Shown: piece after piece, positions 1 to 64,000 of the stretch
Layout of the letters: each line of letters opens with the position of its first letter
How positions within the stretch are numbered: the first letter of the stretch is position 1
DNA from: Obrimoposthia wandeli
Taxonomy: Eukaryota
NCBI GenBank assembly: GCA_977020255.1
Contig: CDROCS010005363.1
Location: forward strand, 1 to 64,000
Length of the DNA: 64,000 nucleotides
Reading direction: 5' to 3'
The notes under the pieces: model-generated
Database searches by the model: none
What the model saw: only the letters and a program-made list of their open reading frames with translations
What the model was told of the DNA's origin: nothing
Translations under genes and position numbers: made by a program

Positions 1-284
1 TTAATGAGGTTAAGGCTAAGAAAGTAGCCCAGAAGAAAGCTGCAAAGAAATCTGTGCAAAAGAAAGCTAAGAAGCAATCTGCTAAAGATAAAGCTAAAAA
101 ACAGTCTGTAAAAAAAGCTGATAAGAAGATTGAGAAGAAAGCTGAAAAGAAGACGGCTTCAAAAGTGAAAGCTGCTTCAAAAGTAAAGGCTGCTCCAAAA
201 GCTAAAGCTGCTCCAAAAGCAAAGACTGCTCCAAAAGCAAAGGCTGCTCCAAAAGCTAAAGCGGCTGAGACTACCAAGAAGTAA
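1..284 (+). CDS. Lys/Ala-rich histone H1-like/AlgP-like protein or tail, 5' truncated by window edge
   Basis: Frame is open from base 3 (NEVKAKKVAQKKAAKK...) to TAA at 282-284; extreme K/A content with KAKAAP repeats. Confidence 0.7.
   Translation, partial: NEVKAKKVAQKKAAKKSVQKKAKKQSAKDKAKKQSVKKADKKIEKKAEKKTASKVKAASKVKAAPKAKAAPKAKTAPKAKAAPKAKAAETTKK
162..269 (+). repeat. Six tandem 18-bp (6-aa) coding repeats K(V/A)K(A/T)A(S/P/E)
   Basis: aaagtgaaagctgcttca / aaagtaaaggctgctcca / aaagctaaagctgctcca / aaagcaaagactgctcca / aaagcaaaggctgctcca / aaagctaaagcggctgag. Confidence 0.9.
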
Positions 285-359
285 AGTAGTACCCGCTTAA
301 ATTCACATGGGTATGGCCTTCCTTGGCCAGTTAGAATTTAAATAGAAGGTAATACCTTT

Positions 360-1373
360 CTATTTAAATTCCCCATGCGCCTGCTGGTCGGCATGATACG
401 AAGATCGAACCATTGGGCCACTGGCAACGTGCTTGAAGCCTAATTCTTTGGCTATTCTACCCAGCTCGTCAAACGCTGCGGGTGTCACAAAGCGATGCAC
501 AGGTAAGTGGTTTTTACTTGGCTGTAAGTATTGCCCTAGTGTGATCATGTCGACGTTATGTTCGCGAAGATCTTTCATCACTTCAATAACTTCTTCGTCA
601 GTTTCACCCAAGCCCAGCATGATGCCAGATTTGGTTTTAACTTGTGGGCAGCGCTCTTTGTATTTTTCTAATAAGTCTAACGACCAGTTGTAGTCAGAAC
701 CTGGGCGTGATTCTTTATACAAGCGAGGAACCGTTTCTAGGTTGTGGTTGAATACGTCTGGAACGTTGTTTTCCATAATGGCGAGGGCAACATCCATACG
801 GCCACGGAAATCAGGCACTAATACTTCGATTTCAATACGTGGGCTAAGCGCACGGGTTTCACGAATACAATCAACAAAATGCTGAGCACCACCGTCGCGT
901 AAATCATCTCGATCTACTGAGGTAATCACAACGTACTTTAGCTTCATGTCGGCAATGGCGATTGCTAGGCTTTTTGGCTCTTCTTTATTCAGTTCGTTCG
1001 GGCGGCCGTGGGCTACATCGCAGAACGGGCAACGACGGGTACAGATATCACCCATGATCATGAACGTTGCTGTACCGCCACCAAAGCATTCGCCTAGGTT
1101 TGGGCAGTTGGCTTCTTCGCATACGGTGTGTAAGTCGTGCTTGCGAAGCTTTTGCTTAATTTCGCTAATTTTTGGTGACGCCGGTATACGCACTCGAATC
1201 CAATCAGGCTTGCGCGGCATGGTTTCGGTCGGAATCACTTTTATGGGGATACGGGCTACTTTTTCAGCACCACGAAGTTTTTCACCTTGTACTGCGCGCT
1301 TTGGTTTTGGCTTTTCAGCTGGCTGCTCTGTTGTAACGTTAGCAGTGGGGTTCTCTAAATCAGTCATAAACAC
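360..1373 (-). CDS. lipA: Lipoyl synthase
   Basis: [12 protein letters not shown] auxiliary-cluster motif, radical [12 protein letters not shown]-terminal RSSY. Confidence 0.98.
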
Positions 1374-1405
1374 CTAGTACGGCTAATGGCTCTTGGATGA
1401 GCGTT

Positions 1406-2128
1406 TTATGCGGGAAGTTCTATGTGGCTAGTATACTGCAAGCATTGGCTTAAGTGATGTTTTAACTTGGTACTTACGTCCAAAAAACACACCTTTTCTG
1501 GCTCTTTACCGCTCTTTTCGCTGATACGAAGAAGCTCAGTTGCCATTTGTGTCATTGCCAATCCCGCGTAACCACAGGGGTTAATACGAAGGAAGGGTTC
1601 CATATCCATATCAATATTCAGTGCCAAGCCGTGAAAGGAACGACCTTGCTTAATACGCAGACCTAATGAGGCAACTTTTGCTTCATTTACGTAGACACCC
1701 GGTGCATCTTTTTTAGGCGTGCTATCAATTTCGTAATCTTTTAGCGTCGCGACGATGGCATTTTCAATCGCGCTGACCAGTTGCCTTGGCCCCCAGTTTT
1801 TACGCTTGATGTCTATCATCAGATACACAACCAGCTGGCCTGGGCCATGGTAGGTTACTTGGCCACCGCGGTCACTTTGTACAACGGGTATGTCACCGGC
1901 AAATAATACGTGTTCTGGTTTTCCTGCTTGGCCTTGGGTGAAAACTCTATGATGTTGCAGCAGCCAAATTTCGTCGTGAGTTTGCTCATTTCTATTTTGG
2001 GTGAAATGCAGCATTTTTTCGTGGATTTGATGGTAGTCGAGCAGGCCTTGTTCTGAAAAGTCGCGCACGGTGAGTACGCAGTTTTCTGAATCATTGTCTT
2101 TTTCAAGGTCAGCTGCTGCATCCATCAT
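1406..2128 (-). CDS. lipB: Octanoyltransferase
   Basis: [35 protein letters not shown] motifs; adjacent to lipA. Confidence 0.97.
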
Positions 2129-2439
2129 TACATCACCATTTTAACGCATTCAAGTGACTTTAATTCTACGTGCAGTTTCTCTAACTGGTCTTCACCCGTT
2201 GCGGTGATGTACAGGGTAATTGAGCGAAAGGTGCCTTTCGCACTGTCTTTAGAATGAACCTTGCTCATATCTAGGCTTGGATCATAGCGACGCATGATTT
2301 CGATCACGATGGTATCGTAGCCCGCTATACACTGGCCAATAACCTTGACGGGGTAGTTGGCACAAGGGAATTCAATTTTAGGGGCGTCTTGCGGCGCTTT
2401 TGCACCCTTTGGCAGGGTACTCTTTATTGGCATTTTCAT
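2128..2439 (-). CDS. ybeD: YbeD (DUF493) family protein
   Basis: [14 protein letters not shown] and [11 protein letters not shown] motifs; canonical position between dacA and lipB. Confidence 0.9.
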
Positions 2440-2445
2440 GAGTGC

Positions 2446-3621
2446 TTAACCTTCACCGCCTACTAACTTTATAAAGAATAGCTTAATACCATCCCATAAG
2501 CGGCTGAAGAAGCCTGACTCTGTTAAATCACTTAATGCAACCAGTGGACGTTCTGCTAATACTTTGCCGTCTAATCGAATGGTCAAAGACCCTTGGCTAT
2601 CACCAATATTAAGAGGTGCTGCGATAAATTCGTTGGTCAGGGTTTCTACCTGCAACTGTTCTTTGGCACCACGAGCGATGGTAATGAAGAGGTCGTCGGC
2701 GATACCTACGTCGAACTGAAGTTCTTCACCGTACCATGCTGGTAAGGTTTTAATGCTAGCGCCCGCTTCGTATAAGCGGTGTGTTTCGAAGTAGCGAAAG
2801 CCATAGGTTAATAATTTTTGGGTTTCAGTTGCTCGTGCATTTTCGCTGCGGGTGCCCATAACTACGGCAATCAATCGCATGCCATTGCGCTCGGCTGAAG
2901 CGGTTAAGCAATACCCTGCTTCTTCGGTATGGCCTGTTTTTAATCCGTCTACGCTCGGGTCACGCCATAAAAGTTTGTTGCGGTTAGGCTGGCGAATTTT
3001 ATTAAATTCGAAATATTTTTCTTTATACAGTGAATAATATTCAGGGTGATCGTTGGTAATGGCTTGCGCTAGTATTGCCATATCGTGTGCGCTTGAGTAA
3101 TGCCCTTCTGCTGGCCAACCCGTCGCGTTTTGAAATTGTGTATTGTTCATACCCATGCGTTGAGTATGTTGATTCATCAGATCGACAAAAGCATCTTCTG
3201 ATCCGGCAACGTATTCTGATACCGCGATACTGGCATCATTACCCGATTGAATAATTACGCCTTTAATAAGATCAATAAAGGCGACATCGCGGCCTTCGCG
3301 GATGAACATTTTTGAACCGCCCATTTTCCAGGCTTTTATACTCACGGGAACTTGGTCTTGTTCGTTTAGGTTGCCCAGTGCGAGTTCGTGCGTCGCTAGA
3401 TAACTTGTCATCATCTTGGTCATGCTGGCCGGAGGTAACCGTTTGTCTGCATTTTTTTGAACAAGAATTTCACCGCTCGCGGCGTCCATTAATACGTAGG
3501 CTGTCGCTGCTAGAACAGGAGGCTTTGGAATGATTACTGAGCCTGCTTGTGCGCTTGAAAGTGCATAAGTAAAACTCATTACAGCAACAATACTGGCTTT
3601 AAAAATTTGGCGAATTGTCAT
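2446..3621 (-). CDS. dacA: D-alanyl-D-alanine carboxypeptidase (PBP5/6)
   Basis: SxxK (PASMTK), SGN, KTG motifs; signal peptide. Confidence 0.95.
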   Translation of the reverse strand: MTIRQIFKASIVAVMSFTYALSSAQAGSVIIPKPPVLAATAYVLMDAASGEILVQKNADKRLPPASMTKMMTSYLATHELALGNLNEQDQVPVSIKAWKMGGSKMFIREGRDVAFIDLIKGVIIQSGNDASIAVSEYVAGSEDAFVDLMNQHTQRMGMNNTQFQNATGWPAEGHYSSAHDMAILAQAITNDHPEYYSLYKEKYFEFNKIRQPNRNKLLWRDPSVDGLKTGHTEEAGYCLTASAERNGMRLIAVVMGTRSENARATETQKLLTYGFRYFETHRLYEAGASIKTLPAWYGEELQFDVGIADDLFITIARGAKEQLQVETLTNEFIAAPLNIGDSQGSLTIRLDGKVLAERPLVALSDLTESGFFSRLWDGIKLFFIKLVGGEG

Positions 3622-3734
3622 AAGAATATAATTTAAATATTAGATCAGTGAGTAGAGAAAAATAGAGGGGGCATTGTAACAGCTCAAGGGCCATTGTGCT
3701 AAATGTGATCAGCCGCGATCATCTATATCCAGCG

Positions 3735-4520
3735 TCAAAGCTGATGTGCGGCTAATATCAGGGGCGTCGGTAATTGATTATTTTGTAAAATGGTAATCAC
3801 TTTATCGGTCGCTTGTCCTTCTGGAATGGGACCAATACGAATTTTATGCAAGCTACGCTTTTCATTACTGGTAACCGCTACCGGCCACTGCTGCATAGCT
3901 TGAAGTTTTTGCTGCAGTGCTTTGGCTGATTGTTCGTTACTTAATGCGGTGACTTGTAGCCATTTTTCAGGGCCTTTGGTCGGTGAGGAAATAACCTCCA
4001 TCGTGACCGCGGCGGTTCCTGCTTTATGAATGCCTAACTTAACGGCTGCGGAGTATGAAAGGTCAATGATGCGTCCTTCATGAAAAGGGCCTCGATCATT
4101 CACGCGTACTACAACAGATTCTTGGGTATCGGTGCGGGTGACTTTTACGTAGCTGGGCAGTGGTAGCGTTTTGTGCGCGGCGGTCATTTGATAAACGTCG
4201 TAGATTTCTCCATTGGACGTTGCATGGCCGTGAAACTTCATGCCATACCAAGAGGCAAAACCTGCTTGTTTGAACCCCGCGGCATGAGTCATTACTTCAT
4301 ACTCTTTGCCTAATACGGTATAGCGCTTTGGGTTGCCCATTGAGCTTAAAGGTTCAGTTTTTACTTCAGCATCTTTTAGTGCTGCAGGATCGAGAATGGG
4401 GTTGGGTATGAAGTCTTGGGAATGCTTATAACGTCCTGAGGTGCAGGCCGTTAGATTAATTATGCTAATCGCAAAAAGGCTGATCAGTGTGATCAGCCGA
4501 AAGGGTATGTTCATATTCAT
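3735..4520 (-). CDS. rlpA: Septal ring lytic transglycosylase RlpA lipoprotein with SPOR domain
   Basis: Lipobox LTAC, ASWYG, TAAHKTLP, VNDRGPF, IIDLSY; C-terminal SPOR-like domain. Confidence 0.95.
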   Translation of the reverse strand: MNMNIPFRLITLISLFAISIINLTACTSGRYKHSQDFIPNPILDPAALKDAEVKTEPLSSMGNPKRYTVLGKEYEVMTHAAGFKQAGFASWYGMKFHGHATSNGEIYDVYQMTAAHKTLPLPSYVKVTRTDTQESVVVRVNDRGPFHEGRIIDLSYSAAVKLGIHKAGTAAVTMEVISSPTKGPEKWLQVTALSNEQSAKALQQKLQAMQQWPVAVTSNEKRSLHKIRIGPIPEGQATDKVITILQNNQLPTPLILAAHQL

Positions 4521-4535
4521 GGGGTTATCAGTTTT

Positions 4536-5528
4536 CTACTTAATCGCTTGGCTTAGTTGATAAACGGCCATGGCGTACATGCGGCTATGATTATAGCGTG
4601 TGATCACGTAAAAGTTGTGATTACCCAGCCAAAACTCAGCGCCCTTTTCACCCATTAATTTTACCAAGGTTGCACTCGCGTCGTCGGCAACATCTTCCGT
4701 AGGACTAACACCCAGTGCTTTTAATTCACTCACCGTCCATTTTGGCTTCAAACGATCATTAACCGCGGCTTGATATTTATCGCCCGTAACACGAACTCGC
4801 TGAGTCACGGCTTGATCTTTTTTCCAGCCATGACGTTTAAAGTAGTTTGCAACACTGCCAATTGCGTCTGCTTTATTGGTCCACAAGTCTTTTAAACCAT
4901 CGTTATCATAATCAACGGCATAGGCACGATAACTACTAGGAATGAACTGTCCGTATCCCATTGCGCCGGCATACGATCCTTTTACTTCACTTGGGTTTAC
5001 GTGTTGTTCTTGGCTCATGACGAAGAAGTGCTTCAGCTCACGCCAAAATAATGAACGCTTTGGGTAATCGAACGCTAAGGTCGATAATGAATCTAATACT
5101 CGGTAGCTACCTTGGCGCTTGCCATAATATGTTTCGACGCCAATGATCGCACTGATGATTTCTTTCGGAACACCAAATTCTTTTTCGGCCTTTGCTAGCA
5201 GTTCAGCATTATCAATGATGAATTGCTTACCTTGTGTGATGCGTTTTTCGGTTAAGAAAATTTTGCGATAGTCAGCCCAAGTTTTGGTTTTTTCTGCTGG
5301 ACGAGAAATCGCTTTTAATACAGATTCTAACCGTACTGATTGCTCTAACCAGATTTTAGTTTGCGCGGGCTTGATGCCGTGTTCGGCTTCAAGCTGGCTG
5401 GCGAACTCTTCAAAACGTTCATGCTCTGCATAGTTGGCAGTGGCAGTATGGCTCGCGAATATGGAACAGCTGGCTAACAATAACGCTAATCCACTTTGTT
5501 TTGTTTTTTGCTTAATTCTGTTTATCAC
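4536..5528 (-). CDS. mltB: Lytic murein transglycosylase B
   Basis: IIGVETYYG, GSYAGAMGYGQFIPSSY, YNHSRMYAMAV motifs. Confidence 0.96.
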   Translation of the reverse strand: MINRIKQKTKQSGLALLLASCSIFASHTATANYAEHERFEEFASQLEAEHGIKPAQTKIWLEQSVRLESVLKAISRPAEKTKTWADYRKIFLTEKRITQGKQFIIDNAELLAKAEKEFGVPKEIISAIIGVETYYGKRQGSYRVLDSLSTLAFDYPKRSLFWRELKHFFVMSQEQHVNPSEVKGSYAGAMGYGQFIPSSYRAYAVDYDNDGLKDLWTNKADAIGSVANYFKRHGWKKDQAVTQRVRVTGDKYQAAVNDRLKPKWTVSELKALGVSPTEDVADDASATLVKLMGEKGAEFWLGNHNFYVITRYNHSRMYAMAVYQLSQAIK

Positions 5529-5680
5529 TCTGTTTTCCCTAAACTTGGTAACAATTATATAACGTAAAATTCTGTGAACATTGAAAAACTGTTTATATCT
5601 AAATACTGCGACTTAAGTTAAACCGAAAGCACTGACTTCTCTATTCGATTTACCCTTCTTTTCACTTGTAATATTCAATA

Positions 5681-6826
5681 CTATTTAAATTTATGAGTAT
5701 GCATCGACATCATGATGCCAAAACCTGCTAACAAACTGACTACCGATGTACCGCCCCAGCTTACCAGAGGCAATGGCACTCCGACCACTGGCAATAAGCC
5801 ACTTACCATACCTATATTCACAAAAACATAGATAAAGAAGGTTACGATTAAGCTACCTGATAATAAGCGACCAAATAACGATGGACAAACCGATGCGATA
5901 TATAAGCCACGCATCACAATTAAAAAGTACACGACTAATAATAACAGCACGCCAATAAGGCCTAATTCTTCGGCTAATACGGCAATAATAAAATCGGTAT
6001 GGCTCTCTGGTAGAAACTCTAATTGCGATTGAGTTCCCAGCATCCAGCCTTTTCCTTCAATTCCGCCAGAACCAATCGCTGTTTTTGATTGAATAATATT
6101 CCAACCAGATCCTAACGGGTCGCTCTCAGGATTTAAAAAAGTGAGGACTCGCTGCTTTTGATATCCGTGCATGACGAAGAACCACATCAGTGGCGCACAC
6201 GCGGCAACAATACTGACCATGGAAAATATTATCCACCAAGGCATGCCCGCAAAAAATAACACTAAAATACCCGAAGTGCCGATTAGGATAGACGTTCCCA
6301 GATCAGGTTGTTTTAAAATAAGCACCAGAGGAATGGCAATTAATACCATCGCTTTGGCTAAGGTAAATAATTTTGGCGGTGAGCCTTTGGTTGCCATGTA
6401 CCAGGCAATTAATAACGGTAGCGCTAATTTCATTAATTCTGAAGGCTGAAACCTTGGCAATCCTGGTATCGCTAACCAGCGTTGCGCACCCTTACCTGAA
6501 ACACCCAAGACTAATACTCCGATTAACGCGAGTACGCCGACGATATAGGCCCAAGGAGCCAGTATTTGATAAACCCGTGGCGGTATTTGTGCCGCCACCA
6601 GCAATACAATAAAACCGATCAGGTAATGTATGGCTTGTTTTTGCACCATCGCCGAGCCTTGGCCACTGGCGCTATACAGTATTAATAAGCCGCTTCCACA
6701 CAGCAATACTAATAATACAAATAAAGGTAAGTCGAGGTGAAAACGCGCAAACAATAACTGACTGCGTTTGTAGCCATCTTCATTCGTACCGCGATTCATT
6801 TGGCGACTAAAATCTGTTCCTGCCAT
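5681..6826 (-). CDS. rodA: Rod shape-determining protein RodA (SEDS glycosyltransferase)
   Basis: GAQRW, FQPSELMK, QPDLGT, LPESHTDF, LPLVSWGG motifs; multiple TM helices. Confidence 0.97.
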   Translation of the reverse strand: MAGTDFSRQMNRGTNEDGYKRSQLLFARFHLDLPLFVLLVLLCGSGLLILYSASGQGSAMVQKQAIHYLIGFIVLLVAAQIPPRVYQILAPWAYIVGVLALIGVLVLGVSGKGAQRWLAIPGLPRFQPSELMKLALPLLIAWYMATKGSPPKLFTLAKAMVLIAIPLVLILKQPDLGTSILIGTSGILVLFFAGMPWWIIFSMVSIVAACAPLMWFFVMHGYQKQRVLTFLNPESDPLGSGWNIIQSKTAIGSGGIEGKGWMLGTQSQLEFLPESHTDFIIAVLAEELGLIGVLLLLVVYFLIVMRGLYIASVCPSLFGRLLSGSLIVTFFIYVFVNIGMVSGLLPVVGVPLPLVSWGGTSVVSLLAGFGIMMSMHTHKFK

Positions 6827-8664
6827 TAGCCTTCTGCTCCTGACAGATATTCTTGCATGACCGCTTTCGCAATAGGGCCTGCAGTGCGCCCTGCCGATTC
6901 ACCGTTTTCGACAATCACTGCAATCGCGATGGTGGGATTTTCAACCGGTGCAAAAGCAACAAACAAGGCATGGTCTCGATTACGTTCCGCTAATGCTTCA
7001 GAATCGTATTCTTCATTTTGAGCAATACTCACAACCTGAGCCGTACCGGTTTTTGCGGCCATGGTGAAATTCAAATTTCGGCGAAGGCCCCGTGCGGTTC
7101 CTCTTGGTCCTGTGACAACGGCTTTCATAGCTTTGAACATTTTATCCCAGTTTTTTGGGTCTTTTAAAATGACATCATCCAGCGCTTTGCTATCGTCAAT
7201 TTCGGATTCTCCCGCTAAGGTATCCATTAAGCGGGGTGTATGCCACTTCCCTTTGGCCGCTAACATAGCGGTAGCCGTTGCTAGCTGCATAGGAGTGGTC
7301 AGCATGAAGCCCTGGCCAATACCCAAGTTTAACGTGTCTCCGGCATACCAAGAACGCCTGCGTTTTTTCTTTTTCCATTCACGATCCGGCAATAAACCGG
7401 ATAGCGCATTAGGCACGTCGTAGGTCATGTTTCGACCAAAGCCAAATTTCGCTAAGAAAGGAGATATATTATCCACCGTGGTTTTATAAGCGGCATCATA
7501 AAAATAGGTATCGCACGATTCCATTATTGCGGAGTGAAGATTGATGGTGCCGTGTCCTTTTCTTTTCCAATCTCGATAATAGCGCTCATCATTTTCAAGC
7601 TGATACCAACCTTCGTCTTCAATTTCATCTTGCCAAGTCACTGCATTGGCTTCTAAGAAAGACAAACCTAGAAACGGCTTTAGCGTTGATCCCGGTGGAT
7701 ATTGGCCTCGAATGGCTCGATTGAAAAGAGGTAAGTCTGGATTATTACGCAGCCCTGAATATTCTTTATGCGAAATACCGGTCACAAAGGAGTTAGGATT
7801 ATAACTGGGATTGCTGTACTGAGCTAAAATTCCGCCCGTCGCAACGTCGATCGCAACGACGGCACCTCGGTAGCCTTTCATCGCTATCGCGGAGGCTTGC
7901 TGTAATCGCTGATCGAGGTGTAAGACCAAGTCTTTACCTGGCACAGGATCAACTTGCTCGATCACTTGTAAAATTCGCCCACGGGCATTGGTCTCGACTT
8001 TTTGATAGCCCACTTGTCCGTGCAATTCGCTTTCGTAGCGGCGTTCAATTCCCAACTTACCCACATGTTTCGTCGCTCGGTATTGCTTCTTATCTAAGCG
8101 CTGGGCTTCTTTTTCGTTAATTCGCCCGACGTAACCTAATGCGTGTACGGAGGTCTCTGCTTCTGGGTAATGACGAACAAGTCGCGCTTCAACATCGATG
8201 CCTGGCAAATAAAATCGATTCACCATTACCTTCGCAATTTCTTTTTCATCCAATTTATATTTAACAACAATAGGCTCATAAGGACGACGACTGTATTTTA
8301 ATCGCTTACGGAATTGCTCTTCGTCACGCTCACTGATGTCTAATAATGTTCTGAGGTAAACGAGGGTTTCATCGAGATCATTAATTCGTTCTTTTACTAA
8401 GGTTAGGCTGTAGCTAGGAATATTTTCGGCCAGTAGAATGCCGTTACGATCGAAGATGAGGCCACGGGTAGGAGCTATGGGTCTTAATTGAATGCGGTTG
8501 TTTTCGGAGAGATCTTGATATTTTTCATGCTCTACAATTTGTAGAAAGGCGATGCGACTGCCCAGTACGCATAATAAGATGAAGATGAAGATCGTCATGA
8601 AGATGGCGCGACTGCGAAACAGCCTTTGCTCTGCCATTCTATCCCTGAACGAATTACCCCACAT
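6826..8664 (-). CDS. mrdA: Penicillin-binding protein 2
   Basis: RGLIFDRNG, PGSTLK (SxxK), SCD, KTGTAQ motifs; N-terminal TM; 1-nt overlap with rodA. Confidence 0.97.
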   Translation of the reverse strand: MWGNSFRDRMAEQRLFRSRAIFMTIFIFILLCVLGSRIAFLQIVEHEKYQDLSENNRIQLRPIAPTRGLIFDRNGILLAENIPSYSLTLVKERINDLDETLVYLRTLLDISERDEEQFRKRLKYSRRPYEPIVVKYKLDEKEIAKVMVNRFYLPGIDVEARLVRHYPEAETSVHALGYVGRINEKEAQRLDKKQYRATKHVGKLGIERRYESELHGQVGYQKVETNARGRILQVIEQVDPVPGKDLVLHLDQRLQQASAIAMKGYRGAVVAIDVATGGILAQYSNPSYNPNSFVTGISHKEYSGLRNNPDLPLFNRAIRGQYPPGSTLKPFLGLSFLEANAVTWQDEIEDEGWYQLENDERYYRDWKRKGHGTINLHSAIMESCDTYFYDAAYKTTVDNISPFLAKFGFGRNMTYDVPNALSGLLPDREWKKKKRRRSWYAGDTLNLGIGQGFMLTTPMQLATATAMLAAKGKWHTPRLMDTLAGESEIDDSKALDDVILKDPKNWDKMFKAMKAVVTGPRGTARGLRRNLNFTMAAKTGTAQVVSIAQNEEYDSEALAERNRDHALFVAFAPVENPTIAIAVIVENGESAGRTAGPIAKAVMQEYLSGAEG

Positions 8665-8720
8665 TCATGTTTCTCGCTTTCTTATTATTAGCTGATTATT
8701 TAATAGAGATTAGATTTATC

Positions 8721-9188
8721 TTATTTATGGTATGGATGATTTTGCAGTATCGTCCAAGCACGGTAAACCTGCTCTGCCATTACAATACGGACAAGGGGAT
8801 GTGGCAAGGTTAAATTTGATAAAGACCAACGCTGATTCGCGCGCGCCATCACTTCATCACTCATGCCATCGGGGCCACCGATTAATAAACAGATGTCTTT
8901 GCCATCCATTCGCCAGCCGGCTAATTGCTCGCTGAGCTGTTCAGTGCTCCAAGGTTTGCCTTTAACATCGAGTGCAACAACCCATTCTTGGGGTTTGATT
9001 GCTTTAAGCAGCATTTCACCTTCTTGCTGCTTAACCTTGGCCACGGAGGTACTTTTGCCTCGGTGACCACTGGCTAACTCCACCAGCTCTAAACTGCAGT
9101 CGGAAGGTAGGCGTTTGGCATATTCTTTATAGCCTTGCTCTACCCAGGATGGCATCTTTTGACCGACGGCTAATAAACGCAATTTCAT
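8721..9188 (-). CDS. rlmH: 23S rRNA (pseudouridine1915-N3)-methyltransferase
   Basis: [19 protein letters not shown]-terminal HPYH. Confidence 0.97.
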
Positions 9189-9224
9189 AGTAATCTTTCT
9201 CTCTAAAGAGCTATTGGCTATGAA

Positions 9225-9593
9225 TTATTTTGCGCCTAATTCTGCACTTAGATCGGTAGGCTTCTCTTCGCTTTGCTCGCCCCATAGGCGCTCTAAGTCG
9301 TAGAAGTTACGTGCTTGTTCAGTCATTACATGAACAATCACATCGCCTAGATCCAGTAGCATCCAGTCAGATGAATCACGACCTTCAGCACCCAGTGGCT
9401 TTAAGCCTTTGGCTTTTGCGTCGGTAGATGCATTATCACACACGGCTTGGGCGTGCTTTTTTGACGTACCAGTCGCTAAGATCATGTAATCAGTTACCGA
9501 AGAACGGCCTTTTACATCAATTACTGTGATGTCTTTAGCCTTCATGTCTTCTAGGGCGTTGATAACTAATTTTTTAATTTCTTCAGTTTGCAT
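9225..9593 (-). CDS. rsfS: Ribosome silencing factor
   Basis: DMKAKDI, DYMILATG, WMLLDLGDVIVH, YDLERLW; ATG at 9593 preferred over 9620, which overlaps nadD. Confidence 0.95.
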   Translation of the reverse strand: MQTEEIKKLVINALEDMKAKDITVIDVKGRSSVTDYMILATGTSKKHAQAVCDNASTDAKAKGLKPLGAEGRDSSDWMLLDLGDVIVHVMTEQARNFYDLERLWGEQSEEKPTDLSAELGAK

Positions 9594-9612
9594 TGAGTCT
9601 TCGCTATGGCTT

Positions 9613-10266
9613 TCAGTCAAGTTGATAAAGTTGGTGTTCTGCTATGTAATTTAATACGACTTCTGGGGTTAATAATTGAGCCCCTTGGCCTTGCACTAAT
9701 AAGCTGCGCAAATAGGTTGCAGAAACATCTAATAAGCGCCAATTGAGGCGTATTAGCTTTCCATTTGTGCATTCTAACAAATTATCCAGCTCTGTGGCGT
9801 GTTCTTTCAACCATTGGGCTTGTAATGTATCGACCGAGAACTGATTTTCATGACCTCGGTTGATGATTACTAGGTTTGCGAGGTTTAAAAAATCACTAAT
9901 TCGATGCCAGCGGTGGATAGATTCCCAAGCATCGTCTCCAATTACCCAACTTAAAGCGGTATTTGGGGGTAATTGTTCTCGTAGTAGCTCTAATGTCGCC
10001 ACACTGTAGCTGGGTGATTCACGCTTCAGCTCAATGTCGTCGGCGACGATTCCTGTGATGCCTTGCTCGACTAAATTGTCACAGGCAAGCCGCACCATTG
10101 CCAGTCGATGTTCAGCACTGGCTTTCGGCTGATCTCGATGAGGCGGCACACTATTGGGAATTAGACGAACTTCATCAAAACCGGCCAAACGCAATTCGAC
10201 GGCCATTCGCAGATGCCCGATATGAATCGGGTCAAAGGTGCCGCCTAATAACGCTATGTGCTTCAT
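9613..10266 (-). CDS. nadD: Nicotinate-nucleotide adenylyltransferase
   Basis: GGTFDPIHIGH (HxGH) motif, PPHR, SAT. Confidence 0.96.
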   Translation of the reverse strand: MKHIALLGGTFDPIHIGHLRMAVELRLAGFDEVRLIPNSVPPHRDQPKASAEHRLAMVRLACDNLVEQGITGIVADDIELKRESPSYSVATLELLREQLPPNTALSWVIGDDAWESIHRWHRISDFLNLANLVIINRGHENQFSVDTLQAQWLKEHATELDNLLECTNGKLIRLNWRLLDVSATYLRSLLVQGQGAQLLTPEVVLNYIAEHQLYQLD

Positions 10267-10287
10267 ATCTAGATTTGCTGTTTTTAT

Positions 10288-11547
10288 CTACTTACGAATT
10301 TCGCCATCACCTAGCACAACATACTTCTGCGAGGTGAGGCCATCAAGACCAACTGGGCCACGGGCGTGAATTTTGTCGGTTGAGATGCCGATTTCAGCGC
10401 CTAAACCATATTCAAAGCCATCAGCAAAACGGGTTGAGGCGTTGATCATTACCGAGCTGGAATCGACTTCGACTAAGAAGCGACGAGACTTGGTATAGTT
10501 TTCACTGATGATGCTATCGGTATGGTGTGAGCCGTGAACATTGATGTGTTCAATCGCTTCGTCGATATTGGCTACAATCTTGATCGCTAAGATAGGGGCA
10601 AGATATTCGGTATCCCAATCTTCTGCGTTGGCCGCGATGGCAACAGGCAAGATCGCCATTGTTTTTTCACAACCGCGCAGCTCAACACCCAGCGCGGTAT
10701 AAGCCGAGGCTAGATCAGGCAATATTCTTTCGGCAATATTTTGGTGAACCAATAAGGTCTCCATGGTATTGCAGGTGCCGTAGCGATGAGTTTTTGAATT
10801 GATCGCAACGTTCGTCGCTTTCACTAGATCAGCATCGTCGTCTATATAGACATGACAAATACCATCGAGGTGTTTAATAACAGCAACTTTCGCATCACGG
10901 CTAACGCGCTCAATCAGGCCTTTGCCACCACGAGGGACGATCACATCGACATATTCAGGCATGGTGATCAATTCACCCACTGCTGCTCGGTCTGTAGTTT
11001 CAACAACCTGAACAGCTTCTGATGGTAATCCCGCTTCTTCTAAGCCTTTAGCAATACAAATAGCTAACGCTTGGTTTGATTCTATCGCTTCTGAGCCACC
11101 GCGTAAGATGGTTGCATTGCCCGATTTTAAGCATAAGCTGGCGGCTTCGATGGTCACGTTTGGACGTGATTCATAAATAATACCGACAACGCCTAGAGGC
11201 ACTCGCATTTTTCCGACTTGAATGCCACTTGGGCGATAGTTCAAATCGGTGATGCCACCGACGGGATCAGCAAGGCCTGCAACCTGTCTTAGGCCTTCTA
11301 GCATGGTATCGATGCGGCCATCGGTCAGTTCAAGGCGATCAAGTAACGCGGCGTCTAGGCCATTTTCTTCACCACGTGCCATATCGGCGGCATTGGCTTG
11401 CTTTAAGGCTTCGCGGCTAGCTTCGATTTGTGCAGCGATATTCAATAATGCTTGGTTTTTAATCCCTGTGGTCGCACGAGCCATCGCTCGAGACGCTTGG
11501 CGCGCTTGCTGACCTAGAGTTTGCATATATTGTTGGATTTCCATCAT
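10288..11547 (-). CDS. proA: Gamma-glutamyl phosphate reductase
   Basis: [41 protein letters not shown]. Confidence 0.97.
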
Positions 11548-11679
11548 CGTTCTCTTTGCATGTGGACGGATTTTAATAAATTGGCATTACGCTCAGTATA
11601 CAGTGTAGGAAAGCTTTGTTCATCCACTCTATTGCAACTACACTTAGGGCAATTGAAATCACAAGTTGTCCCGTCGTTT

Positions 11680-12615
11680 ATGGAAAAGCCTGCCCTTCAG
11701 CAAGTGATCATTTTGCAAGTTAAAGTCGTTTATTGCCTATTTGCCGCTTTTTCTCTCAGCATCATTGCGCTTTTAGATTATTTAAAACAGGAGCGAGAAT
11801 TCGCTTTAGTGGCGGCGAGCTTCAGTGCCTTACTCGTTGTTTATGCTAGCTACCTTCTGCTGAAAAGAAAAAAGCGAACGACTCCCTATGTTGAGTGGGC
11901 GCTTGCCATATTACTGGGATTGTTCACTATTTTCGGGATGCAACAGGAAAGCTATGTCGCACACTGGGTTTATTTCTTCCCTATTTATATATTTTTTCTC
12001 TTTCCGTTCAATACAGCCAACTACATTACGTTGACGTATAGCGCTGTCATTTTCTTAGTTGTACTTAATAACTTCGATAGCTACGTGCGCTTGCAGTTAT
12101 TGTTTACTTATACGGCATGCTACGCATTCTCTTTGGTTTATGCGCTGGTGAATGAGCGTAGCAATATGATGCTTTCTAACTTAATTAATACGGATCCGGT
12201 TACCCAGGTTTATAACGAGCATCAGTTTCATCATAATATGGGAAAAGAGATTACCCGAGCGGACCGTCAACGTACTGGATTAGTATTAGTAGCTATTCGC
12301 TTACCTGCTACTTGGCAACAATTAAAAGCAGAGGAATACGAAAATAGAATTGCCAATACAGGGCATCGTCTGCAGTCGAGTACTCGTGAATTTGATACCT
12401 GCTATCGGTTAAACAGTGATGACTTTGTTGTTATGTTACCTAATAGTAGTCATGAAGACGGGGAGCTAATCTGCAAGGAGCTACTCGAGCATATAAGTAA
12501 AGCTCGTCACGCAGCACAAAATAAATTTTTAATAAAAATGGCGATTTACCGCCCTGAGGATGACAGTTTTAGCCTGCTAAAGCGCGCGACAGACCAAATC
12601 CAGGAGTCGACCTAA
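11680..12615 (+). CDS. Multi-TM membrane protein with degenerate GGDEF domain (NSDDF) and intact I-site
   Basis: About 5-6 hydrophobic helices, then TDPVTQVYN...REFD-TCYRL-NSDDF. Start set at ATG 11680 because the longer ORF overlaps the divergent proA start. Confidence 0.8.
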   Translation: MEKPALQQVIILQVKVVYCLFAAFSLSIIALLDYLKQEREFALVAASFSALLVVYASYLLLKRKKRTTPYVEWALAILLGLFTIFGMQQESYVAHWVYFFPIYIFFLFPFNTANYITLTYSAVIFLVVLNNFDSYVRLQLLFTYTACYAFSLVYALVNERSNMMLSNLINTDPVTQVYNEHQFHHNMGKEITRADRQRTGLVLVAIRLPATWQQLKAEEYENRIANTGHRLQSSTREFDTCYRLNSDDFVVMLPNSSHEDGELICKELLEHISKARHAAQNKFLIKMAIYRPEDDSFSLLKRATDQIQEST

Positions 12616-13592
12616 TGCCTCAACAGCAATTAACACTCCGTATTCAGATTATTCTATATACGCTCGCTTCTCTTGCCATTTGCATTTTGATGGTCGATCA
12701 CTATCGCCAAGGCCTGTATTCATTGGTGCTAACAAATGCTATTGGAGTCCCTGCATTTTTATTCAGCGCGATTTATTTGTATATTAATCGCGACCACAGT
12801 CCATCACTCTGGGTACACCACATTTTAATAATTCTGTTGGCGGCTTTAGCGCTGTATCAACTGGTTGATCACCCTGAGTTAATGACGCATTATTTATATG
12901 CGCTGCCCATTTTTAGTTTCTTTTGTCTACCCATTTTGAATGCTTCGATTATTAATATTCTCGTGGCGGCAATCACTTCGATTATAATGTGGAATAAATT
13001 TGGCTGGCAGGACGGCTTACGCTCTGGCATTAATTTTTGCCTGCTTTTGGGGTTCGCATTTTGCTATGCTTATCTAGCTCAAATCAAACAAAGCTCTTTA
13101 CGTCGGTTAGCATTAACCGATCAGGTGAGTGGTGCTTATAATAAGCGCCATTTTTACCATACTCTTGATCGTGAAATTAGCCGCAGCGAAAATTCTAATG
13201 ATCCAATCAGTTTGATTGCACTGACGATTGATGATTATCACCAGATGCTAGACATTCACGGTCGCCGCTCAATCAACAGCTTCCTTTCTTTATTCACCGA
13301 TCGCTCTCGTCATGTGATCCGAGCAGGAGATGAGGTCTTTAGATTAGAAGAAGATTTTTTCATTTTACTGCTACCGCACTGCCCTAACGATGGCGCAATA
13401 GTATTAATGGAACGCATTAAGCGCAACTTGCAGCAGCAGTCTTGGGAGCCGATTCCTGAACTCAATTTATCCACCAGCGCAGCGACTTGGTCGACAGGTG
13501 AAACGTCGCAAGAATTACAGACGCGTTTATTGCAAACCTTAACCAAGCAGCAGAAAACTGCACTGCAGATAGGTGCATTTTCTGAGCAGTGA
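12615..13592 (+). CDS. Multi-TM membrane protein with degenerate GGDEF domain (EEDFF) and intact I-site
   Basis: TM region then TDQVSGAYNKR...RAGD-EVFRL-EEDFF; TAATG stop/start overlap with the upstream gene. Confidence 0.85.
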   Translation: MPQQQLTLRIQIILYTLASLAICILMVDHYRQGLYSLVLTNAIGVPAFLFSAIYLYINRDHSPSLWVHHILIILLAALALYQLVDHPELMTHYLYALPIFSFFCLPILNASIINILVAAITSIIMWNKFGWQDGLRSGINFCLLLGFAFCYAYLAQIKQSSLRRLALTDQVSGAYNKRHFYHTLDREISRSENSNDPISLIALTIDDYHQMLDIHGRRSINSFLSLFTDRSRHVIRAGDEVFRLEEDFFILLLPHCPNDGAIVLMERIKRNLQQQSWEPIPELNLSTSAATWSTGETSQELQTRLLQTLTKQQKTALQIGAFSEQ

Positions 13593-13679
13593 TTTGGAGC
13601 CGTTATCGTATGGGTTTGTTTTATTCAAACTAAAACTGCTTACTCAAATTTCAAGAGGAAAAGCTGTTCGCGAATCGGG

Positions 13680-13775
13680 ATTAGGTGTGTCGTTTAAGGC
13701 CGTTAGAACACATGGAGGTGTTCTTCGAGCCTCCAGGGAAGGATTTACGGCGTGCCGCATAAGGACACACCTAAT
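13680..13775. repeat. Nested palindromic REP/MITE-like element
   Basis: Perfect 12-bp terminal IR ATTAGGTGTGTC (13680-13691) / GACACACCTAAT (13764-13775), enclosing GCCGT/ACGGC and the hairpin AGAACAC-atggag-GTGTTCT. Confidence 0.7.
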
Positions 13776-13811
13776 GGCGATTGCAAGCGAGCTGCGATCA
13801 TTCAGAAAAGT

Positions 13812-14672
13812 TTAAACGTCTGCAACAACTAATCGTACTAAGCTTTGGCGTGAGCTGGTTGGCATGTCGAGCTTGTCGTAATAATCTTCTGGTGCTGTCA
13901 CGGCAACCTTAGCAAAACCATCTTCCAAGAACCCTTGTTGCATGGTTTCGTTTGAATTGTAATGCAGCGGATATTCGCCCTGAGTAAAGAAGCCCACAAC
14001 TTTCTGCGCCACTTTCACATACTTAAATGAAGGATGCTGTTCTAGCTTAGGATATACCTCCGTCACATAACGCGCCTGTGGAAAATCCTTAAGGGCCACA
14101 GCCATGCGCGCCCAGACTTTACGAATGGTCGGTAAATCAAAGTAATTCACCAAGCCTTCGGTAATGATTAAGGTTTTCTTAGATTTATCCAATCCAGCCA
14201 ATAGCGCTTCAATAGACTGAGCGCCTGCTTCATCAAGGATATTGCACGGCTGAGTAACATGACCCGACTGGCGGCCTAACTGATCTAATAGCTCAGCTTT
14301 ATGCGCTGACATGCCTGGTAAGTCACCTTCCAGATAATGCACATTTGGATGAGCCTGCTTCACTAAATATCCACGAGATGACAAACCCGCCGCTAACTCA
14401 ACAATCTGCTCATAACCCTCTTCAATCGCCTGCTCAACCAAGTGATCTAACACATAGTGACGCTGCAATAAAAAAGTATCAATGCTCGCACCAATCATTG
14501 ATTGCATGAAAATATTCATCGGCTTTAACGCCCAATAAGCAGCGCGGCCCATTGGAGTTACAAATTGCTTATGCGACAAACCATTGTTATACCAAATATA
14601 ACCGGTGTAATGAGCGCTGATGCTAATGCGTGACGTATCTGTGGCTGTATCCATGTCGATGACCTGATCCAT
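13812..14672 (-). CDS. Class I SAM-dependent methyltransferase (leucine carboxyl methyltransferase/polyketide-synthesis MTase-like)
   Basis: QIVELAAGLSSRG, EGDLP, IITEGLVNYF motifs. Confidence 0.8.
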   Translation of the reverse strand: MDQVIDMDTATDTSRISISAHYTGYIWYNNGLSHKQFVTPMGRAAYWALKPMNIFMQSMIGASIDTFLLQRHYVLDHLVEQAIEEGYEQIVELAAGLSSRGYLVKQAHPNVHYLEGDLPGMSAHKAELLDQLGRQSGHVTQPCNILDEAGAQSIEALLAGLDKSKKTLIITEGLVNYFDLPTIRKVWARMAVALKDFPQARYVTEVYPKLEQHPSFKYVKVAQKVVGFFTQGEYPLHYNSNETMQQGFLEDGFAKVAVTAPEDYYDKLDMPTSSRQSLVRLVVADV

Positions 14673-14779
14673 TGTTTCTATACCTATGGCCTACGCACGT
14701 TGAATTGTGCTTTGGTAATTATGTTTTTTATTATTATTAAGTATCGTAATGTTGCGAGTATAGCCTTCTTGCAGGCAAT

Positions 14780-14808
14780 AAAAAAGCGCGTCACCTTTCG
14801 ATGCGCGC
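14780..14808 (-). terminator. Rho-independent terminator downstream of the TSP3-like gene
   Basis: Minus strand GCGCG-CATC-GAAA-GGTG-A-CGCGC followed by U6. Confidence 0.7.
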
Positions 14809-14919
14809 CCACCGGGGTGCAGTGTTCATCCTTAAACTTAACTATAGTCGAATATCTCAGATTAACAGAACAAATGTTATATTAATTAAAGTTTAGCATC
14901 CGGCTCATTCAGATACTCC

Positions 14920-17418
14920 CTACAAGTCTTCACTGGCTAGCGGAGCAGCCGGCGGCTTATTCATTGTTTTAACACCTCGGTTGCCGGCCTTATCAAGCAA
15001 GATCAAAGATAGCTCACCCTGAACCGCCCCTTCGATGTTCACTTTGAAATGACTGGCATAAAGGAAGTGTCCAGGCCAGACCTGCCCGCTGCTATCTTCT
15101 AGCCAAACCTTACTGATACCCATACCATCATCGAACGCCATGCCGACAAGGCTAGTGCTATTTTGCCAACTAGCTTTCTCAACGACCGGCTTCACATGAT
15201 CTGGAAAGCTAAAAAAGTCAGAAGGGTTGGTTTTCTCAATCACTTCATAACGATTGTTGTAGCCATCCCCATCTCGATCCTTATCGCCATTATCGCCCGT
15301 GCCGTCGTTATCTAAATCGGCCCACTCTTTAATGTTATCTGGGAATAGGTCAGCTACATCATCAACATTGTCACCATCACGATCTTTATCTAAGACATCA
15401 GGAATTCCATCGGCATCAGAATCAACTGGGGTTGAACTCGCATCACTAGGATCAAATAGCAGGGTTAATTCATAATGGTTACTGATGCGATCTCCATCAC
15501 GGTCTAGGTCTGAGTTATCCCCTGTGCCATCAGCATCCATATCGGCCCATTCAGTAGCATCCATTGGAAACTTATCGCTAAGATTCGTAACATCATCACC
15601 GTCTTTATCATCATCCAAGCTATCTGGTGTAGTATCGCCATCCATATCAGGAGGCGTCGACGTGGCATCCAGGTGATTAAAGCCAAGCTGAATCTCGAAC
15701 TTATTACTGATGCGATCGCCATCGATATCTAGGTCAGAGTTATCGCCTCGGCCATCACGGTCCATATCAGCCCATTCCAGTTTATTATCTGGAAAAGCAT
15801 CTTCTGTATTTAAAAATCCATCGCCATCACGGTTATCATCCAAGCCATCTGGAATGCGATCATCGTCCTGATCGACGGGAACATCCAGGGCATCTAAGTC
15901 GTTAGTACCGACGAGTCTTTCATATTCATTACTGATGCCATCGCCATCGCGATCTAGGTCGCCATTATTGCCTTGGCCATCGCCATCATAATCTAGCCAT
16001 TCATTCTTGTTCAGCGGGAACATATCTAAAGCATTAGCGATAAAATCGCCATCAATGTCTTCATCAAGGGCATCTGGAATTGCATCTTTGTCTAAGTCGG
16101 TCGGTACACTTACAGCAGAGTCAGGATCAAAACCTAGGCGCAATTCATAATCGTTATTAATGGTATCGCCATCACGGTCGCCATCAGCATTATCGCCAAT
16201 GCCGTCTTTATCAAGATCTGCCCAGTCGATTTTATTACGCGGAAAAACATCGACTGCATTTAAATGGCCATCACCGTCGATGTCTTCATCCACAACATCG
16301 GCAATGCCATCTTTATCTAGATCCCCAGGAAGACTTTTAGGATCTCTGTCGTTACTGTTAGCCGCTATTTCATCATCATTCGGGAAGCCATCATTATCAC
16401 GATCGGTATCGGCATTATCACCAATACCATCTCCGTCTAGATCGCCCCACTCTTTAATATCATCAGGGTAAGCATCGATAGTATTAGCAACCCCGTCGCC
16501 GTCTCGATCGGTATCAAACGAATCGGGCATTGAATCGCCATCGGAATCTTTTGGATGACTACTGGCATCCAGTGGATCGGTTCCTAAGTGCAATTCGAAT
16601 ACATTAGGAACACCATCACCATCAGCGTCTTGATCTTGATGATCAGGTATACCATCTTTGTCGGTATCGGCCCAGTCTCGTGGATCATCTGGGTAAAGGT
16701 CATCGACATCAGCGACACCATCGCCATCACGGTCGCGATCATTTTTATCCGGTATACCGTCACCATCTAAATCAACAGGAAAGCTTGATGCGTCACGCGC
16801 ATCAGTACCCAGCGTTACTTCCCACTCGTTAGTAATGCCATCGCCATCCCAGTCTTTATCGGTATTATCACCTTCACCGTCTTCATCCAGATCACTCCAC
16901 TCAGATGCGAGTAAAGGGAAGGCGTCTTGGGCATTTTCATAGCCATCGTTATCCATATCGGAATCAAGGACATCAGGCCAGCCGTCTTTATCGTAATCAT
17001 TGGGCGTATTATTGGCATCATCGATAGCAAAGCCGAGCTGCTGTTCGTACTTGTTGCTAATTTTATCGCCGTCGATATCTTTATCACGTTTGTCTGGAAT
17101 ACCGTCACCATCGGTATCTCTTACGCCTGTAGCATCTCGAGGAAAGTCGTCATTTTTATCTAGGACCCCATCGCCATCTTGATCTGAGTCGATCGCGTCG
17201 GGGATACCATCACCATCAATATCATATTGATCAGCCACATTAGGGTTGGTGCCGGCCGCACTTTCCATAAAGTTAGAAAGTCCATCACCATCCCGATCGG
17301 TATCAACACTGTCAGCGATGCCATCATTATCGATGTCATCGATGCCTGCTGACGCCAAAGGACTGCCCAGTGCTAATAAGAATGCACTTCCCAATAATAT
17401 TAAATGTGGTGATTTCAT
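14920..17418 (-). CDS. Secreted Asp-rich thrombospondin type-3-like repeat (Ca-binding) protein with C-terminal Ig-like domain
   Basis: Signal peptide; dozens of DxDGDGxxD motifs arranged in 75-aa units; last ~90 aa ends with LDKAGN, typical of bacterial Ig-like domains. Confidence 0.85.
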   Translation of the reverse strand: MKSPHLILLGSAFLLALGSPLASAGIDDIDNDGIADSVDTDRDGDGLSNFMESAAGTNPNVADQYDIDGDGIPDAIDSDQDGDGVLDKNDDFPRDATGVRDTDGDGIPDKRDKDIDGDKISNKYEQQLGFAIDDANNTPNDYDKDGWPDVLDSDMDNDGYENAQDAFPLLASEWSDLDEDGEGDNTDKDWDGDGITNEWEVTLGTDARDASSFPVDLDGDGIPDKNDRDRDGDGVADVDDLYPDDPRDWADTDKDGIPDHQDQDADGDGVPNVFELHLGTDPLDASSHPKDSDGDSMPDSFDTDRDGDGVANTIDAYPDDIKEWGDLDGDGIGDNADTDRDNDGFPNDDEIAANSNDRDPKSLPGDLDKDGIADVVDEDIDGDGHLNAVDVFPRNKIDWADLDKDGIGDNADGDRDGDTINNDYELRLGFDPDSAVSVPTDLDKDAIPDALDEDIDGDFIANALDMFPLNKNEWLDYDGDGQGNNGDLDRDGDGISNEYERLVGTNDLDALDVPVDQDDDRIPDGLDDNRDGDGFLNTEDAFPDNKLEWADMDRDGRGDNSDLDIDGDRISNKFEIQLGFNHLDATSTPPDMDGDTTPDSLDDDKDGDDVTNLSDKFPMDATEWADMDADGTGDNSDLDRDGDRISNHYELTLLFDPSDASSTPVDSDADGIPDVLDKDRDGDNVDDVADLFPDNIKEWADLDNDGTGDNGDKDRDGDGYNNRYEVIEKTNPSDFFSFPDHVKPVVEKASWQNSTSLVGMAFDDGMGISKVWLEDSSGQVWPGHFLYASHFKVNIEGAVQGELSLILLDKAGNRGVKTMNKPPAAPLASEDL

Positions 17419-17500
17419 AATTTTTATCTTTGTTAATCAGGTCTTTCTAATTATTATTTTCGATCAAGTTTTGACGCTTGATCTACATTTCACGATTGAT

Positions 17501-17836
17501 CTACAGTTTTTTGTTATCGCAGTTTATGATTCTGCCTTTCTTATCCACAAGAATACCCGAAACCCCAGGGGTTTTATCAGCTCTCATTAATAAGCTACCA
17601 CCCGAACAAAATGCTGTTTTTCCTGATGGCTTTGATGAAGTCTTTACGTCATAACCTGGCTTCAAGGTTAATAGTTTAAAGTCTTCTATCATGGCAGAGT
17701 CAGCTTCTTTTGAATGACGTAAGTAGCCATAATATTCCAGCGAGACGACTGAAATAATAATGCCGGCCGCTAGACCCATAACAATGTGTGTCACTTTGTC
17801 GCCATCTTTCGATACGCGTTTTTCTACTTGGCTCAT
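17501..17836 (-). CDS. Small single-TM hypothetical protein with two Cys in the soluble domain
   Basis: 111-aa ORF, hydrophobic IVMGLAAGIIISVVSL, Cys pair (AFCSGG...IINCD); co-oriented with ubiX and the TSP3-like gene. Confidence 0.7.
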   Translation of the reverse strand: MSQVEKRVSKDGDKVTHIVMGLAAGIIISVVSLEYYGYLRHSKEADSAMIEDFKLLTLKPGYDVKTSSKPSGKTAFCSGGSLLMRADKTPGVSGILVDKKGRIINCDNKKL

Positions 17837-17901
17837 ACTACTTCCAAAGATTGCTGATGTTTAAATACAAATGTTTAGATACGGCTTCGAAACATAAATT
17901 A

Positions 17902-18513
17902 TCACTCGCCCCAACGAGGTAATAAGTTATGCTCGATGCTTAATTGATTAAGAATTCGGGCAACCAAAAAGTCGACCAAATCTTCAATGTTTTCTGGCTG
18001 ACGATAAAAGCCAGGACTGGCGGGTAAGATCACCGCGCCCATCTGGCTCAAGGTCAGCATGTTTTGTAAGTGCAAGGTTGAAAACGGTGTTTCTCTAGGC
18101 ACTAGAATTAATTGGCGACGTTCTTTTAAAGCAACATCGGCGGCGCGTTCAATTAGGTTGTTACTTGCGCCCGTGGCGACAGCCGATAAGGTGCCCGTAC
18201 TGCAGGGACAAATCACCATTGCACCATTACGACCCGAGCCTGATGCCCAAGGCGACATCCAGTCTTCTCGCCCGTAGACCTTTAATTGGTCTTCATTGGC
18301 CTGAAAGTGCTCTCTAAGATATTCAGCTTGGCCACGTACTTGGCCAGGTATTTTGAACTCAGTTTCTGTTGCCATGACTAGCTGCGCAGCTTTCGAAATA
18401 ATAACCGATACTGTGCAGCCACTTTTTAATAATACTTCAATCAGACGCATTGCATACGGTGAGCCTGATGCGCCAGTGATGGCGACACAAATATTGTCAT
18501 TCGAGCGACTCAT
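17902..18513 (-). CDS. ubiX: Flavin prenyltransferase
   Basis: ITGASG, PCSTGTL, RAADVALKERR, RETP, PASPGFY. Confidence 0.95.
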   Translation of the reverse strand: MSRSNDNICVAITGASGSPYAMRLIEVLLKSGCTVSVIISKAAQLVMATETEFKIPGQVRGQAEYLREHFQANEDQLKVYGREDWMSPWASGSGRNGAMVICPCSTGTLSAVATGASNNLIERAADVALKERRQLILVPRETPFSTLHLQNMLTLSQMGAVILPASPGFYRQPENIEDLVDFLVARILNQLSIEHNLLPRWGE

Positions 18514-19934
18514 GCCAACTCACTTTCATTTTGTGCCGATGATTTCTCACGCAACTTGCCCAATAACGAACGATGAATGCCCGAGAAACTGCCATTCGAC
18601 ATCATCACGACATCATCGCCACTTTGAATATCGGTTAGCAACTGTTGCTCTAATGCTTCTACCGTTGTGAAAACCTGCTGATTGTTCATGTTCGCAACCG
18701 CTTCGGTTAACGACCAAGATAAGCCTTCGGGCTCAAGCCAATAAGTATGATCTGCATCTTCGACACTGGCAGCCAATTTAGCTTTATGTTCGCCCAGCTT
18801 CATTGTATTCGATCTAGGCTCGAGAACGGCGATTAAACGCCCATCTCGTTGCTGAACTTTTTGTGCGGCTTTCGCCCCAGATAGCGTCAGTTTGATCGCG
18901 GTTGGGTGATGAGCAAAATCGTCGTAGATACGGATACTTTCAGTTTCACCTGCACCCTCGATTTCGCCTACGAGTTCCATTCGACGCTTAACTGATTTAA
19001 ATTCTGCTAAGGCTTCCGCAGCGGTTTTAGGCTCAATTCCGACATGTCGCGCAGCTATAATCGCAGCCAAAGCGTTGTACATGTTGTGTTCACCGCTGAG
19101 TGACCATGTCACTTCGCAGGCTAGCTGCCCTTGATGGTAAACACTGAACTGACTAAAGTCGGCCAATATGGGCTCAACTGTCCAGCCACTCGCACCATCG
19201 TTTGTCGGGTTAATAAGTACTTGCTCACTCCAACAGCCTTGAGCAATCACGCGTTGCAATGCTTCATTATCCGCAGGGTAAATTATCTGGCCCGTTGATG
19301 GCACGGTACGGACGAGGTGATGAAACTGGCGTTCGATAGCCGCAAGATCATCAAATATATCGGCATGATCAAATTCGAGGTTGTTCATCACCAAGGTTCG
19401 AGGGTGGTAATGCACGAACTTAGAGCGCTTATCAAAGAAGGCGGTATCGTATTCATCGGCTTCTATGATGAAGAAATTCGAATCGGTGAGCCGTGCAGAA
19501 GTAGAGAAGTTTTCGGGAACACCACCGATGAGATAACTTGGATTCATTCCACCGAATTCTAATAACCAGGCAAGCATACTTGAGGTTGTTGTTTTGCCAT
19601 GTGTCCCGGCAACAGCCATTACCCACTTATCTGCGAGTAAGTACTTACCCATCCAGTCAGGGCCTGACATATAAGGCAGGCCACGATCAAGTACGTACTC
19701 AACCGCGGGATTTCCGCGACTCATCGCATTACCGATAATGACGCAATCAGGGGCGGGGTCGAGCTGGGCTGCATCGAAACCTGCAATCACTTCAATACCC
19801 GCCTGTTCGAGCTGATCGCTCATCGGGGGATAAATGCCTTGGTCTGAACCCGTTACTTTATGCCCTTGAGCTTTCGCTAACTGAGCAAGGCTGCCCATAA
19901 AGGTGCCACAAATACCCAAAATATGAAGATGCAT
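18510..19934 (-). CDS. mpl: UDP-N-acetylmuramate:L-alanyl-gamma-D-glutamyl-meso-diaminopimelate ligase
   Basis: MHLHILGICGTFMG, AGTHGKTTT, EADEYD, DDFAHHPT, EPRSNTM. Confidence 0.97.
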   Translation of the reverse strand: MHLHILGICGTFMGSLAQLAKAQGHKVTGSDQGIYPPMSDQLEQAGIEVIAGFDAAQLDPAPDCVIIGNAMSRGNPAVEYVLDRGLPYMSGPDWMGKYLLADKWVMAVAGTHGKTTTSSMLAWLLEFGGMNPSYLIGGVPENFSTSARLTDSNFFIIEADEYDTAFFDKRSKFVHYHPRTLVMNNLEFDHADIFDDLAAIERQFHHLVRTVPSTGQIIYPADNEALQRVIAQGCWSEQVLINPTNDGASGWTVEPILADFSQFSVYHQGQLACEVTWSLSGEHNMYNALAAIIAARHVGIEPKTAAEALAEFKSVKRRMELVGEIEGAGETESIRIYDDFAHHPTAIKLTLSGAKAAQKVQQRDGRLIAVLEPRSNTMKLGEHKAKLAASVEDADHTYWLEPEGLSWSLTEAVANMNNQQVFTTVEALEQQLLTDIQSGDDVVMMSNGSFSGIHRSLLGKLREKSSAQNESELA

Positions 19935-20161
19935 GCCAACTACCACAAAAATCGTATGGGGCTAGTGTACTTGCTCTTGCCTTGCCTAGCTAGTAAGACA
20001 GGGTCAAGGTGAGCCATCGTGGGCCATCTGCATCGCCTCTGGCTTGTGTTAGATCACTGTTCATTCTTTAGGCATTCAAATTGAGGCTGGTTTCAGGTAA
20101 GATGCAGCACTTTTTTATATTCACCAACTCTTTGCCTAATCACTTCGAGAGCCAGATCTAT

Positions 20162-21133
20162 ATGCAATCTTTGCCTTCTTTCCTGCAAGCACGTAATACT
20201 CCTAGCGATATTACTGCCATTATTAATGGTCTTATGACTTCTTGTGTAGATATTTCCAACAAGCTACAACAAGGTGCATTAGCAGGTGTTTTAGGCTGCG
20301 CGGGCGAAGAAAACGTTCAAGGTGAAACTCAGAAGAAATTAGATGTTATTTCTAACGACATCATCAAAGACCAGTTAGCCAGCATGAGCATGGTTAAGGG
20401 TATGGCGAGCGAAGAAGAAGACTTCCCTGTTGCCTGCAATGAAGATGGCGAATACCTAGTATTGTTTGATCCGCTAGATGGTTCTTCTAACATCGACGTA
20501 AACGTTACTGTTGGTACGATCTTTTCTGTTTTGAAAACAACAAAAGATGTTGATGCGTCTAAAGCTGATGCTTACTTGCAAGCGGGTACTGAACAAGTTG
20601 CTGCTGGTTATGTTCTTTATGGCCCATCTACATTATTGATGTTTACCACGGGTGAAGGTGTTCATTCTTTCACTATGGATCCTAAAGACGGTCAGTTTTT
20701 GCTATTGCGCGAAAATGTTCAGATTCCTGCACAAACTCAAGAATTTGCGATTAATATGTCTAACCAGCGCTTTTGGTTACCAGAGATGCAAAACTACGTA
20801 GCTGATTTACTGAAAGGCGAAGAAGGCCCATTAGGTAAGCGTTATAACATGCGCTGGGTTGCTGCGATGGTTGCTGAAGTTCACCGCATCCTAACTCGTG
20901 GTGGTATCTTTATGTACCCATACGATAGCCGTGATCCTTCTAAGCCAGGTAAGTTGCGTTTGATGTATGAAGGAAACCCAATGAGCATGCTGATCGAGCA
21001 AGCCGGTGGTAAAGCCAGTACTGCTTATGCACCGATCATGGAAGTAACGCCGACTGATATTCACCAGCGTGTTTCTGTGGTGATGGGTTCTACTGATGAA
21101 GTTGATGTGGCTCTTTCTTACCACAAGAAGTAA
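20162..21133 (+). CDS. fbp: Fructose-1,6-bisphosphatase class 1
   Basis: [23 protein letters not shown] motifs; start placed at ATG 20162. Confidence 0.96.
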
Positions 21134-21184
21134 ATTCAAGAACCATTAAATTAAGAAAATAGGTCCTAGGACTGATCTTCTTGC

Positions 21185-21216
21185 AAAAAAACGGAGCTTA
21201 TTAGCTCCGTTTTTTT
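21185..21216. terminator. Bidirectional intrinsic terminator after fbp
   Basis: A7-(A)CGGAGCT-tatt-AGCTCCG(T)-T7. Confidence 0.85.
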
Positions 21217-21240
21217 ATGCCTACTATTTAATATTTTCGT

Positions 21241-21354
21241 CTTTCCTCTGTGATCTCTGTGTCCTCTGTGGTGAAATATTTATGCTTCCTAAAAAGAAAA
21301 AGCATTTCACCACAGAGAACACAGAGCGCTTCGCTACACAGAGGAAAGCTAGAA
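21241..21354. repeat. CACAGAG-type palindromic element, copy 1
   Basis: Left arm ctttcctctgtgatctctgtgtcctctgtggtgaaat; right arm atttcaccacagagaacacagag...cacagaggaaag; second copy at 62.2-62.35 kb. Confidence 0.85.
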
Positions 21355-21355
21355 G

Positions 21356-22222
21356 CTAGAAGACGATTGTTTTATTACCGTGTAATAAAACTCTATCTTC
21401 AACGTGGCTGCGAACTCCACGCGCTAATACTTGTTTCTCTACGTCTTTACCCAAACGTACGGTATCTTCAATACTGTCACGGTGACTAATACGCATCACG
21501 TCTTGGTCGATAATCGGGCCTGCATCCAGCTCTTCTGTCACATAGTGACAGGTTGCACCTATCAACTTCACGCCGCGTTCAGCCGCTTGGTGATAAGGCT
21601 TAGCACCAGCAAACGAAGGTAAGAAACTGTGGTGAATGTTAATCACCTGTCCTGCGTATTGCTGGCAAATTTCAGCCGGTAATATCTGCATATAACGGGC
21701 AAGTACAATACTATCGGCTTTGTGTTCTGCGATGATGCTATTCACGCGGTCAAAGTGCTCTTGCTTATTCGTCTTATCGACAGGCACATGGAAAAAAGGA
21801 ATGCCATGCCATTCAACCATTGAACGTAAGTCATCATGATTGGAGATCACACAAGGAATATCACAAAATAATTCTTTGCTATGTACGCGATGTAATAAGT
21901 CACTTAAACAATGGCTTTCTTTACTCACCATTAAGATAATTTTCTTTGCTTGTGCACTGTCGTTAATCTGCCAGTCCATTTCAAACTCTTCAGCAATGGC
22001 AGCAAATTTTTCTCTAAATTCTTCCAAACCAAATGGCAAAGATTTGGCCTTGATGCAATGGCGCATAAAGAACCAACCACTGCCCCCTTGTTCGACAGAA
22101 GTATCAGCGTAGTGATTAGCTTCTACAATCCAGCCGCCATGAGAGGAGACAAACTCTCCAACTTTTGCAACAATTCCTACCCGATCAGGGCAAGATATGG
22201 TTAATCTATATACTTGTTCCAT
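21356..22222 (-). CDS. purU: Formyltetrahydrofolate deformylase
   Basis: ACT domain (CPDRVGIVA), LARYMQIL, INIHHSFLPSFAGAKPYHQA, DAGPII. Confidence 0.97.
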   Translation of the reverse strand: MEQVYRLTISCPDRVGIVAKVGEFVSSHGGWIVEANHYADTSVEQGGSGWFFMRHCIKAKSLPFGLEEFREKFAAIAEEFEMDWQINDSAQAKKIILMVSKESHCLSDLLHRVHSKELFCDIPCVISNHDDLRSMVEWHGIPFFHVPVDKTNKQEHFDRVNSIIAEHKADSIVLARYMQILPAEICQQYAGQVINIHHSFLPSFAGAKPYHQAAERGVKLIGATCHYVTEELDAGPIIDQDVMRISHRDSIEDTVRLGKDVEKQVLARGVRSHVEDRVLLHGNKTIVF

Positions 22223-22363
22223 TCTTTACTCACTACGCTTTAAATACTGTATTCGTACAGGGCTATACATTCATGATAGGCCATTAAACTTGCACTAGAA
22301 TATAGATAGTGGTCTTATGAAGAAAGCAGTGATTTAGATAATTATAAGGATAGGAGATTCACG

Positions 22364-22987
22364 TTGGCACTGATCGTTGTAGAGATGGGAAGACGAGTTG
22401 TTACGCCGCTCAATAACCGCCGCGGCACGATTAAAACTCAAGCAACGAAAAGTTCTACTGCTATTGATCAGTACCACCAATTTTCTCCTGATTCCACGAT
22501 CACCCAAGCGCCCAGTATTTCACCCGATCGTGATGATGATTCCTATCGTTTTCTGAAGCGTAAAGCACAACAAAACCCCAGTAGAGTTTCGCTACTTTCT
22601 GAAATAATGTCTAAGCAGATAATTACTCTCACCGCCGATGCAAGTGTGAGTGACGCTTGGCAGATTTTTCAACAACATGGCTTTCACCACCTTCCAATTA
22701 TTGATGAAGACAATACTGTTTTAGCAATGCTTTCCGACAGGGACATTTTACAAGGCCCAGGAAGTCAAAAGAATATTAACCTTGAAAACATAATGCAATT
22801 TTCCAGCAAGCGTGTGTTCTGTTTTTCAGCGGATACTGATATTCGCCAAGCAACTCGTATACTTTATGAATACGACCTGGGTGCCTTACCCATCATATCC
22901 GATGACCATCAAATTTTAGGCATCGTGAGCCGTACCGATATAATGAAGGTAGTTAGCCATTATGGGCCGCTAGAACTCTGGGCTTAA
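22364..22987 (+). CDS. CBS-pair domain protein
   Basis: EIMSKQIITL...FHHLPII and GALPII...LGIVSRTD tandem CBS motifs. Confidence 0.85.
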   Translation: MALIVVEMGRRVVTPLNNRRGTIKTQATKSSTAIDQYHQFSPDSTITQAPSISPDRDDDSYRFLKRKAQQNPSRVSLLSEIMSKQIITLTADASVSDAWQIFQQHGFHHLPIIDEDNTVLAMLSDRDILQGPGSQKNINLENIMQFSSKRVFCFSADTDIRQATRILYEYDLGALPIISDDHQILGIVSRTDIMKVVSHYGPLELWA

Positions 22988-23044
22988 AAAGAAGTTTGAA
23001 CCATAAATCACCGCCTATTTTGACAAGGAGTCAAAGGAGCTAAT

Positions 23045-24403
23045 ATGTATACAATCAACGCTCATATAAACCCAAAATATAATTTACGCGTATTATCGAA
23101 GCGTGAAGTTTCTCAAATCTGCGATGTCAGTAGCCATACCTACGAATTGTTTCGACGCTGTGCTTTTGCTGTATTAAATTGCGGCAGTAATTCCGATGAC
23201 TATTTGTCATCGATAGAACAATTTAAAGATTTTAAAATTCACGTCAACCAAGAAGATCGCGGCATCACCCTTGACCTAAGTGGCGCACCCTCTCACGCGT
23301 TCGTTGATGGTGAAATGATCATTGGTATTCGTGAACATTTATTTTCAGTTTTACGAGATATTTTATATACCGAAGATTCAGTAAAACAAAGTCAGCGCTT
23401 TGATTTAAACAATAGCGAAGATATTACTAATGCAGCATTTCATATTTTACGAAATGCCAACATTTTACAACCTGACTACTTACCAAAATTAGTGGTTTGC
23501 TGGGGTGGCCACTCGATTCCCCGTCATGAATATGAATATACCAAAAAGGTAGGCTATGAATTGGGCTTACGTGGCTTAGATGTTGGCACGGGCTGTGGGC
23601 CAGGTGCGATGAAAGGCCCAATGAAAGGCGCAACGATTGGCCATGCTAAACAACATATAAAAACAGGCCGATATATTGGTATTACCGAGCCAGGGATTAT
23701 TGCGGCCGAAGCACCTAACCCTATCGTAAATGAATTGGTTATTTTGCCTGACATTGAAAAACGGCTTGAAAGTTTTATTCGTTTATCTCATGGTATTATT
23801 ATTTTCCCTGGAGGCCCAGGCACCCTAGAAGAAATTCTTTATTTGCTAGGAATTTTATTACACCCCGACAATCTCGAGATCCCCTTCCCCGTTATTCTAA
23901 CGGGCCCTGCAGATAGTGCAGAATATTTCGATCAGGTAAATAATTTCATTGGTCTAACGCTAGGAAAAAAAGCCCAACAGAGGTATGACATTGTCATTGA
24001 TGATTCCGTTAGAGTTGCCAAAAAAATAAAATCTGGCTTGGTCGATGTATTAGAATATCGAAAGTTAACCAACGATGCCTTCTTTTATAACTGGGGTATC
24101 ACCATTGCAAAAAGCTTTCAGCAGCCTTTCGAACCTACCCATGAGAATATGGCTGCGTTAGAAATCTCGAAATCCTTACCTATTCACGAACTTGCGGCTA
24201 ACTTACGCCGAGCATTTTCTGGCATTGTTGCAGGTAACGTGAAGGAGGAAGGAGTTATGGCGGTTAAAAAACACGGTGTTTTTCAAATCAATGGTGATTC
24301 TGAAATAATGCATGCGATGGATAAATTGTTAGAAAAAATGGCGGCACAAGGGCGAATGAAAATTAATGGCAACTATACTCCTTGTTATGAAATTGTTAAA
24401 TAA
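23045..24403 (+). CDS. ppnN: Nucleotide 5'-monophosphate nucleosidase PpnN (LOG family)
   Basis: VVCWGGHSI, TGCGPGAMKGPMKGA, IEKRLE, FPGGPGTLEE, LRRAFSGIVAGNVK. Confidence 0.92.
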   Translation: MYTINAHINPKYNLRVLSKREVSQICDVSSHTYELFRRCAFAVLNCGSNSDDYLSSIEQFKDFKIHVNQEDRGITLDLSGAPSHAFVDGEMIIGIREHLFSVLRDILYTEDSVKQSQRFDLNNSEDITNAAFHILRNANILQPDYLPKLVVCWGGHSIPRHEYEYTKKVGYELGLRGLDVGTGCGPGAMKGPMKGATIGHAKQHIKTGRYIGITEPGIIAAEAPNPIVNELVILPDIEKRLESFIRLSHGIIIFPGGPGTLEEILYLLGILLHPDNLEIPFPVILTGPADSAEYFDQVNNFIGLTLGKKAQQRYDIVIDDSVRVAKKIKSGLVDVLEYRKLTNDAFFYNWGITIAKSFQQPFEPTHENMAALEISKSLPIHELAANLRRAFSGIVAGNVKEEGVMAVKKHGVFQINGDSEIMHAMDKLLEKMAAQGRMKINGNYTPCYEIVK

Positions 24404-24430
24404 ACTCTAATTTTTATCCGAGTAGTGATA

Positions 24431-25126
24431 CTAGATAGGCAGCTTGTTATTTTGGCTGCCTATTTTTGAAATATTCATACATGTTAAACACATTGCAATA
24501 ATTACAGCTGAGGCTATAAGAACTTGCCATTCAACAACATCAAATTGGAAGGTATAGCGTAACAGGGCCAGTAGGCCGAAATAGCTCACGACCGATAACT
24601 GCAACCACGGCCCAATTTCAAAAGGAAGCCAGTTCACCTTTATATAATTCACTTTTATTTTTTTAGCTAAACATAAACTTATACTTGCAAACATAAGCAC
24701 TACTAGACCAACAATTAAAAAAGAAGCCCATACCCAATACTCTGGCCAATCAACTACCTGGGCAGACTTCGCAGGACCAGACCATAATGCATCCCAACTT
24801 ACGGCTAGAATCAAAGCAAAATTAACCATTAAGTTTGGTGCGGACTTATCGTTCATGGTCAGCAGCTCTTCTTTTACAAAATATGCTATAAATAGAAATG
24901 CGAGTATGCCTACTAGGGGTGTAATAAGTGGTTGTACACTAATACTAAAATACGCAATTAAATATCCTGCCATAGGAAATAACGTATGTGATAGCGTAAC
25001 GCCTAATAGCCATACGCTAATCGTTCTAACGTCGTTCATACTAGAGGCGCGAACAAATGTTGCTAGCGCAACATCAATACCAATGCCGAACCCCATTAAT
25101 ATGCAAGCTAAAAGTATATCAATCAT
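24431..25126 (-). CDS. MntP (manganese efflux)-like membrane protein
   Basis: Two half-repeats with Asp motifs GIGIDVALAT and AVSWDALWSG resembling MntP xDAxxV motifs; about 6-7 TM helices; ATGA overlap with the upstream cytochrome gene. Confidence 0.6.
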   Translation of the reverse strand: MIDILLACILMGFGIGIDVALATFVRASSMNDVRTISVWLLGVTLSHTLFPMAGYLIAYFSISVQPLITPLVGILAFLFIAYFVKEELLTMNDKSAPNLMVNFALILAVSWDALWSGPAKSAQVVDWPEYWVWASFLIVGLVVLMFASISLCLAKKIKVNYIKVNWLPFEIGPWLQLSVVSYFGLLALLRYTFQFDVVEWQVLIASAVIIAMCLTCMNISKIGSQNNKLPI

Positions 25127-26751
25127 GGAGTATTCCAGTTAAGACGAATATCCCAGTCATACCGATATTTTTCTTCAAGCGGCATTGTTTCTTCTACTTG
25201 TTTCAGTACATTTTTAGCGGGTATCAAAACAGCATCACGGCCAAAAATATAACTTTGTTCAGCTACAATTAATTTATACGCTTTATTTAATGCGAGCGCT
25301 CTTTCTTTAGAGGGTGTAATCAAAGAGTAAATAGAATCAAGTTTTTCAACTGCTTCTATATTTACTTGTCCATCTGCATGAAACCAGCGCTTCAACATTT
25401 CACTGTTTTGTCTGAATTCATCACCACCACCCACGCGTTGAAAATACGTAAGATACTCTCCTAACGGTTTTTCCTTCGGCTTCGTATTAGCAGAAGTATT
25501 TATATTAGGAACGTCTGCTATTTTTGTTAAATCAATATACCCCCAGCCGCTATTACCTTCAACTTTACGCGAAAAGGAAAAAATTTGATCAATAGTACTC
25601 CCTAACGTTTTATGACAGCCGTTGCAGAAAGCCATTTCTTGTTTATTTTGCTGACGCAGCTCACCCTGTTCGTTTTCAATATATCCATTAATAATCCAGC
25701 CAAAGCCATTATCTATGCCACGATCACCAATATTTATCGTTTGCGGAAGTTGCCCTAATATTTTTTCTTTCGCTTCAATATAATACGAGCTCTTTAAAGC
25801 CGAAATTGATTTAAATTTCGCTTTTTTCATATAGCGAACTTCCTTCATTCTTGGTGCGTTGTATATGCTTCCATCATCACCAATACCTATGTAGCGAACC
25901 GTATGTAAGAACTCCGTATCTTTTGGATACAGCATATACTCAATACGTATGTCATTTGCATCACCTAGATAAAAGTCCTTATTACTGCCTTGATGCTCTT
26001 TTCCAGATTGCTTAATTATTTGTTCTAGTAAGGCTAGATTTTGTAAATATAAGGTTTCCGAATACTCTCCTCCCTGTTCTCTGAATTTTTTTGGCAAGCG
26101 AATCATAGCATCGCCAGTAGATCCATTAGTGGGCCAAAAACTACTCGGTAAGGGTTTATAATTATAGGCAATCCAATGGGAACCATCTTTGGCGATACCG
26201 TTTACATGAAAAGCTTTTTTAGGATAGGCCAGATTCTTTATTTGAGGCATTTCACCCTTCCAGCTAGCATCCTTATTTAAACGCTGAATAAAAGGGGAAT
26301 AATTATCTTGTGAAACCCAGCTCATTATTTCCTTATCATTAATTCCAGCAATCTCTTTAGTACGGTCTTTAAATAGATTCTTCCAGCTGTTTTTCATACC
26401 CTCATCAGAAAATTCATAGTTGCCTTGCAAACTGGCGTCTTTAACAAAGTTAGGTCTTAAAGGGTCTGTATAGCTTTGATGGCAGATATAGCATGGATTT
26501 TTATCACCGTCCGTTTTGGTATAACACTGCGGCGGAATGACGGATTCTGGATTATAGATTTCGTTATGCTTTAAATACGCTAATGCAGGAATTGAATCCC
26601 GCGATAAATAACCTTCTTTAGGCTTTGTATTTTTAGAATTTTTATCTTTCGCTTGGTTATTAGTATCGGAGCAGGCACTAATAAAAAATAGCGAGGCGAT
26701 ACAAACAAGCAATAAATTAATGGAAAATAATCTAGTTTTCACAGATTTCAT
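25123..26751 (-). CDS. Di-haem c-type cytochrome lipoprotein, uncharacterised
   Basis: Lipobox FISAC; two CxxCH motifs (CYICH, CNGCH). Confidence 0.8.
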   Translation of the reverse strand: MKSVKTRLFSINLLLVCIASLFFISACSDTNNQAKDKNSKNTKPKEGYLSRDSIPALAYLKHNEIYNPESVIPPQCYTKTDGDKNPCYICHQSYTDPLRPNFVKDASLQGNYEFSDEGMKNSWKNLFKDRTKEIAGINDKEIMSWVSQDNYSPFIQRLNKDASWKGEMPQIKNLAYPKKAFHVNGIAKDGSHWIAYNYKPLPSSFWPTNGSTGDAMIRLPKKFREQGGEYSETLYLQNLALLEQIIKQSGKEHQGSNKDFYLGDANDIRIEYMLYPKDTEFLHTVRYIGIGDDGSIYNAPRMKEVRYMKKAKFKSISALKSSYYIEAKEKILGQLPQTINIGDRGIDNGFGWIINGYIENEQGELRQQNKQEMAFCNGCHKTLGSTIDQIFSFSRKVEGNSGWGYIDLTKIADVPNINTSANTKPKEKPLGEYLTYFQRVGGGDEFRQNSEMLKRWFHADGQVNIEAVEKLDSIYSLITPSKERALALNKAYKLIVAEQSYIFGRDAVLIPAKNVLKQVEETMPLEEKYRYDWDIRLNWNTP

Positions 26752-26865
26752 ACTTCTATCCAGTCATATTTTTTAATTACTACTGGTATAAAGCATTTAT
26801 ATGACAGAAATGTATCAATGATCTATTTATGTCATAAATCAAACTTGCCACTTATCAGCAGACAT

Positions 26866-26898
26866 AAAAAAAGGAAGAAGGTAAGCCTTCTTCCTTTT
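26866..26898 (-). terminator. Intrinsic terminator after the phoX-like gene
   Basis: GGAAGAAGG-taag-CCTTCTTCC hairpin with A7 on the left, i.e. U7 on the minus strand. Confidence 0.85.
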
Positions 26899-26934
26899 AA
26901 TGATCAGTAACTTAGCCAGCCAGTGGCTTAAGTT

Positions 26935-28836
26935 TTAACGAGGATCATACATCCATAATGTATTATTTTCTTGAAAGCCATCTTCACCTAAAAGAATACG
27001 GCCATCTTTCATGACGACAACGTTATCTGGCTGAGATAAGTTGTTTACATCACAACGCTCTGCGCCATCAAGTGAGCTGCGGTAAGTCGCGCCCATAATG
27101 ACTGGCTCGATACGAGTAAGGCTATAATCATTTTCGATTTTAGCGCGATAAACTCCACCGCAGTCTTTAATCCGACTGGATAGTTGCATATCACCTTCGT
27201 CATCAATCATCGTTTTATCTAGATCAGCAATAGCCATATACATATAGGCTGCAGTAACGGTTTCATCTGCAACCATATCAGCACCGGTTACGGCTTCTTT
27301 CACACGGTCTTGATGAATTGATATCCCTTCAAGCTTGCGCCATTCTGCAGTAGCCCCTAGCTGGCGGGCAGCTTGGCGAGATTCAAGGAAAGCTGAGCGA
27401 TCATCCATTGGCTGATCGGCAGTAATTTTACCACCTCCATTTGCCAGTGTTGGATACTTAGTACCTGCTGGGCGACCCGCGGTAACCCAAGCAGCCCACG
27501 CTTCAACATCCGCAACCGTCATATAGCTAGATTCACCAGCAACATACTGGTCCGTTCCAATGCCATCGAACTCATTAATCCAAACATCAATTTGAGTATT
27601 ATTACCCGCTGCTAATTCAACCCAAGTAACATCAAACCCTGTTACGGCTGGATCATTCAAACCTGCATCTTGCTGAAGCTTGGCTCCGAATAATGTACCG
27701 ACTGATAAATCTTCAGCCGTATCGGCTACAAACTTAAATAAGACTCCGCCGGTATCATCTTGTGATGCGTATACGGTTTTACCATCAGGCATAACGATTG
27801 AGTTTTCATGTTCATAACGACCGATAGTGAAATGCTTAACAGGTATAGGAGCTGCAGATTCTGGGTCTGTGATCTCTACGATATAACCATAATCATAAGG
27901 ATTGCTCGCATTACTTGATAGCGCCCACATACCTGCTAATAAAGCATCATCAGCAATTTGAGTAGGACTATTCCAACTAGGATTTGTTGTTGAATCAACT
28001 GAAGTATTAACAACCCATTCTTCTGAAGTTAAGGGGGTATTCCAAGGAGATACGGAACCAAAGCAATTGGCACCTGTACCATTAACAGCAGCGAAATCAA
28101 CCATCATTGCATCTAGAACGCCCCAATTACCTTGGGCATCTTTTTCAATATTCATGCGGCTCATACCACCTGGATATAACTCCCAGTTAGTAAATAGGTA
28201 ACCCTTACCAATACCTGTTGAAATAAAACCATTGAAATCAGGCATGTGATTTTCAAATATCTTAGTATCGCCTGCCAGGTTATAAATCGTACCTAACCCT
28301 TTTTCTAACTTACCTTCAAGGGTTGAAGCTGTTTGCCCCAACACTTTATATTGACCATAAGCTGTTTGAACTGTCTGACGTTCATAATCACTTTTAGGGA
28401 CAGGTAAATTAATCAGTGCCTTCGGTAAATTATTAAAATTAATTCCTTCTATAACACCTACTGTTCCTGTGTTATAGGCAACAGCATTGCCGTCAGTTTC
28501 AATATTACTATCAGCAGGGTGCTGGGCGTTGAAGAACAAATCGCCTCCTGCTGTTAAAAATATACCGGTAACCTCTGCACCCGCCGGCACTGTGGCAAGA
28601 CGAGTTAGACCTTCGATTGGATTGCCCATGGTTGATGCATCTTGCCCATCAGTACCATTAAGACCATCAGTACCATTAAGACCGACTAGTCCATCTATAC
28701 CAGAAGACCCTTCAGTACCATTGGTGCCAGGACTGCCATCATTACCATCCGAATCAGCGCCACAAGCCACTAACATAGAGGTTGTCATGGCTAGAAGCAC
28801 TGCCTTATGTAGAGCATTTTTCTTTAGGAGTTTCAT
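26935..28836 (-). CDS. phoX: PhoX-family (DUF839) alkaline phosphatase lipoprotein, circularly permuted, with collagen-like stalk
   Basis: Lipobox LVAC; motifs GAEVTG..FFNAQHP, NWE, NCFGSVSPWNTPLTSEE, GRYEHEN, YASQDD, RKLEG, QPDN, GED. Confidence 0.85.
   Translation of the reverse strand: MKLLKKNALHKAVLLAMTTSMLVACGADSDGNDGSPGTNGTEGSSGIDGLVGLNGTDGLNGTDGQDASTMGNPIEGLTRLATVPAGAEVTGIFLTAGGDLFFNAQHPADSNIETDGNAVAYNTGTVGVIEGINFNNLPKALINLPVPKSDYERQTVQTAYGQYKVLGQTASTLEGKLEKGLGTIYNLAGDTKIFENHMPDFNGFISTGIGKGYLFTNWELYPGGMSRMNIEKDAQGNWGVLDAMMVDFAAVNGTGANCFGSVSPWNTPLTSEEWVVNTSVDSTTNPSWNSPTQIADDALLAGMWALSSNASNPYDYGYIVEITDPESAAPIPVKHFTIGRYEHENSIVMPDGKTVYASQDDTGGVLFKFVADTAEDLSVGTLFGAKLQQDAGLNDPAVTGFDVTWVELAAGNNTQIDVWINEFDGIGTDQYVAGESSYMTVADVEAWAAWVTAGRPAGTKYPTLANGGGKITADQPMDDRSAFLESRQAARQLGATAEWRKLEGISIHQDRVKEAVTGADMVADETVTAAYMYMAIADLDKTMIDDEGDMQLSSRIKDCGGVYRAKIENDYSLTRIEPVIMGATYRSSLDGAERCDVNNLSQPDNVVVMKDGRILLGEDGFQENNTLWMYDPR
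28639..28746 (-). repeat. Collagen-like (Gly-X-Y)12 segment including an exact 18-bp tandem duplication
   Basis: GNDGSPGTNGTEGSSGIDGLVGLNGTDGLNGTDGQD; ccatcagtaccattaaga x2 at 28646-28681. Confidence 0.9.
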
Positions 28837-28897
28837 CACGATATCTCTCTCGATATTTTTTAATAAATCATTGGAGAGCACAGGCTAGGTTATAAAA

Positions 28898-28940
28898 GTG
28901 ACAGTTGTGATAATAATAAATGACATTTATAAGTCATTTA
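28898..28940 (-). promoter_or_regulatory. Candidate regulator site upstream of phoX: Pho-box-like half-sites plus a palindrome
   Basis: Minus-strand ATGTCAT and CTGTCAC half-sites exactly 22 bp apart; perfect palindrome TAAATGAC-N8-GTCATTTA at 28917-28940. Confidence 0.4.
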
Positions 28941-28981
28941 TTAAAAAGGGGAGATAGTACTAATGTAGCTGGATTTTGAAA

Positions 28982-29662
28982 TCAATAACGCCTTACAAAG
29001 ATGACAACCCTTCGGTTACTCTCGCGCTGTTGATCTAACGATGCGGTTTCTAATTTTTCTTTCGGTCGACTATCAGCATATCCGGCCGCTTTTAAGCGCT
29101 CTTTCTCAATCCCTTGAGCTAATAAGTATCTCACTACGTTCGTCGCTCGAGCTGAAGAAAGCTCCCAGTTAGAAGGAAATTTTTCAGTATGAATAGGCAC
29201 GTCATCAGTATGTCCTTCAACTTCAACCATATGTGTTTTATGGCTAGTCTCACGAATTACCTGAGTGACTTCTTTTAATGTTGAGATCGCATTTTGTTTA
29301 ATATCTGCAGAGCCAGACTGATAGAGTGCTACGTTAGCAAATTCAACCTTAACGCCTTTAGTATCTAAAGTAACGGAGACTTGATCTTGTAAATTATTTT
29401 GTTCAATTAATTCTTCTAGCCCATCTTTAATATCAGTGAAAGGCGTTGGTGGAGCTTCACCTGTCATCATTTCAGACAGCCCTTCCTTAAGTGCTTCAAC
29501 CTTGCCTTGATTTAAATCTGAAACAGAAAGAATCATGACGAAGAATGCCAGTAACAAGGTGATCGCATCAGAGTAAGTAATTAACCATGAGCTGGAAGCA
29601 TCCTCAAAATTAGGGCGGCGTCGTCTTAAGCTTCTGTGTTTATTTGATACGGACTCAGACAT
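28982..29662 (-). CDS. motB: MotB/PomB-family stator subunit with OmpA-like peptidoglycan-binding domain
   Basis: WLITYSDAITLLLAFFV TM with conserved Asp; EGHTD, SNWELSSARA, NRRV. Confidence 0.92.
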   Translation of the reverse strand: MSESVSNKHRSLRRRRPNFEDASSSWLITYSDAITLLLAFFVMILSVSDLNQGKVEALKEGLSEMMTGEAPPTPFTDIKDGLEELIEQNNLQDQVSVTLDTKGVKVEFANVALYQSGSADIKQNAISTLKEVTQVIRETSHKTHMVEVEGHTDDVPIHTEKFPSNWELSSARATNVVRYLLAQGIEKERLKAAGYADSRPKEKLETASLDQQRESNRRVVIFVRRY

Positions 29663-30465
29663 TAAAGATCTTCTTCTATCGGCTGATAACGCGCACTTGG
29701 CTTAAGATAAGCATTCAATCGATCTTGCATAAATAATGCATCTCGCTTCTCTGCTAATAATACAAAGCCTTCAACAATCATTTGATCACGGAAATATAAA
29801 GATTCTTGCTTTTCGGTTACCTGATTTGCCGCAGGTTTAAAAATAATATTCGCTAATACAACACCGTATAAAGTTGTAATTAATGCCAGTGCTAAGCCTT
29901 TACCAAGGGCGGCCATATCGCCATTCATATTATCCAACATAATAACCAAGCCAATAATGGTACCGACCATGCCAAAGCCAGGAGCATAAACCGCCATGGT
30001 ATTTAATACTTTTGATTCAATCGTCATTCGTTGCCAGAAGGCATCCATATCGTCTGTTAAAATAGTACGTATATCATGATTTTTATAACCACTGCTTAAC
30101 AACTCCATACCATGAGCTAAAAATGGATCTCTTCGTTCTTTTTCAGTTAAAGAAGACTCTAATCCTGCGATGCCCTGTTGACGATAAATCTGGCCCCACT
30201 CAATAAAGCGCTCTACATGTCCCCTTAAATATTTCGAACTCGTAGGCGCATGAAAAAAGGTATCAAATAGCGCTTTAATTGCTGTTAGAACATCCCTCGT
30301 TGTATAACTAATCAAAGAAGCTGCAAACGTACTACCAGCGACTAAAGCAAAACTGGATAAGCTAATAAACATTAGATAATTATTTGTGCTCGAAACTATT
30401 GCATAAATAAAGAGACTGATTGCAACGGTAATACCTACGAGCGTGCTAAACGAAAATCGATTCAT
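29662..30465 (-). CDS. motA: MotA/PomA-family stator subunit
   Basis: R-QQGIAGL-E torque pair, APGFGMVGTIIGL, ALITTLYG..LAN..FKP; 1-nt overlap with motB. Confidence 0.92.
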   Translation of the reverse strand: MNRFSFSTLVGITVAISLFIYAIVSSTNNYLMFISLSSFALVAGSTFAASLISYTTRDVLTAIKALFDTFFHAPTSSKYLRGHVERFIEWGQIYRQQGIAGLESSLTEKERRDPFLAHGMELLSSGYKNHDIRTILTDDMDAFWQRMTIESKVLNTMAVYAPGFGMVGTIIGLVIMLDNMNGDMAALGKGLALALITTLYGVVLANIIFKPAANQVTEKQESLYFRDQMIVEGFVLLAEKRDALFMQDRLNAYLKPSARYQPIEEDL

Positions 30466-30474
30466 ACTAGATCC

Positions 30475-32415
30475 TTAGCTTGGATTCGCAACAGCTATCA
30501 ATTCTTCCATGGAGAAACGGCCTGCTTTTAATACTTCACGCATTTTAGCAACCACTTGATTTCGAGCTTGTTCAGTTTGCTCTTGCGCGGCTTGGCCTTC
30601 TTGTATCTTTAATTCGGTAATAACAGAAGATCGTAATTTCACCGGTAATCCGCTTAATATATGTCGCTTAAATTCTGTTGCAGTATTGCATAAGGAAAGT
30701 GCCATCACGGTACGGTCTATATCTCTAAGCTCATTAGCAATAATACGTTCTGGCGTTCGCATTAAATCGGCATAAGTATAATAAACCTGTCGTAAACGAT
30801 AATAGGTTTCAGGCTTATCCGATTTTAAGGTTTTTAGTAGTCGAGTTTCTTCTCCGCTACTCATAGTATCTAGCATATTAATTAGTACCGACAAACCGTT
30901 CGCTGATACATTTTCAAAGCTCGGAACATTCAATGATTTTTGTGCAAGCCGATCAGCTACATCTTTAAACGTTGATACTGGAAGCGTCTCAAACTCGCCT
31001 AATTCATAAGCTACTGCGGATTGTTCATGCCCTTCTAATCGCTGAACTAAACCCGCACCTCTTTGCGCTGACATCTGTGAAAATACCAATGCTTTAATTC
31101 GAGTTTCTTCTTCCTTAATTAAATAAAGAACTTGGGAGTCATTTAATTTTTCCAAGAATGCAAACGGCGCATTACTACTGTCATCATCACCTAAAGCTTT
31201 TAACATTTCATGCCGAATATTATTTAAACTATTAATTCTTTGATCATCATCTAAAGGTTCTTGCTCTATTCGATTCGATAATGCTTCCGAATCAGCACTA
31301 GCAATTTTTGGACAAAGGCTACGAAACAACCCCTTTCCTAATACGTCATACAATGCAGCTACATTCTGACTGTTACCACTATTTAATTGTTCAGTAATAC
31401 GTTGCTGAAATAATTGCGGCTGCCCTAGCCCAATGGTTACCAATTCTTGTCGCATTTCATTCAACTGTCGGCGCTTATCATTAAAGCTATTATGCGAGGT
31501 ATCTTCAGAATTGCCGATAGCTGCCATTTCAACGGCTGCTGGCACAGTAAAGTTATCGAAATTATCACCTCTACGTTGATTCTCTTTTAGGCTATCACTT
31601 AAACGTTTATTGAATAAGTATAAGGCGAAGAGTAAAAGCAACATCATAAAGCCAAAACAGGCTAACATAATCCAGCCTTGGTATTGCTGCCACCAATCAA
31701 GTACTACATCGGTCTTTTCTTCTTTCTTGAATACAGTTCGTACGATTTTTAATGAATCACCTCGTAACTCATCTAACCGCGCTTTCCTAGTTATTAGGTT
31801 ACGAATAAACTCGACCTGCTGATCGCTTAAAATCTTGTCCAATACGATAGTAATCGTAAGTTTATTAATAGAATTTCGATAACCTAACGTTTTTTCTTTT
31901 ATCTTTTCTATTTGTTTTTCCGCTTCTTTACGTAATTTTTCCGCATAACCTAATGCTTGCTGACGCTCGTTTTCTAGCTGCTGAACTCGTCCTTTTAACG
32001 CGTTTACTTCTGCACTATTATCTTCAAAAATGGGTAAGTCACTGGTGGGAAGTCCCGGTAAAGTTTCTTCAACTTCTTTTGATCGATTACCAAACGATGC
32101 AGGAATTGGTTGAGAAGTGAAGATAGGCCTTTCAGGAATGCTATCTCTTCTTGAACTTGATTCTTCTTTAACAATCGTACGGGTTTTCTTTAACTCTGCT
32201 TCAACATGAATAATGAAACGATTATTACCTAGATACGCTTGTAAGTCCCGATTTAAGCGTGCTTCCATTTCATCTTTAAAGCGAACTTCTTCGATTTCAT
32301 CTTTTTTAGCCGGTACTTCAAATGTTTTTCCAGTCTCCGCATAGGTATTAACGGCTGGATAAATAACTGAACATATAAGGCACAGCTTGATGATACTTTT
32401 TATCAATAATTTCAT
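30475..32415 (-). CDS. FliF(ring-building motif 3)-TM-FliG fusion protein
   Basis: Signal peptide; RBM3-like halves (aa ~47-85 and ~183-229 with RGD); TM aa 248-268; FliG-like PFAFL, EEETRIKALVF, YYTYADL and C-terminal helix EQARNQVVAKMREVLKAGRF. Confidence 0.8.
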   Translation of the reverse strand: MKLLIKSIIKLCLICSVIYPAVNTYAETGKTFEVPAKKDEIEEVRFKDEMEARLNRDLQAYLGNNRFIIHVEAELKKTRTIVKEESSSRRDSIPERPIFTSQPIPASFGNRSKEVEETLPGLPTSDLPIFEDNSAEVNALKGRVQQLENERQQALGYAEKLRKEAEKQIEKIKEKTLGYRNSINKLTITIVLDKILSDQQVEFIRNLITRKARLDELRGDSLKIVRTVFKKEEKTDVVLDWWQQYQGWIMLACFGFMMLLLLFALYLFNKRLSDSLKENQRRGDNFDNFTVPAAVEMAAIGNSEDTSHNSFNDKRRQLNEMRQELVTIGLGQPQLFQQRITEQLNSGNSQNVAALYDVLGKGLFRSLCPKIASADSEALSNRIEQEPLDDDQRINSLNNIRHEMLKALGDDDSSNAPFAFLEKLNDSQVLYLIKEEETRIKALVFSQMSAQRGAGLVQRLEGHEQSAVAYELGEFETLPVSTFKDVADRLAQKSLNVPSFENVSANGLSVLINMLDTMSSGEETRLLKTLKSDKPETYYRLRQVYYTYADLMRTPERIIANELRDIDRTVMALSLCNTATEFKRHILSGLPVKLRSSVITELKIQEGQAAQEQTEQARNQVVAKMREVLKAGRFSMEELIAVANPS

Positions 32416-32427
32416 GTTTATTCCCCC

Positions 32428-33150
32428 CTACTTCAACCGTGCCAGACTGGTTTTAACTTGTTCCATATCAGGATCGATTACAAGTGCTTGCTGCCAGCTA
32501 GATTTCGCCTCAGCACTCAGTCCCATCTTATAATAAATACTGCCTTTTAAGGCATGTGCTTGAGCCGAATCAGGAACCAATTCGAGCGCTTTATTAGTTT
32601 CATCTAATGACTTCCAGTATTGTTTTTTATAGAACAAAGACTGGGCACTAAAAATATATTTAGTCGATGCTTGGAAGTCTTGAATTTTCTTTTGTTCAAC
32701 TAAGTCACTACGCTCATCAAACTCTTCATGATGCATCTCTGCTTTATCATCATTTAGACTAGCGAGCACTTGTTTATTTTTCTCTGCAATCTCTGCGGCA
32801 CTTTTTTGGAGAGTCTCTTGCATCGTACTGTGTTCAGTACCAGGAACTGCCGGTAACTTCATACTGAAGCTAACGTCACTATCACCCGCATCTAATGTCA
32901 TTAAGACATCAAATCCTGGTCCATAACGATGAATGTGCATGAGTCCATGATTCTTTTTCGCTAGGTCCGCCACTTGTTTACGTTTCTCTATTATTTCTAG
33001 AGAAATTTCTGCGCTTGCTTCTGTACTCTCTTCACCTATTCCCTGCAGGTCTGGTTGATCGCCACCATACTGGGTAAGGGTTCGATTTGTTCTTTCCATA
33101 GTGCAAGCACTAAGGAAAGAAACTAACAATACTACCATTAAATATTTCAT
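32428..33150 (-). CDS. TPR-containing lipoprotein
   Basis: Lipobox LSAC; C-terminal TPRs (ALELVPDSAQAHALKGSIYYKMG...WQQALVIDP). Confidence 0.85.
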   Translation of the reverse strand: MKYLMVVLLVSFLSACTMERTNRTLTQYGGDQPDLQGIGEESTEASAEISLEIIEKRKQVADLAKKNHGLMHIHRYGPGFDVLMTLDAGDSDVSFSMKLPAVPGTEHSTMQETLQKSAAEIAEKNKQVLASLNDDKAEMHHEEFDERSDLVEQKKIQDFQASTKYIFSAQSLFYKKQYWKSLDETNKALELVPDSAQAHALKGSIYYKMGLSAEAKSSWQQALVIDPDMEQVKTSLARLK

Positions 33151-33159
33151 GTTCCGTCC

Positions 33160-34227
33160 TTAGAAGCGCATGCCAAGTGTTAGGTCATAACTTGCAGCAC
33201 CAAAGGTACCTATCTCTTCGAATCCCGCATCACTTTTCCACTTCACATCTGTTTCTTGCATATACACGACACCAAAGTCCATAAATCCGTCCTTGAAGAA
33301 TGGAAATTCGAAACCAAAACGAAAGATCAAACTATTTGCATCATTAAAGAATGCCTGTCCAATACCTAGATATACATTGCTATCGATGACACCATCCAAT
33401 GCAGGTATATCAGCAATGATACGACCTTCTAAGTTATAGCCACTAAGGTCGAATAATTCTTCCGATGAAGTATTGGTAAAATATTCAAAGCCTAGGGTAT
33501 ATTCAATACCTTCATTTAATTCAGTACTCTCACGCCTGCGTAGACCAAATACAGTTGCGCCGCTAAGCTCAGCTTCTCCTCCACCGGCGGTACTTTTTCG
33601 CGTTCCGTTAACGCCCCAAGCTCCGACTATAAATTCATATTGAACTTTATCAAAATTTTCTTCTTCCGCTTCTTGTGTTGTTTTCTTCGAGTACTCTTTA
33701 AGCCAAAGTAATTCGTTATTTTTACCATCAACGAGTCGTAGATTAATTGTAAATTTATTTTGATGAACTGAAGAACTCCAAAACATAAATGCATCAGCAC
33801 GTACTTGCTTAGATAATGCTCTTAATTGTTGGTTGCTTTCAGCAGCCTGAGATATTTTCAGTTCATCAGCCGCCATCATTACTTTCGTTGTACGGCATTC
33901 AATACATTGAATCACTTCAAAACGACCGTTTGCGATGAGTCGACGCATGAGTTTATTTTCGATCATTTGATGAACTTGCTTAGGAATTAAGCGATGAAGT
34001 CGATCGCCATTATGATAAAGAGCAATACGCTGAATCCCTTCATCAAGGTCCATAAGTTCCTCTAGAAGCAATGTTTTATCATCGTCTAGTAATTGGCCAA
34101 AACCGGTATAGAGTGTCGGGGGTGGCTCAGCCATTTGAGGTACTACTTGCTCTGCCGCTTGCACGTAATTTAGTGACAGTAATAAACTGATGCTTACTAG
34201 CTTTATAATTTTGACAACCATCAACAT
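33160..34227 (-). CDS. Secreted protein with CsgG/FlgO-like periplasmic domain and C-terminal outer-membrane beta-barrel
   Basis: Signal peptide; LIANGRFEVI...ADAF...INLRLVDGKNNELLW domain containing CIEC; amphipathic strands ending YDLTLGMRF (terminal Phe). Confidence 0.65.
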   Translation of the reverse strand: MLMVVKIIKLVSISLLLSLNYVQAAEQVVPQMAEPPPTLYTGFGQLLDDDKTLLLEELMDLDEGIQRIALYHNGDRLHRLIPKQVHQMIENKLMRRLIANGRFEVIQCIECRTTKVMMAADELKISQAAESNQQLRALSKQVRADAFMFWSSSVHQNKFTINLRLVDGKNNELLWLKEYSKKTTQEAEEENFDKVQYEFIVGAWGVNGTRKSTAGGGEAELSGATVFGLRRRESTELNEGIEYTLGFEYFTNTSSEELFDLSGYNLEGRIIADIPALDGVIDSNVYLGIGQAFFNDANSLIFRFGFEFPFFKDGFMDFGVVYMQETDVKWKSDAGFEEIGTFGAASYDLTLGMRF

Positions 34228-34326
34228 TCCCTAACCTTGACATCTTTTCTAGATTCCTCATGTCAGCATAGTTCAGATATGCAGGTTAGATGAAACTTTG
34301 CTATGCTTTTTTGTAATGGAGTACTT

Positions 34327-34674
34327 ATGAAATCAATGATTCAACTAGCTTTTCTATTTCTATTCAGTCAATTAGTAAGTCAGCCCCTTTTTGCTGAAGA
34401 GAATAAAGTAAAGAATAATCTAAAGATCATTTCTCTCTATCAGATTGAAGATGATACAAATGCAGGGTTTGACTTTTTCACGTCACAAAAAATACATAAA
34501 TGCGGTGGTAAACTGTCCAATCGCTTTCGATCTTATAGCGATCATAAAGCTGTCGCTGAACGAAAGTTCAAGATCGCACTAGCAGCATTAAATTTTCAGT
34601 ATAAAGTGAGTATAAAGTCCTTGGGCTGTGAAGGCCGCTCAATGCTAATCGACCACATTGGCATCAGCCTATAA
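34327..34674 (+). CDS. Small secreted hypothetical protein
   Basis: Signal peptide (..SQPLFA), two Cys; divergent from the motor operon. Confidence 0.7.
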   Translation: MKSMIQLAFLFLFSQLVSQPLFAEENKVKNNLKIISLYQIEDDTNAGFDFFTSQKIHKCGGKLSNRFRSYSDHKAVAERKFKIALAALNFQYKVSIKSLGCEGRSMLIDHIGISL

Positions 34675-34698
34675 ACTTCAGACATTTCGAGCAGGCAT

Positions 34699-34735
34699 AA
34701 AAAAGCCGAACTTATGTCACCATAAGTTCGGCTTT
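34699..34735. terminator. Terminator hairpin between convergent genes
   Basis: AAAGCCGAACTTATG-tcac-CATAAGTTCGGCTTT 15-bp perfect stem. Confidence 0.85.
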
Positions 34736-34804
34736 CTAAAATGATTAAACTGTTAAGGCTAGATAAATTAGCACGTAGCCAGTTAACAAATCATCAGTTA
34801 GATC

Positions 34805-36331
34805 TTAATCAATTTGCTTAGCAGCAATTTTAGCTTTCCATTCTTGCGGGCCAGTGATGTGCACTGAAGAACCACGACAATCTACGGCAACCGTTACGGG
34901 CATATCAACAACGTCAAATTCGTAGATCGCTTCCATACCTAAGTCAGCAAAACCAACAACTTCAGCGCCTTTAATCGCTTGTGATACTAAGTAAGCAGCA
35001 CCACCCACAGCCATTAAATAAACCGCTTCGTTATCACGAATCGCTTCAATCGCCATTGGGCCACGCTCGGCTTTACCGATCATGCCTAAAAGGCCAGTTT
35101 CTTCTAATACTGTACGAGTAAACTTATCCATACGGGTCGCCGTTGTAGGGCCTGCAGGACCGACTACTTCGTCACGTACTGGGTCAACAGGACCTACGTA
35201 ATAGATAAAACGGCCTTTTAGATCAACCGGCAATTCTTCGCCGTTATTGATCATATCAACCATGCGCTTGTGCGCCGCATCACGACCAGTAAGCATTTTG
35301 CCGGACAATAATACGGTTTCACCGGGTAGCCAATCTTTAACCATCTCAGGAGTGACTTCGTTCAGATTAACGCGACGAACACCTTCACCCACTTCCCAAG
35401 TAATGTCAGGCCAGTCTTCGATTTTAGGCACGGGCAATACGGCTGGACCGGAACCGTCTAATTCGAAATGAACGTGGCGAGTAGCCGCACAGTTTGGAAT
35501 AATGGCAACCGGCTTGTTGGCAGCATGTGTCGGGAAATCGGCTACTTTAATATCAACAACCGTAGTAAGACCGCCAAGGCCTTGTGCGCCGATACCTAGT
35601 TTGTTCACTTTATCGAACAATTCTAGACGCAGCTCTTCCGCACGAGTTTGTGCGCCACGAGCTTGTAGCTCTTGAATATTAACCGGCTCTAATAATGATT
35701 CTTTAGCGATCATCATCGCTTTTTCAGCCGTACCGCCGATGCCTATACCAAGCATGCCTGGTGGACACCAACCAGCACCCATTTTTGGAATTTGCTCTAA
35801 TACCCAATCAACAACAGAATCCGAAGGGTTCAACATAGCAAATTTAGACTTGGCTTCTGAACCGCCGCCTTTTGCCGCAACGTGAACGTCTACGGTATTA
35901 CCCTGAACTAATTTAACGTGGACAATCGCTGGGGTATTATCTTTAGTATTGCTACGCGCGCCATCAGGATCAGCCAAAATAGAAGCACGTAATACGTTAT
36001 CTGGATTCAGATAAGCGCGACGAACACCTTCGTTGGCGATGTCTTCGATATTCATCGTGGCATCTTCAAAACGCACATCCATGCCGATTTCTAAAAATAC
36101 GGTAACAATACCGGTATCTTGGCAAATTGGACGGTGGCCTTGGGCACACATACGAGAGTTAATCAGAATCTGAGCCATGGCATCTTTAGCCGCTTTCGAT
36201 TCTTCTTTTAGATAGGCTTCATGAACAGCGTCGATGAAATCTTTTGGGTGATAATACGAAATATATTGCAGTGCGTCCGCGATGCTCTCGATCAGATCAT
36301 CTTGGCGAACAACTGTGACGGCATTAGCCAT
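34805..36331 (-). CDS. fumA: Fumarate hydratase class I (Fe-S)
   Basis: RPICQDTG, KGGGSE, GAGWCPPG, AIIPNCAATRH, GPTTATRMD. Confidence 0.95.
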   Translation of the reverse strand: MANAVTVVRQDDLIESIADALQYISYYHPKDFIDAVHEAYLKEESKAAKDAMAQILINSRMCAQGHRPICQDTGIVTVFLEIGMDVRFEDATMNIEDIANEGVRRAYLNPDNVLRASILADPDGARSNTKDNTPAIVHVKLVQGNTVDVHVAAKGGGSEAKSKFAMLNPSDSVVDWVLEQIPKMGAGWCPPGMLGIGIGGTAEKAMMIAKESLLEPVNIQELQARGAQTRAEELRLELFDKVNKLGIGAQGLGGLTTVVDIKVADFPTHAANKPVAIIPNCAATRHVHFELDGSGPAVLPVPKIEDWPDITWEVGEGVRRVNLNEVTPEMVKDWLPGETVLLSGKMLTGRDAAHKRMVDMINNGEELPVDLKGRFIYYVGPVDPVRDEVVGPAGPTTATRMDKFTRTVLEETGLLGMIGKAERGPMAIEAIRDNEAVYLMAVGGAAYLVSQAIKGAEVVGFADLGMEAIYEFDVVDMPVTVAVDCRGSSVHITGPQEWKAKIAAKQID

Positions 36332-36544
36332 GGGTCACGTCCTCATCAAGTTATAAGCGCTATAAACTAGTCTCGCACTTTTTCAGTGCTCTAAATAAAC
36401 AGTGCCCTAAAAAATAATACCCACTGGGAGGCGGGTATCGGGTTATAGCTTATTGTAACTCAATTCAAACGAGTCGTCAGACAAATGCTGTCCTTGGCAC
36501 CCTGCTTCAATTAACCTGTTGTTAGGTTAACGTCAGCCCTAGAG

Positions 36545-37237
36545 CTAAAAAGGACTCCAGCTTTTAGTTCCCTCAGACGCTTCATTTTCAGCGCTATCCG
36601 AAGCATTACTTTCGTCTTTGTCGCTTTTTGTTGAAGAGGCCAATTTAACTTTTTCCGCAACGACAGGAATTGCAGATATTAATCCTCGGCCTTCATCCAA
36701 CATATTTGTTTGCTGAATTTCAGTAAGTGCCACATCGGGTGTAACGACTTGCAAAGGATTTTTATGAAAGGTCATGTCAGCAAATTTAGCGGCATCTTTA
36801 TCGACTTCCGAATAGCGTAAATAGTAAACATTACCGGCCTGCGCATTCAATTGCAGCTCAGTCACCATTTTAAGGGTGAAATCTACAACATCATGTACGT
36901 GAATGCCTTCTAGTCCGCCTAAAGGGCGGCGAATTTTCACATCATGATTGCCCGGCTTTAATTCATACCAGGTGTAACCATTGCCTTTAATGTTGAACAG
37001 ACGCTCATCATTTAAATAAAAGCTTGGCGCTTCTAGCTCGTCATTCGCCCAAGTCGAAGCTGGGCGATAAACATAGATTAAAGCCGTATGTTCGTAATCC
37101 CAACGATAACCTACAGGCTGAAAATCCTGTCCATTAGGTGCTGAAACAAAGCTTCCGAAATTGTGTCCAATAGACTGGTAAATTGTGCAGCTCGGTAGCA
37201 TTAAAACCGATAGCAGCAATAATCCGATTCTTATCAT
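36545..37237 (-). CDS. DUF2846-like lipoprotein
   Basis: Lipobox LPSC; ALIYVYRP...GYTWYELKPG...GNVYYLR pattern. Confidence 0.75.
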   Translation of the reverse strand: MIRIGLLLLSVLMLPSCTIYQSIGHNFGSFVSAPNGQDFQPVGYRWDYEHTALIYVYRPASTWANDELEAPSFYLNDERLFNIKGNGYTWYELKPGNHDVKIRRPLGGLEGIHVHDVVDFTLKMVTELQLNAQAGNVYYLRYSEVDKDAAKFADMTFHKNPLQVVTPDVALTEIQQTNMLDEGRGLISAIPVVAEKVKLASSTKSDKDESNASDSAENEASEGTKSWSPF

Positions 37238-37336
37238 TATTATGTCCTATCCACAAAGGGATCATTTGCATCATTTTGTTGTCACTTGTATGATGCCATG
37301 CATAACAAAAAATAACAAAAACAGGGAGTTTGAAAA

Positions 37337-37879
37337 ATGAAAACCCCATTTCTCATCACTACGATATTAATTTTCAGCGGCAGCTTGCTGAATGTCTTTG
37401 TGATAGCCAAAGATAATCCTTATTATGCGAACGACTTAGATGCCGCCGTTCAGGATGCCGAAAAAAACCCTAGCGATATGAAGTTTGTCGGTAACCGTTG
37501 GTATAACCGCAGTACTTCAAAAAGTTTTGATTTCCCAAAACTAATGAACACAGAGATGTCTTCTGAAATCGTTGATGGTGCGCTCGACTCTACTGCCGCG
37601 GGCCCTGGAGACGTTGCTCCTGTACGAACTTCGCCTTTGGAACTGAATGCGGAAGATGTTATTGCTAATAAGCAAGACGACTCTGAGTTAGACTTTTTAG
37701 CCGATACTAAAACCACAGAAATTGATCTTTCAATTCAACCTCCTGCAGATATCGAGGAGCTTGCACCTTCGATATTCACGATTGACAAAATAGAATATAG
37801 TAGTGGAAACTATTCCGGTAGCGCTACAAATATTCGCGGTGAGTCTAGCTCTAGAGCGTATATCACACCTGAACCTTAA
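37337..37879 (+). CDS. Secreted hypothetical protein (paralog A)
   Basis: Signal peptide; shares the YY..D...A...A.K.P...YNRST..S.D.P.L.N.EM motif with the next gene. Confidence 0.8.
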   Translation: MKTPFLITTILIFSGSLLNVFVIAKDNPYYANDLDAAVQDAEKNPSDMKFVGNRWYNRSTSKSFDFPKLMNTEMSSEIVDGALDSTAAGPGDVAPVRTSPLELNAEDVIANKQDDSELDFLADTKTTEIDLSIQPPADIEELAPSIFTIDKIEYSSGNYSGSATNIRGESSSRAYITPEP

Positions 37880-37894
37880 TACTATGGTGATGTC

Positions 37895-38323
37895 ATGATG
37901 AAAGCCCCACTCAAGGCTCTAGCCTTAACCCTTGCAAGCCTAACTCCAGCATTGAGTTGGGCTGTAAACCCGCATGATGAATACTATACCGATGATATCT
38001 TCACTGCGATAAATGAAGCTAAGAAGCGCCCACATCATTACGACTACAGTAACGCTAAACGCTATAATCGTTCCACTACGCAAAGCCTTGATATTCCTAG
38101 ACTTTTAAACAAAGAGATGGGAGTTACAAGCATTGAAAGCCAGGATGAAAATAGTATTTCAGCTGACGATACTCCCGTAGGTAAACACCAACAGAAGCAA
38201 TATCAATTAAGTGAAGATGATCTGGCTGGCAGCCAAGCTTTACCTGTCCGCCCTATCGCACCGACTATTGGCAATTCCAATGTGCAATCACCCAATATTA
38301 CGACGACTATCATAGCTCGCTGA
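37895..38323 (+). CDS. Secreted hypothetical protein (paralog B)
   Basis: Signal peptide (..ALSWA); same N-terminal motif as 37337-37879. Confidence 0.8.
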   Translation: MMKAPLKALALTLASLTPALSWAVNPHDEYYTDDIFTAINEAKKRPHHYDYSNAKRYNRSTTQSLDIPRLLNKEMGVTSIESQDENSISADDTPVGKHQQKQYQLSEDDLAGSQALPVRPIAPTIGNSNVQSPNITTTIIAR

Positions 38324-38362
38324 ATATTTACAAAGGTTTTACAAGCCGTTATCAAGTTTGGT

Positions 38363-39262
38363 TTAGCCGGACATTTTCAAGCGTATTAACTGTCGAATCT
38401 TCTGGCCCATTTGTAATAACAACCTGTCTTTCAACCATGACTTTTTAGCGTTCTCAGAGAGATAGTGAGAGTACTCGTTCATTAATTCATGGCTTCTATC
38501 TAATAAATCAAAGCAATCCAAAGAATAATAATCAGGGTGCTGCTCGAACTTTTCAATTAACTGACAGATTAATTCCACAATACCTTCCAGATCAGATAAT
38601 GATTGTCCATTTTCAACCAATTCTCTTAACATCCAAGCCATCATTGCTAGCCCAACATGCATATCTTCCCAGTAGCGGAATGGTTTATTAGCGTGCTGGT
38701 GACCATCAAAATCAAATATTTGTGACCCTAGTACGGGGACTTTATTGAAACTCACACCTGCATGTGGAATATCTTGTACAAAAGGCGCAGCCAAGGTTTC
38801 TTTCGGCACTACTCCTAAGCTGCCAGCGAGTAGATAAAGACAGCGTAATTGGCCATCGTCATCCTTAGCCACGACATACATACGATCCAAATCGTTAGGT
38901 AAAAGCATCACATAGCCTTTCTGCCCATCTAAGCAATAGCCATTATTAGAGGGTGAAATACACGTTTCCATATCCCAAGGTTTTTTAATACCTTTTTCTG
39001 AAACACAAAAAGCGGCAAGTTCGTCAGCCGGACAGCTCGGATCTAAGCAGCGAATAGCATTTTGATAGCCCGCAAGAAAGGCCATACCAGGCGTTGCCGC
39101 TTGTGCGCCTAGAGATAAGGAATTATACGCAGATGAATATTGTTGAAAGCCAGTTTTTAGATGCTTACGAAACGTTTCTAAATTTGAAAATTTCAGCTGG
39201 GGGGATTCCAAGGCGTGCTGCAATACTGTCAGCACACCTGGTTTATTCGCTAGACAAAACAA
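38363..39262 (-). CDS. Acyl-CoA dehydrogenase-like protein (short form)
   Basis: AAFCVSE, LDGQKGYV, HAGVSF patterns resemble the acyl-CoA dehydrogenase middle domain. Confidence 0.55.
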   Translation of the reverse strand: MFCLANKPGVLTVLQHALESPQLKFSNLETFRKHLKTGFQQYSSAYNSLSLGAQAATPGMAFLAGYQNAIRCLDPSCPADELAAFCVSEKGIKKPWDMETCISPSNNGYCLDGQKGYVMLLPNDLDRMYVVAKDDDGQLRCLYLLAGSLGVVPKETLAAPFVQDIPHAGVSFNKVPVLGSQIFDFDGHQHANKPFRYWEDMHVGLAMMAWMLRELVENGQSLSDLEGIVELICQLIEKFEQHPDYYSLDCFDLLDRSHELMNEYSHYLSENAKKSWLKDRLLLQMGQKIRQLIRLKMSG

Positions 39263-39266
39263 TGAA

Positions 39267-40136
39267 CTAAAGAGTGCCTGTCATTGCATTTTGCATACGA
39301 TCTAAACGAATTTGAATATCTTCGATTTCCAATTTCATTTCATTAAATTGAGATTCAACTTCTGCCATAGAGCTATTCAATTTCTTACGAGTTGCATCAA
39401 TAGAACGAATCGACTGTTCATTGTTTCCAATACGCGTTTCCGTTGCCGCTGGCAATCCGTTCACAGATGATTTAACTTCCGCAAGCTTCGCTTCTAATGC
39501 TAGCTGGCTATTGGCTAAGCTAGTTTTCAACGCGGCAATACTCTTTTTATTACCAGAAATATTATTATTCGCAGAAACGACCTTTTTATCGATCCCTGCC
39601 GCTGTTTTACTATTTCCTGCCGCTGTTTTACTAATCGCTGTCGCTTTTTTATCTACTTTAGCCACTAAGGCTTTGACACCAGAAATTGATTTACTATTTT
39701 TATCAATGTTAGGTTTGTTAGTTTTATTAGTCAGATCCCAAAGCTTACGAATTTCTTTGGCGTTATCTTTTAATAAGATCTTAAGTGCACCAGCCGATAG
39801 GTTTGAATTCTCATCGGAGGCTGATAACTTGTCATTTAAAGATTCCAAGTTGCTAGAGTGGCCATTTAATATGACTTCTGCATTTTTTAACTGTGCATTA
39901 GCTTCTTGTAATTGCATGAATAAGAAACCCGCGAAACCTCCCATTGCTAAGCTTAAGAGCAGCGCAATGATAGCCACTGTTTGCTTAGCTGCTGGCGCTA
40001 CTAACTCAGGGGCTGAGGCATTAGTTTTAGCCGCACGTTGCGCAGCCAAACGACGTTGTTGCAACTGTTTTTGACGCATCGCCATGTCGTCTTGTGATGC
40101 TTGCATCTTTGGTATGGATTCTTGATCGTTTGACAT
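39267..40136 (-). CDS. Single-TM coiled-coil protein
   Basis: TM IIALLLSLAMGGFAGFLF followed by heptad-rich helix; internal 18-bp direct repeat at 39595-39633. Confidence 0.75.
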   Translation of the reverse strand: MSNDQESIPKMQASQDDMAMRQKQLQQRRLAAQRAAKTNASAPELVAPAAKQTVAIIALLLSLAMGGFAGFLFMQLQEANAQLKNAEVILNGHSSNLESLNDKLSASDENSNLSAGALKILLKDNAKEIRKLWDLTNKTNKPNIDKNSKSISGVKALVAKVDKKATAISKTAAGNSKTAAGIDKKVVSANNNISGNKKSIAALKTSLANSQLALEAKLAEVKSSVNGLPAATETRIGNNEQSIRSIDATRKKLNSSMAEVESQFNEMKLEIEDIQIRLDRMQNAMTGTL

Positions 40137-40397
40137 AGTTGCCCCCGAGTGACTGGTTCATTATTATGATTATTAATACCCTGTACTCCAAGTTCTCGTA
40201 GGTAAGCACTCTTTAACTTAGGTATTTTGTCGCGCTAGTATAGCGGATAAGGGGTTCAAACTAAAACCACACTTTTTGCATGCGTAGCAGATAACGCAGG
40301 GTGTGCTATTATTCACCCCAGATTGTGGTTGTAAGACTCGTCTCCCAATAGAAGTCTACATTTTTCCACATCGCTCAGCTAATAACGGAGAGAAAAC

Positions 40398-40979
40398 ATG
40401 GCGTTTGAATTACCAGCATTGCCTTATGCACAAGATGCATTAGAGCCACACATTTCTGCAGAAACTTTGTCATTTCATTATGGCAAGCACCACAATACTT
40501 ACGTTGTTAAGTTAAATGGTCTTATCGGCGGAACAGCTGATGAAAACAAATCTCTAGAAGAAATCGTTAAGACTTCTACTGGCGGTGTTTTCAATAACGC
40601 AGCACAAATCTGGAACCATACGTTCTACTGGAACAGCATGAGCCCTAATGGCGGCGGCGAACCAACGGGCGCTATTGCTGAAGCAATCAATGCTTCTTTC
40701 GGTTCTTTCGAAGCGCTTAAAGAAAAATTGAACGACAAAGCTGTAAACAACTTCGGCGCTAGCTGGACTTGGTTAGTACAACTAGCTGACGGTTCTTTAG
40801 ACATCGTTAATACGTCTAACGCTGGCACGCCAATCACAGAAGAAGGTGTTACACCTCTAATTACTGTTGATTTGTGGGAACACGCTTATTACATTGATTA
40901 CCGCAATGTACGTCCTGATTACCTAAAAGCTTTCTGGGCTTTAGTTAACTGGGAATTCGCTAACGCTAACCTAGCGTAA
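40398..40979 (+). CDS. sodB: Superoxide dismutase [Fe]
   Basis: [15 protein letters not shown] (Fe-type AAQ), DLWEHAYY. Confidence 0.96.
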
Positions 40980-41006
40980 GTGATCAGTTACTATTAATAA
41001 GTAACT

Positions 41007-41036
41007 AAAAAAAAGGAGCTTCGGCTCCTTTTTTTT
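41007..41036. terminator. Intrinsic terminator after sodB
   Basis: A8-GGAGC-TTCG-GCTCC-T8. Confidence 0.9.
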
Positions 41037-41093
41037 GCTTTTTTGTCTCGCCCTGAAATAAGTTGTCATTTCTTTCTATTAGGCTGCTACATT

Positions 41094-41687
41094 ATGTCGT
41101 TACCCATTTTATTAGCCTCAAGCTCTCCTTACCGTAAACAGTTATTAGCAAAGCTACAGCTGCCTTTTAAGTCTGCCAGCCCTGATATTGATGAGTCAAT
41201 TCTAAAGGACGAAAACCCTAAGAATTATGTGCAACGTCTCGCGCTTGAAAAAGCCAAAGCATTAGCCACTGAATACCCTAATCACATCATCATCGGTAGT
41301 GATCAATGCGCTGTACTGGAACAAGAAGGACAATTAACTGTCTTGGGCAAGCCTCATACAATTGAAAATGCAATTAAACAGCTTAGCCAAGCCAGCGGGC
41401 AGTCTGTAACTTTTTTAACTGGCCTGTGTGTTTACAACAGTAAAACTCAACTGCATTCTACCGTAGTAGAGCCTTTTGTTGTTCATTTTCGGGATTTAAC
41501 TCAAGCTCAAATTGAACGTTATATTGAACAAGAGAAACCGTTGGATTGTGCGGGCAGTTTTAAATCAGAAGGTCTAGGTATTCGATTATTTAAAGCTTTA
41601 GAGGGCCGAGATCCTAATAGCCTAATCGGTCTACCTCTCATTGCTCTCGTTGACTTATTAGAGCAGCAAGGAATTCAGGTACTTTAA
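41094..41687 (+). CDS. Maf-family nucleotide pyrophosphatase (YceF type)
   Basis: LASSSPYRKQLL, IIGSDQ, LGKP, CAGSFKSEGLG, NSLIGLP. Confidence 0.92.
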   Translation: MSLPILLASSSPYRKQLLAKLQLPFKSASPDIDESILKDENPKNYVQRLALEKAKALATEYPNHIIIGSDQCAVLEQEGQLTVLGKPHTIENAIKQLSQASGQSVTFLTGLCVYNSKTQLHSTVVEPFVVHFRDLTQAQIERYIEQEKPLDCAGSFKSEGLGIRLFKALEGRDPNSLIGLPLIALVDLLEQQGIQVL

Positions 41688-41712
41688 TTATTTATTGCAG
41701 ATACACAGGCAT

Positions 41713-41740
41713 AAAAAAGACCAGAAAATCTGGCCTTTTT
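41713..41740. terminator. Terminator between maf and gspD
   Basis: AAAAAAGACCAG-aaaat-CTGGCCTTTTT imperfect hairpin. Confidence 0.65.
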
Positions 41741-41796
41741 ATCGATATAGAGTGCTCTATATGGCGTATTTCAATGTAATGTGCGTCAAAATAAAC

Positions 41797-43701
41797 TTAG
41801 TTACCTTGCTGAACACCTTTAAATAAACGATTCATTCGCTGATCAACAGAATCCACATTGACGTCACCTGACATTTCGAACTCCCAAATACCATTATATT
41901 TATCATGAGTTAATGCCAAGGCTTTCTGCTTATCTAAAACAATTGTTGGGCGTAGAAAAACCATTAAATTACGCTTTACATGCTTTGTACTCTTACTCTT
42001 GAATAACCAACCTAATAACGGTATGTCACCTAAGATTGGAACCTTACTTTCAGTTTCGGTAATGTCATCACTAATCAATCCACCCAAAACAATCGTCTCT
42101 TGATCGGCCGCTAAAATCATTGTTTTCAATGAACGCTTATTGGTGATTAAGTCTGCTTGCCCTTGCACCGTGGTATTGGCTACAGATTCTGCGCTGACTT
42201 CAACTTCTAAGCGGACTTCATTACCTTCATGAATATGCGGCTTAATTTTCAGAGTTACCCCAATATCTTCACGCGAGATTGTAGTAAACGGATTACTGTT
42301 TGCGCTGGATGATGTAGAGCCCGTTAAGAAAGGAACGTTTTGACCGACAATAATTTCTGCTTCTTGGTTATCAAGGGTCATGATGCTTGGAGTCGATAGT
42401 AAGTTGGTATTACTCTGGCTTTCTAATGCTTGTATTATCACGCCAAAATCAACTTGACCATTGGTTTGTTTAAACCCGCCTAACGTTAAACCATTGCCTA
42501 AGCTCGGTGTTCCTGCGGCGATGCCTGTTGCAATCGATGATAAAGACTGGCCAGCATTGCCAAAATTAGTTCCCGCAACCGGATTATCGGTATCACCAAC
42601 AGCCCACTGAAAACCTAATGAGTCAGTGACATCGCCGGTTACTTCAACAATCGCAGATTCAATTAAGACCTGAGCACGTCTAACATCAAGCTCATGTATG
42701 ATTTCGCCGATCTCTTTTAGAATTGAAGGTTCTGCTCGAACAACCAGTGCATTTAATTCTTCGTCTGCGTGTATGCTCGCTTTGCCCTTAGCCTTATTCG
42801 CATCTTTGCCACCTGAATCAGATTCTGACATAACACCTTTCAATAATTCGGCTAACTTCTTGGCATCGGCGTATTTCAAACGAATAACTTTTGCGCTGCC
42901 TGAAAAATAGGAAGGCTTATCAAGCTGTTCAATTAATTTACGAATACGCTCGCGGGAGGTTTTTTCACCCTTAATAATTAAACGGTTACTACGCTCATCA
43001 GCAACCACTCGAATACTGCCGGCACCTTTGCTCTTAGAGCCTTTGCCCTGAGCAACTCTCGTTGGATCTAGGCTTTGCAACATAGTCACGACATTACCGA
43101 CCCAAGCTTCTTTTAACTGAATAACTTCTATTTCTTCAGAGCCAGATTTATCAAGACGATCAATGATCTGTTCAATACGATTGATGTTTGAAGCATGATC
43201 AGAAATGATCAAAGCATTCGCTGATTTCACACCCGCAAGGTGTCCATATTTAGCCACCAGCGGACGTAAAATAGGCACTAGATCTAAAGCTGGGGTATTT
43301 TTAATAGTGATCACCTTAGTGATCATCTCTTGGCTTTGCTTTTTAAAATTCGTTTCTAAATCTCGACCTTGTTGCTTTACCGAGTTTTGTTGTACCACCA
43401 TAATGACATCGCCTGCAGGAACTGCTGCATAGCCATGTACTTTTAACACCGATAAAAACAACTCATAGACAGCCTCGGTATTCATAGTTTCAGTAGAAAG
43501 AACAGTTACCTTGCCCTTCACTCTGGGATCGATAACAAAACTCTTCCCAGTGATATCAGCAATTTGACCAATAAAAGCCGAAATATCTGCATCTTTAAGG
43601 TTTACTTGCCAATTCTGGTCTTCTGCATGAGCAATCATTACAGGCATACTAATGGCAATAGACATTGCCAAAAGTGCAATTTTACAAAAACGCTTAAACA
43701 C
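41797..43701 (-). CDS. gspD: Type II secretion secretin GspD
   Basis: FVIDPRVKGKV, RRAQVLIESAIVEV, NLLSTPSIMTLDNQEA, KVPILGDIP, KRNLMVFLRP. Confidence 0.97.
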   Translation of the reverse strand: MFKRFCKIALLAMSIAISMPVMIAHAEDQNWQVNLKDADISAFIGQIADITGKSFVIDPRVKGKVTVLSTETMNTEAVYELFLSVLKVHGYAAVPAGDVIMVVQQNSVKQQGRDLETNFKKQSQEMITKVITIKNTPALDLVPILRPLVAKYGHLAGVKSANALIISDHASNINRIEQIIDRLDKSGSEEIEVIQLKEAWVGNVVTMLQSLDPTRVAQGKGSKSKGAGSIRVVADERSNRLIIKGEKTSRERIRKLIEQLDKPSYFSGSAKVIRLKYADAKKLAELLKGVMSESDSGGKDANKAKGKASIHADEELNALVVRAEPSILKEIGEIIHELDVRRAQVLIESAIVEVTGDVTDSLGFQWAVGDTDNPVAGTNFGNAGQSLSSIATGIAAGTPSLGNGLTLGGFKQTNGQVDFGVIIQALESQSNTNLLSTPSIMTLDNQEAEIIVGQNVPFLTGSTSSSANSNPFTTISREDIGVTLKIKPHIHEGNEVRLEVEVSAESVANTTVQGQADLITNKRSLKTMILAADQETIVLGGLISDDITETESKVPILGDIPLLGWLFKSKSTKHVKRNLMVFLRPTIVLDKQKALALTHDKYNGIWEFEMSGDVNVDSVDQRMNRLFKGVQQGN

Positions 43702-43712
43702 CGATCAAGTCC

Positions 43713-44582
43713 TTATTTAATGGTATGGTTAACGACAAAACGACGATTACCACGCTGAATTTCCAAGCGTGCCTGACCACTATTAGTCACTTGCTCTAAT
43801 AGCATTTGGTCATCATCTAAATTGCCCAATGTCTGTCCATTGACAGATAAAATAATATCTCCTGGCTGTAAACCTAATTGAGTCAACATAGAACCAGAAT
43901 TTGAAACTTTATAGCCCGAGCCATTTTCAGACGTTTCTAATCCAAGCTGCTTTAATGCGCCAGCCGGATTATTCGACACTTCATCTCGTAACAAGGCCAC
44001 CGCATCTGATGCGTTACGAACCTTTTTAAAACGATCTTTTAAACTACCCCGGCTTTGTGCTCTTCGTTGTGCCGCCGTTGGCTTAGTTGACTTTTGTATA
44101 CCTTGTTTACGACCAAGATCAAACTTTAAAGTCTCTAGTTTGCCATTACTATCCAAGATCACTTTATCTTGATGAACGGCCGCCAACTTAGTTCGCCCTT
44201 GAACAACATCCCCTACTCGGTAGTTCTCACCTGCTCCGCCTTTAGGCGCAATAATCGCGCTGGAATTTTCTGTCTTGCTGGCCGCCATGACGCCCAATAG
44301 CTCTAGGCGTAATCGTGTTTTCGGTGCATTAACTTCTTTAGGTACTTCAGCCAACTCAACCGCAGCATCACCAAAAATATGCAAATCGGCAATACTACTG
44401 TTTTGCGCTACAACTGCTCCGCCTTTGGCTTTGCTAGGCTCTGATAATACCAAGGTTTTTGGCGATAATATCATCCAAGTAAAAATAGCTAACTGACTAG
44501 CGATTAATACGGTAAATATTAACTTGCCGAGCACAAGGCTCACTCTCTGCCAAGGCAAAATAACGATTGTTTGTTCAGTCAC
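43713..44582 (-). CDS. gspC: Type II secretion protein GspC with PDZ domain
   Basis: N-terminal TM, APKTRLRLELLGV HR domain, GLQPGDIILSVNG PDZ. Confidence 0.9.
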   Translation of the reverse strand: MTEQTIVILPWQRVSLVLGKLIFTVLIASQLAIFTWMILSPKTLVLSEPSKAKGGAVVAQNSSIADLHIFGDAAVELAEVPKEVNAPKTRLRLELLGVMAASKTENSSAIIAPKGGAGENYRVGDVVQGRTKLAAVHQDKVILDSNGKLETLKFDLGRKQGIQKSTKPTAAQRRAQSRGSLKDRFKKVRNASDAVALLRDEVSNNPAGALKQLGLETSENGSGYKVSNSGSMLTQLGLQPGDIILSVNGQTLGNLDDDQMLLEQVTNSGQARLEIQRGNRRFVVNHTIK

Positions 44583-44652
44583 GTTTCACCTCTAACAAAT
44601 TCCCTATTCAACACATTACTACCTGTCGCTTCATGTTCTTTTGCGCTTAATT

Positions 44653-45420
44653 TCACAATAACTTCTGTGAAACTTCAAAAATCACAGCCTCTTCATCGAC
44701 ATCTGCCGGCCACTTTTGCCCTAGTATATCCAAGAAACGACGTCGAATAGCAATGCCACTCCAGCCATCTGGCTGAATATATCCATTACCTATGTTTTGG
44801 CCATCGGTATTCGTAATTTCTAATTCTACATTTTTACTTGGCTTACTAATTAGTCCCACTAGAATCGGCAAAGTTGCATTTATTCTTTTGCCATCAATAG
44901 GGAAGCTAACATCACCGCCATTAAACAACGCTCGCCCGTCAGTACTTAAAATTTGCTTATCTTTAAGTGAGAAAACAGCGTTAAATTTATTGACTTCAAA
45001 ATCTCCCGTTAAGGAAGATTTTCCTTGGCGTAATAGAGGCGTCAAATAACGCGAAGACATAAATGCTTCACTCTCTATCACTTCAATTTGATCAGTATTG
45101 CCTCGAACAAGCCCTTTGAACTTAAGTTCTTCGCCTGAAAATTCGACGTTTGCAGCAAGTTGCCCCATGAACAATTCACTTAGCTGAATATCCCAGTGTC
45201 CGGTAACTTTACCCACGTTAGGGATATTGATACGAGCTTGACCTTGCCAGAGAGTACCACTGACCGAGTCAACCTGAACAGGCAAGCGCCCCAAGTGAGG
45301 TTGAGCCTTGGGCCATATATACTCTAAAGGGGCAGTGAGGCCCAAAAACACAATGAAACTGAATAGCCCAATTAACACATACCATTTAGCGGACCATACG
45401 GCGGACAAAAGTACCTTCAA
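44653..45420 (-). CDS. gspN: Type II secretion protein GspN
   Basis: N-terminal TM, VSGTLWQG motif; adjacent to gspC. Confidence 0.85.
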   Translation of the reverse strand: MKVLLSAVWSAKWYVLIGLFSFIVFLGLTAPLEYIWPKAQPHLGRLPVQVDSVSGTLWQGQARINIPNVGKVTGHWDIQLSELFMGQLAANVEFSGEELKFKGLVRGNTDQIEVIESEAFMSSRYLTPLLRQGKSSLTGDFEVNKFNAVFSLKDKQILSTDGRALFNGGDVSFPIDGKRINATLPILVGLISKPSKNVELEITNTDGQNIGNGYIQPDGWSGIAIRRRFLDILGQKWPADVDEEAVIFEVSQKLL

Positions 45421-45609
45421 AATTATCTCTTTTAATTATTTTTAACAATTAGCTAAGCATTCTACTGAATGCGAGCCAAAGTGTAATGGAGTTTTATGTC
45501 AGATTGTTAAAACAAAGACAGATTCCTTAATGAATATGTCTTTTGGCGCAATTAGTGACTTGCTTTGCAATCAGTTGTTTATTTATTGAACAGAAAGTTA
45601 GTTTAATGC

Positions 45610-46989
45610 TTAAGATTTATTCAAGTCCTGCAAAATTTTTCGCTCAATCAAACCTGCTCTATCCTGGCCCCACAAAACTAAATCATCGTATTGGAATGTT
45701 GGTACACCCCAAGAACCTAATTTAACCATCTCTTCCCTATTCTGTTCAGCCCAGACATGCCATTGCTGATCACGACCTTTTTGTTGCAAAAGTTGCTTTG
45801 CATGTTCCCAATTTAGACCTGAACGTTCAACAATTTCTTTTAGCCCTGCATCGGTATCTGAATGAATACCTTGGGCATTAACTGCTTGAGCATAATTCAG
45901 TAGATAGCTCGCTTCTTTGCCAAGTGATTGTGCATATTTGAAAAGTGAATAGCAACGATTAACGCCCTCCCCAAGAGGGTCGGCAACAAAACCATACTCA
46001 ATGTTTAATTTTTCTGCTTCACGCTTGGTATCATGAAAAATATACATCTTTTTCGTTTCTGGTACCGATAGCCCCCGCATAATCATTGGCAGCACAGGCT
46101 TAACTTCTAGAGGTAACTGATAGTGCTTAGCCAATGTTATCGCTTGCTGCAAGCCCAGATGGGAATAAGGACTGCGTATAGAAAAATAAAGCGTCAGCTT
46201 TTTAAGGTTTGAGGCTGGCGTAAGTAATGCTTTCGTTTTACAAAAATCGTTATAGGTTTTATCAAATCGTACTTCGGTATTTTGCCCTAGACCTAGCTGC
46301 AGTAAACGCTGTTCTAAATGATCTAAACGGTCAAGCCCCCAATACCACTCTCCTCCATACTTGAGCATAGCGCTCATGTAATGCCCTTGCTCAGCAAGTA
46401 TTTGCTCATTAGATAATAGCTGCTGCTCGTAAGTAGCCTCATCCATCTCAAAACTGTTCAGCTTACCGTCGAGCATTAGACTCTGAGCTAAAGCGGCAAA
46501 AGGTTGCTGAAACCAATACTGTTTAAATACAGACTCAACCGCAGCCCAATCACAGGATTTATTTTCTCTTCCTTGAGCTTCTAACCTCAATAACAACTGG
46601 CTACTTTTTTGATCCTGTTTAGAAATATCATCACTGGCTGTATTTGGAGCCAGTGCAGGCCATTCCAGCTGATACAAACCAGCCAGATGAGTTGCATCAA
46701 GAAATCCATTGTCATGCCACATCTCAGCTTCAGGATACATATCTTGTTGAAGATTTAAGATGGTTCTAAATTCCATATTCACATCAAAACGCTGCTCAAG
46801 ATCCGCTAATATTTGAACCAACAGATAACTATAGGGATCATTTATACGTAGATAAATTTCTATTTTATGTGAGCGCCCCAGTAATCTGCGCCGCACTTCC
46901 TGTAAATGGCGTTTAACTTTCAATACTTCATTACTTGAAATCAGTCGTGCAGCGTAAGGCTGAATTATTTTTTTTAGAGTTTCTTTCAT
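45610..46989 (-). CDS. Tandem DsbA-fold (HCCA isomerase/kappa-GST-like) double-domain protein
   Basis: Two homologous halves: IYLRINDPYSYL...WYWGLDRL and LYFSIRSPYSHL...WGVPTF..LWGQDR. Confidence 0.8.
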   Translation of the reverse strand: MKETLKKIIQPYAARLISSNEVLKVKRHLQEVRRRLLGRSHKIEIYLRINDPYSYLLVQILADLEQRFDVNMEFRTILNLQQDMYPEAEMWHDNGFLDATHLAGLYQLEWPALAPNTASDDISKQDQKSSQLLLRLEAQGRENKSCDWAAVESVFKQYWFQQPFAALAQSLMLDGKLNSFEMDEATYEQQLLSNEQILAEQGHYMSAMLKYGGEWYWGLDRLDHLEQRLLQLGLGQNTEVRFDKTYNDFCKTKALLTPASNLKKLTLYFSIRSPYSHLGLQQAITLAKHYQLPLEVKPVLPMIMRGLSVPETKKMYIFHDTKREAEKLNIEYGFVADPLGEGVNRCYSLFKYAQSLGKEASYLLNYAQAVNAQGIHSDTDAGLKEIVERSGLNWEHAKQLLQQKGRDQQWHVWAEQNREEMVKLGSWGVPTFQYDDLVLWGQDRAGLIERKILQDLNKS

Positions 46990-47038
46990 GCTTTATCTTT
47001 TATTATTAGCCAATGCCTACGTTTCTATTAAGTAGTCG

Positions 47039-47359
47039 TTACTTTCTGATCTCTTCAATCAAAGTTCGTTCAATCGGCAATTGAACATAACCCGTTTCAA
47101 CACTCCAGAAATAGTAATAACCAATCGCTCGCCCTTGGTCATCGCGGCCTGTCGTTATCTTTCCGTCTTTAACTGTCCACGTTTTAACCACATGACCACC
47201 ATCAACATACGATACTTTAAGATCTTCTCCCAAAATGTTATCCGCTTGGCGTGACCACTTATTCATGACTTCTTCTGTACAGGCCGTCATCATTAGCGTG
47301 CTTATTACAATCAAAGCAGCATTACGCACAGTATATGACCTAAAAAGGTATTCTTTCAT
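47039..47359 (-). CDS. Small lipoprotein, hypothetical
   Basis: Lipobox MTAC after a hydrophobic stretch. Confidence 0.7.
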   Translation of the reverse strand: MKEYLFRSYTVRNAALIVISTLMMTACTEEVMNKWSRQADNILGEDLKVSYVDGGHVVKTWTVKDGKITTGRDDQGRAIGYYYFWSVETGYVQLPIERTLIEEIRK

Positions 47360-47502
47360 CTGAAATTCTCGTATTAAATGAAGGGGTTAATAGACGTTAA
47401 ACTAACAAGATTAGGTTTCAAGTGGTAGAGTGAGTTTTGCCATCTATACTTCCACCATTAATAATTAAAAGCTGAAAGCCGACACATCTATGATGACTAT
47501 CC

Positions 47503-47817
47503 ATGAATAAACGCCCGACGAAACGCGAAATCCGCCAGCAAATGAACAGTGAGGTTGATAAATACCTTGATACAGGCGGTGAAGTGCGTGAGTTTCAACG
47601 AGGGGAAAGTGGTTTAATTAATGGTCGAATAGACGATCGCAGCAGCGGTTTTGAGCAAGGTAAGCAACAAAGAACACCGCTTTTAGAAGAACTAAAAGCG
47701 GTCGACGACCGGAAGAAACCGGCCAGCAGTACTTCCCCAATCAAAAGTAGCCGACCCAGAAAGAAAATCATCTATGATGATTTTGGAGAGCCCGTACGAG
47801 AAGTTTGGATAGAGTAA
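47503..47817 (+). CDS. Conserved hypothetical basic protein
   Basis: 104-aa ORF; YLDTGGEVRE and IIYDDFGEPVR patterns. Confidence 0.7.
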   Translation: MNKRPTKREIRQQMNSEVDKYLDTGGEVREFQRGESGLINGRIDDRSSGFEQGKQQRTPLLEELKAVDDRKKPASSTSPIKSSRPRKKIIYDDFGEPVREVWIE

Positions 47818-47832
47818 TTTACTACATCACCG

Positions 47833-48312
47833 CTACTCTAAACGCTTAAGGTTTTTCTCTCGTAATTCGCTCATATTTTTAACGCTATTAAGCTTATCGT
47901 TATAAACATCTAACCAAGTACGCGACCCCTGTACCATTTTAGCCAGATCATACATACCCAATTTCAACGCTGACAAAAATTCTTGATAGCTTTGCTCTTG
48001 CTCGATTAAGGTTTTCTTAAACGTGGCTGCTTGGCTTTCCTGATAACTGAGCGATAAAGATGCAATCGTAATTTTTTGCTCTTCCAAGTCTAAGCGAAGT
48101 GCCTGAATTATCTCGACCTGCTCTTGAAAGCTCGCACCTGAAACACCCGGTTCATCAACCCGAAGTAGCTTAAGGATCAAGACGGTAAGAGAAACCGATA
48201 GAATCACCAGCATGGTTAACGCTACGATTGTAATCACCGTACGATTTTTACCCACTTTTCCTTCGAGAAGGCTAATACGCTGTTCATCACTTAACGGTTC
48301 AACATCTGACAT
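47833..48312 (-). CDS. Single-TM coiled-coil hypothetical protein
   Basis: TM VITIVALTMLVILSVSLTVLIL followed by a helical domain. Confidence 0.7.
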   Translation of the reverse strand: MSDVEPLSDEQRISLLEGKVGKNRTVITIVALTMLVILSVSLTVLILKLLRVDEPGVSGASFQEQVEIIQALRLDLEEQKITIASLSLSYQESQAATFKKTLIEQEQSYQEFLSALKLGMYDLAKMVQGSRTWLDVYNDKLNSVKNMSELREKNLKRLE

Positions 48313-48436
48313 AAACGACTCTCTGTCCTTATCGATAAAACTGAAATATTTATCTAGTTATTTCAGTGTAGACAGTAATGACAGATTCGAACAACTTGAC
48401 AGTAAATGAGTCGCTTAAACAGTACATTCTAATGAA

Positions 48437-49471
48437 TTAGGCTTCGGCGATCAGTGTTGCTCGTAAAGGTGCAGGATAGCCTTCTGCCGTTTTAGTTTTA
48501 TCGTCGGCATCTAAAAAATCTGTTAATGATTGATACGGCATCCAATCGGTCGAACGCTGCTCTTCCAGACTGGTTACATTTTTTTCTACGATTCTAGGGT
48601 TTTTAAATCCCGCTCGCCTCGCCCAGAGTAAAAGGGTATCGCAACTTGGTAAGAACCATACATTACGCATTTGCGCGTAGCGATCTTCTGGCATCAATAC
48701 CTCTCCCAGCTCACCTTCAATCACTAACGTTTCTAATACTAATTGGCCACCCGGTTTAAGCGTATCTTTCAGCTCGGCTAAATGATCGATAGGCGATTTT
48801 CTATGATATAAAACGCCCATTGAAAAGGTTGTATCAAAAGCTTTTAAAGGCCTTGGTACGTCTTCCATTCGCAAGGGTAATAAATCAATATTCAACGGCT
48901 GCTCTTGTCCAGACTGTTTTTGTCCAAGTTGTGCATATTGTTTGAATGCCTGGAACTGTGCGAGAAATAAACGTGAGGGATCAACGCCAACCACACGATG
49001 AGCGCCAGCACCCAGCATCCGCCACATGTGATAACCTGAGCCACAACCTACGTCTAAGATAGTTCGCCCTTCTAATGGCGCTAGATGCGCGGCAATGCGC
49101 TGCCATTTCCAATCACTACGCCATTCGGTATCGATATGTGTGTCGAAGAATTGAAACGGCCCTTTACGCCAAGGACTTAACTGTTGTAAACCCGACTTTA
49201 TTTCGCCGTTAATCTCGGCATCAGCGCTTTCATTAACGTTTCGATTACTCGATAGCTTAATTCGATCTTGCTTTAAATCTATTACAACATCCGCAATCTC
49301 TGGCAGACTTTCTAATGCATCTAACCAACGCTGCTGATCACCATGAACTTTCTCATTAAAAATGTCATTAAGCTGTTGTGGCAAAATTTCCGCCCAAGGT
49401 TTTAATAAGCTGCCTTCTTGCGCCATAGCAGCTTGAATATCATCAAACCAAGAAAATACATCTACGTTCAT
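48437..49471 (-). CDS. cmoB: tRNA U34 carboxymethyltransferase
   Basis: PWRKGPF, IDTEWRSDWKW, LDVGCGSGY, SMGVLYHR, RYAQMRNVWF. Confidence 0.97.
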   Translation of the reverse strand: MNVDVFSWFDDIQAAMAQEGSLLKPWAEILPQQLNDIFNEKVHGDQQRWLDALESLPEIADVVIDLKQDRIKLSSNRNVNESADAEINGEIKSGLQQLSPWRKGPFQFFDTHIDTEWRSDWKWQRIAAHLAPLEGRTILDVGCGSGYHMWRMLGAGAHRVVGVDPSRLFLAQFQAFKQYAQLGQKQSGQEQPLNIDLLPLRMEDVPRPLKAFDTTFSMGVLYHRKSPIDHLAELKDTLKPGGQLVLETLVIEGELGEVLMPEDRYAQMRNVWFLPSCDTLLLWARRAGFKNPRIVEKNVTSLEEQRSTDWMPYQSLTDFLDADDKTKTAEGYPAPLRATLIAEA

Positions 49472-49525
49472 ATTGGAATTCTATTTGTTAAATAATGAGT
49501 TAAAAATTGACTGCTGGTTCTGAAT

Positions 49526-50296
49526 CTATTTTATCGCGAGGTATGAAACGAAGTTAAAGCACTGATACCAACGAATCACACGGCTAAATCCTGCTTCTTT
49601 TAAACGCCCGACATGAGCACTTTCGGTTTCTGGAATAAGAACATTTTCAATGGCGCTGCGTTTTTGCGCAATCTCTAATTCACTGTAGCCGTTAGCGCGT
49701 TTAAAATCTAAATGCAGCTTATCTTGTAGTGGTTGTTCATCATCGTCGAAACAAATTTTCTCCGATAGAATTAAAGCGCCACCCTCATTTAGCCCTTTGG
49801 CTATGTCCGTTAATAGACCCAAACGCTGATCTTGAGCAATGAACTGCAACACATAATTTAAAGCCACGACAGAAGCATTTTCAATCGGCTGAGATGTAAT
49901 ATCCGCACACATTAACTCGACCTCGACCGAGCCTTCATCAAGCGCTAAATAGTGCCCCGCTTGTTCGATCATGGCGCTGGAATTATCAATGCCGATAATT
50001 TTACAATTTTTAGCCTTAACCCCATGACGCATCGCCAACGTTACCGCACCCAATGAACACCCTAAGTCGTACAAGTTGGTATTATCACGAGCATACTCAC
50101 CCGCAATCACTCCCGACATAGCGACAGTTTCGGCATAACCCGGTACCGAGCGCTTAATCATATCTGGAAAAACACGAGCAACAGCGCTATCAAACGTAAA
50201 CTGACCGGCGACTTCAACGCCTGAACTGTTAGCGAATATGTCATCCGCTGCGCTTAATGAATCACTGTTATTTAGGCTGGAAGGCTTATCTGTCAT
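49526..50296 (-). CDS. cmoA: Carboxy-S-adenosyl-L-methionine synthase
   Basis: VFPDMIKRSVPGY, YDLGCSLG, FKRANGYSELEI. Confidence 0.97.
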   Translation of the reverse strand: MTDKPSSLNNSDSLSAADDIFANSSGVEVAGQFTFDSAVARVFPDMIKRSVPGYAETVAMSGVIAGEYARDNTNLYDLGCSLGAVTLAMRHGVKAKNCKIIGIDNSSAMIEQAGHYLALDEGSVEVELMCADITSQPIENASVVALNYVLQFIAQDQRLGLLTDIAKGLNEGGALILSEKICFDDDEQPLQDKLHLDFKRANGYSELEIAQKRSAIENVLIPETESAHVGRLKEAGFSRVIRWYQCFNFVSYLAIK

Positions 50297-50395
50297 GCTG
50301 GGTATCGTATGAAATTGAGTGAGTATTTGAATGCTTCTATTTGATGACTCTATTCTAACGCATAGGGCTAACGACTGGCTATTTCTTGTGTCTGA

Positions 50396-50695
50396 CTATT
50401 TAACCGCTGCTGATTTTTTCTTACTAGGAGCCGCTGGTGCTAAGCCCATATCATCTAAGCGTAATAATATTTCGTATTTTTGCGTACGAGCAACTTCTTG
50501 CCAATGAACATCTTGCTGAGCCCCCAGAATCGCGTAAATTGAATTCAAGCCAGTGCCTTTTACAGTCTTTTTTAAATCAGCGTATAACTCAAAGGCATCG
50601 ACCTGCATAAATTGCTCTACTGACTCGATCCCTACCTGAGCAAGAATTTCTTCGCTTTTTGGCCCAAAGCCTTTTAAATCACGCAGTCTGGACAA
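50396..50695 (-). CDS. TfoX C-terminal domain protein
   Basis: LRDLKGFGPKSEEILAQVGI and YAILGA..HW patterns; TTG start inferred. Confidence 0.75.
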   Translation of the reverse strand: MSRLRDLKGFGPKSEEILAQVGIESVEQFMQVDAFELYADLKKTVKGTGLNSIYAILGAQQDVHWQEVARTQKYEILLRLDDMGLAPAAPSKKKSAAVK

Positions 50696-51254
50696 GCCGA
50701 ACTTCCTCAAAGTGATTATTGAGATGCAATACATGCGCTAATGCATACTCTTCCTTGCCTAATGTGCCATAAGCAAAATGCGGCTGTAGTAGACCCTGAT
50801 ACTGATCAAATTTTATAACAGCTTGCTCTAACCTTAATAATGCTTCTCGAGATGCTTGTGAGGATTCTACTCGTGGCGCACCTGGAATATCTTCTGCCAA
50901 GCCATGCGTCATTTTTCCCCATAAAGAGAAACCCTTAAAGGCTAACGGCCCAATGGTTTGTTTAAAAAAATCAGGTTTGTGTTGTGGATACCCGTCGATA
51001 GAATATTCAATACTTTGCGCGGTATGGTTAAATATTTGCGCTAGATTCCACTCGCCTTCGGTCACTAAGCTTTCTAGTGGTAAAGACTGTAAGAACGAAA
51101 TCAATTTATTAAGATCAAGCCCTTGATTTTCGATATCAAGAGGCAATACTTCAACGCCAGTTCCCTCTACATCAGTACGTCCTGCACTCACAAGAGGCAC
51201 CTGCATCGATACTGCAGATAACAGCGAAAAAGATAAAAATTCACGACGTTTCAT
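50679..51254 (-). CDS. Tat-signal DinB/DUF1569-like protein
   Basis: MKRREFL twin-arginine signal; WNLAQIFNH..QSIEYS, HFAYG, HLNNH His motifs. Confidence 0.8.
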   Translation of the reverse strand: MKRREFLSFSLLSAVSMQVPLVSAGRTDVEGTGVEVLPLDIENQGLDLNKLISFLQSLPLESLVTEGEWNLAQIFNHTAQSIEYSIDGYPQHKPDFFKQTIGPLAFKGFSLWGKMTHGLAEDIPGAPRVESSQASREALLRLEQAVIKFDQYQGLLQPHFAYGTLGKEEYALAHVLHLNNHFEEVRLVQTA

Positions 51255-52485
51255 TACTATTGTCCTTTCTTCCTTGAGGAATTTTCTTTTTGATCCGCAC
51301 ACCGAGTTCAACAAATTGATTGGCAGTATTCACGAGATTGCCACGTCCTTGCGCTAACGAACTGTACGTTTCGTCATAGGTTTTCTGTGCACTATTTAAT
51401 TGGCTGCCGAGCTTATCCATCTTCTCAACCACAATACGTAAACGGTCATATACTTTACCGGCATGCTCACTCAGCTCATCAGCGCTACGGCCACGACGCT
51501 CGATCGACCACAAACTTTCAATGGTTCGCAAACTGGCTAATAAGGTAGTGGGCGTAACCACAACAATACGCTGATCAAAAGCGTCCATAAAGAGTTGTTC
51601 ATCGTGCTGAAAGGCGGCTAAAAAAGCAGGTTCAATCGGCATAAACATAAAGACAAAATCAGGGGAGTGCAGCGAAGGTAATTGCTGATAGGCTTTCGCG
51701 GACAAACTCTTAATATGATTACGAATGGCATCAATATGTTGTTTTAAAAATTGGGCTTGCGAAAGCTCATCATCGGCATTCACATAATCGTTATAGGCAT
51801 TCAGCGATACTTTGGCATCGACGATAATGTGCTTATCTTCTGGCAAGTTAATGATTACATCAGGCCGATAATTTTGCCCATCATCGGTTTTATGATTCTG
51901 CTCTCGCACATACTCTTCACCCAAGCGTAAACCTGATCGTTCGAGCACAGTCTCTAAAACCAACTCACCCCAGTTACCTTGAGTTTTCTTATCACCACGC
52001 AAAGCTTTACTCAATGCACTCGCTTCTGCCGTAATGTTTTGATTAAGTCGGTGTAATTCACTGATTTGATTTTTTAATACCGCGCGGTCTTTTGCATCAT
52101 GCAGATGAACATCTTCGACTTTTTTCCTCAGCCCTTCTAACTGATCTTTAAAAGGGTGCAAAATAGCATCAAGACCTTGCTTATTTTGTTGCTGTTTTTC
52201 ATTGAAGATTTTATGCGAAAGATTTTCAAAGGCTTGCTGTTGTTGCTGATATTGTTGCTTATGCAGCTCTTGATTGTACTGCTGTTGTTGGCTTTGTTGC
52301 TGTTGCTGGTTTTGAAGCTTCTGTTTTAACAGAGCGTTTTCCACCAGCAGTTCCTGCTCGCCGATCTTAATGCCTAATTTTTGCCCAATCTCTTTTCCTA
52401 TTGCTAGGCAGCCATAACAGCAACCTAACAACAGCAAAGTAAAAAACAAAAAAATCATCCATGGCTCGAGCATTAAAGCGTCCAT
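51241..52485 (-). CDS. rmuC: DNA recombination protein RmuC
   Basis: KTQGNWGE..LE, RPDVIINLP, IIVDAKVSL, DFVFMFMP, VVVTPTTL. Confidence 0.93.
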   Translation of the reverse strand: MDALMLEPWMIFLFFTLLLLGCCYGCLAIGKEIGQKLGIKIGEQELLVENALLKQKLQNQQQQQSQQQQYNQELHKQQYQQQQQAFENLSHKIFNEKQQQNKQGLDAILHPFKDQLEGLRKKVEDVHLHDAKDRAVLKNQISELHRLNQNITAEASALSKALRGDKKTQGNWGELVLETVLERSGLRLGEEYVREQNHKTDDGQNYRPDVIINLPEDKHIIVDAKVSLNAYNDYVNADDELSQAQFLKQHIDAIRNHIKSLSAKAYQQLPSLHSPDFVFMFMPIEPAFLAAFQHDEQLFMDAFDQRIVVVTPTTLLASLRTIESLWSIERRGRSADELSEHAGKVYDRLRIVVEKMDKLGSQLNSAQKTYDETYSSLAQGRGNLVNTANQFVELGVRIKKKIPQGRKDNSNETS

Positions 52486-52490
52486 TTGAA

Positions 52491-53579
52491 TTAGTCTTGG
52501 CTACCTAACGTCGTCAACTGCTCTGTTTGATGTTCAGTAATCAATGGTCTCACCACGGATCCTAAATCACCCTGCATCACTTCATCAAGCTTGTATAACG
52601 TTAGGTTGATTCTATGATCGGTAACACGACCTTGCGGGTAGTTATAAGTACGAATACGTTCTGAACGATCGCCACTGCCCACTAAACTTTTACGCTCGGC
52701 TGCTTGTTCCGCTTGCTGCTTTTGCAATACGGCATCGTTAATTCGACTGGCAAGAACCGTCATCGCCTTAGCACGGTTTTTATGCTGAGAACGTTCGTCT
52801 TGGCATTCAACCACAAAGCCTGTTGGGATGTGCGTTAAGCGAATCGCCGAATCGGTTTTGTTAACGTGCTGACCACCCGAACCTGAGGCACGGAAGGTAT
52901 CAACGCGTAAATCACCTTTCTTAATTTCAATCGCGTCTTCGCCTTCAACTTCAGGCATAACTACAACCGTGCAAGCAGAGGTATGAACTCGACCCTGAGA
53001 TTCAGTTTCAGGTACACGCTGTACACGATGAGCACCGGACTCAAATTTTAATTGCGAATAAACATCACTGCCTGAAATGCGCGCGATGATTTCTTTATAA
53101 CCACCGTGATCACCCGTATTGGTATTCAATATTTCAACACGAAAACCTTGTGTCTCGGCATAGCGAGAATACATGCGGTATAAATCACCAGAAAATATCG
53201 CCGCTTCATCACCACCAGTACCGGCGCGAATTTCTAAAATAACGTTACGTCCGTCATTAGGATCTTTTGGCAATAACAAAACTTGTAACTCAGCTTCTAG
53301 GGCTTCTAACGTTGCCTTGGCTGATTTATATTCTTCTTGACCCATTTCACGCATTTCTGGGTCTTCGTCTTTTAATAGCAGCTCTGCTTCAGAGAAATCA
53401 CCTTGCGCTTCGGTAAACGATTCATAAGCCTGTACAACGGGCTCTAGTTCAGCATATTCTTTGGATAAATTGCGAAACTTATCCTGATTCGAGATAATTT
53501 CATTATCACTTAAGAGAAAACCGATCTCTTCGTAGCGCTCACTTAAATGCTGTAACTTATGAACTAATGATTCTTTCAT
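52491..53579 (-). CDS. prfA: Peptide chain release factor 1
   Basis: GGQ motif, PxT (VPETE), [13 protein letters not shown]. Confidence 0.98.
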
Positions 53580-54901
53580 TCTGTTTTATTCTTCTCTTTG
53601 TTCTCAGTCGCACTGTTTTCAGTATTACTTGAGAGCTGAAATAATTCTTGTACCCAATCCATTATCTCAAGCTGGCCTTCGGCCCCTGCTTTACGCATTT
53701 GCTTGGTAGGAGTGTGCAATATTTTATTGGTATAGGTATGGGCAAACTGCTGCAGTACTTTGCTTGGGTCATCGCCGTTTGCTAGTTGCTTACGTGCTTT
53801 AACGAGACATTCATCTCTTAGGTCTTCAACTTGGCTGCGTAATGCCGTGACTGTTGAAACCACGTCCAATGAGCGCAATTCTCGCATAAAACGCTCAACA
53901 CCTGAAATAATCAACTGTTCAGCCTGCTTAGCCGCGTCTTGGCGCGATTTTACATTTTCTTCGATAATGTCTTTTAAATCATCAACGGTATACAGGAAGA
54001 CATCATTGAGATCACCGACTTCCTCTTCTATATCACGAGGAACGGCTATATCGACCATAAACATAGGGGCATGACGGCGTTTCTTTAATGCTCGCTCTAC
54101 CGTGCCTTTGCCTAATATTGGCAGTGGACTGGCCGTTGATGAAATAACGATGTCAGCTCTTGGTAGCTCTTGCGCAATATCTTCCAGTAAGACGGCTTCA
54201 GCATGGAATTGCTCAGCCAACTTTTGCGCTCGTGCCAACGTGCGGTTGGCAACAATAATTTGTTTAATACCGGCATCTTTTAAATGCTTAGCCACCAAAT
54301 CGATGGTTTCACCAGCACCAATTAGTAATGCCGTACTTTTACTGAAATCACTAAAAATATGTTTTGCCATACTAACGGCGGCAAAGGCTACCGATACAGG
54401 ATTTTGGCCAATAGCGGTATTGGTACGAACATCTTTAGCAACAGTGAAGGTCTGACGAAATAAACGCCCAAGCTCACTGCCAGTCGTTCCTGCTTGCTGA
54501 GAAACAGCAAAAGCAGATTTGAATTGACCTAAAATTTGAGGTTCACCGAGTACCAATGAGTCTAAGCCACTAGCAACGCGCATCATATGCTGAACAGCAT
54601 CCGTATCATGATGAATATAAGATGAGTCATTTAAGACTTGCTCATCAACATCGTGATGAGTACTAAGCCAAGAAAGTAAGGCTTGCCCTGTTTGCTTATC
54701 AGCTTCGTCACCCTCATCTATATAGGAGCAATAGATTTCAGTGCGATTACAGGTCGATAGAATTGATACTTCAGTAACGGGCGCTAATGTTTGCAGCACT
54801 TGCTGGAGAACATCCGGCATAGTTGCTGGATCAAATGAAACCTTTTCACGGACTGCCACAGGGGCTGTTTTGTGATTAATACCAAGCGCTATGATTCCCA
54901 T
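53576..54901 (-). CDS. hemA: Glutamyl-tRNA reductase
   Basis: [42 protein letters not shown]. Confidence 0.98.
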
Positions 54902-55085
54902 CTGAAATTAAATCTGACCTTTTAAATAATGACGTATCAACGAAAGCAGAACAGTATAACGGGAAATAATCATGAAATCTTTTCCACATTGCACTGTCTA
55001 CTGTTATTTCGCCCATAATAAAGACTTAGCGCTGACTTTTAGTTAACTTTCAGAGTATGCTGTTGACAGGAATGAATGGATAAAG

Positions 55086-56873
55086 ATGGTTATGTTATTA
55101 CGGATTGTTACCTTATTAATCGCCACTGGCTTAATTGCAGGCTGTTCTTTTCTGCCTATCGGCAATAACCCAGCTAATTCAAACAAGATCGCAGAGCCTC
55201 CATCAGCTCAAGCTGAAATAGGCGATAGTAAAACTGTAAGCTCTAATGAGGCTGAAAATTACGCCCCCTTCCCTGCGTCTACGCTTTATTCATTATTAGT
55301 TGCCGAAGTTGCTGGCCAGCGTCAACAGTTCGATGTATCCCTCGCAAATTATCTAGATCAAGCACGTAAAACCCAAGACCCTAATATCGCAGAGCGAGCC
55401 ACTCGTATTGCCCAATACCTAGGAACGAATCAATATACCTTAGAAGCGGCGAAACTTTGGGTCGCTAACGCACCTCTTGAAGCTCAAGCGCACCAAGTTT
55501 TAGCCCATGCGTTAATGAAAGCCGGCGATTTTTCCTCAGCACTGAATCATATGGCTTCGGTATTGGAACTGGCAGGCGCCAGTCAGTTTGATTACCTTGC
55601 GTTAAATGCACAGTCATTAAGCCGTAACGGAAAACTCGATTTATTACAGCAATTTGAATTACTAACACAAAAACATAGTGATTACGCTCAGCTCTGGATG
55701 GCTCAAGGTACTTTATTACTGCAGCTTGAGGACTATCCCGCAGCGTTAATTGCTCTTAATCAAGCGCTATCACTAAGAGAAGAATATACGGCGGCGGCCC
55801 TGACCAAAGCCAGAGTTTTACATAAATTACAGCATGCAGAAGAAGCACTCGTATTGCTAGATGATTTGCACGATAGCCTCCCTAAGCATAAAGGCATCGG
55901 CGTATTACGTGCTCGTATTCTTATTGATCTCAAACGATTCAGCGAAGCTCGCGCGGCTTTCCAATACTTGGCTCAAATATTTACAAATGATTATTCTATC
56001 CACTTATCCCTAGGCTTATTGCATATGGAGCTGGATGAATATGATCAAGCTATTGCAGTCTTAAGCCCACTGACATTGCAGGATACAATAGCCCACGAAG
56101 CCTATTTCTATTTGGGGCGCATTGCTGAGAAGCAACAAGACCCCGCTCGTGCACTGCGAAACTTTCAAAATGTTCAGCAAGGGCGTCAGTTTTTACCCGC
56201 TCAGCTTAAAGCCTCACTAATATTAATCGAACGTGAAAGTATAAATGCAGCACGTGACTACCTGACCCATAAACGTAGTGAGTTCCCCATTTACGACATT
56301 GAACTCTTACAATTAGAAGTGGAGCTATTAATTAAGCACGACCAGGCCGACGACGCCTATCAATTGGTTAGCTCTGCATTAATAGAGTCGCCGGATGATA
56401 CCAAACTGCTTTATAGCAGAGGCTTGCTAGCGGAGAAACTGGGGAATATTCAACAACTAGAAACGGATTTACGCCATATTATTAGATTAACCCCTGATAA
56501 CGCAGAAGCTATAAATGCCCTTGGATATACTCTTGCCGATAAAACCGATCGTATTGATGAAGCGCTTGGCTTAATACAACAAGCCTTAGCTATTGCTCCT
56601 AATAATCCAGCTATCATAGATAGCTTAGGCTGGGTATATTATCGACTAGGTGATTTAAACCAAGCTTTAGAATTACTGCAAAAAGCATTTAATGATTTTC
56701 CTGATCATGAGGTTGCCGCGCACTTAGGCGAAGTACTTTGGAAGCTAGAGCGCAAAGATGAGGCAAAAAATGCTTGGCAACAGGGCTTGGAACAAAAGCC
56801 TGATAGTCCTATTATAATAGATGCTTTAAAGCGATTTAATCTAGGCCCTGATTTACAATCTATTCCAGAGTGA
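55086..56873 (+). CDS. TPR-repeat lipoprotein (hemA-lolB locus)
   Basis: Lipobox IAGC, many TPRs, ALNALGY..AD, IIDSLGWVYYRLG, PDHEVAAHLGEVLW. Confidence 0.9.
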   Translation: MVMLLRIVTLLIATGLIAGCSFLPIGNNPANSNKIAEPPSAQAEIGDSKTVSSNEAENYAPFPASTLYSLLVAEVAGQRQQFDVSLANYLDQARKTQDPNIAERATRIAQYLGTNQYTLEAAKLWVANAPLEAQAHQVLAHALMKAGDFSSALNHMASVLELAGASQFDYLALNAQSLSRNGKLDLLQQFELLTQKHSDYAQLWMAQGTLLLQLEDYPAALIALNQALSLREEYTAAALTKARVLHKLQHAEEALVLLDDLHDSLPKHKGIGVLRARILIDLKRFSEARAAFQYLAQIFTNDYSIHLSLGLLHMELDEYDQAIAVLSPLTLQDTIAHEAYFYLGRIAEKQQDPARALRNFQNVQQGRQFLPAQLKASLILIERESINAARDYLTHKRSEFPIYDIELLQLEVELLIKHDQADDAYQLVSSALIESPDDTKLLYSRGLLAEKLGNIQQLETDLRHIIRLTPDNAEAINALGYTLADKTDRIDEALGLIQQALAIAPNNPAIIDSLGWVYYRLGDLNQALELLQKAFNDFPDHEVAAHLGEVLWKLERKDEAKNAWQQGLEQKPDSPIIIDALKRFNLGPDLQSIPE

Positions 56874-56886
56874 AAACCCTCAACAA

Positions 56887-57471
56887 ATGAAAGTCATAAA
56901 TTATGGACTCATGCTTTTTGTTAGCATGAGCCTATCCGGTTGCAGCACTTTTAACCTGCAGCAAGATAGCCAGCAATTACAAAAACAGCTCAATAACATT
57001 CAACAATGGCAAGTTCGTGGCAAGCTATCCGTAGTGAGTCCCAACGATGCGGTAACAGGCTATTTAACCTGGCAGCAAGATAAAGAAGATTTTGATCTGT
57101 TTTTATCCGGGCCTTTTGGCCAAGGCTCTAGCCGTCTTGTCGGAGATAACGGCCAGGCAACGCTTACCATCCCTAACCAAGAGCCTGTTAAAGCACCCTC
57201 TGCTGAATATTTAATGGCTCGGTATTTAGGTTGGCAATTTCCTGTATTAGATCTTCGCTATTGGGTTAAAGGTCAAGCTAGCCCAAACTCAACGTCTACC
57301 GAAGTACGCGATACTTTGGGGCTATTAGAAAGCCTACAGCAACACGATTGGAAAGTTGAATTCTCGCGTTACCAACGTAAAGGCGGCACCTGGCTACCTG
57401 GACGAGTAAAAATGACGGGGCATGACTTCAAATTTATTTTTGCGATCAAAGAGTGGTCTATTCATGATTAA
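56887..57471 (+). CDS. lolB: Outer-membrane lipoprotein receptor LolB
   Basis: Lipobox LSGC, WQVRGKL, GPFG, LGWQFPV..L.YWVKG; canonical position before ispE. Confidence 0.92.
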   Translation: MKVINYGLMLFVSMSLSGCSTFNLQQDSQQLQKQLNNIQQWQVRGKLSVVSPNDAVTGYLTWQQDKEDFDLFLSGPFGQGSSRLVGDNGQATLTIPNQEPVKAPSAEYLMARYLGWQFPVLDLRYWVKGQASPNSTSTEVRDTLGLLESLQQHDWKVEFSRYQRKGGTWLPGRVKMTGHDFKFIFAIKEWSIHD

Positions 57472-58348
57472 TACGAATGCTCCATGGCTAAAAATACCCG
57501 CCCCAGCAAAATTAAATCTAATGCTCCACATTACAGGCCGTCGTCCTGATGGCTATCATGAACTGCAAACCATCTTTCAGTTCTTAGACTATGGTGATCA
57601 GCTTAGCTATCAAATTCGCAAGGATGATGAGCTCAGACTCTCTCCAGAGATTGAAGGCGTTAATTTCGAAGATAATTTAATTATCAAAGCCGCACGCTGC
57701 TTGCAGGCTCATACCAAAGCAATCAATAAAACCTGCGGTGCGAATATTCTATTAGAAAAGACATTACCCATGGGCGGTGGCTTAGGCGGCGGTAGTTCTG
57801 ATGCCGCTACAACCATGCTAGCACTCAACAAATTATGGCAATTAAATTTAACACTCGATGAGCTCGCTGACATTGGGGTGAAGCTAGGAGCCGACGTACC
57901 TGTCTTTATTAAAGGCCAAGCTTGCTGGGCCGAAGGGGTCGGAGAAAAAATCACGCCTCTGCCTGATTTAGCGGAAAATTGGTTCCTTGTCGCCTGCCCA
58001 AATGCTCATTCGGACACAAAAGAAATTTTTTCGCATAAAGAGTTGACAAGGGACAGTGAGATCCTTAATATGCGCCACGCACTTGAGGGACAAGCCGCTA
58101 ACAACAGCCGTAATGACTGCCAGTTAGTTGCTTCGAAACTCAGTCCTGAAATTGGTAAGACATTGAATTTGCTAAACAAATTTGGTTCTGCTAAGATGAC
58201 AGGAACTGGAGCTTGTGTTTTCTTAAGCTTAGCTTCAGAGAACAAAGCAACGAAAGTTGCAAGTAAGCTTCCGGCTGAATTAACTACTTTTATTGCGAAA
58301 GGTACTAACCTTTCTTCTGCACATAAGGTATTATTCGGCTCCGTTTGA
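57464..58348 (+). CDS. ispE: 4-diphosphocytidyl-2-C-methyl-D-erythritol kinase
   Basis: PAKLNL, GYHELQT, PMGGGLGGGSSDAA, LGADVP, MTGTG. Confidence 0.97.
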   Translation: MINTNAPWLKIPAPAKLNLMLHITGRRPDGYHELQTIFQFLDYGDQLSYQIRKDDELRLSPEIEGVNFEDNLIIKAARCLQAHTKAINKTCGANILLEKTLPMGGGLGGGSSDAATTMLALNKLWQLNLTLDELADIGVKLGADVPVFIKGQACWAEGVGEKITPLPDLAENWFLVACPNAHSDTKEIFSHKELTRDSEILNMRHALEGQAANNSRNDCQLVASKLSPEIGKTLNLLNKFGSAKMTGTGACVFLSLASENKATKVASKLPAELTTFIAKGTNLSSAHKVLFGSV

Positions 58349-58368
58349 AAAAACGGTTTTTAAAAAGT

Positions 58369-58443
58369 TGGGATGTCGCCAAGCGGTAAGGCAACGGGTT
58401 TTGATCCCGTCATGCGCAGGTTCAAATCCTGCCATCCCAGCCA
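58369..58443 (+). tRNA. tRNA-Gln(TTG)
   Basis: Acceptor TGGGATG/CATCCCA, anticodon arm ACGGG-TT-TTG-AT-CCCGT, T-arm GCAGG-TTCAAAT-CCTGC, encoded CCA; canonical ispE-tRNA-Gln-prs position. Confidence 0.97.
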
Positions 58444-58490
58444 ACTTTTCTTATTTATCCATTATTGAAAAAATCTAAAGGTGACCCATA

Positions 58491-59432
58491 GTGTCCAAAC
58501 TGATGGTATTTACCGGCAACGCCAATCCTAAATTAGCAAAGCTAGTCGTTGAACGTTTAGATATTCCAATGGGCGAAATGTCCGTAGGCAAATTCAGTGA
58601 TGGTGAAATCACCGTTGAAATTGATGAAAATGTACGCGGTAAAGACGTTTTTATTATTCAACCGACCTGTACGCCAACCAACGATAACTTGATGGAACTT
58701 CTGCTAATGGCAGATGGCTTACGTCGTGCATCCGCTGCCCGTATCACCGCAGTTGTTCCTTATTTTGGTTATGCACGCCAAGATCGTCGTCCTCGCAGTG
58801 CTCGTGTGCCAATTAGTGCCCGTGCTGTTGCTGACATGATGGTAGGCGCAGGTATCGATCGCGTATTAACAGTTGATTTACACGCCGATCAAATCCAGGG
58901 CTTTTTCAGTGTCCCTGTTGATAACGTTTACGGTTCCCCTATTTTATTAGATGATATTGCCCGTCAGAAATACGAAGATTTAATCGTTGTTTCTCCAGAC
59001 GTTGGTGGTGTTGTTCGCGCACGCGCTATCGCTAAACAGTTAAATGTTGATCTAGCGATTATTGATAAGCGTCGCCCAGAAGCCAATGTTGCCGAAATCA
59101 TGAACATCATCGGTGATGTTGAAGGTCGTACTTGTGTCTTAGTAGACGACATGGTCGATACAGCAGGTACTTTGTGTCACGCTGCTGCTGCATTAAAAGA
59201 ACGTGGTGCAAAACGCGTTGTTGCTTATTGTACTCACCCTGTTTTATCTGGCCCAGCCATTGATCGTTTGAAAGTATCTGACATCGACGAATTAGTTGTG
59301 TCCGATACCATTCCATTGTCTTCTGCCGCACAAAAATCTGGCCGTGTTCGTCAATTGACGATTGCTGGTCTACTCGCTGAATCGATTCGCCGTGTTAACA
59401 ACGAAGAATCAATCAGTGCCATGTTTCGTTAG
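58491..59432 (+). CDS. prs: Ribose-phosphate pyrophosphokinase
   Basis: [42 protein letters not shown]; GTG start. Confidence 0.98.
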
Positions 59433-59451
59433 AAACATAACAAATTAGTTT

Positions 59452-59525
59452 CACGTTAGGGAGTTTGGTCGCAAAACTCCTTAGCATATAGAGAACCTCA
59501 AGGGTATTTTACCCTTGGGGTTTTC
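59452..59525 (+). promoter_or_regulatory. Putative rplY (L25) structured 5' leader
   Basis: Hairpin GGAGTTT-GGTCGCA-AAACTCC with a GGUCGC loop, followed by a second hairpin CCTCAAGGGT/ACCCTTGGGG; recalled resemblance to gammaproteobacterial L25 leaders. Confidence 0.6.
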
Positions 59526-59602
59526 TGCACTTAGTCTCTGCATAGTTTTAATACTAAGTTAAAACATGACTGAGACTTTATTTATATAGAAAGGTAGACC
59601 TT

Positions 59603-60232
59603 ATGTCTGATTTATCATTGAACGTAGAACTTCGCGAAGTAGTAGGGAAAGGTGCGAGCCGCCGCCTACGTCGCTTAGAAAATCTAGTTCCAGCTATTAT
59701 TTATGGCGGAAAAACTGGCGGCAACGCTCGTAAGCCAAGTAATATTACTTTGAAATCTAACGAGCTTAAAAAAGCGCTAGAAAACGAAGCTTATTACAGC
59801 AGCATCATCACATTGAACATTGGTGATAAAACTGAACAGGTTGTATTGAAAGATATGCAGCGTCACCCTGCTCGTGACCACGTTATGCACGTTGATTTCT
59901 TACGCGTAAGCAAAACAACGATTCTTAAGTCTCACCTTCCAGTTCACTTCATTAATGAAGATATTTGTCCTGCAATTAAGGTTGGCGGCGCTAAAGTGAA
60001 CCACATGATGTCTAGCATCGATGTGATTTGTGCTGCTGGCGATCTTCCTCAATTCATCGAGATCGATCTTGCTGAAGCTGAAGTTGGAACTATCATCCAT
60101 TTGTCAGACATTAAATTCCCTAAAGGCGTTCAGTCTTTAGCGTTGTCTCACGGTGCTGATCACGATACTGCTGTTGTTTCTTTGTTTACACCGAAAGGTC
60201 TAGCTGAAGACGAAGAAGCTGCTGCAGAGTAA
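59603..60232 (+). CDS. rplY: 50S ribosomal protein L25/general stress protein Ctc
   Basis: GKGASRRLRR, VPAIIYG, DMQRHP, MHVDF; long CTC form. Confidence 0.97.
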   Translation: MSDLSLNVELREVVGKGASRRLRRLENLVPAIIYGGKTGGNARKPSNITLKSNELKKALENEAYYSSIITLNIGDKTEQVVLKDMQRHPARDHVMHVDFLRVSKTTILKSHLPVHFINEDICPAIKVGGAKVNHMMSSIDVICAAGDLPQFIEIDLAEAEVGTIIHLSDIKFPKGVQSLALSHGADHDTAVVSLFTPKGLAEDEEAAAE

Positions 60233-60298
60233 TCTTCTTTCTCTCGCATTCACTCTCTGTAATTTGAGAGTAAAAGAATGAGCTCGAGAGAAAACAGT

Positions 60299-60325
60299 AA
60301 AAGGGCTCATTTATGAGCCCTTTTT
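60299..60325 (+). terminator. Intrinsic terminator after rplY
   Basis: AAAAGGGCTCAT-tt-ATGAGCCCTTTTT. Confidence 0.85.
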
Positions 60326-60395
60326 CGTATAACGGCTTTGGTGATTTTTTAATTCTAGCCAATAAATAAACCAGAACAGATAAATATAGATAAAA

Positions 60396-60980
60396 ATGAG
60401 CAAAATAAAACTCATAGTCGGTTTAGGTAATCCAGGTTCTGAATACGAAGCGACTCGCCACAATGCTGGTGCTTGGTTTATCTCAGAGATTGCTCGCGCT
60501 TATAATATTTCCTTAAAAGCCGAGAAGAAATTTTATGGTATCTGCGGCCAAGGTCGTATTGATGGCCATGATGTATGGTTATTATTTCCAACAACCTACA
60601 TGAATGACAGTGGCAAAGCCGTACAAGCGCTAGCCAATTTTTATAAAATTGATGCCGAAGAAATTTTAGTCGCCCACGATGAGTTAGATCTACCCTCTGG
60701 TGTGGCAAAATTAAAAACCGGCGGAGGTCACGGTGGCCAAAATGGCTTACGTGATATCATTGCCTGCTTAGGTAATAATAAAAACTTTCATCGTCTGCGT
60801 ATTGGCATTGGCCATCCAGGGGATAAAAGCCAAGTGACTGGGCACGTACTAGGTCGCCCCAGCGCTACAGAAAAAACACAAATGGACGCGACCATTGATG
60901 AAGCCAGTCGTGTATTACCCGATGCCATTAAAGGCGACTGGGGCAAAGCCATGAATCGACTTCATACTTTTAAAGCATAA
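60396..60980 (+). CDS. pth: Peptidyl-tRNA hydrolase
   Basis: [33 protein letters not shown]. Confidence 0.97.
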
Positions 60981-61040
60981 TTAACTAAAGTAACGCAGAT
61001 CAGATTTTATAAAGAATTTAACAATATATAGGACATCACG

Positions 61041-62132
61041 ATGGGTTTTAAATGCGGAATCGTTGGTCTACCCAACGTAGGTAAATCGACTCTTTTTAAC
61101 GCTTTAACCAAAGCGGGCATCAGCGCAGAGAACTTTCCTTTCTGCACCATCGAGCCTAACTCAGGCATGGTTCCAATGCCAGATGCGCGTCTTGATGCGT
61201 TAGCTGAAATTGTTAAACCAGAACGTGTATTAGCGACCACTATGGAATTCGTTGATATTGCTGGCTTGGTAGAAGGCGCTTCAAAGGGTGAAGGTCTAGG
61301 CAACAAATTCTTAGCCAACATTCGTGAAACCGATGCCATCGCTCATGTTGTTCGCTGCTTTGAAGATGAAAACGTGATTCACGTTGCTAATAAAATCTCT
61401 CCTCTCGATGATGTTGATATCATCAATACCGAACTAATCTTGGCCGACCTTGAGTCTTGCGAAAAGCAATTATACCGCGTTGCTCGTGTTGCTAAAGGTG
61501 GCGCTAAAGATTCTGTGCAGCAAAAGAACTTGCTAGAAGTTTTGGTTGCTCATTTAAGTGAAGGTTTACCAGCCCGTACATTAGTAAAAGAACCGGGTGA
61601 TTATGCGCTTTACGATCAGTTCCACCTGATCACTTTAAAGCCTGTTATGTACATCGCTAACGTCAGTGAAGATGGCTTTGAAAATAATCCACACCTTGAT
61701 GTTGTTAATGAAATCGCAGCAGCAGAAAACGCTGTTGTTGTCGTTGTATGCAACCAGATTGAAGCAGAAATTTCTGAACTAGACGATGATGAAAAAGCTG
61801 AATTCTTAGATGATATGGGCATGGAAGAAGCCGGTCTTGACCGTGTAATTCGTGCAGGTTATCAGCTACTAGGTTTACAAACTTATTTCACTGCAGGCGT
61901 TAAAGAAGTTCGCGCTTGGACAGTTCGAGTCGGCGCAACCGCTCCTAATGGTGCAGGCGTTATTCACACCGATTTCGAAAAAGGCTTCATCCGTGCTGAA
62001 GTTATTGCTTATGAAGATTTCATCGAGTTTAACGGTGAAGCTGGCGCTAAAGACGCTGGTAAATGGCGCTTAGAAGGTAAAGAATACCTAATAAAAGACG
62101 GCGACGTGATGCACTACCGTTTTAACGTTTAA
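61041..62132 (+). CDS. ychF: Redox-regulated ATPase YchF
   Basis: [27 protein letters not shown] domain ending [11 protein letters not shown]. Confidence 0.98.
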
Positions 62133-62190
62133 GCTTTACTAAAAAATTGAGGCTGACAATGTGCAGCTTCAATATTTTCACTCCTTTTGC

Positions 62191-62348
62191 TCTAGCTTCT
62201 TTGCCTTTTTTTTGTCTTTTCCTCTGTGTGCTCTGTGCCCTCTGTGGTGAGCAATTTTTTTAAAGCGCCAACTTATTCGTTAGCTACGAGACAAGAATAT
62301 TCACCACAGAGAACACAGAGCGCTGCGCTTCACAGAAAAAAGCTAGAA
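62191..62348. repeat. CACAGAG-type palindromic element, copy 2
   Basis: Left arm cctctgtgtgctctgtgccctctgtggtga (62221-62250); right arm 62300-62348 is 45/49 identical to 21306-21354; outer TCTAGCTT/AAGCTAGA inverted repeat. Confidence 0.85.
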
Positions 62349-62356
62349 CACAACAA

Positions 62357-63553
62357 TTAAGCCCCCATCAATTCAGCTAACTCAGCATCTTCTTTAGCAA
62401 TTCGCTCTTCTTCAGCTTTTTCTTCATGAGTTTTCTCAAGTGATAAACCGGCAAGCCCTGATGATGCAGCAGCAGAAACAGCTCTCTCACCCTCTGTTTC
62501 TGCCAGCTTAATTCGCAAACGTAAATTATTTTCTGAATCCGCATTTTTCAATGCTTCTTCCATGCTAATTCTTCCCGCTTGTTGTAACTTAAATAATGCA
62601 GCATCGAATGTTTGCATGCCCAAATTCTCGGAGCGCACCATAATTTCCTTCAATGAGTCGGTATCACCTTTGTAGATAAGGTCTTGAGTCGTTTTGTTTC
62701 CTAACAAGACCTCAACCGCTGCGACACGTTTTCCGTCAATAGTTGGAATCAAACGCTGAGAAATAATTGCCTGCATATTTAACCCCATGTCTTGTAATAG
62801 CTGGGCATGGCGTTCTTGCGGAAAGAAGTTAATGATGCGATCTAATGCTTGGTTGGCGTTATTGGCATGCAATGTTGAAATCGCTAAGTGACCTGTTTCA
62901 GCAAACGCTAACGCATGCTCCATCGTTTCACGATCACGGATTTCACCAATCAAAATAACATCCGGGGCTTGGCGCAGAGTATTTTTAAGAGCGGCCTGAA
63001 ACGACTTAGTATCGACTCCGACTTCACGCTGATTGATAATCGACTTTTTGTGGGTATGAACAAATTCGACGGGATCTTCAATGGTAATGATATGACCCGC
63101 AGAGGTTTCATTTCTATGGTCGATTAATGAAGCTAACGATGTTGATTTACCAGAACCAGTACCGCCCACAAAAAGAATCAAGCCACGCTTGGCCGTAATT
63201 ACCTTTTTCAAAATCACAGGCAACCCTAGATCATCGAATTTAGGTATATCGGTAACAATATTACGGGCAACAACAGAGACTTCATTACGCTGGCGAAACA
63301 TGTTTATACGAAAGCGGCCACCAGAAGGCAGGCTAATCGCCATATTGAGTTCCATTTCTTGCTCGAACTCTTTCTTTTGATCCGCATCCAACACATGCTC
63401 GACCATTTTTGCAATCTGTCCAGGCTGTAAAGGCTCTTTGCTGAGTTGCTTTAGCGTGCCTTGAAATTTAGCGCTAGGAGGAGCTCCTGTGCTTAAGTAA
63501 AGATCTGAGCCGTCGTGCTTAGCAAGTACTTCTAAATATTTTCTTATCGGCAT
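62357..63553 (-). CDS. pilU: Type IV pilus retraction ATPase PilU
   Basis: GGTGSGKSTS Walker A, TIEDPVE, LRQAPDVILIGEIRD, AETGHL..STLHANN; SDLYLSTG N-terminus. Confidence 0.9.
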   Translation of the reverse strand: MPIRKYLEVLAKHDGSDLYLSTGAPPSAKFQGTLKQLSKEPLQPGQIAKMVEHVLDADQKKEFEQEMELNMAISLPSGGRFRINMFRQRNEVSVVARNIVTDIPKFDDLGLPVILKKVITAKRGLILFVGGTGSGKSTSLASLIDHRNETSAGHIITIEDPVEFVHTHKKSIINQREVGVDTKSFQAALKNTLRQAPDVILIGEIRDRETMEHALAFAETGHLAISTLHANNANQALDRIINFFPQERHAQLLQDMGLNMQAIISQRLIPTIDGKRVAAVEVLLGNKTTQDLIYKGDTDSLKEIMVRSENLGMQTFDAALFKLQQAGRISMEEALKNADSENNLRLRIKLAETEGERAVSAAASSGLAGLSLEKTHEEKAEEERIAKEDAELAELMGA

Positions 63554-63667
63554 GGGAGTCCAATGTTTTTATAATTAACGGTAGTTTATCACTCGTTAAT
63601 TATAAAAATCATCCCATTATCCAGAAAATGTGATCTAGTAGTTATTTATTAAACACCCCTACAACTA

Positions 63668-64000
63668 TTAGGTTTTTCTACTGTTCTGAAAATTCTCAAG
63701 TTCCGCATCTTCTATCGCTCGCTTCTCATCTTCGGCCTTCTCTTCATCCGTTTTTTCTAATGACAGACCATCAAAGGCAGAAGGTGCTTTAGCATTGGAC
63801 TCCGCTTGACCCGCATCGTCAGAACCTCCATCGCTTTCTGCTAATTTGATACGCAACCGTAAGTTATTCTCAGAATCAGCATTTTTCAATGCCTCGTCTA
63901 GGGTGATTTTCCCACTCTGCTGCAACTTAAATAACGCCGCATCAAAGGTTTGCATCCCCAAGTTCTCTGATTTGTTCATAATTTCTTTAATCGAGTCTAT
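63668..64000 (-). CDS. pilU: Second PilU-family ATPase, C-terminal part (5' end beyond window)
   Basis: Frame open to the window edge; SENLGMQTFDAALFKLQQ...EALKNADSENNLRLRIKLAE nearly identical to the downstream PilU. Confidence 0.8.
   Translation of the reverse strand: MDSIKEIMNKSENLGMQTFDAALFKLQQSGKITLDEALKNADSENNLRLRIKLAESDGGSDDAGQAESNAKAPSAFDGLSLEKTDEEKAEDEKRAIEDAELENFQNSRKT

What the first reader, a model, noticed from the sequence alone, without database searches (positions are those of the whole stretch)
26935..28836. Circularly permuted PhoX on a collagen stalk, exported by a lipoprotein rather than Tat signal
Seen: the GAEVTG...FFNAQHP blade, which is the last metal-ligand motif in canonical PhoX, comes first, right after the stalk. 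The protein ends just after QPDN...GED, which normally precede it. The other Fe/Ca-ligand motifs follow in usual order (NWE, NC, TSEE, HE, QDD, RxxE). The N-terminus is MKLLKK...LVAC with no RR, followed by 12 Gly-X-Y triplets. Established: PhoX is a six-bladed propeller with an Fe(III)-Ca cofactor and is typically Tat-exported. Inference: a permuted propeller tethered on a trimerising stalk, with cofactor probably loaded outside the cytoplasm.
Basis: partly seen in the sequence, partly recalled or inferred. Interest (0 to 1): 0.72.

Follow-up and report, generated by a model that had tools for sequence, protein, structure and literature searches.

The report
Circularly permuted PhoX phosphatase lipoprotein
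A marine bacterium (Oleispira-like) encodes a PhoX-type phosphate-scavenging enzyme whose ring-shaped fold starts and ends one blade away from the usual place, hangs from a lipid anchor on a collagen-like spacer, and always sits next to a two-haem protein of unknown function.

Summary
Window 26935-28836 (-) encodes a 633-aa PhoX-family protein (PF05787, 98.5 bits). It has a lipoprotein signal (LVAC, no RR) and 12 uninterrupted Gly-X-Y triplets. The EVTG...QHP segment that closes canonical PhoX sits at its N-terminus, and the protein ends 14 residues after PDN...GED.

The circular permutation is real:
- PDB PhoX, three Tat-PhoX genes of the same assembly and the Pfam model all match non-collinearly.
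- In 12 collinear sister proteins, the parts matching this family's C-terminus and N-terminus lie 1-3 residues apart.
- The old termini are fused directly.

The active-site motif residues are kept. This is a family, not a one-off: at least 195 species of marine Gammaproteobacteria carry it.

New here:
- A di-haem lipoprotein (PF27085) lies immediately downstream in 80/80 loci.
- A divergent MntP-like membrane protein follows in 26/80 loci and is fused to the di-haem protein in one.
- Pho-box-like sites are enriched about 28-fold upstream.

Cofactor assembly outside the cytoplasm follows from Sec export. A role for the partner in it is only a hypothesis. Trimerisation by the spacer is untested, and its composition (26% acidic, 5% Pro) is unfavourable.

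The scan held no earlier report on this gene. The neighbouring pair had been noted (s1-211186) but not followed up.

The parts
26935..28836 (-). CDS of the permuted PhoX-family lipoprotein (633 aa; stop codon at 26935-26937)
   Evidence: ORF list. PF05787 at 98.5 bits against a cut-off of 24. Foldseek top hits are 4a9v and 3zwu, E 1e-11.
28762..28836 (-). Lipoprotein signal peptide, aa 1-25, ending in lipobox LVAC with Cys25; no twin arginine
   Evidence: Read from the sequence. A lipobox was found in 78 of 80 orthologous loci and Cys25 is invariant.
28639..28746 (-). Collagen-like spacer: 12 uninterrupted Gly-X-Y triplets (aa 31-66). It contains a perfect 18-bp tandem duplication at 28646-28683.
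   Evidence: Pfam Collagen scores 20.9 bits, below its cut-off of 27.2. The model is disordered here, pLDDT about 30.
28429..28617 (-). Transposed segment, aa 74-136. It holds strand D of the closing blade (LTRLAT), then the EVTG, FFNAQHP and TVGVIEG strands, which are C-terminal in collinear PhoX.
   Evidence: Model strands are E77-82, 88-94, 100-105 and 125-130 at pLDDT 83-89.
26938..28428 (-). Remainder of the propeller, aa 137-633. It begins with the equivalent of the mature canonical N-terminus (INFNNLP...VPKSDY) and ends at NNTLWMYDPR.
   Evidence: VIA-align places model 137-633 on 3zwu_A 9-517 (Z 19.1, 385 residues aligned).
28920..28937 (-). Pho-box-like 18-mer (14 of 18 matches to CTGTCATAWAWCTGTCAY)
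   Evidence: Across orthologues, sites scoring at least 14/18 occur upstream in 40.5% of 79 loci, against 1.4% of dinucleotide shuffles.
28889..28904 (-). Perfect CTGTCAC half-site whose TGTCA core starts 22 bp after the core of the second repeat of the 18-mer, followed after 3 bases by the -10-like hexamer TATAAC
   Evidence: Read from the sequence.
26869..26898 (-). Terminator-like hairpin (13-bp stem plus T run) between the PhoX stop codon and the partner gene
25123..26751 (-). Partner gene: a 542-aa lipoprotein with two invariant CXXCH haem-c motifs (C87/C90/H91 and C376/C379/H380), family PF27085 (Aq_1262)
   Evidence: It lies immediately downstream of the PhoX gene in 80/80 loci. Motif invariance was measured over 81 sequences. 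Atlas clusters carry PF27085. There is a weak cytochrome c'-beta/P460 fold match for aa about 164-400.
24431..25126 (-). 231-aa polytopic membrane protein, a divergent MntP-like protein, overlapping the partner gene by 4 bp
   Evidence: Homologues are present in 26/80 loci. Orthologues reach the Pfam MntP cut-off (L068 27.1 bits, fusion protein P0223 24.9 bits, cut-off 24.4). The window's own copy does not.

Best explanation
This is a phosphate-starvation phosphatase of the PhoX (Fe/Ca beta-propeller) family that has been rebuilt in three ways.

(1) Shown: circular permutation.
- The chain is circularly permuted by about one blade.
- The old N- and C-termini are fused directly.
- New termini open in the hairpin between the third and fourth strands of the blade that carries PDN...GED.
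- The EVTG/QHP blade therefore comes first.
- Inferred from the secondary structure: the propeller is still closed by three C-terminal strands plus one N-terminal strand.

(2) Shown from sequence, function inferred: export and anchoring.
- The Tat signal of characterised PhoX is replaced by a Sec-type lipoprotein signal.
- The protein should therefore cross the inner membrane unfolded, be acylated on Cys25, and fold and take up its metals outside the cytoplasm.

(3) Shown: the spacer.
- A Gly-X-Y spacer of variable length (2-32 triplets in the family, 12 here) separates the lipid anchor from the enzyme.
- Whether it forms a triple helix is open.

The new N-terminus lies in a C-D hairpin. In propellers generally this is on the face opposite the active-site funnel, so the tether would point the active site away from the membrane (inferred).

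Operon and regulation:
- The gene is followed everywhere by a di-haem c lipoprotein, and sometimes by an MntP-like membrane protein.
- Pho-box-like sites lie upstream, so the genes probably belong to the Pho regulon.
- My working hypothesis is that the two accessory proteins supply or oxidise iron for cofactor assembly outside the cytoplasm. This is not shown.
For: Family and fold:
- PF05787 scores 98.5 bits.
- Foldseek top hits are 4a9v and 3zwu at E 1e-11.
- VIA-align against 3zwu gives Z 19.1 over 385 residues, with model 137-633 on chain 9-517. This leaves model 74-136 and the chain's C-terminus unaligned.
- A designed six-blade propeller (6f0t_A) aligns with all 251 of its residues inside model 74-632.

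Permutation:
- Non-collinear matches were found with four independent references.
- When the query is put back into canonical order, one canonical-HMM alignment runs across the junction. It covers q596-633 plus q66-119 and scores 18.0 bits, against 11.5 for the N-terminal piece alone.
- The fused old termini can be recognised.
- In 12 collinear relatives, family-HMM positions about 220-627 are followed 1-3 residues later by positions 75-110.
- In a quick maximum-likelihood tree the permuted and collinear groups join with support 100 apart from canonical Tat-PhoX. The permuted group needs only one origin, with support 94.

Active site: E219, C258, E272/E273, H343/E344, D360/D361, E503, D604, D619, E88 and Q105/H106 are conserved in all three groups.

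Export and spacer:
- A lipobox is present in 78/80 loci, and an RR pair occurs in only one signal peptide, outside a Tat-type context.

Accessory genes and regulation:
- The partner lies downstream in 80/80 loci and both its CXXCH motifs are invariant.
- In a 401-genome phylum sample, PF05787 occurs in 135 genomes but the partner in only 8. Six of those 8 carry a permuted-type PhoX, five of them confirmed next to the partner; G001 was inferred from coordinates.
- G001 has a canonical and a permuted PhoX but only one partner, and it lies beside the permuted gene.
- A natural partner-MntP fusion exists, P0223.
- Pho-box-like sites are enriched: 40.5% against 1.4%.
Against: - No member of this permuted family has been assayed, as far as the literature I could search shows. 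Phosphatase activity and Fe/Ca content are inferred from motif conservation only.
- I mapped the ligand residues by motif and from my own recollection of the 3ZWU numbering, checked only through the alignment. The primary structure paper was not available.
- Model coordinates could not be inspected, so the '3+1' blade closure is read from the secondary-structure string plus the alignments.
- Four Sec-type members of the collinear sister group have no PF27085 partner in their genomes. The partner is therefore not a general requirement of Sec-exported PhoX-like proteins.
- The MntP-like gene is absent from 54 of 80 loci.
- The Pho-box loci are related to each other, so the enrichment overstates the number of independent observations.
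Confidence: 0.75

Rival explanations
1. One reading: the Gly-X-Y run forms a collagen triple helix, so that three propellers hang from one lipid-anchored stalk.
For: - Gly at every third position is kept without interruption over runs of up to 32 triplets while X and Y vary freely.
- The longest run covers a median 82% of the linker.
- A perfect 18-bp (two-triplet) tandem duplication lies in the window's spacer.
- A plain flexible linker would not need this periodicity.
- From my own memory, not checked here: Klebsiella pullulanase is a lipoprotein hydrolase whose collagen-like stretch was reported to stabilise trimers.
Against: - Pro makes up only 4.9% of the X/Y positions.
- The spacer is 26% acidic and 2.7% basic, so three chains would repel each other unless cations bridge them.
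- Some family members have only 2-7 triplets.
- Pfam Collagen is below its cut-off.
- Characterised PhoX is described as monomeric (title of the Pasteurella PhoX paper cited in PMC12594817).
- No multimer prediction was available.
Confidence: 0.35
2. The propeller and the di-haem lipoprotein form a redox enzyme pair acting on something other than phosphate esters. In that case the PhoX name would be a family label only.
For: - The linkage to a haem-c protein is obligate (80/80 loci). Canonical Tat-PhoX lacks such a partner.
- The partner's central domain weakly resembles cytochrome c'-beta/P460, which binds or oxidises small N-oxides.
- A. mediterranea PhoX had low mono- and diesterase activity and detectable sulfatase activity (PMC12594817).
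Against: - All PhoX active-site motif residues are invariant.
- Pho-box-like sites are enriched upstream.
- A terminator-like hairpin separates the two genes, which suggests unequal expression, as expected for an enzyme and an accessory factor.
- The fold match of the partner is weak (Z 5.6, model pLDDT 62).
Confidence: 0.12
3. It is not a true permutation: either an assembly or frameshift artefact, or an unrelated N-terminal addition together with a C-terminal truncation.
For: None found. I considered it because the window lies in a 1.35-Gb mixed assembly.
Against: - The same architecture occurs in 195 species-level genomes and more than 500 protein clusters.
- All family members end at NNTLW(M/L)Y(D/E/Q)P.
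- The N-terminal segment is homologous to the canonical C-terminus (E 2e-6) and is contiguous with the family's C-terminus in the sister proteins.
- There are no remnants downstream of the stop codon.
Confidence: 0.02

Closest known systems
Pseudomonas fluorescens PhoX (PDB 3ZWU, 4A9V, 4AMF), the characterised Tat-exported Fe/Ca alkaline phosphatase
   Same: - Same Pfam family.
- Same six-bladed propeller: Foldseek E 1e-11; VIA Z 19.1 over 385 residues at 21% identity.
- Equivalents of C179, E193/E194, E273, D291/D292 and R385/E387 are present.
   Different: - The chain order is circularly permuted.
- The signal is a Sec lipoprotein signal, not Tat.
- It carries a Gly-X-Y spacer.
- It has an obligate di-haem neighbour.
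- The core is only about 25-29% identical.
Collinear PhoX-like sister group (650-750 aa; loci L097-L108). Five of the 12 have a clear Tat signal plus lipobox, others have a twin arginine with an unclear lipobox, two are Sec lipoproteins and two have plain Sec signals. All are uncharacterised.
   Same: - They are the closest relatives found: family-HMM E 1e-40 to 1e-47, against 1e-8 to 1e-11 for the canonical HMM.
- The same motif residues are present.
- Many have a Gly/Asp-rich stretch after the lipid Cys.
   Different: - They keep the standard order, with EVTG/QHP at the C-terminus.
- They have no long Gly-X-Y run.
- No PF27085 partner was found in their genomes.
Psip1 of marine picocyanobacteria (PMC11098088)
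   Same: A PhoX-like Fe/Ca propeller phosphatase with a non-Tat signal peptide. It shows that such enzymes can work without Tat export.
   Different: There is no detectable sequence relationship to it, no reported permutation, no lipid anchor, no collagen-like spacer and no haem partner.
Bacterial collagen-like proteins (Scl1/Scl2, BclA)
   Same: An uninterrupted Gly-X-Y run next to a globular domain. There are weak hits to PF01391 and to the NCBIfam SclB model.
   Different: The scores are below the cut-offs, the run is short, it is Pro-poor and one-sidedly acidic, and it sits between a lipid anchor and an enzyme.
Cytochrome c'-beta / cytochrome P460 (for the partner protein only)
   Same: A beta-sheet domain ending in a CXXCH motif. 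The top five rows of the unbiased structure search, and eight of the first ten Foldseek rows, belong to this family.
   Different: The match is weak (Z 5.6-3.5). The partner is four times larger, has a second haem motif, and belongs to PF27085, a family of unknown function.

Membership tests
PhoX alkaline phosphatase (PF05787) | Match to the family profile above the curated cut-off | tested here: met
   98.5 bits against a cut-off of 24. The match covers only model positions 149-454 of 515.
PhoX alkaline phosphatase (PF05787) | Six-bladed beta-propeller like 3ZWU | tested here: met
   The AF2 model has pLDDT 78 and pTM 0.79. Foldseek top hits are 4a9v and 3zwu. VIA gives Z 19.1 over 385 residues.
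PhoX alkaline phosphatase (PF05787) | Active-site and metal-ligand residues (equivalents of C179, E193/E194, E273, D291/D292, R385/E387, and the PDN, TD and EVTG/QHP motifs) | tested here: met
   The residues are invariant in the family and align with the canonical and sister proteins. The ligand list is partly from memory, because the primary paper was not available.
PhoX alkaline phosphatase (PF05787) | Collinear order of blades with the EVTG/QHP blade last | tested here: not met
   The order is permuted.
PhoX alkaline phosphatase (PF05787) | Twin-arginine (Tat) signal peptide, as in the characterised members | tested here: not met
   There is no RR. The signal ends in lipobox LVAC. Of the 78 family signals recovered from 80 loci, 77 lack an RR pair.
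PhoX alkaline phosphatase (PF05787) | Fe/Ca-dependent phosphomonoesterase activity | not testable with these tools
   This needs purified protein.
Pho regulon member | PhoB-binding Pho box upstream | tested here: inconclusive
   The window has a 14/18 match plus a perfect half-site. The family-wide enrichment is 40.5% against 1.4%. The loci are related to each other and no expression data were used.
Bacterial lipoprotein (Lgt/LspA substrate) | Positively charged n-region, hydrophobic h-region and lipobox [LVI][ASTVI][GAS]C | tested here: met
   The signal reads MKLLKK...LVAC with Cys25 invariant. The +2 residue is Gly here and S/G in 70% of the family, so inner-membrane retention is not predicted by the E. 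coli Asp+2 rule.
Collagen triple-helix repeat (PF01391) | Profile match above the cut-off | tested here: not met
   20.9 bits against a cut-off of 27.2. Some orthologues with longer runs do carry the precomputed Pfam hit.
Collagen triple-helix repeat (PF01391) | Formation of a trimeric triple helix | not testable with these tools
   Only single-chain prediction was available. The composition is unfavourable.
c-type cytochrome (partner protein) | CXXCH haem-attachment motifs conserved in an exported protein | tested here: met
   Two motifs are invariant in 81 sequences, and the protein has a lipoprotein signal.
MntP manganese efflux pump (PF02659; third gene) | Profile match above the cut-off | tested here: inconclusive
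   The window's own copy gives no hit even at E 10. Orthologues score 27.1 and 24.9 bits against a cut-off of 24.4.

The most novel reading that the evidence does not exclude
The permuted PhoX, its di-haem lipoprotein and, where present, the MntP-like membrane protein form a self-contained system that builds the Fe(III)/Ca cofactor outside the cytoplasm. In this reading the MntP-like protein exports the metal and the haem protein oxidises or delivers it. That would free a PhoX enzyme from Tat export and allow it to be displayed on a lipid-anchored collagen-like tether.
Probability: 0.25. Interest if true: 0.8.

Novelty: new variant of a known kind. Interest (0 to 1): 0.6.

Why it matters
PhoX is one of the main enzymes releasing phosphate from organic matter in the sea. 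Its Tat export is usually explained by the need to insert the unusual iron-calcium cofactor in the cytoplasm, for example in the model in PMC12594817.

Here a whole clade of abundant marine heterotrophs (Alteromonas, Pseudoalteromonas, Colwellia, Oleispira and others) carries a PhoX that keeps the active-site residues but must fold and take up its metals after Sec export. It is always paired with an uncharacterised di-haem protein.

- This gives a concrete, genetically tractable handle on where and how the cofactor is assembled.
- It gives a first functional context for family PF27085.
- It is a clean natural example of a one-blade circular permutation in an enzyme propeller, with collinear sister proteins still extant for comparison.
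- It warns that Pfam- or KO-based counts of 'PhoX' in ocean metagenomes mix Tat-type enzymes with this differently exported form.

Tried and rejected
- The primary PhoX structure paper could not be read. Ligand numbering was therefore reconstructed from the phmmer alignment and from two residues named in PMC11098088.
- Literature searches for a described permuted PhoX, or for non-Tat DUF839 paralogues, found nothing specific. PMC12594817 only remarks that PF05787/K07093 retrieve 'paralogs' beyond the Tat-type set.
- A search for the pullulanase collagen-like precedent returned nothing, so that precedent stays a recollection.
- NCBIfam has no model that names this protein or its neighbours.
- The partner has no sequence relative in the PDB and no Foldseek hit below E 0.05.
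- Model coordinates are not exposed to scripts, so strand pairing at the closure could not be measured.
- A profile search with the partner listed only close relatives, so its distant neighbourhoods remain unexplored. Genome sampling was used instead.
- Rejected: an artefact or pseudogene origin.
- Rejected: that the partner is a general need of Sec-exported PhoX-like proteins, because Sec-type sister proteins lack it.
- The reads tools were not used either. No N stretch and no human-like contig was touched.
Full report
**What is there**

Window 26935-28836 (- strand) is a 633-aa ORF. An in-frame GTG lies 15 codons upstream, but orthologues start at the same MKLL..., so the ATG is the likely start.

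- The protein matches Pfam PhoX (PF05787) at 98.5 bits, but only over model positions 149-454 of 515. It also matches Pfam Collagen, at 20.9 bits, below that family's cut-off.
- The N-terminus is a classical lipoprotein signal ending in LVAC, with no twin arginine.
- Residues 31-66 are 12 uninterrupted Gly-X-Y triplets.
- E-V-T-G (88-91), Q-H-P (105-107) and P-D-N (603-605) each occur once. The chain ends 14 residues after G-E-D (617-619).

**Is it a circular permutation?**

Four independent references give the same non-collinear picture.

- phmmer against solved P. fluorescens PhoX aligns residues 250-469 to chain 167-403, and residues 68-111 to chain 507-552.
- Three full-length PhoX genes with twin-arginine signals lie on other contigs of the same assembly. 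They show the family's N-terminal segment matching their C-termini.
- In an orthologue (G003), the Pfam model itself places positions 462-514 upstream of positions 153-454 within one ORF.
- The AlphaFold model (pLDDT 78, pTM 0.79, residues 1-73 disordered) has 4a9v and 3zwu as its best Foldseek hits. A sequential structural alignment to 3zwu covers model 137-633 against chain 9-517 (Z 19.1, 385 residues). This leaves model 74-136 and the chain's C-terminal part unpaired.
- A designed six-blade propeller (6f0t_A) fits with all 251 of its residues inside model 74-632.

When the query is put back into canonical order, one canonical-profile alignment runs straight across the junction. It covers residues 596-633 followed by 66-119 and scores 18.0 bits, against 11.5 for the N-terminal piece alone.

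The break can be located:
- The family's end, NNTLWMYDP, matches canonical NNxMLVGDP.
- The start, IEGLTRLATVP, matches the following TGEIKRFLVGP.
- The new termini therefore lie in one beta-hairpin.
- Conversely, TVGVIEG followed by INFNNLP...VPKSDY matches the canonical C-terminal strand followed directly by the mature canonical N-terminus. The old termini are fused without a linker.

Read against the model's strand list, the last blade would be made of strands 603-608, 614-618 and 626-630 plus N-terminal strand 77-82. That is the same three-plus-one closure as in the collinear enzyme, moved by one blade. This last step is inferred, because model coordinates could not be inspected.

No second EVTG/QHP copy or remnant exists.

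**Direction of the event**

A sample of 401 Pseudomonadota genomes contains PF05787 in 135. Most hits are full-length collinear matches.

- Twelve weaker hits ending near model position 450 were fetched. They are far closer to this family (E 1e-40 to 1e-47) than to Tat-PhoX (E 1e-8 to 1e-11).
- In each of them, family-profile positions about 220-627 are followed 1-3 residues later by positions 75-110. They are collinear sister proteins.
- Five have a clear Tat signal plus lipobox with a Gly/Asp-rich start of the mature chain. Others have a twin arginine with an unclear lipobox, two are Sec lipoproteins and two have plain Sec signals.
- A quick maximum-likelihood tree on re-ordered sequences joins the permuted and collinear groups with support 100, apart from canonical PhoX. 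Each group needs only one origin. This was a quick search with long branches, so I use it only for this coarse statement.
- Since both other groups have the standard order, the permutation is most simply a single derived event.

**Active site**

E219, C258, E272/E273, H343/E344, D360/D361, E503, D604, D619, E88 and Q105/H106 are invariant or nearly so in the family. They align with the same residues in the sister and canonical proteins.

C258, E272/E273, E344 and D360/D361 correspond to C179, E193/E194, E273 and D291/D292 of the solved enzyme in the alignment. R500/E503 was matched to R385/E387 by motif only: one search did not align that stretch reliably, and the Arg column falls one residue off. 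D292 and R385 are named as active-site residues in PMC11098088. The rest of the ligand list rests on my recollection, because the primary paper was not held.

**Distribution**

- More than 500 protein clusters match.
- 195 species-level genomes encode the family. All 80 listed are marine Gammaproteobacteria: Oleispira (78-88% identical, the likely source of this contig), Thalassolituus, Alteromonas, Pseudoalteromonas, Colwellia, Paraglaciecola and others.
- Databases already call these proteins 'alkaline phosphatase PhoX' or 'cell surface protein'.
- In 78 of 80 loci a lipobox is found, and only one signal peptide holds an RR pair.
- All members end at NNTLW(M/L)Y(D/E/Q)P.

**The spacer**

- The Gly-X-Y run ranges from 2 to 32 triplets, most often 10-18.
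- It covers a median 82% of the linker.
- Its X/Y positions are 26% acidic, 2.7% basic and 4.9% Pro, with Asp in 35% of Y positions.
- A perfect 18-bp duplication in the window shows how its length changes.

The conserved periodicity argues for a defined conformation. The composition, and the short runs in some members, argue against a stable triple helix as a general feature. I leave trimerisation at about one in three.

**Surroundings**

The next gene (25123-26751, -) encodes a 542-aa lipoprotein.

- A homologue lies immediately downstream of the PhoX gene in 80 of 80 loci.
- Its two CXXCH motifs are invariant in 81 sequences.
- It belongs to PF27085 (Aq_1262), a family without known function.
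- Its model is mediocre (pLDDT 62). Even so, both an exhaustive structural search and Foldseek put cytochrome c'-beta/P460 proteins first, aligned to residues about 164-400 and ending at the second haem motif. Z values are 5.6 to 3.5 and the next unrelated row scores 3.0. This is a lead, not an assignment.

A third gene (24431-25126, -) overlaps the partner by 4 bp.

- Homologues occur in 26 of 80 loci.
- Orthologues reach the Pfam MntP cut-off, but the window's copy does not.
- In one metagenomic protein (P0223) the partner and the MntP-like domain are fused.

A strong terminator-like hairpin lies between the PhoX gene and the partner. This fits high expression of the enzyme and lower read-through expression of the accessory genes.

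How specific is the pairing?

- In the phylum sample the partner occurs in 8 of 401 genomes. Six of these carry a permuted-type PhoX, five of them confirmed next to the partner; G001 was inferred from coordinates.
- A seventh genome has a divergent, collinear, Sec-type PhoX-like gene next to the partner.
- In the eighth, the partner lies about 0.2 kb from a contig end, so its downstream neighbour is not on the contig.
- Genome G001 has both a canonical and a permuted PhoX but only one partner, and it lies beside the permuted gene.
- The genomes of the collinear sister group lack the partner.

**Regulation**

Upstream of the gene lie three elements:
- an 18-mer matching the Pho box at 14 of 18 positions (28920-28937);
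- a perfect CTGTCAC half-site whose core starts 22 bp after the core of the 18-mer's second repeat;
- a -10-like TATAAC.

Across orthologues, 40.5% of 79 upstream regions hold a site scoring at least 14/18, against 1.4% of dinucleotide shuffles. The loci are related, so this supports Pho control but does not prove it.

**Most likely mechanism**

1. Under phosphate limitation the enzyme is made.
2. It is exported unfolded through Sec and lipidated at Cys25.
3. It is probably sorted to the outer membrane, since the +2 residue is Gly here and mostly Ser or Gly in the family. This applies the E. coli sorting rule and is an inference.
4. It folds outside the cytoplasm into a complete six-blade propeller and takes up iron and calcium there.
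5. It hydrolyses phosphate esters while held away from the membrane by the Gly-X-Y spacer. The tether enters at a C-D hairpin, on the face opposite the catalytic funnel in propellers generally (inference).
6. The di-haem lipoprotein, with or without the MntP-like protein, may deliver or oxidise iron for the cofactor. This is a hypothesis based only on gene linkage.

**Known or new?**

The family, its lipoprotein signal and its collagen-like hits are visible in databases, so the gene is not a new kind of thing. I found no description of the permutation, of the collinear sister group, or of the PhoX-PF27085 pairing. I rate it a new variant of a known kind.

I had reached the same pair independently, and I tested it.

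Noticed in passing
whole assembly G000 (window = contig C5363): The assembly has 1.35 Gb in 6912 contigs, yet this 64-kb contig is plainly bacterial and Oleispira-like (about 42% G+C; proteins 78-88% identical to those of Oleispira MAGs). It looks like a co-assembled associate or contaminant of a large eukaryotic genome.
   Followed up: partly
G000 contigs C666, C2735 and C506 (loci L001-L003); fragments at C666:280253-280787 (L005, L006) and C84 (L007): Three full-length canonical PhoX genes with twin-arginine signals lie elsewhere in the assembly; one of them (L003) is a Tat lipoprotein. There are also PhoX fragments interrupted by stop codons. Whether any of these belongs to the same bacterium as the window is unknown.
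   Followed up: partly
window 25123-26751 (-): The PF27085 (Aq_1262) lipoprotein has two invariant CXXCH motifs, a third invariant Cys (C76), and a central domain that weakly resembles cytochrome c'-beta/P460. It deserves a study of its own.
   Followed up: partly
protein P0223 (802 aa, metagenomic): This is a natural fusion of the PF27085 haem lipoprotein with an MntP-like membrane domain. P0221 (816 aa) may be another such fusion.
   Followed up: partly
L040, about 243 bp after the partner gene (Thalassolituus sp. UBA1087): A second 663-aa ORF follows the partner gene. It starts with a signal peptide very like this window's (MKLLQKN...LAAC). It is probably a tandem second copy of the permuted PhoX.
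   Followed up: no
L092:3996-5732 (-) and neighbours: A divergent, collinear PhoX-like protein with a plain Sec signal lies directly after a PF27085 gene. The surrounding genes include a tryptophan halogenase, a methyltransferase and a sulfotransferase.
   Followed up: partly
window 23045-24403 (+): A PpnN-type nucleotide 5'-monophosphate nucleosidase gene (PF11892, PF14793, PF03641) converges on the three-gene cluster.
   Followed up: no
window 28982-32415 (-): Immediately upstream lie MotB-like and MotA-like genes and a protein combining FliF C-terminal and FliG domains. Other notes of this scan already cover these (s1-211083, s1-211086).
   Followed up: no

What the first reader, a model, noticed from the sequence alone, without database searches (positions are those of the whole stretch)
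28982..34227. Candidate non-flagellar trans-envelope rotary motor operon: OM barrel + TPR lipoprotein + FliF-FliG rotor fusion + MotAB stator
Seen: five co-oriented genes with gaps of 9, 12, 9 and -1 nt encode an OM beta-barrel protein, a TPR lipoprotein, a FliF/FliG hybrid, MotA and MotB. No export gate (FlhAB, FliPQR), FliM/N, rod, hook or flagellin gene flanks them. Established: MotAB 5:2 stators turn FliG rings in flagella and power other machines without FliG (ExbBD, TolQR, ZorAB). Inference: this is a minimal stator-plus-rotor motor linked to outer-membrane partners and doing something other than turning a filament, such as driving an OM transporter or secretin, moving surface proteins, envelope remodelling or defence. 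This is the best candidate for an undescribed system in the window.
Basis: partly seen in the sequence, partly recalled or inferred. Interest (0 to 1): 0.95.

Follow-up and report, generated by a model that had tools for sequence, protein, structure and literature searches.

The report
Flagellum-like motor module without a flagellum
An Oleispira chromosome carries a conserved five-gene module (a natural FliF-FliG fusion "rotor", its own MotA/MotB "stator", a TPR lipoprotein and a small outer-membrane barrel protein) that has the torque-making core of a flagellar motor but no export gate, rod, hook or filament. I found no paper describing it, and whether it works apart from the cell's real flagellum is still untested.

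Summary
Five intact, co-oriented genes lie at 28982-34227 on the minus strand, with gaps of 9, 12, 9 and -1 nt. They encode:
- an outer-membrane (OM) protein with an 8-strand barrel and a periplasmic TolB-N/FlgT-like domain;
- a TPR lipoprotein;
- a fusion of the FliF RBM3 ring domain, one TM helix and a full FliG (N, M and C domains);
- MotA;
- MotB.

No flagellar gene lies anywhere in the 64-kb window.

Stator residues are kept: MotA R95/E103/P/P and MotB D32. The fusion lacks FliF TM1, RBM1-2 and the beta-collar, and it lacks FliG's FliM-binding EHPQR motif.

All five genes recur together in Oleispira, Thalassolituus, Bermanella, Fibrobacterota and three unnamed metagenomic lineages. Gene order varies and no flagellar gene is ever adjacent. 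The module MotAs of Oceanospirillaceae, Fibrobacterota and L031 form their own clade (99/99).

dN/dS is 0.02-0.07. In O. antarctica RB-8 the orthologues (OLEAN_C05040-80) lie far from the flagellar regulon, and two of them were detected by proteomics.

Best reading (about 0.55): a self-contained, rod-less, ion-driven rotor-stator machine coupled to the outer membrane, with unknown output. Main rival (about 0.25): an accessory of the polar flagellum, since every identified host genus is flagellated.

I found no paper describing the family.

The parts
33160..34227 (-). OM protein, 355 aa. It has a signal peptide, a periplasmic alpha/beta domain (about residues 60-182) of TolB-N/LpoB/FlgT_M/PelC-like fold with C108-x-x-C111, and a C-terminal 8-strand beta-barrel (about 194-355) that ends in the OMP signature G-x-R-F.
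   Evidence: AF2 model, (barrel pLDDT about 90). Foldseek, (NspA, OmpA, OmpX, Ail, TolB, LpoB, FlgT 3w1e, PelC). Only a weak Pfam FlgT_M hit (E=0.0017). Homologues sit next to the fusion gene in all module lineages. The CxxC is kept in the gammaproteobacterial-type members but not in Fibrobacterota.
32428..33150 (-). TPR lipoprotein, 240 aa. Lipobox L-S-A-C16 with Thr at +2 (OM sorting inferred), a small conserved N-terminal domain, an acidic/helical linker, and C-terminal TPRs (about residues 160-232).
   Evidence: The lipobox Cys and the C-terminal TPR block are conserved from Oleispira to Fibrobacterota, L029 and L014.
30475..32415 (-). Natural FliF-FliG fusion, 646 aa; the candidate rotor subunit.
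   Evidence: Pfam. PDB sequence hits to FliG and to FliF residues 234-485. AF2 model with pLDDT 84. Foldseek: full-length FliG (3hjl, 8umx_B; about 315 columns) and FliF RBM3/S-ring structures. More than 130 clusters at 50% identity share the same SP, periplasmic domain, TM and FliG layout.
31735..32298 (-). Periplasmic RBM3-like ring-building domain of the fusion (residues about 40-227). Where FliF has its beta-collar, this protein has a variable insert (84-173: a disordered stretch with the invariant LPG motif (LPGLP in the window) plus a long helix). The domain ends in the FliF-like R-G-D...F motif.
31606..31683 (-). Single transmembrane helix of the fusion (about residues 245-270), equivalent to FliF TM2.
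   Evidence: AF2 helix 237-283. Hydrophobic-segment scan of family members. Alignment.
30487..31500 (-). Cytoplasmic FliG-like N, M and C domains (residues about 306-643). At the EHPQR position it reads E436-E-T-R...E. The torque-helix equivalents of E. coli K264/R281/D288/D289/R297 are C576, K593, T600, E601 and A.
   Evidence: Residue mapping against E. coli and Bacillus FliG.
29662..30465 (-). MotA, 267 aa. A flagellar-type (PomA/MotP-like) stator A subunit with a full cytoplasmic torque domain. R95, E103 and both prolines match E. coli R90, E98, P173 and P222.
   Evidence: best PDB hits are flagellar MotA/PomA over the full length..
28982..29662 (-). MotB, 226 aa. It has the TM Asp32, a plug and an OmpA-like peptidoglycan-binding domain. 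Its start overlaps the motA stop by 1 nt.
34303..34674 (+). Possible sixth, accessory gene: a small (123-aa) predicted secreted Cys-containing protein, transcribed divergently from the OM-protein gene.
   Evidence: It is co-located with the module in Oleispira, Thalassolituus-like loci, Bermanella and L020 (tblastn, 37-84% identity). It was not found in T. hydrocarboniclasticus L010 or in distant lineages. No Pfam family. That it belongs to the system is an inference from synteny only.

Best explanation
This is a self-contained, rod-less derivative of the flagellar motor core.

Proposed mechanism:
1. MotA5B2-type units are anchored to peptidoglycan by the MotB OmpA-like domain. They conduct H+ or Na+ through MotB D32.
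2. They push on the FliG_C domains of a ring built from the FliF(RBM3)-TM-FliG fusion. Because FliF and FliG are one chain, the ratio is fixed at 1:1.
3. The ring cannot house a type III export gate (no RBM1/2). It cannot hold a rod (no beta-collar). It cannot bind FliM/FliN (no EHPQR motif). So it is a one-direction rotor with no filament.
4. Its periplasmic face carries an invariant LPG motif (LPGLP in the window) and a lineage-variable insert. I infer that this face engages the OM TPR lipoprotein and the OM barrel protein with its TolB-N/FlgT-like domain. Ion-driven torque would then be delivered to the outer membrane or cell surface.
5. The load is unknown. The OM protein is an anchor-type barrel, not a channel.

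What is shown: gene content, domain folds, kept catalytic and interface residues, conservation of the five-gene set, a distinct stator clade, purifying selection, and protein expression in a relative.

What is inferred: ring formation, rotation, contact with the OM pair, and independence from the flagellum.
For: - Composition and folds.
- Functional residues kept: MotA R/E/P/P, MotB Asp, plug and PG-binding domain, and the FliG R281 equivalent as K/R in 10 of 12 members.
- Parts needed for a flagellum are missing from the protein itself: only RBM3 and TM2 of FliF are present, and EHPQR is reduced to E.
- All five genes travel together, in four different gene orders: Oceanospirillaceae, L013, Fibrobacterota L027/L028, L029 and L031. 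No flagellar gene lies in any flank or in the whole window.
- The module MotAs of Oceanospirillaceae, Fibrobacterota and L031 form a clade with 99/99 support. They are 35-40% identical to the window MotA, against 18-28% for nine flagellar references including gammaproteobacterial PomA.
- L031 and L013 sit next to integrase/TraG-like or transposase genes, which fits a transferable self-sufficient unit.
- O. antarctica has its full flagellar regulon elsewhere (PMC3759055).
- dN/dS is 0.02-0.07.
- The FliG-like protein and the OM protein are listed among expressed proteins of RB-8 (PMC7318663 Table S2).
Against: - There is no experiment of any kind.
- Every host identified by name (Oleispira, Thalassolituus, Bermanella) is a polar flagellate, and most Fibrobacterota are predicted to be flagellated (PMC4704652). 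I could not show the module in a flagellum-less organism.
- The acidic pair of the FliG torque helix (D288/D289) is only partly kept: T/E in the window and S/G in Fibrobacterota.
- Several lineages have the OM protein, TPR protein and fusion without an adjacent motAB (L015, L022-24). Others have only TPR plus fusion (L014, L025). So the stator may be shared or optional there.
- The MotA tree has only nine flagellar references and no Oleispira PomA.
Confidence: 0.55

Rival explanations
1. Flagellum accessory. The module MotAB would be a second stator set for the polar flagellum. This is how the O. antarctica genome paper read 'MotAB and PomAB'. The fusion, TPR lipoprotein and OM protein would form an adaptor or scaffold ring around or within the flagellar basal body, like the FlgT/FlgO/FlgP, MotXY or PflAB structures of Vibrio and Campylobacter.
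For: - All named hosts are polar flagellates (for Fibrobacterota).
- Kube et al. interpreted two stator systems as flagellar (PMC3759055).
- The OM protein's periplasmic domain has the FlgT_M/TolB-N fold.
- TPR proteins and OM lipoproteins are the usual building blocks of flagellar periplasmic scaffolds (established knowledge; PMC12222027 and PMC12054838 appear but I did not read them in detail).
- An RBM3 domain could in principle co-assemble with FliF.
Against: - The module brings its own FliG, which a mere alternative stator does not need. Dual-stator species use one FliG (established knowledge for Shewanella and Pseudomonas).
- It is never next to flagellar genes in the loci I examined.
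- Its stator clade is separate from the flagellar references.
- The FliM-binding motif is lost.
- The scores fall below every NCBIfam flagellar equivalog cut-off.
Confidence: 0.25
2. A non-rotating platform. The fusion ring would be held still by the OM pair and would act as a docking, parking or sensing site for stator units, for example an envelope or surface mechanosensor or a regulator of ion flow. It would not be a spinning rotor.
For: - If the ring is tied to OM-anchored proteins through the TPR lipoprotein, free rotation is mechanically awkward (inference).
- The torque-helix charges are only partly kept.
- Some lineages keep the OM protein, TPR protein and fusion without linked motAB.
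Against: - The MotA R/E interface residues, the MotB Asp and the plug are all kept under strong purifying selection. This is expected for an active torque generator.
- OM proteins can move within the membrane, so tethering need not stop rotation.
Confidence: 0.12
3. An anti-phage defence system of the Zorya type, in which a MotAB-like motor senses envelope perturbation.
For: PADLOC gives weak ZorA hits (E about 1e-3) and ZorB hits (E down to 3e-21), which are generic MotB similarity.
Against: - MotA is 267 aa and has no long ZorA tail.
- There are no ZorC/D/E-like genes.
- The locus has fixed housekeeping synteny across three genera (fumarase, DUF2846, SOD, Maf). It is not a variable defence island.
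Confidence: 0.03
4. A decaying remnant of a second flagellar system with no present function.
For: It contains only a fragment of the flagellar gene set. In one metagenomic locus (L013) motA is split into two ORFs.
Against: - All five ORFs are intact in more than 20 loci, with dN/dS of 0.02-0.07.
- The set is conserved across phyla.
- Two proteins were detected by proteomics in RB-8.
Confidence: 0.02

Closest known systems
Bacterial flagellar motor core: FliF MS-ring, FliG, and the MotAB/PomAB stator
   Same: - Homologous RBM3 ring domain, TM2, and FliG N, M and C domains.
- A flagellar-type MotA with R90/E98/P173/P222 equivalents.
- A MotB with Asp32, a plug and an OmpA-like domain.
- The presumed torque interface between MotA and FliG_C.
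   Different: - FliF and FliG are one polypeptide.
- There is no TM1, RBM1, RBM2 or beta-collar.
- There is no EHPQR motif, so presumably no FliM/FliN switch.
- There is no export gate, rod, hook, filament or L/P-ring genes.
- It has dedicated OM partners.
- It lies at a separate locus, about 0.8 Mb from the flagellar regulon in RB-8 (estimated from the position of the flagellar regulon and the locus-tag numbering).
- Its stator belongs to a separate clade.
Engineered FliF-FliG fusion proteins of Salmonella and Vibrio (PMC6079021, PMC11481574, listed)
   Same: FliF and FliG are linked covalently 1:1. The abstracts state that such fusions assemble MS/S-rings.
   Different: Those are laboratory constructs of full-length FliF and FliG inside a complete flagellum. 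This one is natural, N-terminally truncated to RBM3, and belongs to a large family.
Periplasmic/OM scaffolds of high-torque flagella (Vibrio FlgT/FlgO/FlgP H-ring and MotXY T-ring; Campylobacter/Helicobacter PflA/PflB TPR spokes and FlgP disk)
   Same: OM lipoproteins, TPR proteins and a TolB-N/FlgT_M-type fold placed between the stator level and the outer membrane.
   Different: There is no significant sequence membership: FlgT_M scores 19 bits against a cut-off of 31.2, and a profile of the OM protein finds nothing in the PDB by sequence. The OM protein has an integral 8-strand barrel. The genes are linked to a private rotor and stator, not to a flagellar cluster.
Non-flagellar 5:2 ion-driven motors that energise the outer membrane: ExbBD-TonB, TolQRA-TolB-Pal-CpoB, GldLM/T9SS, AglRQS-Glt, ZorAB
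   Same: The design logic is the same: an inner-membrane ion motor plus OM barrels, lipoproteins and TPR proteins form a trans-envelope energy-transfer system. TolB-N-like and OmpA-like domains recur.
   Different: None of those uses a FliG/FliF-type ring. Their A subunits are the compact 'GIT' type, whereas this stator is the flagellar 'FIT' type with a torque domain and a plug (PMC12505986). TolQ and ExbB scores are negligible.
Dual-stator polar flagella (PomAB plus MotAB as in Shewanella; the published reading for O. antarctica)
   Same: A second motAB pair in a marine polar flagellate that also has PomAB (PMC3759055).
   Different: Here motAB is translationally coupled in an operon with its own FliG-containing protein and two OM proteins. 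This five-gene set is conserved across phyla.

Membership tests
Flagellar stator MotAB/PomAB (FIT type) | MotA with four TM helices plus a cytoplasmic torque domain carrying the R90/E98 equivalents and P173/P222 | tested here: met
   R95, E103 and both prolines align with the E. coli residues. Full-length matches to solved flagellar MotA/PomA.
Flagellar stator MotAB/PomAB (FIT type) | MotB with the TM Asp, a plug and an OmpA-like peptidoglycan-binding domain | tested here: met
   D32 in the motif W-L-I-T-Y-S-D. Pfam MotB_plug 53.6 bits and OmpA 68.9 bits.
Flagellar stator MotAB/PomAB (FIT type) | Reaches a curated equivalog score (NCBIfam MotA/PomA/MotP; MotB/MotD/MotS) | tested here: not met
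   Best MotA hit is MotP at 166.5 bits against a cut-off of 394. Best MotB hit is MotD at 187.6 bits against 283. It forms a separate clade in the MotA tree.
Flagellar stator MotAB/PomAB (FIT type) | Drives a flagellum (a genetic or physical link to the flagellar apparatus) | not testable with these tools
   No flagellar gene in the window or in any module flank. Function needs genetics or imaging.
FliG (flagellar rotor/switch protein) | Three armadillo-like domains N, M and C with the FliG_C torque helix | tested here: met
   Foldseek aligns about 315 columns to full-length FliG (3hjl, 8umx_B, 9n49_G). Pfam FliG_M and FliG_C.
FliG (flagellar rotor/switch protein) | EHPQR motif of FliG_M that binds FliM, and the Gly-Gly hinge | tested here: not met
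   Only the first Glu is kept: E-E-T-R...E in the window, and similar in all 12 members. GG is replaced by N/D/S followed by G, except L013, which has D-S.
FliG (flagellar rotor/switch protein) | Conserved charged residues of the torque helix (E. coli K264, R281, D288, D289, R297) | tested here: inconclusive
   The R281 equivalent is K/R in 10 of 12 members. The D288/D289 equivalents are T/E in the window and vary elsewhere. K264 and R297 are not kept.
FliG (flagellar rotor/switch protein) | A free cytoplasmic protein of about 330-340 aa that reaches the TIGR00207 cut-off | tested here: not met
   It is the C-terminal half of a 646-aa membrane protein. TIGR00207 scores 52.4 bits against a cut-off of 226.7.
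FliF (MS-ring protein) | TM1, RBM1, RBM2, RBM3 with beta-collar, TM2 and a FliG-binding tail | tested here: not met
   Only RBM3 and TM2 are present. The match is to Salmonella FliF residues 234-485. There is a signal peptide instead of TM1. The collar is replaced by a variable insert.
Zorya anti-phage system | ZorA with a long C-terminal tail, ZorB, and ZorC/D or ZorE effector genes | tested here: not met
   MotA is 267 aa, with ZorA hits only at E about 1e-3. No effector-like neighbours. Stable housekeeping synteny.
Tol-Pal / TonB-ExbBD energisers | A compact TolQ/ExbB-type A subunit, a TolR/ExbD B subunit, and a TolA/TonB partner | tested here: not met
   tolQ scores 16.8 bits against a cut-off of 221, and exbB scores 17.1 bits against 135. 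There is no TolA/TonB-like gene. The B subunit is MotB-like with a plug.
Proposed new family: FliF(RBM3)-FliG fusion module | Signal peptide, RBM3-like domain with an LPG motif (LPGLP in the window), one TM helix and FliG N/M/C, encoded beside a TPR lipoprotein and the TolB-N-plus-barrel OM protein, usually with motAB | tested here: met
   Architecture in more than 130 representative clusters. The fusion plus its two OM partners are found in Oceanospirillaceae, L013, L015, L022-24, L027/28, L029 and L031. All five genes are found in Oceanospirillaceae (with L020), L013, Fibrobacterota L027/L028, L029 and L031.

The most novel reading that the evidence does not exclude
The module builds an autonomous, previously unrecognised trans-envelope rotary machine. 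A flagellar-type MotAB stator would spin a ring of a natural FliF-FliG fusion that carries no export gate, rod or filament. Instead the ring would deliver torque through a TPR lipoprotein and an OM-anchored barrel protein to the outer membrane or cell surface. It is spread across at least two phyla. It would be the first use of the FliG-MotA torque interface outside a flagellum. It could also be a living model of a minimal rotor-stator pair, relevant to how the flagellar motor evolved.
Probability: 0.5. Interest if true: 0.92.

Novelty: new variant of a known kind. Interest (0 to 1): 0.8.

Why it matters
All non-flagellar relatives of the flagellar stator known so far (ExbBD, TolQR, GldLM, AglRQS, ZorAB) work without FliG. 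The most recent stator phylogeny treats every 'flagellar-type' MotAB as flagellar (PMC12505986).

A conserved operon that pairs a flagellar-type stator with a private, stripped-down FliF-FliG rotor and two OM proteins would add a new class of ion-driven envelope machine.

It would also offer a naturally minimal rotor-stator pair of five proteins, with a fixed 1:1 FliF:FliG ratio and no switch. That is useful for structural and single-molecule work on torque generation, and it bears on whether a rotor-stator module can exist apart from the type III export apparatus.

Practically, it corrects an annotation. The 'second flagellar stator, MotAB' of Oleispira antarctica (OLEAN_C05070/80) and the many proteins named 'flagellar motor switch protein FliG' of about 600 aa in metagenomes belong to this module.

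If it turns out to be a flagellar accessory instead, it would still be a new kind of basal-body component.

Tried and rejected
**Literature**
- I used all ten full-text searches. Terms included FliG-like, FliF-FliG fusion, non-flagellar stator, locus tags and accessions. No paper describing the family turned up. Only engineered fusions and the O. antarctica genome and proteome papers were relevant.
- The supplements of the genome paper are not held.

**Searches that gave little**
- Sigma-54 and sigma-70 pattern scans of the upstream region were uninformative. I saw no convincing sigma-28 site by eye.
- Searching the plasmid collection with the fusion protein returned only a Bacillus fliG.
- A profile of the OM protein against PDB sequences found nothing.
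- The alignment of 40 distant members was too divergent for a metagenome scan. A narrower alignment returned only 10 loci.
So the taxonomy of L013-L015, L021-L025 and L029-L031 is unknown.

**Ideas rejected**
- Zorya-type defence.
- The OM protein as a secretin or transporter.
- The neighbouring T2SS secretin genes gspD/C/N (41797-45420) as part of the system. The link is synteny only, they lie 7.5 kb away, and unrelated genes sit in between.

**A slip of my own**
- In one search the 'MFxF' positions I mapped were wrong for E. coli numbering. I ignore that row.

Full report
**1. The observation**

The window has five minus-strand ORFs at 33160-34227, 32428-33150, 30475-32415, 29662-30465 and 28982-29662.

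Pfam and NCBIfam identify the following:
- MotA (MotA_ExbB; best curated models are MotP/PomA/MotA, all below cut-off).
- MotB (plug plus OmpA domain; best model is MotD, below cut-off).
- A TPR protein with a lipobox ending at Cys16.
- A 646-aa protein with YscJ_FliF_C, FliG_M and FliG_C.

The first gene has no family. With a 22-sequence alignment, its AlphaFold model has a confident C-terminal 8-strand barrel. It also has an N-terminal alpha/beta domain. Foldseek matches the barrel to NspA, OmpA, OmpX, Ail and OmpW. It matches the N-domain to TolB-N, LpoB, FlgT, GNA1162 and PelC.

The flanking genes are fumarase and PhoX. Pfam scans of most ORFs of at least 120 aa in the window found only housekeeping genes, two GGDEF genes, a TSP3-repeat protein and T2SS gspD/C/N. 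No flagellar gene was found.

**2. Organism and close relatives**

The nearest proteins come from Oleispira (90-96% identity), then Thalassolituus (about 50%) and Bermanella (37%).

In nine genome loci the five genes are intact and syntenic. The same holds in T. hydrocarboniclasticus (L010), Bermanella (L011) and metagenome loci L016-L020. From Oleispira to Bermanella they lie in the same fumarase neighbourhood.

Pairwise dN/dS against the Oleispira loci, where synonymous divergence was not saturated, is 0.02-0.07 for all five genes. Synonymous sites are saturated in most comparisons.

The O. antarctica RB-8 orthologues are OLEAN_C05040-C05080, annotated 'FliG-like protein' and 'Flagellar MotA/MotB protein'. 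The genome paper places the whole flagellar and chemotaxis array at OLEAN_C12070-C12510. It reads 'MotAB and PomAB' as two flagellar stator systems (PMC3759055). So these are not the genome's only fliF/fliG/mot genes.

In the RB-8 shotgun proteome, Table S2 lists the FliG-like protein among expressed proteins. Its entry is R4YK22, 641 aa, with mean spectral counts of about 5.5, 1.6, 4.3 and 3.2 in the four conditions. The table also lists the OM protein R4YKB8 (PMC7318663). The stored table has shifted columns at these rows, so I matched the data by the length column. MotA, MotB and the lipoprotein were not listed.

**3. Anatomy of the fusion**

The AlphaFold model (40-sequence alignment, pLDDT 84) shows these parts in order:
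- A signal peptide.
- An alpha-beta-beta-alpha-beta domain at residues 40-227.
- One long TM helix.
- A short disordered linker.
- A helical cytoplasmic region at residues 306-643.

Foldseek aligns about 315 columns of the cytoplasmic region to full-length FliG (3hjl; Salmonella C-ring subunits). It aligns the periplasmic domain to the FliF RBM3/S-ring (8t8p, 6sd1, 7cg7, Vibrio 8z4g). By sequence, residues 43-277 match Salmonella FliF 234-485.

The protein is therefore FliF(RBM3-TM2) fused to FliG(N-M-C). It lacks TM1, RBM1 and RBM2, which surround the export gate. Where FliF has its beta-collar, it carries an insert. The only invariant feature of that insert is an LPG motif (LPGLP in the window). 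The insert is long and helical in Oceanospirillaceae and short in Fibrobacterota.

I mapped residues against E. coli and Bacillus FliG:
- The FliM-binding EHPQR motif is reduced to its first Glu in all 12 members.
- Gly-Gly becomes N/D/S followed by G, except L013, which has D-S.
- The R281 equivalent is K/R in 10 of 12 members.
- The D288/D289 equivalents are T/E in the window and vary elsewhere.

**4. The stator**

MotA matches solved flagellar MotA/PomA over its full length. It keeps the equivalents of E. coli R90, E98, P173 and P222, which are R95, E103 and the two prolines here. MotB keeps the TM Asp (D32), the plug and the PG-binding domain. Nothing suggests an inactive stator.

I built a maximum-likelihood tree of eight module MotAs and nine flagellar references. 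The references were E. coli, V. parahaemolyticus PomA, Aeromonas, Burkholderia, Azospirillum, Bacillus, Listeria, Thermomicrobium and Granulicella, fetched.

In this tree the module MotAs of Oceanospirillaceae, Fibrobacterota and L031 form one clade with 99/99 support. That clade lies next to a PomA-like group. L029 is a long branch nearby.

The window MotA is 35-40% identical to the Fibrobacterota and L031 module MotAs. It is only 18-28% identical to the flagellar references. Reference sampling is thin, and no Oleispira PomA was available.

**5. Breadth of the family**

An exhaustive HMMER search found 1434 representatives at E<=1e-3 and 273 at E<=1e-10. The weaker hits may include ordinary FliG. 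Of the best 150, more than 130 are proteins of 520-790 aa with the same layout: signal peptide, periplasmic domain, TM helix and FliG.

They fall into several deep groups. The largest group (58 representatives) carries names from Fibrobacterota.

Neighbourhoods:

| Locus or lineage | Gene content and order |
|---|---|
| Fibrobacterota L027, L028 | fusion, OM protein, TPR, MotA, MotB |
| L013 | OM protein, TPR, fusion, MotA (split into two ORFs), MotB, then a TraF_2-like barrel |
| L029 | MotA, MotB, OM protein, TPR, a second FliF_C-like protein, a second TPR, fusion |
| L031 | same order as the window, beside TraG-like and integrase genes |
| L015, L022-L024 | OM protein, TPR and fusion only; no motAB within the available flank |
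| L014, L025 | TPR plus fusion |
| L030 | fusion followed by fn3 and FG-GAP proteins |

No flagellar gene appears in any flank.

The conserved core is thus the fusion with its two OM partners. In most lineages it is linked to a dedicated motAB.

In some lineages large Ig/PKD-repeat or other surface-type proteins follow the module (L015, L030, L031). This is a faint hint that the load is at the cell surface.

**6. Interpretation**

The module encodes both sides of the flagellar torque interface, and the stator side looks fully functional. The rotor side has lost exactly the parts that tie FliF and FliG to export, to the rod and to switching. It has gained dedicated OM partners. The whole set is inherited together across phyla, apart from flagellar loci.

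The most economical reading is a self-contained, rod-less rotor-stator machine that couples ion flow to something at the outer membrane (confidence 0.55). Ring formation, rotation and the contacts with the OM pair are inferences.

The OM protein is an anchor-type barrel. A transporter or secretin role for it is therefore unlikely.

The main rival is a flagellum-associated structure (0.25). I could not exclude it.

The other rivals are weaker: a static docking or sensing platform (0.12), Zorya-like defence (0.03) and a decaying relic (0.02).

**7. Novelty**

None of my ten searches of the held library found a description of this family or module. The RB-8 genome paper folded its motAB into the flagellum. 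[quoted passage not shown]

The recent stator classification regards all torque-domain ('FIT') stators as flagellar (PMC12505986).

I rate it a new variant of a known kind: a flagellar-type rotor-stator core in a new architecture and context. There is about an even chance that it is a categorically new machine.

My library search cannot exclude a description in a subscription journal.

Noticed in passing
window 34303-34674 (+): A small (123-aa) predicted secreted, Cys-containing protein is transcribed divergently from the first gene of the module. It stays next to the module in Oleispira, Thalassolituus-like loci, Bermanella and L020 (37-84% identity). It is absent from T. hydrocarboniclasticus L010. 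It has no Pfam family.
   Followed up: partly
window 41797-45420 (-): T2SS genes gspD (secretin), gspC and gspN lie 7.5 kb upstream of the module. A secretin gene is at the same relative place in L010 and L026. Nothing but synteny links them to the module.
   Followed up: no
window 24431-28881 (-): Downstream of motB lie a PhoX-like phosphatase with a collagen-like repeat (648 aa), a 542-aa protein (the family called Aq_1262 in precomputed Pfam hits of L010/L026) and a 231-aa protein with no family. They are syntenic in Oleispira and Thalassolituus. In Bermanella they are replaced by pyrG-eno, so they are probably not part of the module.
   Followed up: partly
window 28982-36331 compared with L001: Synonymous divergence between the window and locus L001 is about 1.3-1.6 for the five module genes but only 0.2 for the adjacent fumarase gene (0.9 for phoX). 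The cause could be strong codon bias in fumarase or a different recombination history of the module. It is unexplained.
   Followed up: no
L013 10150-10939: In this metagenomic locus the module motA is split into two overlapping ORFs (131 and 138 aa). This is either a frameshift or an assembly error. An IS1595-type transposase gene lies just upstream of the module.
   Followed up: no
L031 1002-2810 and 15828-16905: The five-gene module of this distant lineage is bracketed by a TraG-like gene and a phage-type integrase gene. This suggests it may ride on an integrative element.
   Followed up: no
L029 5420-7715; L025 2660-3952: Some lineages encode a second FliF_C/RBM3-like protein without a detected FliG domain (483 aa in L029, 430 aa in L025). 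L029 also has a second TPR protein inside the cluster. This hints at two-ring versions of the machine.
   Followed up: partly
window 37337-40136: Four genes of 142-299 aa have no Pfam family. They lie between DUF2846 and sodB. Genes of similar size and position with no Pfam hit are also present in Thalassolituus, Bermanella and Oleispira loci (L010, L011, L026).
   Followed up: no
window 11521-13592 (+) and 14920-17418 (-): Two tandem GGDEF-domain genes and an 832-aa thrombospondin-type-3-repeat (calcium-binding, surface-type) protein lie in an otherwise housekeeping stretch.
   Followed up: no
PMC7318663, supplementary Table S2 (as stored): Around the OLEAN_C0500x-C0509x rows, the locus and annotation columns are out of register with the accession and data columns. 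Values for these proteins have to be matched by accession and protein length.
   Followed up: partly

Follow-up and report, generated by a model that had tools for sequence, protein, structure and literature searches.

A single-chain FliF(RBM3)–FliG protein encoded with MotA and MotB in an Oleispira-like marine bacterium: a candidate rotor outside the flagellum

Results

A FliF–FliG fusion gene in a five-gene operon

We examined a window of 64,000 nucleotides (contig CDROCS010005363.1 of assembly GCA_977020255.1, positions 1 to 64,000, deposited under Obrimoposthia wandeli), in which one open reading frame had been annotated as a natural single-chain rotor protein. The extent of this frame held up, with an ATG start and 646 codons for amino acids, and we could add its strand (minus), which had not been given. 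The gene is the third of five on that strand, preceded by genes for an outer membrane (OM) protein and a TPR lipoprotein and followed by motA and motB (Table 1). Gaps of 9–12 bases separate the genes, the motB start overlaps the motA stop by one base, and a Shine-Dalgarno-like sequence precedes each of the first four. While the first-pass annotation had treated the fusion alone, this operon, with MotAB and two OM proteins, is the decisive context for it.

The fusion and its operon are carried by an Oleispira-like marine bacterium, between fumarase and housekeeping genes and away from flagellar clusters. A terminator-like hairpin lies upstream of the operon, after the fumarase gene. Promoter-like sites of the sigma-70-type consensus were fewer than in shuffled sequence, the 75-base gap upstream of the operon had none, and no convincing sigma-28 match was seen by eye. 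PhoX, p542 and p231 were considered as further members of the module and rejected, since motB runs directly to ppnN in locus L008 and the distant loci lack all three.

Table 1. Genes of the operon and features of the fusion protein, with positions in the window.
Feature	Residues (aa)	Positions	Strand	Details and basis
First gene, predicted secreted OM protein	355 in all	33160..34227	-	AF2 pLDDT 81, Foldseek
Second gene, lipoprotein	240 in all	32428..33150	-	Lipobox LSAC, Thr at +2
Third gene, fusion ORF	646 in all	30475..32415	-	ATG start; signal peptide-FliF(RBM3)-TM-FliG(N/M/C), single chain
Putative signal peptide	1-26	32338..32415	-	...NTYA then ETGK, read from sequence
RBM3 first half (alpha1, beta1)	40-83	32167..32298	-	AF2, Pfam YscJ_FliF_C, Foldseek
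Insertion at FliF beta-collar position	84-173	31897..32166	-	Pro-rich disordered segment and 38-residue helix 134-171
LPGLP	119-123	32047-32061	-	Near-invariant motif within Pro-rich insertion
RBM3 second half (beta2, alpha2, beta3)	174-229	31729..31896	-	RGD = R218, G219, D220; hhalign
Single TM helix	248-268	31612..31674	-	Hydrophobic stretch inside continuous model helix 237-282
FliF-C-tail-like helices and FliG-N-like domain	308-410	31186..31494	-	Helices 308-345 (with GQPQLFQQRITEQL); FliG-N-like 347-410
FliG middle domain	416-497	30925..31170	-	Pfam FliG_M; PFxFL and Q428 conserved
FliG C-terminal domain	507-646	30478..30897	-	Pfam FliG_C, Foldseek
Torque helix	~590-605	30601-30648	-	K593, E601
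Fourth gene, MotA-type stator A	267 in all	29662..30465	-	Pfam MotA_ExbB; short PomA/MotP-like type
Fifth gene, MotB-type stator B	226 in all	28982..29662	-	Pfam MotB_plug and OmpA

RBM3, one transmembrane helix and FliG N, M and C in one chain

Pfam searches of the fusion protein returned YscJ_FliF_C over the whole model (aa 58–229 to model positions 1–147; E = 1e-7; 33 bits against a cut-off of 23.8), FliG_M (aa 427–497; E = 2e-10) and FliG_C (aa 529–635; E = 7e-14). RBM1/RBM2 (YscJ_FliF) had no match in the protein at E ≤ 0.01, in agreement with the earlier claim that these domains are missing, and the signal peptide is separated from the first RBM3 helix by only ~13 residues. MgtE_N was tried for the cytoplasmic half and rejected, as it had no Pfam match at E ≤ 0.01 and both FliG_M and FliG_C were significant. 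In phmmer searches against the PDB, the fusion matched FliG 3hjl (E = 3e-13) and Salmonella FliF 6scn (fusion aa 43–277 to FliF 234–485). Using hhalign, we aligned the family profile with residues 5–323 of the 331 of E. coli FliG (probability 99.2, E = 3e-19), a span that makes the FliG N domain part of the fusion (aa 347–408 pair with FliG 5–84), and with E. coli FliF 374–432, RGD motif included (probability 91.6). On the FliG equivalog model TIGR00207 the fusion scored 52.4 bits, below the cut-off of 226.7 (E. coli FliG, 507 bits).

The AF2 monomer model of the fusion (pLDDT 86) runs through alpha 40–62, beta 68–83, a disordered stretch (84–133), helix 134–171, beta 174–193, alpha 198–212 and beta 221–227, beyond which lie a TM helix and a cytoplasmic half made entirely of helices. 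As modelled, the periplasmic domain has the alpha-beta-beta-alpha-beta fold of an RBM, interrupted by an insertion. A Foldseek search with this model recovered full-length FliG 3hjl (~315 columns, E = 1e-10), S-ring FliF chains (E about 4e-4), FliG-C 1qc7 (1.5–1.7 Å rmsd) and 8ucs_H; FliF chains were among the best 50 matches and SpoIIIAG was not. Together, Pfam, hhalign, AF2 and Foldseek bear out the architecture first read by eye: signal peptide, RBM3, one TM helix, a FliF-tail-like segment and FliG N/M/C. The doubts raised with that reading were settled in its favor, in that AF2 predicted an RBM fold and the C-terminal half fitted the FliG models better than MgtE_N.

The hydrophobic N-terminal segment ends in small-x-small (TYA) and resembles a cleavable signal, and the equivalent of FliF TM2 is found at aa 248–268. 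A hydrophobic N-terminus ending in small-x-small was also seen in several diverse relatives in the alignment. The insertion splits RBM3 at the same place as the beta-collar of FliF and is predicted to be disordered with a long helix, not beta. Its pLDDT is below 50 across aa 108–129, a stretch that includes LPGLP, and L119, P120 and G121 are conserved in at least 90% of 141 family sequences. The motif aligns with GVPGAL of E. coli FliF; its distance to beta2 ranges from 15 to 93 residues across the family, and the length of the helix varies widely. In the second half of RBM3, G219 and D220 are nearly invariant. Helices 308–345 probably correspond to the FliF C-tail, and in an unfused relative (locus L017) the C-terminal end is a FliF-like tail (...SSIVKDWLQ).

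FliG functional residues and the stator

Only the Glu is left of the EHPQR FliM-binding motif (E436, kept in 132 of 141 sequences), the next positions being E, T and R and variable in the family. G507 takes the Gly-Gly linker position, and YYTY (545–548) that of MFxF. The torque-helix charges had been described as partly kept, and E. coli numbering confirmed this: R281 corresponds to K593 (123 of 141 family sequences have R or K there), the acidic pair D288/D289 to T600/E601, which leaves one Glu and is variable across the family, K264 to C576, and R297 to Ala.

The 267-aa MotA scored best on the NCBIfam models MotP, PomA and MotA (MotP at the top, with 166 bits against a cut-off of 394) and matched MotA 8ucs/6ysf and PomA in the PDB. 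Residues R90, E98, P173 and P222 of E. coli MotA correspond to its R95, E103, P162 and P211. The 226-aa MotB combines a plug and an OmpA-like peptidoglycan-binding domain with a TM helix that contains Asp32; this D32 aligned with D32 of E. coli MotB and was invariant in five sequences. At the level of sequence, flagellar-type stator features (MotB D32, plug and OmpA-like domain; the four MotA equivalents) are present in the operon. Since this MotA still has its counterparts of the canonical R90 and E98, the stator interface of the fusion looks, as judged from the alignments, reduced rather than redesigned.

Outer membrane partners

The product of the first gene combines an N-terminal alpha/beta domain (aa ~40–182, with a conserved CxxC, C108/C111) with a C-terminal 8-stranded beta-barrel that ends in ...GMRF. 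By Foldseek, the barrel matched those of OmpA/OmpX/NspA/Ail/OmpW, and the N domain matched LpoB-C, TolB-N, PelC and FlgT 3w1e; Pfam gave a weak match to FlgT_M. A homologue occupies the same position in L011 (33% identity, E = 1e-67), L012 and L014, and a close homologue is present in Oleispira antarctica RB-8. In the 240-aa lipoprotein, TPR repeats are limited to aa ~160–239 (Pfam TPR_1, TPR_2, TPR_11), with weak similarity to PilW, Tgl and NlpI-type TPR lipoproteins (NCBIfam). A TPR gene adjoins the fusion locus in L010, L011, L012, L013, L014 and L017 and on the P0178 contig. TraF_2/PorP-like OM barrels additionally lie beside the module in L010 and L012.

Such partners invite another use of the same parts, in which a MotAB-like unit would act on the FliG of a single copy or a few copies of the fusion, and the Pro-rich segment would relay the work to the OM in the manner of ExbBD-TonB or TolQR-TolA. 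A force transducer of this kind would suit the single-pass topology, the Pro-rich, partly disordered periplasmic stretch with its one short invariant motif, the OM partners encoded by the operon, the barrels in L010 and L012, and the variable torque-helix charges, which suggest a looser interface. We nevertheless consider it rather unlikely. The periplasmic domain is the ring-building RBM3 motif with the RGD segment of FliF, the MotA is of the flagellar type with its R90 and E98 equivalents kept, and contact with MotA would be cytoplasmic, via FliG-C and the interface of flagellar rotation, not via the membrane as in TonB.

Distribution and selection

The module lies between identical flanking genes in nine Oleispira/Thalassolituus genomes, and the reading frames are intact in all nine. 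It was also found in distant loci (L014, 40% identity; L010, 25%; L011, 21%) and, with a different gene order, on the P0178 contig. An unfused form consists of an RBM3-only FliF-like protein and a FliG-like protein, adjoining MotAB and TPR genes. L012 and L013, both on short contigs, have no MotAB adjacent to the fusion. The fusion family comprises 273 cluster representatives at E < 1e-10, with Atlas labels, themselves weak evidence, of Pseudomonadota, Balneolota, Bdellovibrionota, Elusimicrobiota, Bacteroidota and Thermodesulfobacteriota. A second, word-indexed homologue search, run with the alignment of 141 sequences, recovered these close relatives again and added no taxa. No gene for FliM, FliN, FliPQR or FlhAB was found in the loci read (the window, L010–L014, L017 and the P0178 contig).

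Compared with L001, all five operon genes have dN/dS of 0.02–0.06, and within the fusion FliG-C evolves slowest (lowest dN) and the linker fastest. An apparent excess of operon dS over that of fumarase was rejected: among the comparison genes (fumarase, PpnN, PhoX and two genes beyond), fumarase is the outlier (dS 0.22 against 0.9–2.5). The loss of RBM1/RBM2, of EHPQR and of some torque-helix charges, together with scores below equivalog cut-offs, might be expected if the operon were what is left of a flagellar gene cluster, now decaying and functionless. We find this scarcely credible, and it is contradicted by the selection and conservation data, namely the intact frames in all nine close relatives, the low dN/dS in all five genes and the conservation of the module at 20–40% protein identity across distant lineages; the high-confidence fold prediction also argues against decay.

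The module might instead serve the flagellar motor of its host, working with the ordinary polar or lateral flagellum as an additional or substitute rotor subunit, a reserve of stators or a brake. Every part is homologous to flagellar proteins, and the first gene, through its weak similarity to FlgT_M, is reminiscent of Vibrio H-ring proteins. We judge such an accessory quite improbable given the location of the operon away from flagellar clusters and the recurrence of a self-contained module in very distant lineages, some with Atlas labels of mostly flagella-free phyla (Bacteroidota and Elusimicrobiota; weak evidence). Without RBM1/RBM2 and the FliM-binding motif, moreover, the fusion could not replace FliF or FliG in a secreting, switching motor.

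Discussion

A proposed flagellum-independent rotor

We propose that the fusion serves as rotor in a small rotary module that is driven by ions and independent of the flagellum, a reading to which we assign a probability of roughly 0.6 and which, at its best, has the module coupled to the OM. Export of the N-terminus would leave the fusion in the inner membrane, its RBM3 facing the periplasm and its complete FliG the cytoplasm. As in FliF and SpoIIIAG, RBM3 would then assemble into a ring carrying one covalent FliG per subunit beneath the membrane, and this ring would rotate. The presumably co-transcribed MotA/MotB, anchored to peptidoglycan by its OmpA-like domain and conducting ions via Asp32, would push on the FliG-C torque helix, with MotA E103-FliG K593 and MotA R95-FliG E601 as candidate pairs. 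Having no RBM1/RBM2, export gate, rod or FliM/FliN-binding motif, such a ring could not secrete or switch like the flagellar motor. Its periplasmic output is probably the collar-position insertion (LPGLP and the variable coiled coil), which, we infer, engages the TPR lipoprotein and the OM barrel protein, so that the cellular function would be to couple inner-membrane ion flow to a process at the OM.

Counting against a rotor, there is no FliM/FliN to hold the FliG domains at a radius that the stator can reach, and the FliG part, MotA and MotB each score under their NCBIfam equivalog cut-offs. The alignments add that the acidic pair is reduced and variable and that the equivalents of R297 and K264 are missing. 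L012 and L013, where the fusion has no neighbouring MotAB, also speak against it, although these contigs are short.

Relation to known systems

The fusion shares with flagellar FliF and FliG an RBM3 with RGD and FliG N/M/C with PFxFL, the linker Gly, an MFxF-like aromatic hinge and a basic residue at R281, and its stator shares with MotAB/PomAB the Asp32, plug, OmpA-like domain and R90/E98/P173/P222 equivalents. Unlike FliF and FliG, it is one polypeptide and not two, with a cleavable-looking signal peptide in place of TM1. The absence of RBM1/RBM2 leaves no housing for an export gate, and a disordered segment and a helix are predicted where FliF has its beta-collar. In contrast to the flagellum, there is no EHPQR and there are no FliM/FliN, rod, hook or filament genes, and the partners are an OM barrel protein and a TPR lipoprotein.

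Like ExbBD-TonB, TolQR-TolA, GldLM/PorLM, AglRQS and ZorAB, the module would employ a MotAB-family motor, linked to the OM, for a task other than swimming. To our knowledge, none of these drives FliG or an RBM ring, and the A subunit encoded here is flagellar and PomA/MotP-like, not of the ExbB/TolQ type. At the level of fold only, the operon resembles the Vibrio H/T-ring (FlgT, FlgO, FlgP, MotX, MotY) in having an OM-proximal LpoB/TolB-N/FlgT-M-like fold and a repeat protein with a PomAB-type stator; unlike in the H/T-ring, the domain is fused to an OmpA-like barrel, and the repeat protein matches TPR and not Sel1 models.

Engineered fusions show that a single-chain rotor is physically workable. 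Salmonella FliF-FliG fusions still allow flagellar assembly and rotation, according to PMC4768692 (citing Francis 1992 and Thomas 2001), and a Vibrio fusion is reported to form rings (PMC10941966, PMC11481574). The engineered proteins likewise join an MS-ring protein covalently and 1:1 to FliG, but they consist of full-length FliF and FliG in a complete flagellar system, whereas the natural fusion has RBM3 only and a non-flagellar operon.

The first-pass annotation had mentioned a natural FliF-FliG fusion from non-motile Chlorobi, which we could not substantiate; the published natural fusion is that of Chlamydiaceae (Bergeron 2016, PMC4768692), and it is built differently. That protein has ~330 aa, a signal sequence, two TM helices, RBM2, a further, unassigned RBM-like domain and a FliG-M-like region only, and it was discussed as a possible injectisome partner with no MotAB described alongside it (PMC4768692). 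Both are natural combinations of a shortened FliF with sequence resembling FliG, in each case outside the setting of a full flagellum; the present fusion differs in its 646 aa, its RBM3 alone and its FliG N, M and C. In SpoIIIAG and other RBM3-only proteins the RBM is likewise split, by an insertion that separates beta1 from beta2, and these proteins can form large rings without RBM1/2 (PMC4768692). The RBM of the fusion is split in the same way; SpoIIIAG has neither a cytoplasmic FliG nor a stator, and the fusion has the one in its own chain and the other in its operon. Our literature searches returned no description of the FliF(RBM3)-FliG family or of the operon (for Chlorobi, unrelated word matches dominated), and no partner fused to FliG is mentioned in a survey of MotAB homologues from 2025 (PMC12505986).

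Implications

The module may represent an undescribed, widely distributed class of non-flagellar rotary machine, in which a minimal FliF(RBM3)-FliG ring, fused or split, with dedicated flagellar-type MotAB, is wired to OM proteins; we hold the chances of this broader claim to be slightly short of even. FliG and the MS-ring are familiar from the flagellum, whose rotor is built around the type III export gate. Here, the rotor core appears as a self-contained, conserved module, found fused and unfused across distant lineages, without gate, rod or switch. If our reading is right, flagellar-type torque generation would serve an envelope task other than turning a filament, and the ion-driven 5:2 motors would gain a new output. 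A naturally minimal rotor-stator pair (one rotor and two stator proteins, no FliM/FliN) would become available as well, and would be attractive to those who study torque generation by structural and single-molecule methods. Experiments are feasible because the host genus has cultivated strains, among them O. antarctica RB-8 with its homologue of the first gene. A rotor-stator core that can exist without a type III export apparatus would bear on the origin of the flagellar motor, and the modular origin of that motor would become testable.

A single chain with FliF- and FliG-like domains

The fusion holds domains homologous to FliF and to FliG, and the single-chain FliF-FliG architecture proposed in the first-pass annotation was borne out by Pfam, profile alignment, AlphaFold2 and Foldseek. 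In the Pfam search, three domain models matched above their curated cut-offs. FliG_M and FliG_C, with no match to MgtE_N, upheld the FliG identity claimed for the C-terminal half, and the RBM1/2 model YscJ_FliF gave no match, in line with the claim that the housing of the export gate is missing. Searches against solved structures related the cytoplasmic half to Aquifex FliG 3hjl (E 3e-13) and Thermotoga FliG, and residues 43-277 to Salmonella FliF 234-485. A profile of 141 aligned family members spanned residues 5-323 of the 331 in E. coli FliG (probability 99.2, E 3e-19), therefore the fusion includes the FliG N domain; the profile also matched E. coli FliF over 374-432, a stretch that contains the RGD motif.

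The AlphaFold2 model derived from the 141-member alignment (mean pLDDT 86) predicted an RBM fold for aa 47-229, as the first reading had anticipated. In this model, the periplasmic part has the alpha-beta-beta-alpha-beta form of the ring-building motif, which an insertion interrupts at the position of the FliF collar. C-terminal to it come a long TM helix, a linker modelled as disordered (281-305) and a cytoplasmic half that consists of helices only. Foldseek against the PDB matched the model to full-length FliG 3hjl (315 columns, E 1e-10), to FliG in Salmonella C-ring structures and to some twenty S-ring chains of FliF (E about 4e-4). The FliG-C domain superposed with an rmsd of 1.5-1.7 Å, including on the MotAB-stator-bound FliG-C of 8ucs. 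As an orthologue, the fusion was ruled out both for FliF (RBM1/2 absent) and for FliG (equivalog score unreached, EHPQR absent).

Features of the fusion, its operon and the surrounding genes (window positions unless marked aa)
Feature	Position	Strand	Description
Fusion ORF	30475-32415	minus	ATG start, 646 aa
YscJ_FliF_C	fusion aa 58-229		Pfam E 1e-7, all 147 model positions covered
FliG_M	fusion aa 427-497		Pfam E 2e-10
FliG_C	fusion aa 529-635		Pfam E 7e-14
Fusion periplasmic part	alpha 40-62, beta 68-83, disordered stretch, helix 134-171, beta 174-193, alpha 198-212, beta 221-227 (aa)		AlphaFold2 prediction
Gene 1	33160-34227	minus	Secreted 355-aa protein, model pLDDT 81
Gene 2	32428-33150	minus	Lipoprotein, C-terminal TPR repeats
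Divergent ORF	34303-34674	plus	123 aa, no Pfam match
PhoX-type phosphatase	26935-28881	minus	After motB
Fumarase	34805-36331	minus	
DUF2846 protein	36545-37237	minus	Upstream of fumarase

The fusion is encoded in an operon with MotA and MotB

The fusion is the third of five minus-strand genes with spacers of 9-12 bases, in which motB overlaps the motA stop. Genes 1-4 are each preceded by a Shine-Dalgarno-like sequence, and a terminator-like hairpin lies 3' of the fumarase gene, upstream of the operon. By Foldseek on its model, the gene 1 product combines an N-terminal alpha/beta domain similar to LpoB-C, TolB-N, PelC and FlgT with a C-terminal 8-stranded barrel similar to OmpA, OmpX, NspA and Ail, and it ends in ...RF. 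Its periplasmic domain also contains a CxxC (aa 108-111) that nearly all homologues share (C108 is invariant and C111 is kept in at least 90%), possibly a structural disulfide or a metal site. Gene 4 encodes a MotA of the short PomA/MotP-like type, whose R95, E103, P162 and P211 align with R90, E98, P173 and P222 of E. coli MotA. Gene 5 encodes a MotB with plug and OmpA-like domains and an Asp, invariant in relatives, that aligns with E. coli D32. The operon is flanked by housekeeping genes, and no FliM, FliN, export-gate or axial genes were found near it in the window; that the module is an accessory of the host's own flagella we consider improbable.

The 123-aa divergent ORF upstream of the operon is kept in 8 of 9 close relatives (38-82% identity); in the Bermanella-like locus L014 the matching position holds a 134-aa ORF. 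Close to the N-terminus of the PhoX-type phosphatase is a short Gly-X-Y stretch of collagen-like type; the enzyme has counterparts in most Oleispira relatives, with only 27-28% identity in L004 and L007. Such genes 3' of motB were rejected as part of the module, being absent from one of nine close genomes (L008) and from distant loci. Against the closest genome (L001), fumarase has a dS of 0.22 vs 0.9-2.5 for all other genes of the syntenic block, possibly from codon-usage constraint or a recent recombination tract. The order DUF2846-fumarase-module recurs in L014, therefore synteny of the wider neighbourhood has persisted across a large evolutionary distance.

Fused and unfused relatives

Close homologues of the fusion (96-37% identity) occur in Oleispira, Thalassolituus and Bermanella, and in nine genomes of these taxa the five genes lie between fumarase and ppnN. 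HMMER, run exhaustively over 1.8 billion representatives, returned 273 clusters at E < 1e-10; among the best 150 of these, the majority were 550-720 aa with a match spanning RBM3 to FliG-C. The ESM Atlas clusters nearest the fusion share its Pfam set and are labelled Pseudomonadota, Balneolota, Bdellovibrionota, Elusimicrobiota, Bacteroidota and Thermodesulfobacteriota, labels based on few members and weak as evidence. Three loci, L014 (40% identity), L010 (25%) and L011 (21%), keep the order unknown or outer-membrane protein, TPR protein, fusion, MotA, MotB; in L011 the leading gene encodes a gene 1 homologue that is full-length (33% identity). Another contig (P0178) has the same five genes in a different order, and on the short contigs L012 and L013 no MotAB adjoins the fusion. 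Immediately next to the module in two loci (L010:12108-13517, L012:7303-8715) is a TraF_2/PorP-SprF-type outer-membrane barrel of ~470 aa, a hint that some lineages may have an additional outer-membrane component.

Unfused versions were also found. On the NCBI contig P0175, MotB is followed by a 382-aa YscJ_FliF_C-only protein and a 310-aa FliG N/M/C protein, the start and stop of the pair overlapping. In locus L017, genes for three TPR proteins, MotA and MotB come first and are followed at 4109-6930 by an unfused pair of 630 aa and 309 aa, the second of them FliG-like. The first comprises RBM3, a 'PGFPG' motif, RGD, a long periplasmic coiled coil of roughly 200 residues, a single TM helix and a C-terminal tail like that of FliF. 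The stand-alone FliG-like proteins scored 86-158 bits vs the FliG equivalog cut-off of 226.7 (E. coli FliG, 507).

Engineered full-length FliF-FliG fusions permit flagellar assembly and rotation in Salmonella (PMC4768692), and Vibrio FliF-FliG fusions are reported to form rings (PMC10941966, PMC11481574). The first-pass annotation had mentioned a natural fusion in Chlorobi, for which we found no literature support; the one in the literature searched is from Chlamydiaceae (PMC4768692). Whereas that protein of about 330 aa combines RBM2 and an RBM-like domain with a FliG-M-like region only, the 646-aa fusion here combines RBM3 with FliG N/M/C.

Conserved residues and selection

The torque-helix charges are partly kept, as first noted from the sequence: at the positions of E. 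coli R281, D288/D289, R297 and K264, the fusion has K593, T600/E601, Ala and C576, respectively. A basic residue (Arg or Lys) occupies position 593 in 123 of the 141 members, and the acidic pair is variable. The sole survivor of the EHPQR FliM-binding motif in the fusion is Glu E436, itself near-invariant in the alignment together with F418/F420 (PFxFL), Q428, G507, G219-D220 (RGD) and L119-P120-G121 (the LPGLP motif of the disordered insertion). The distance from LPGLP to beta2 ranges from 15 to 93 residues and the intervening helix varies greatly in length, therefore the conserved feature of the insertion is the motif and not the coiled coil. In an E-INS-i alignment, LPGLP lines up with GVPGAL in the collar region of E. 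coli FliF, which suggests that the insertion may be a reduced collar loop.

Relative to L001, all five module genes have a dN/dS of 0.02-0.06. Within the fusion, dN is lowest in FliG-C (0.015) and, signal peptide aside, highest in the cytoplasmic linker. A decaying remnant is contradicted by this selection and by the conservation, and we regard it as highly improbable.

A proposed flagellum-independent rotor-stator

The analysis established the domains, a fold prediction, the conserved operon, the retained functional residues and purifying selection; the best-supported reading (probability about 0.6) is that the module is a flagellum-independent rotor-stator. A force transducer of the TonB/TolA-like kind, working without full rotation, is an unlikely alternative. 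For the rotor-stator, we infer ring, rotation, partners and function as follows. By analogy with FliF, the RBM3 domains would form a periplasmic ring, with one covalent FliG per subunit; both the ring and the 're-tuned' stator interface put forward in the first-pass annotation are putative. The dedicated MotAB, anchored to peptidoglycan and conducting ions via Asp32, would drive the torque helix of FliG-C by means of the charge pairs still present, in a machine lacking export gate, rod and switch. Its output would likely be the periplasmic insertion with LPGLP, and the likely partners of that insertion the TPR lipoprotein and the outer-membrane protein.

A 2025 survey that covers MotAB together with non-flagellar relatives (PMC12505986) describes no FliG-linked non-flagellar stator, and no account of this family was found in the full-text literature searched, which includes few subscription journals, so that the family is only provisionally undescribed. 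Together, the fusion and MotAB would make up a rotor-stator pair of the flagellar type within a module that is non-flagellar and linked to the outer membrane.
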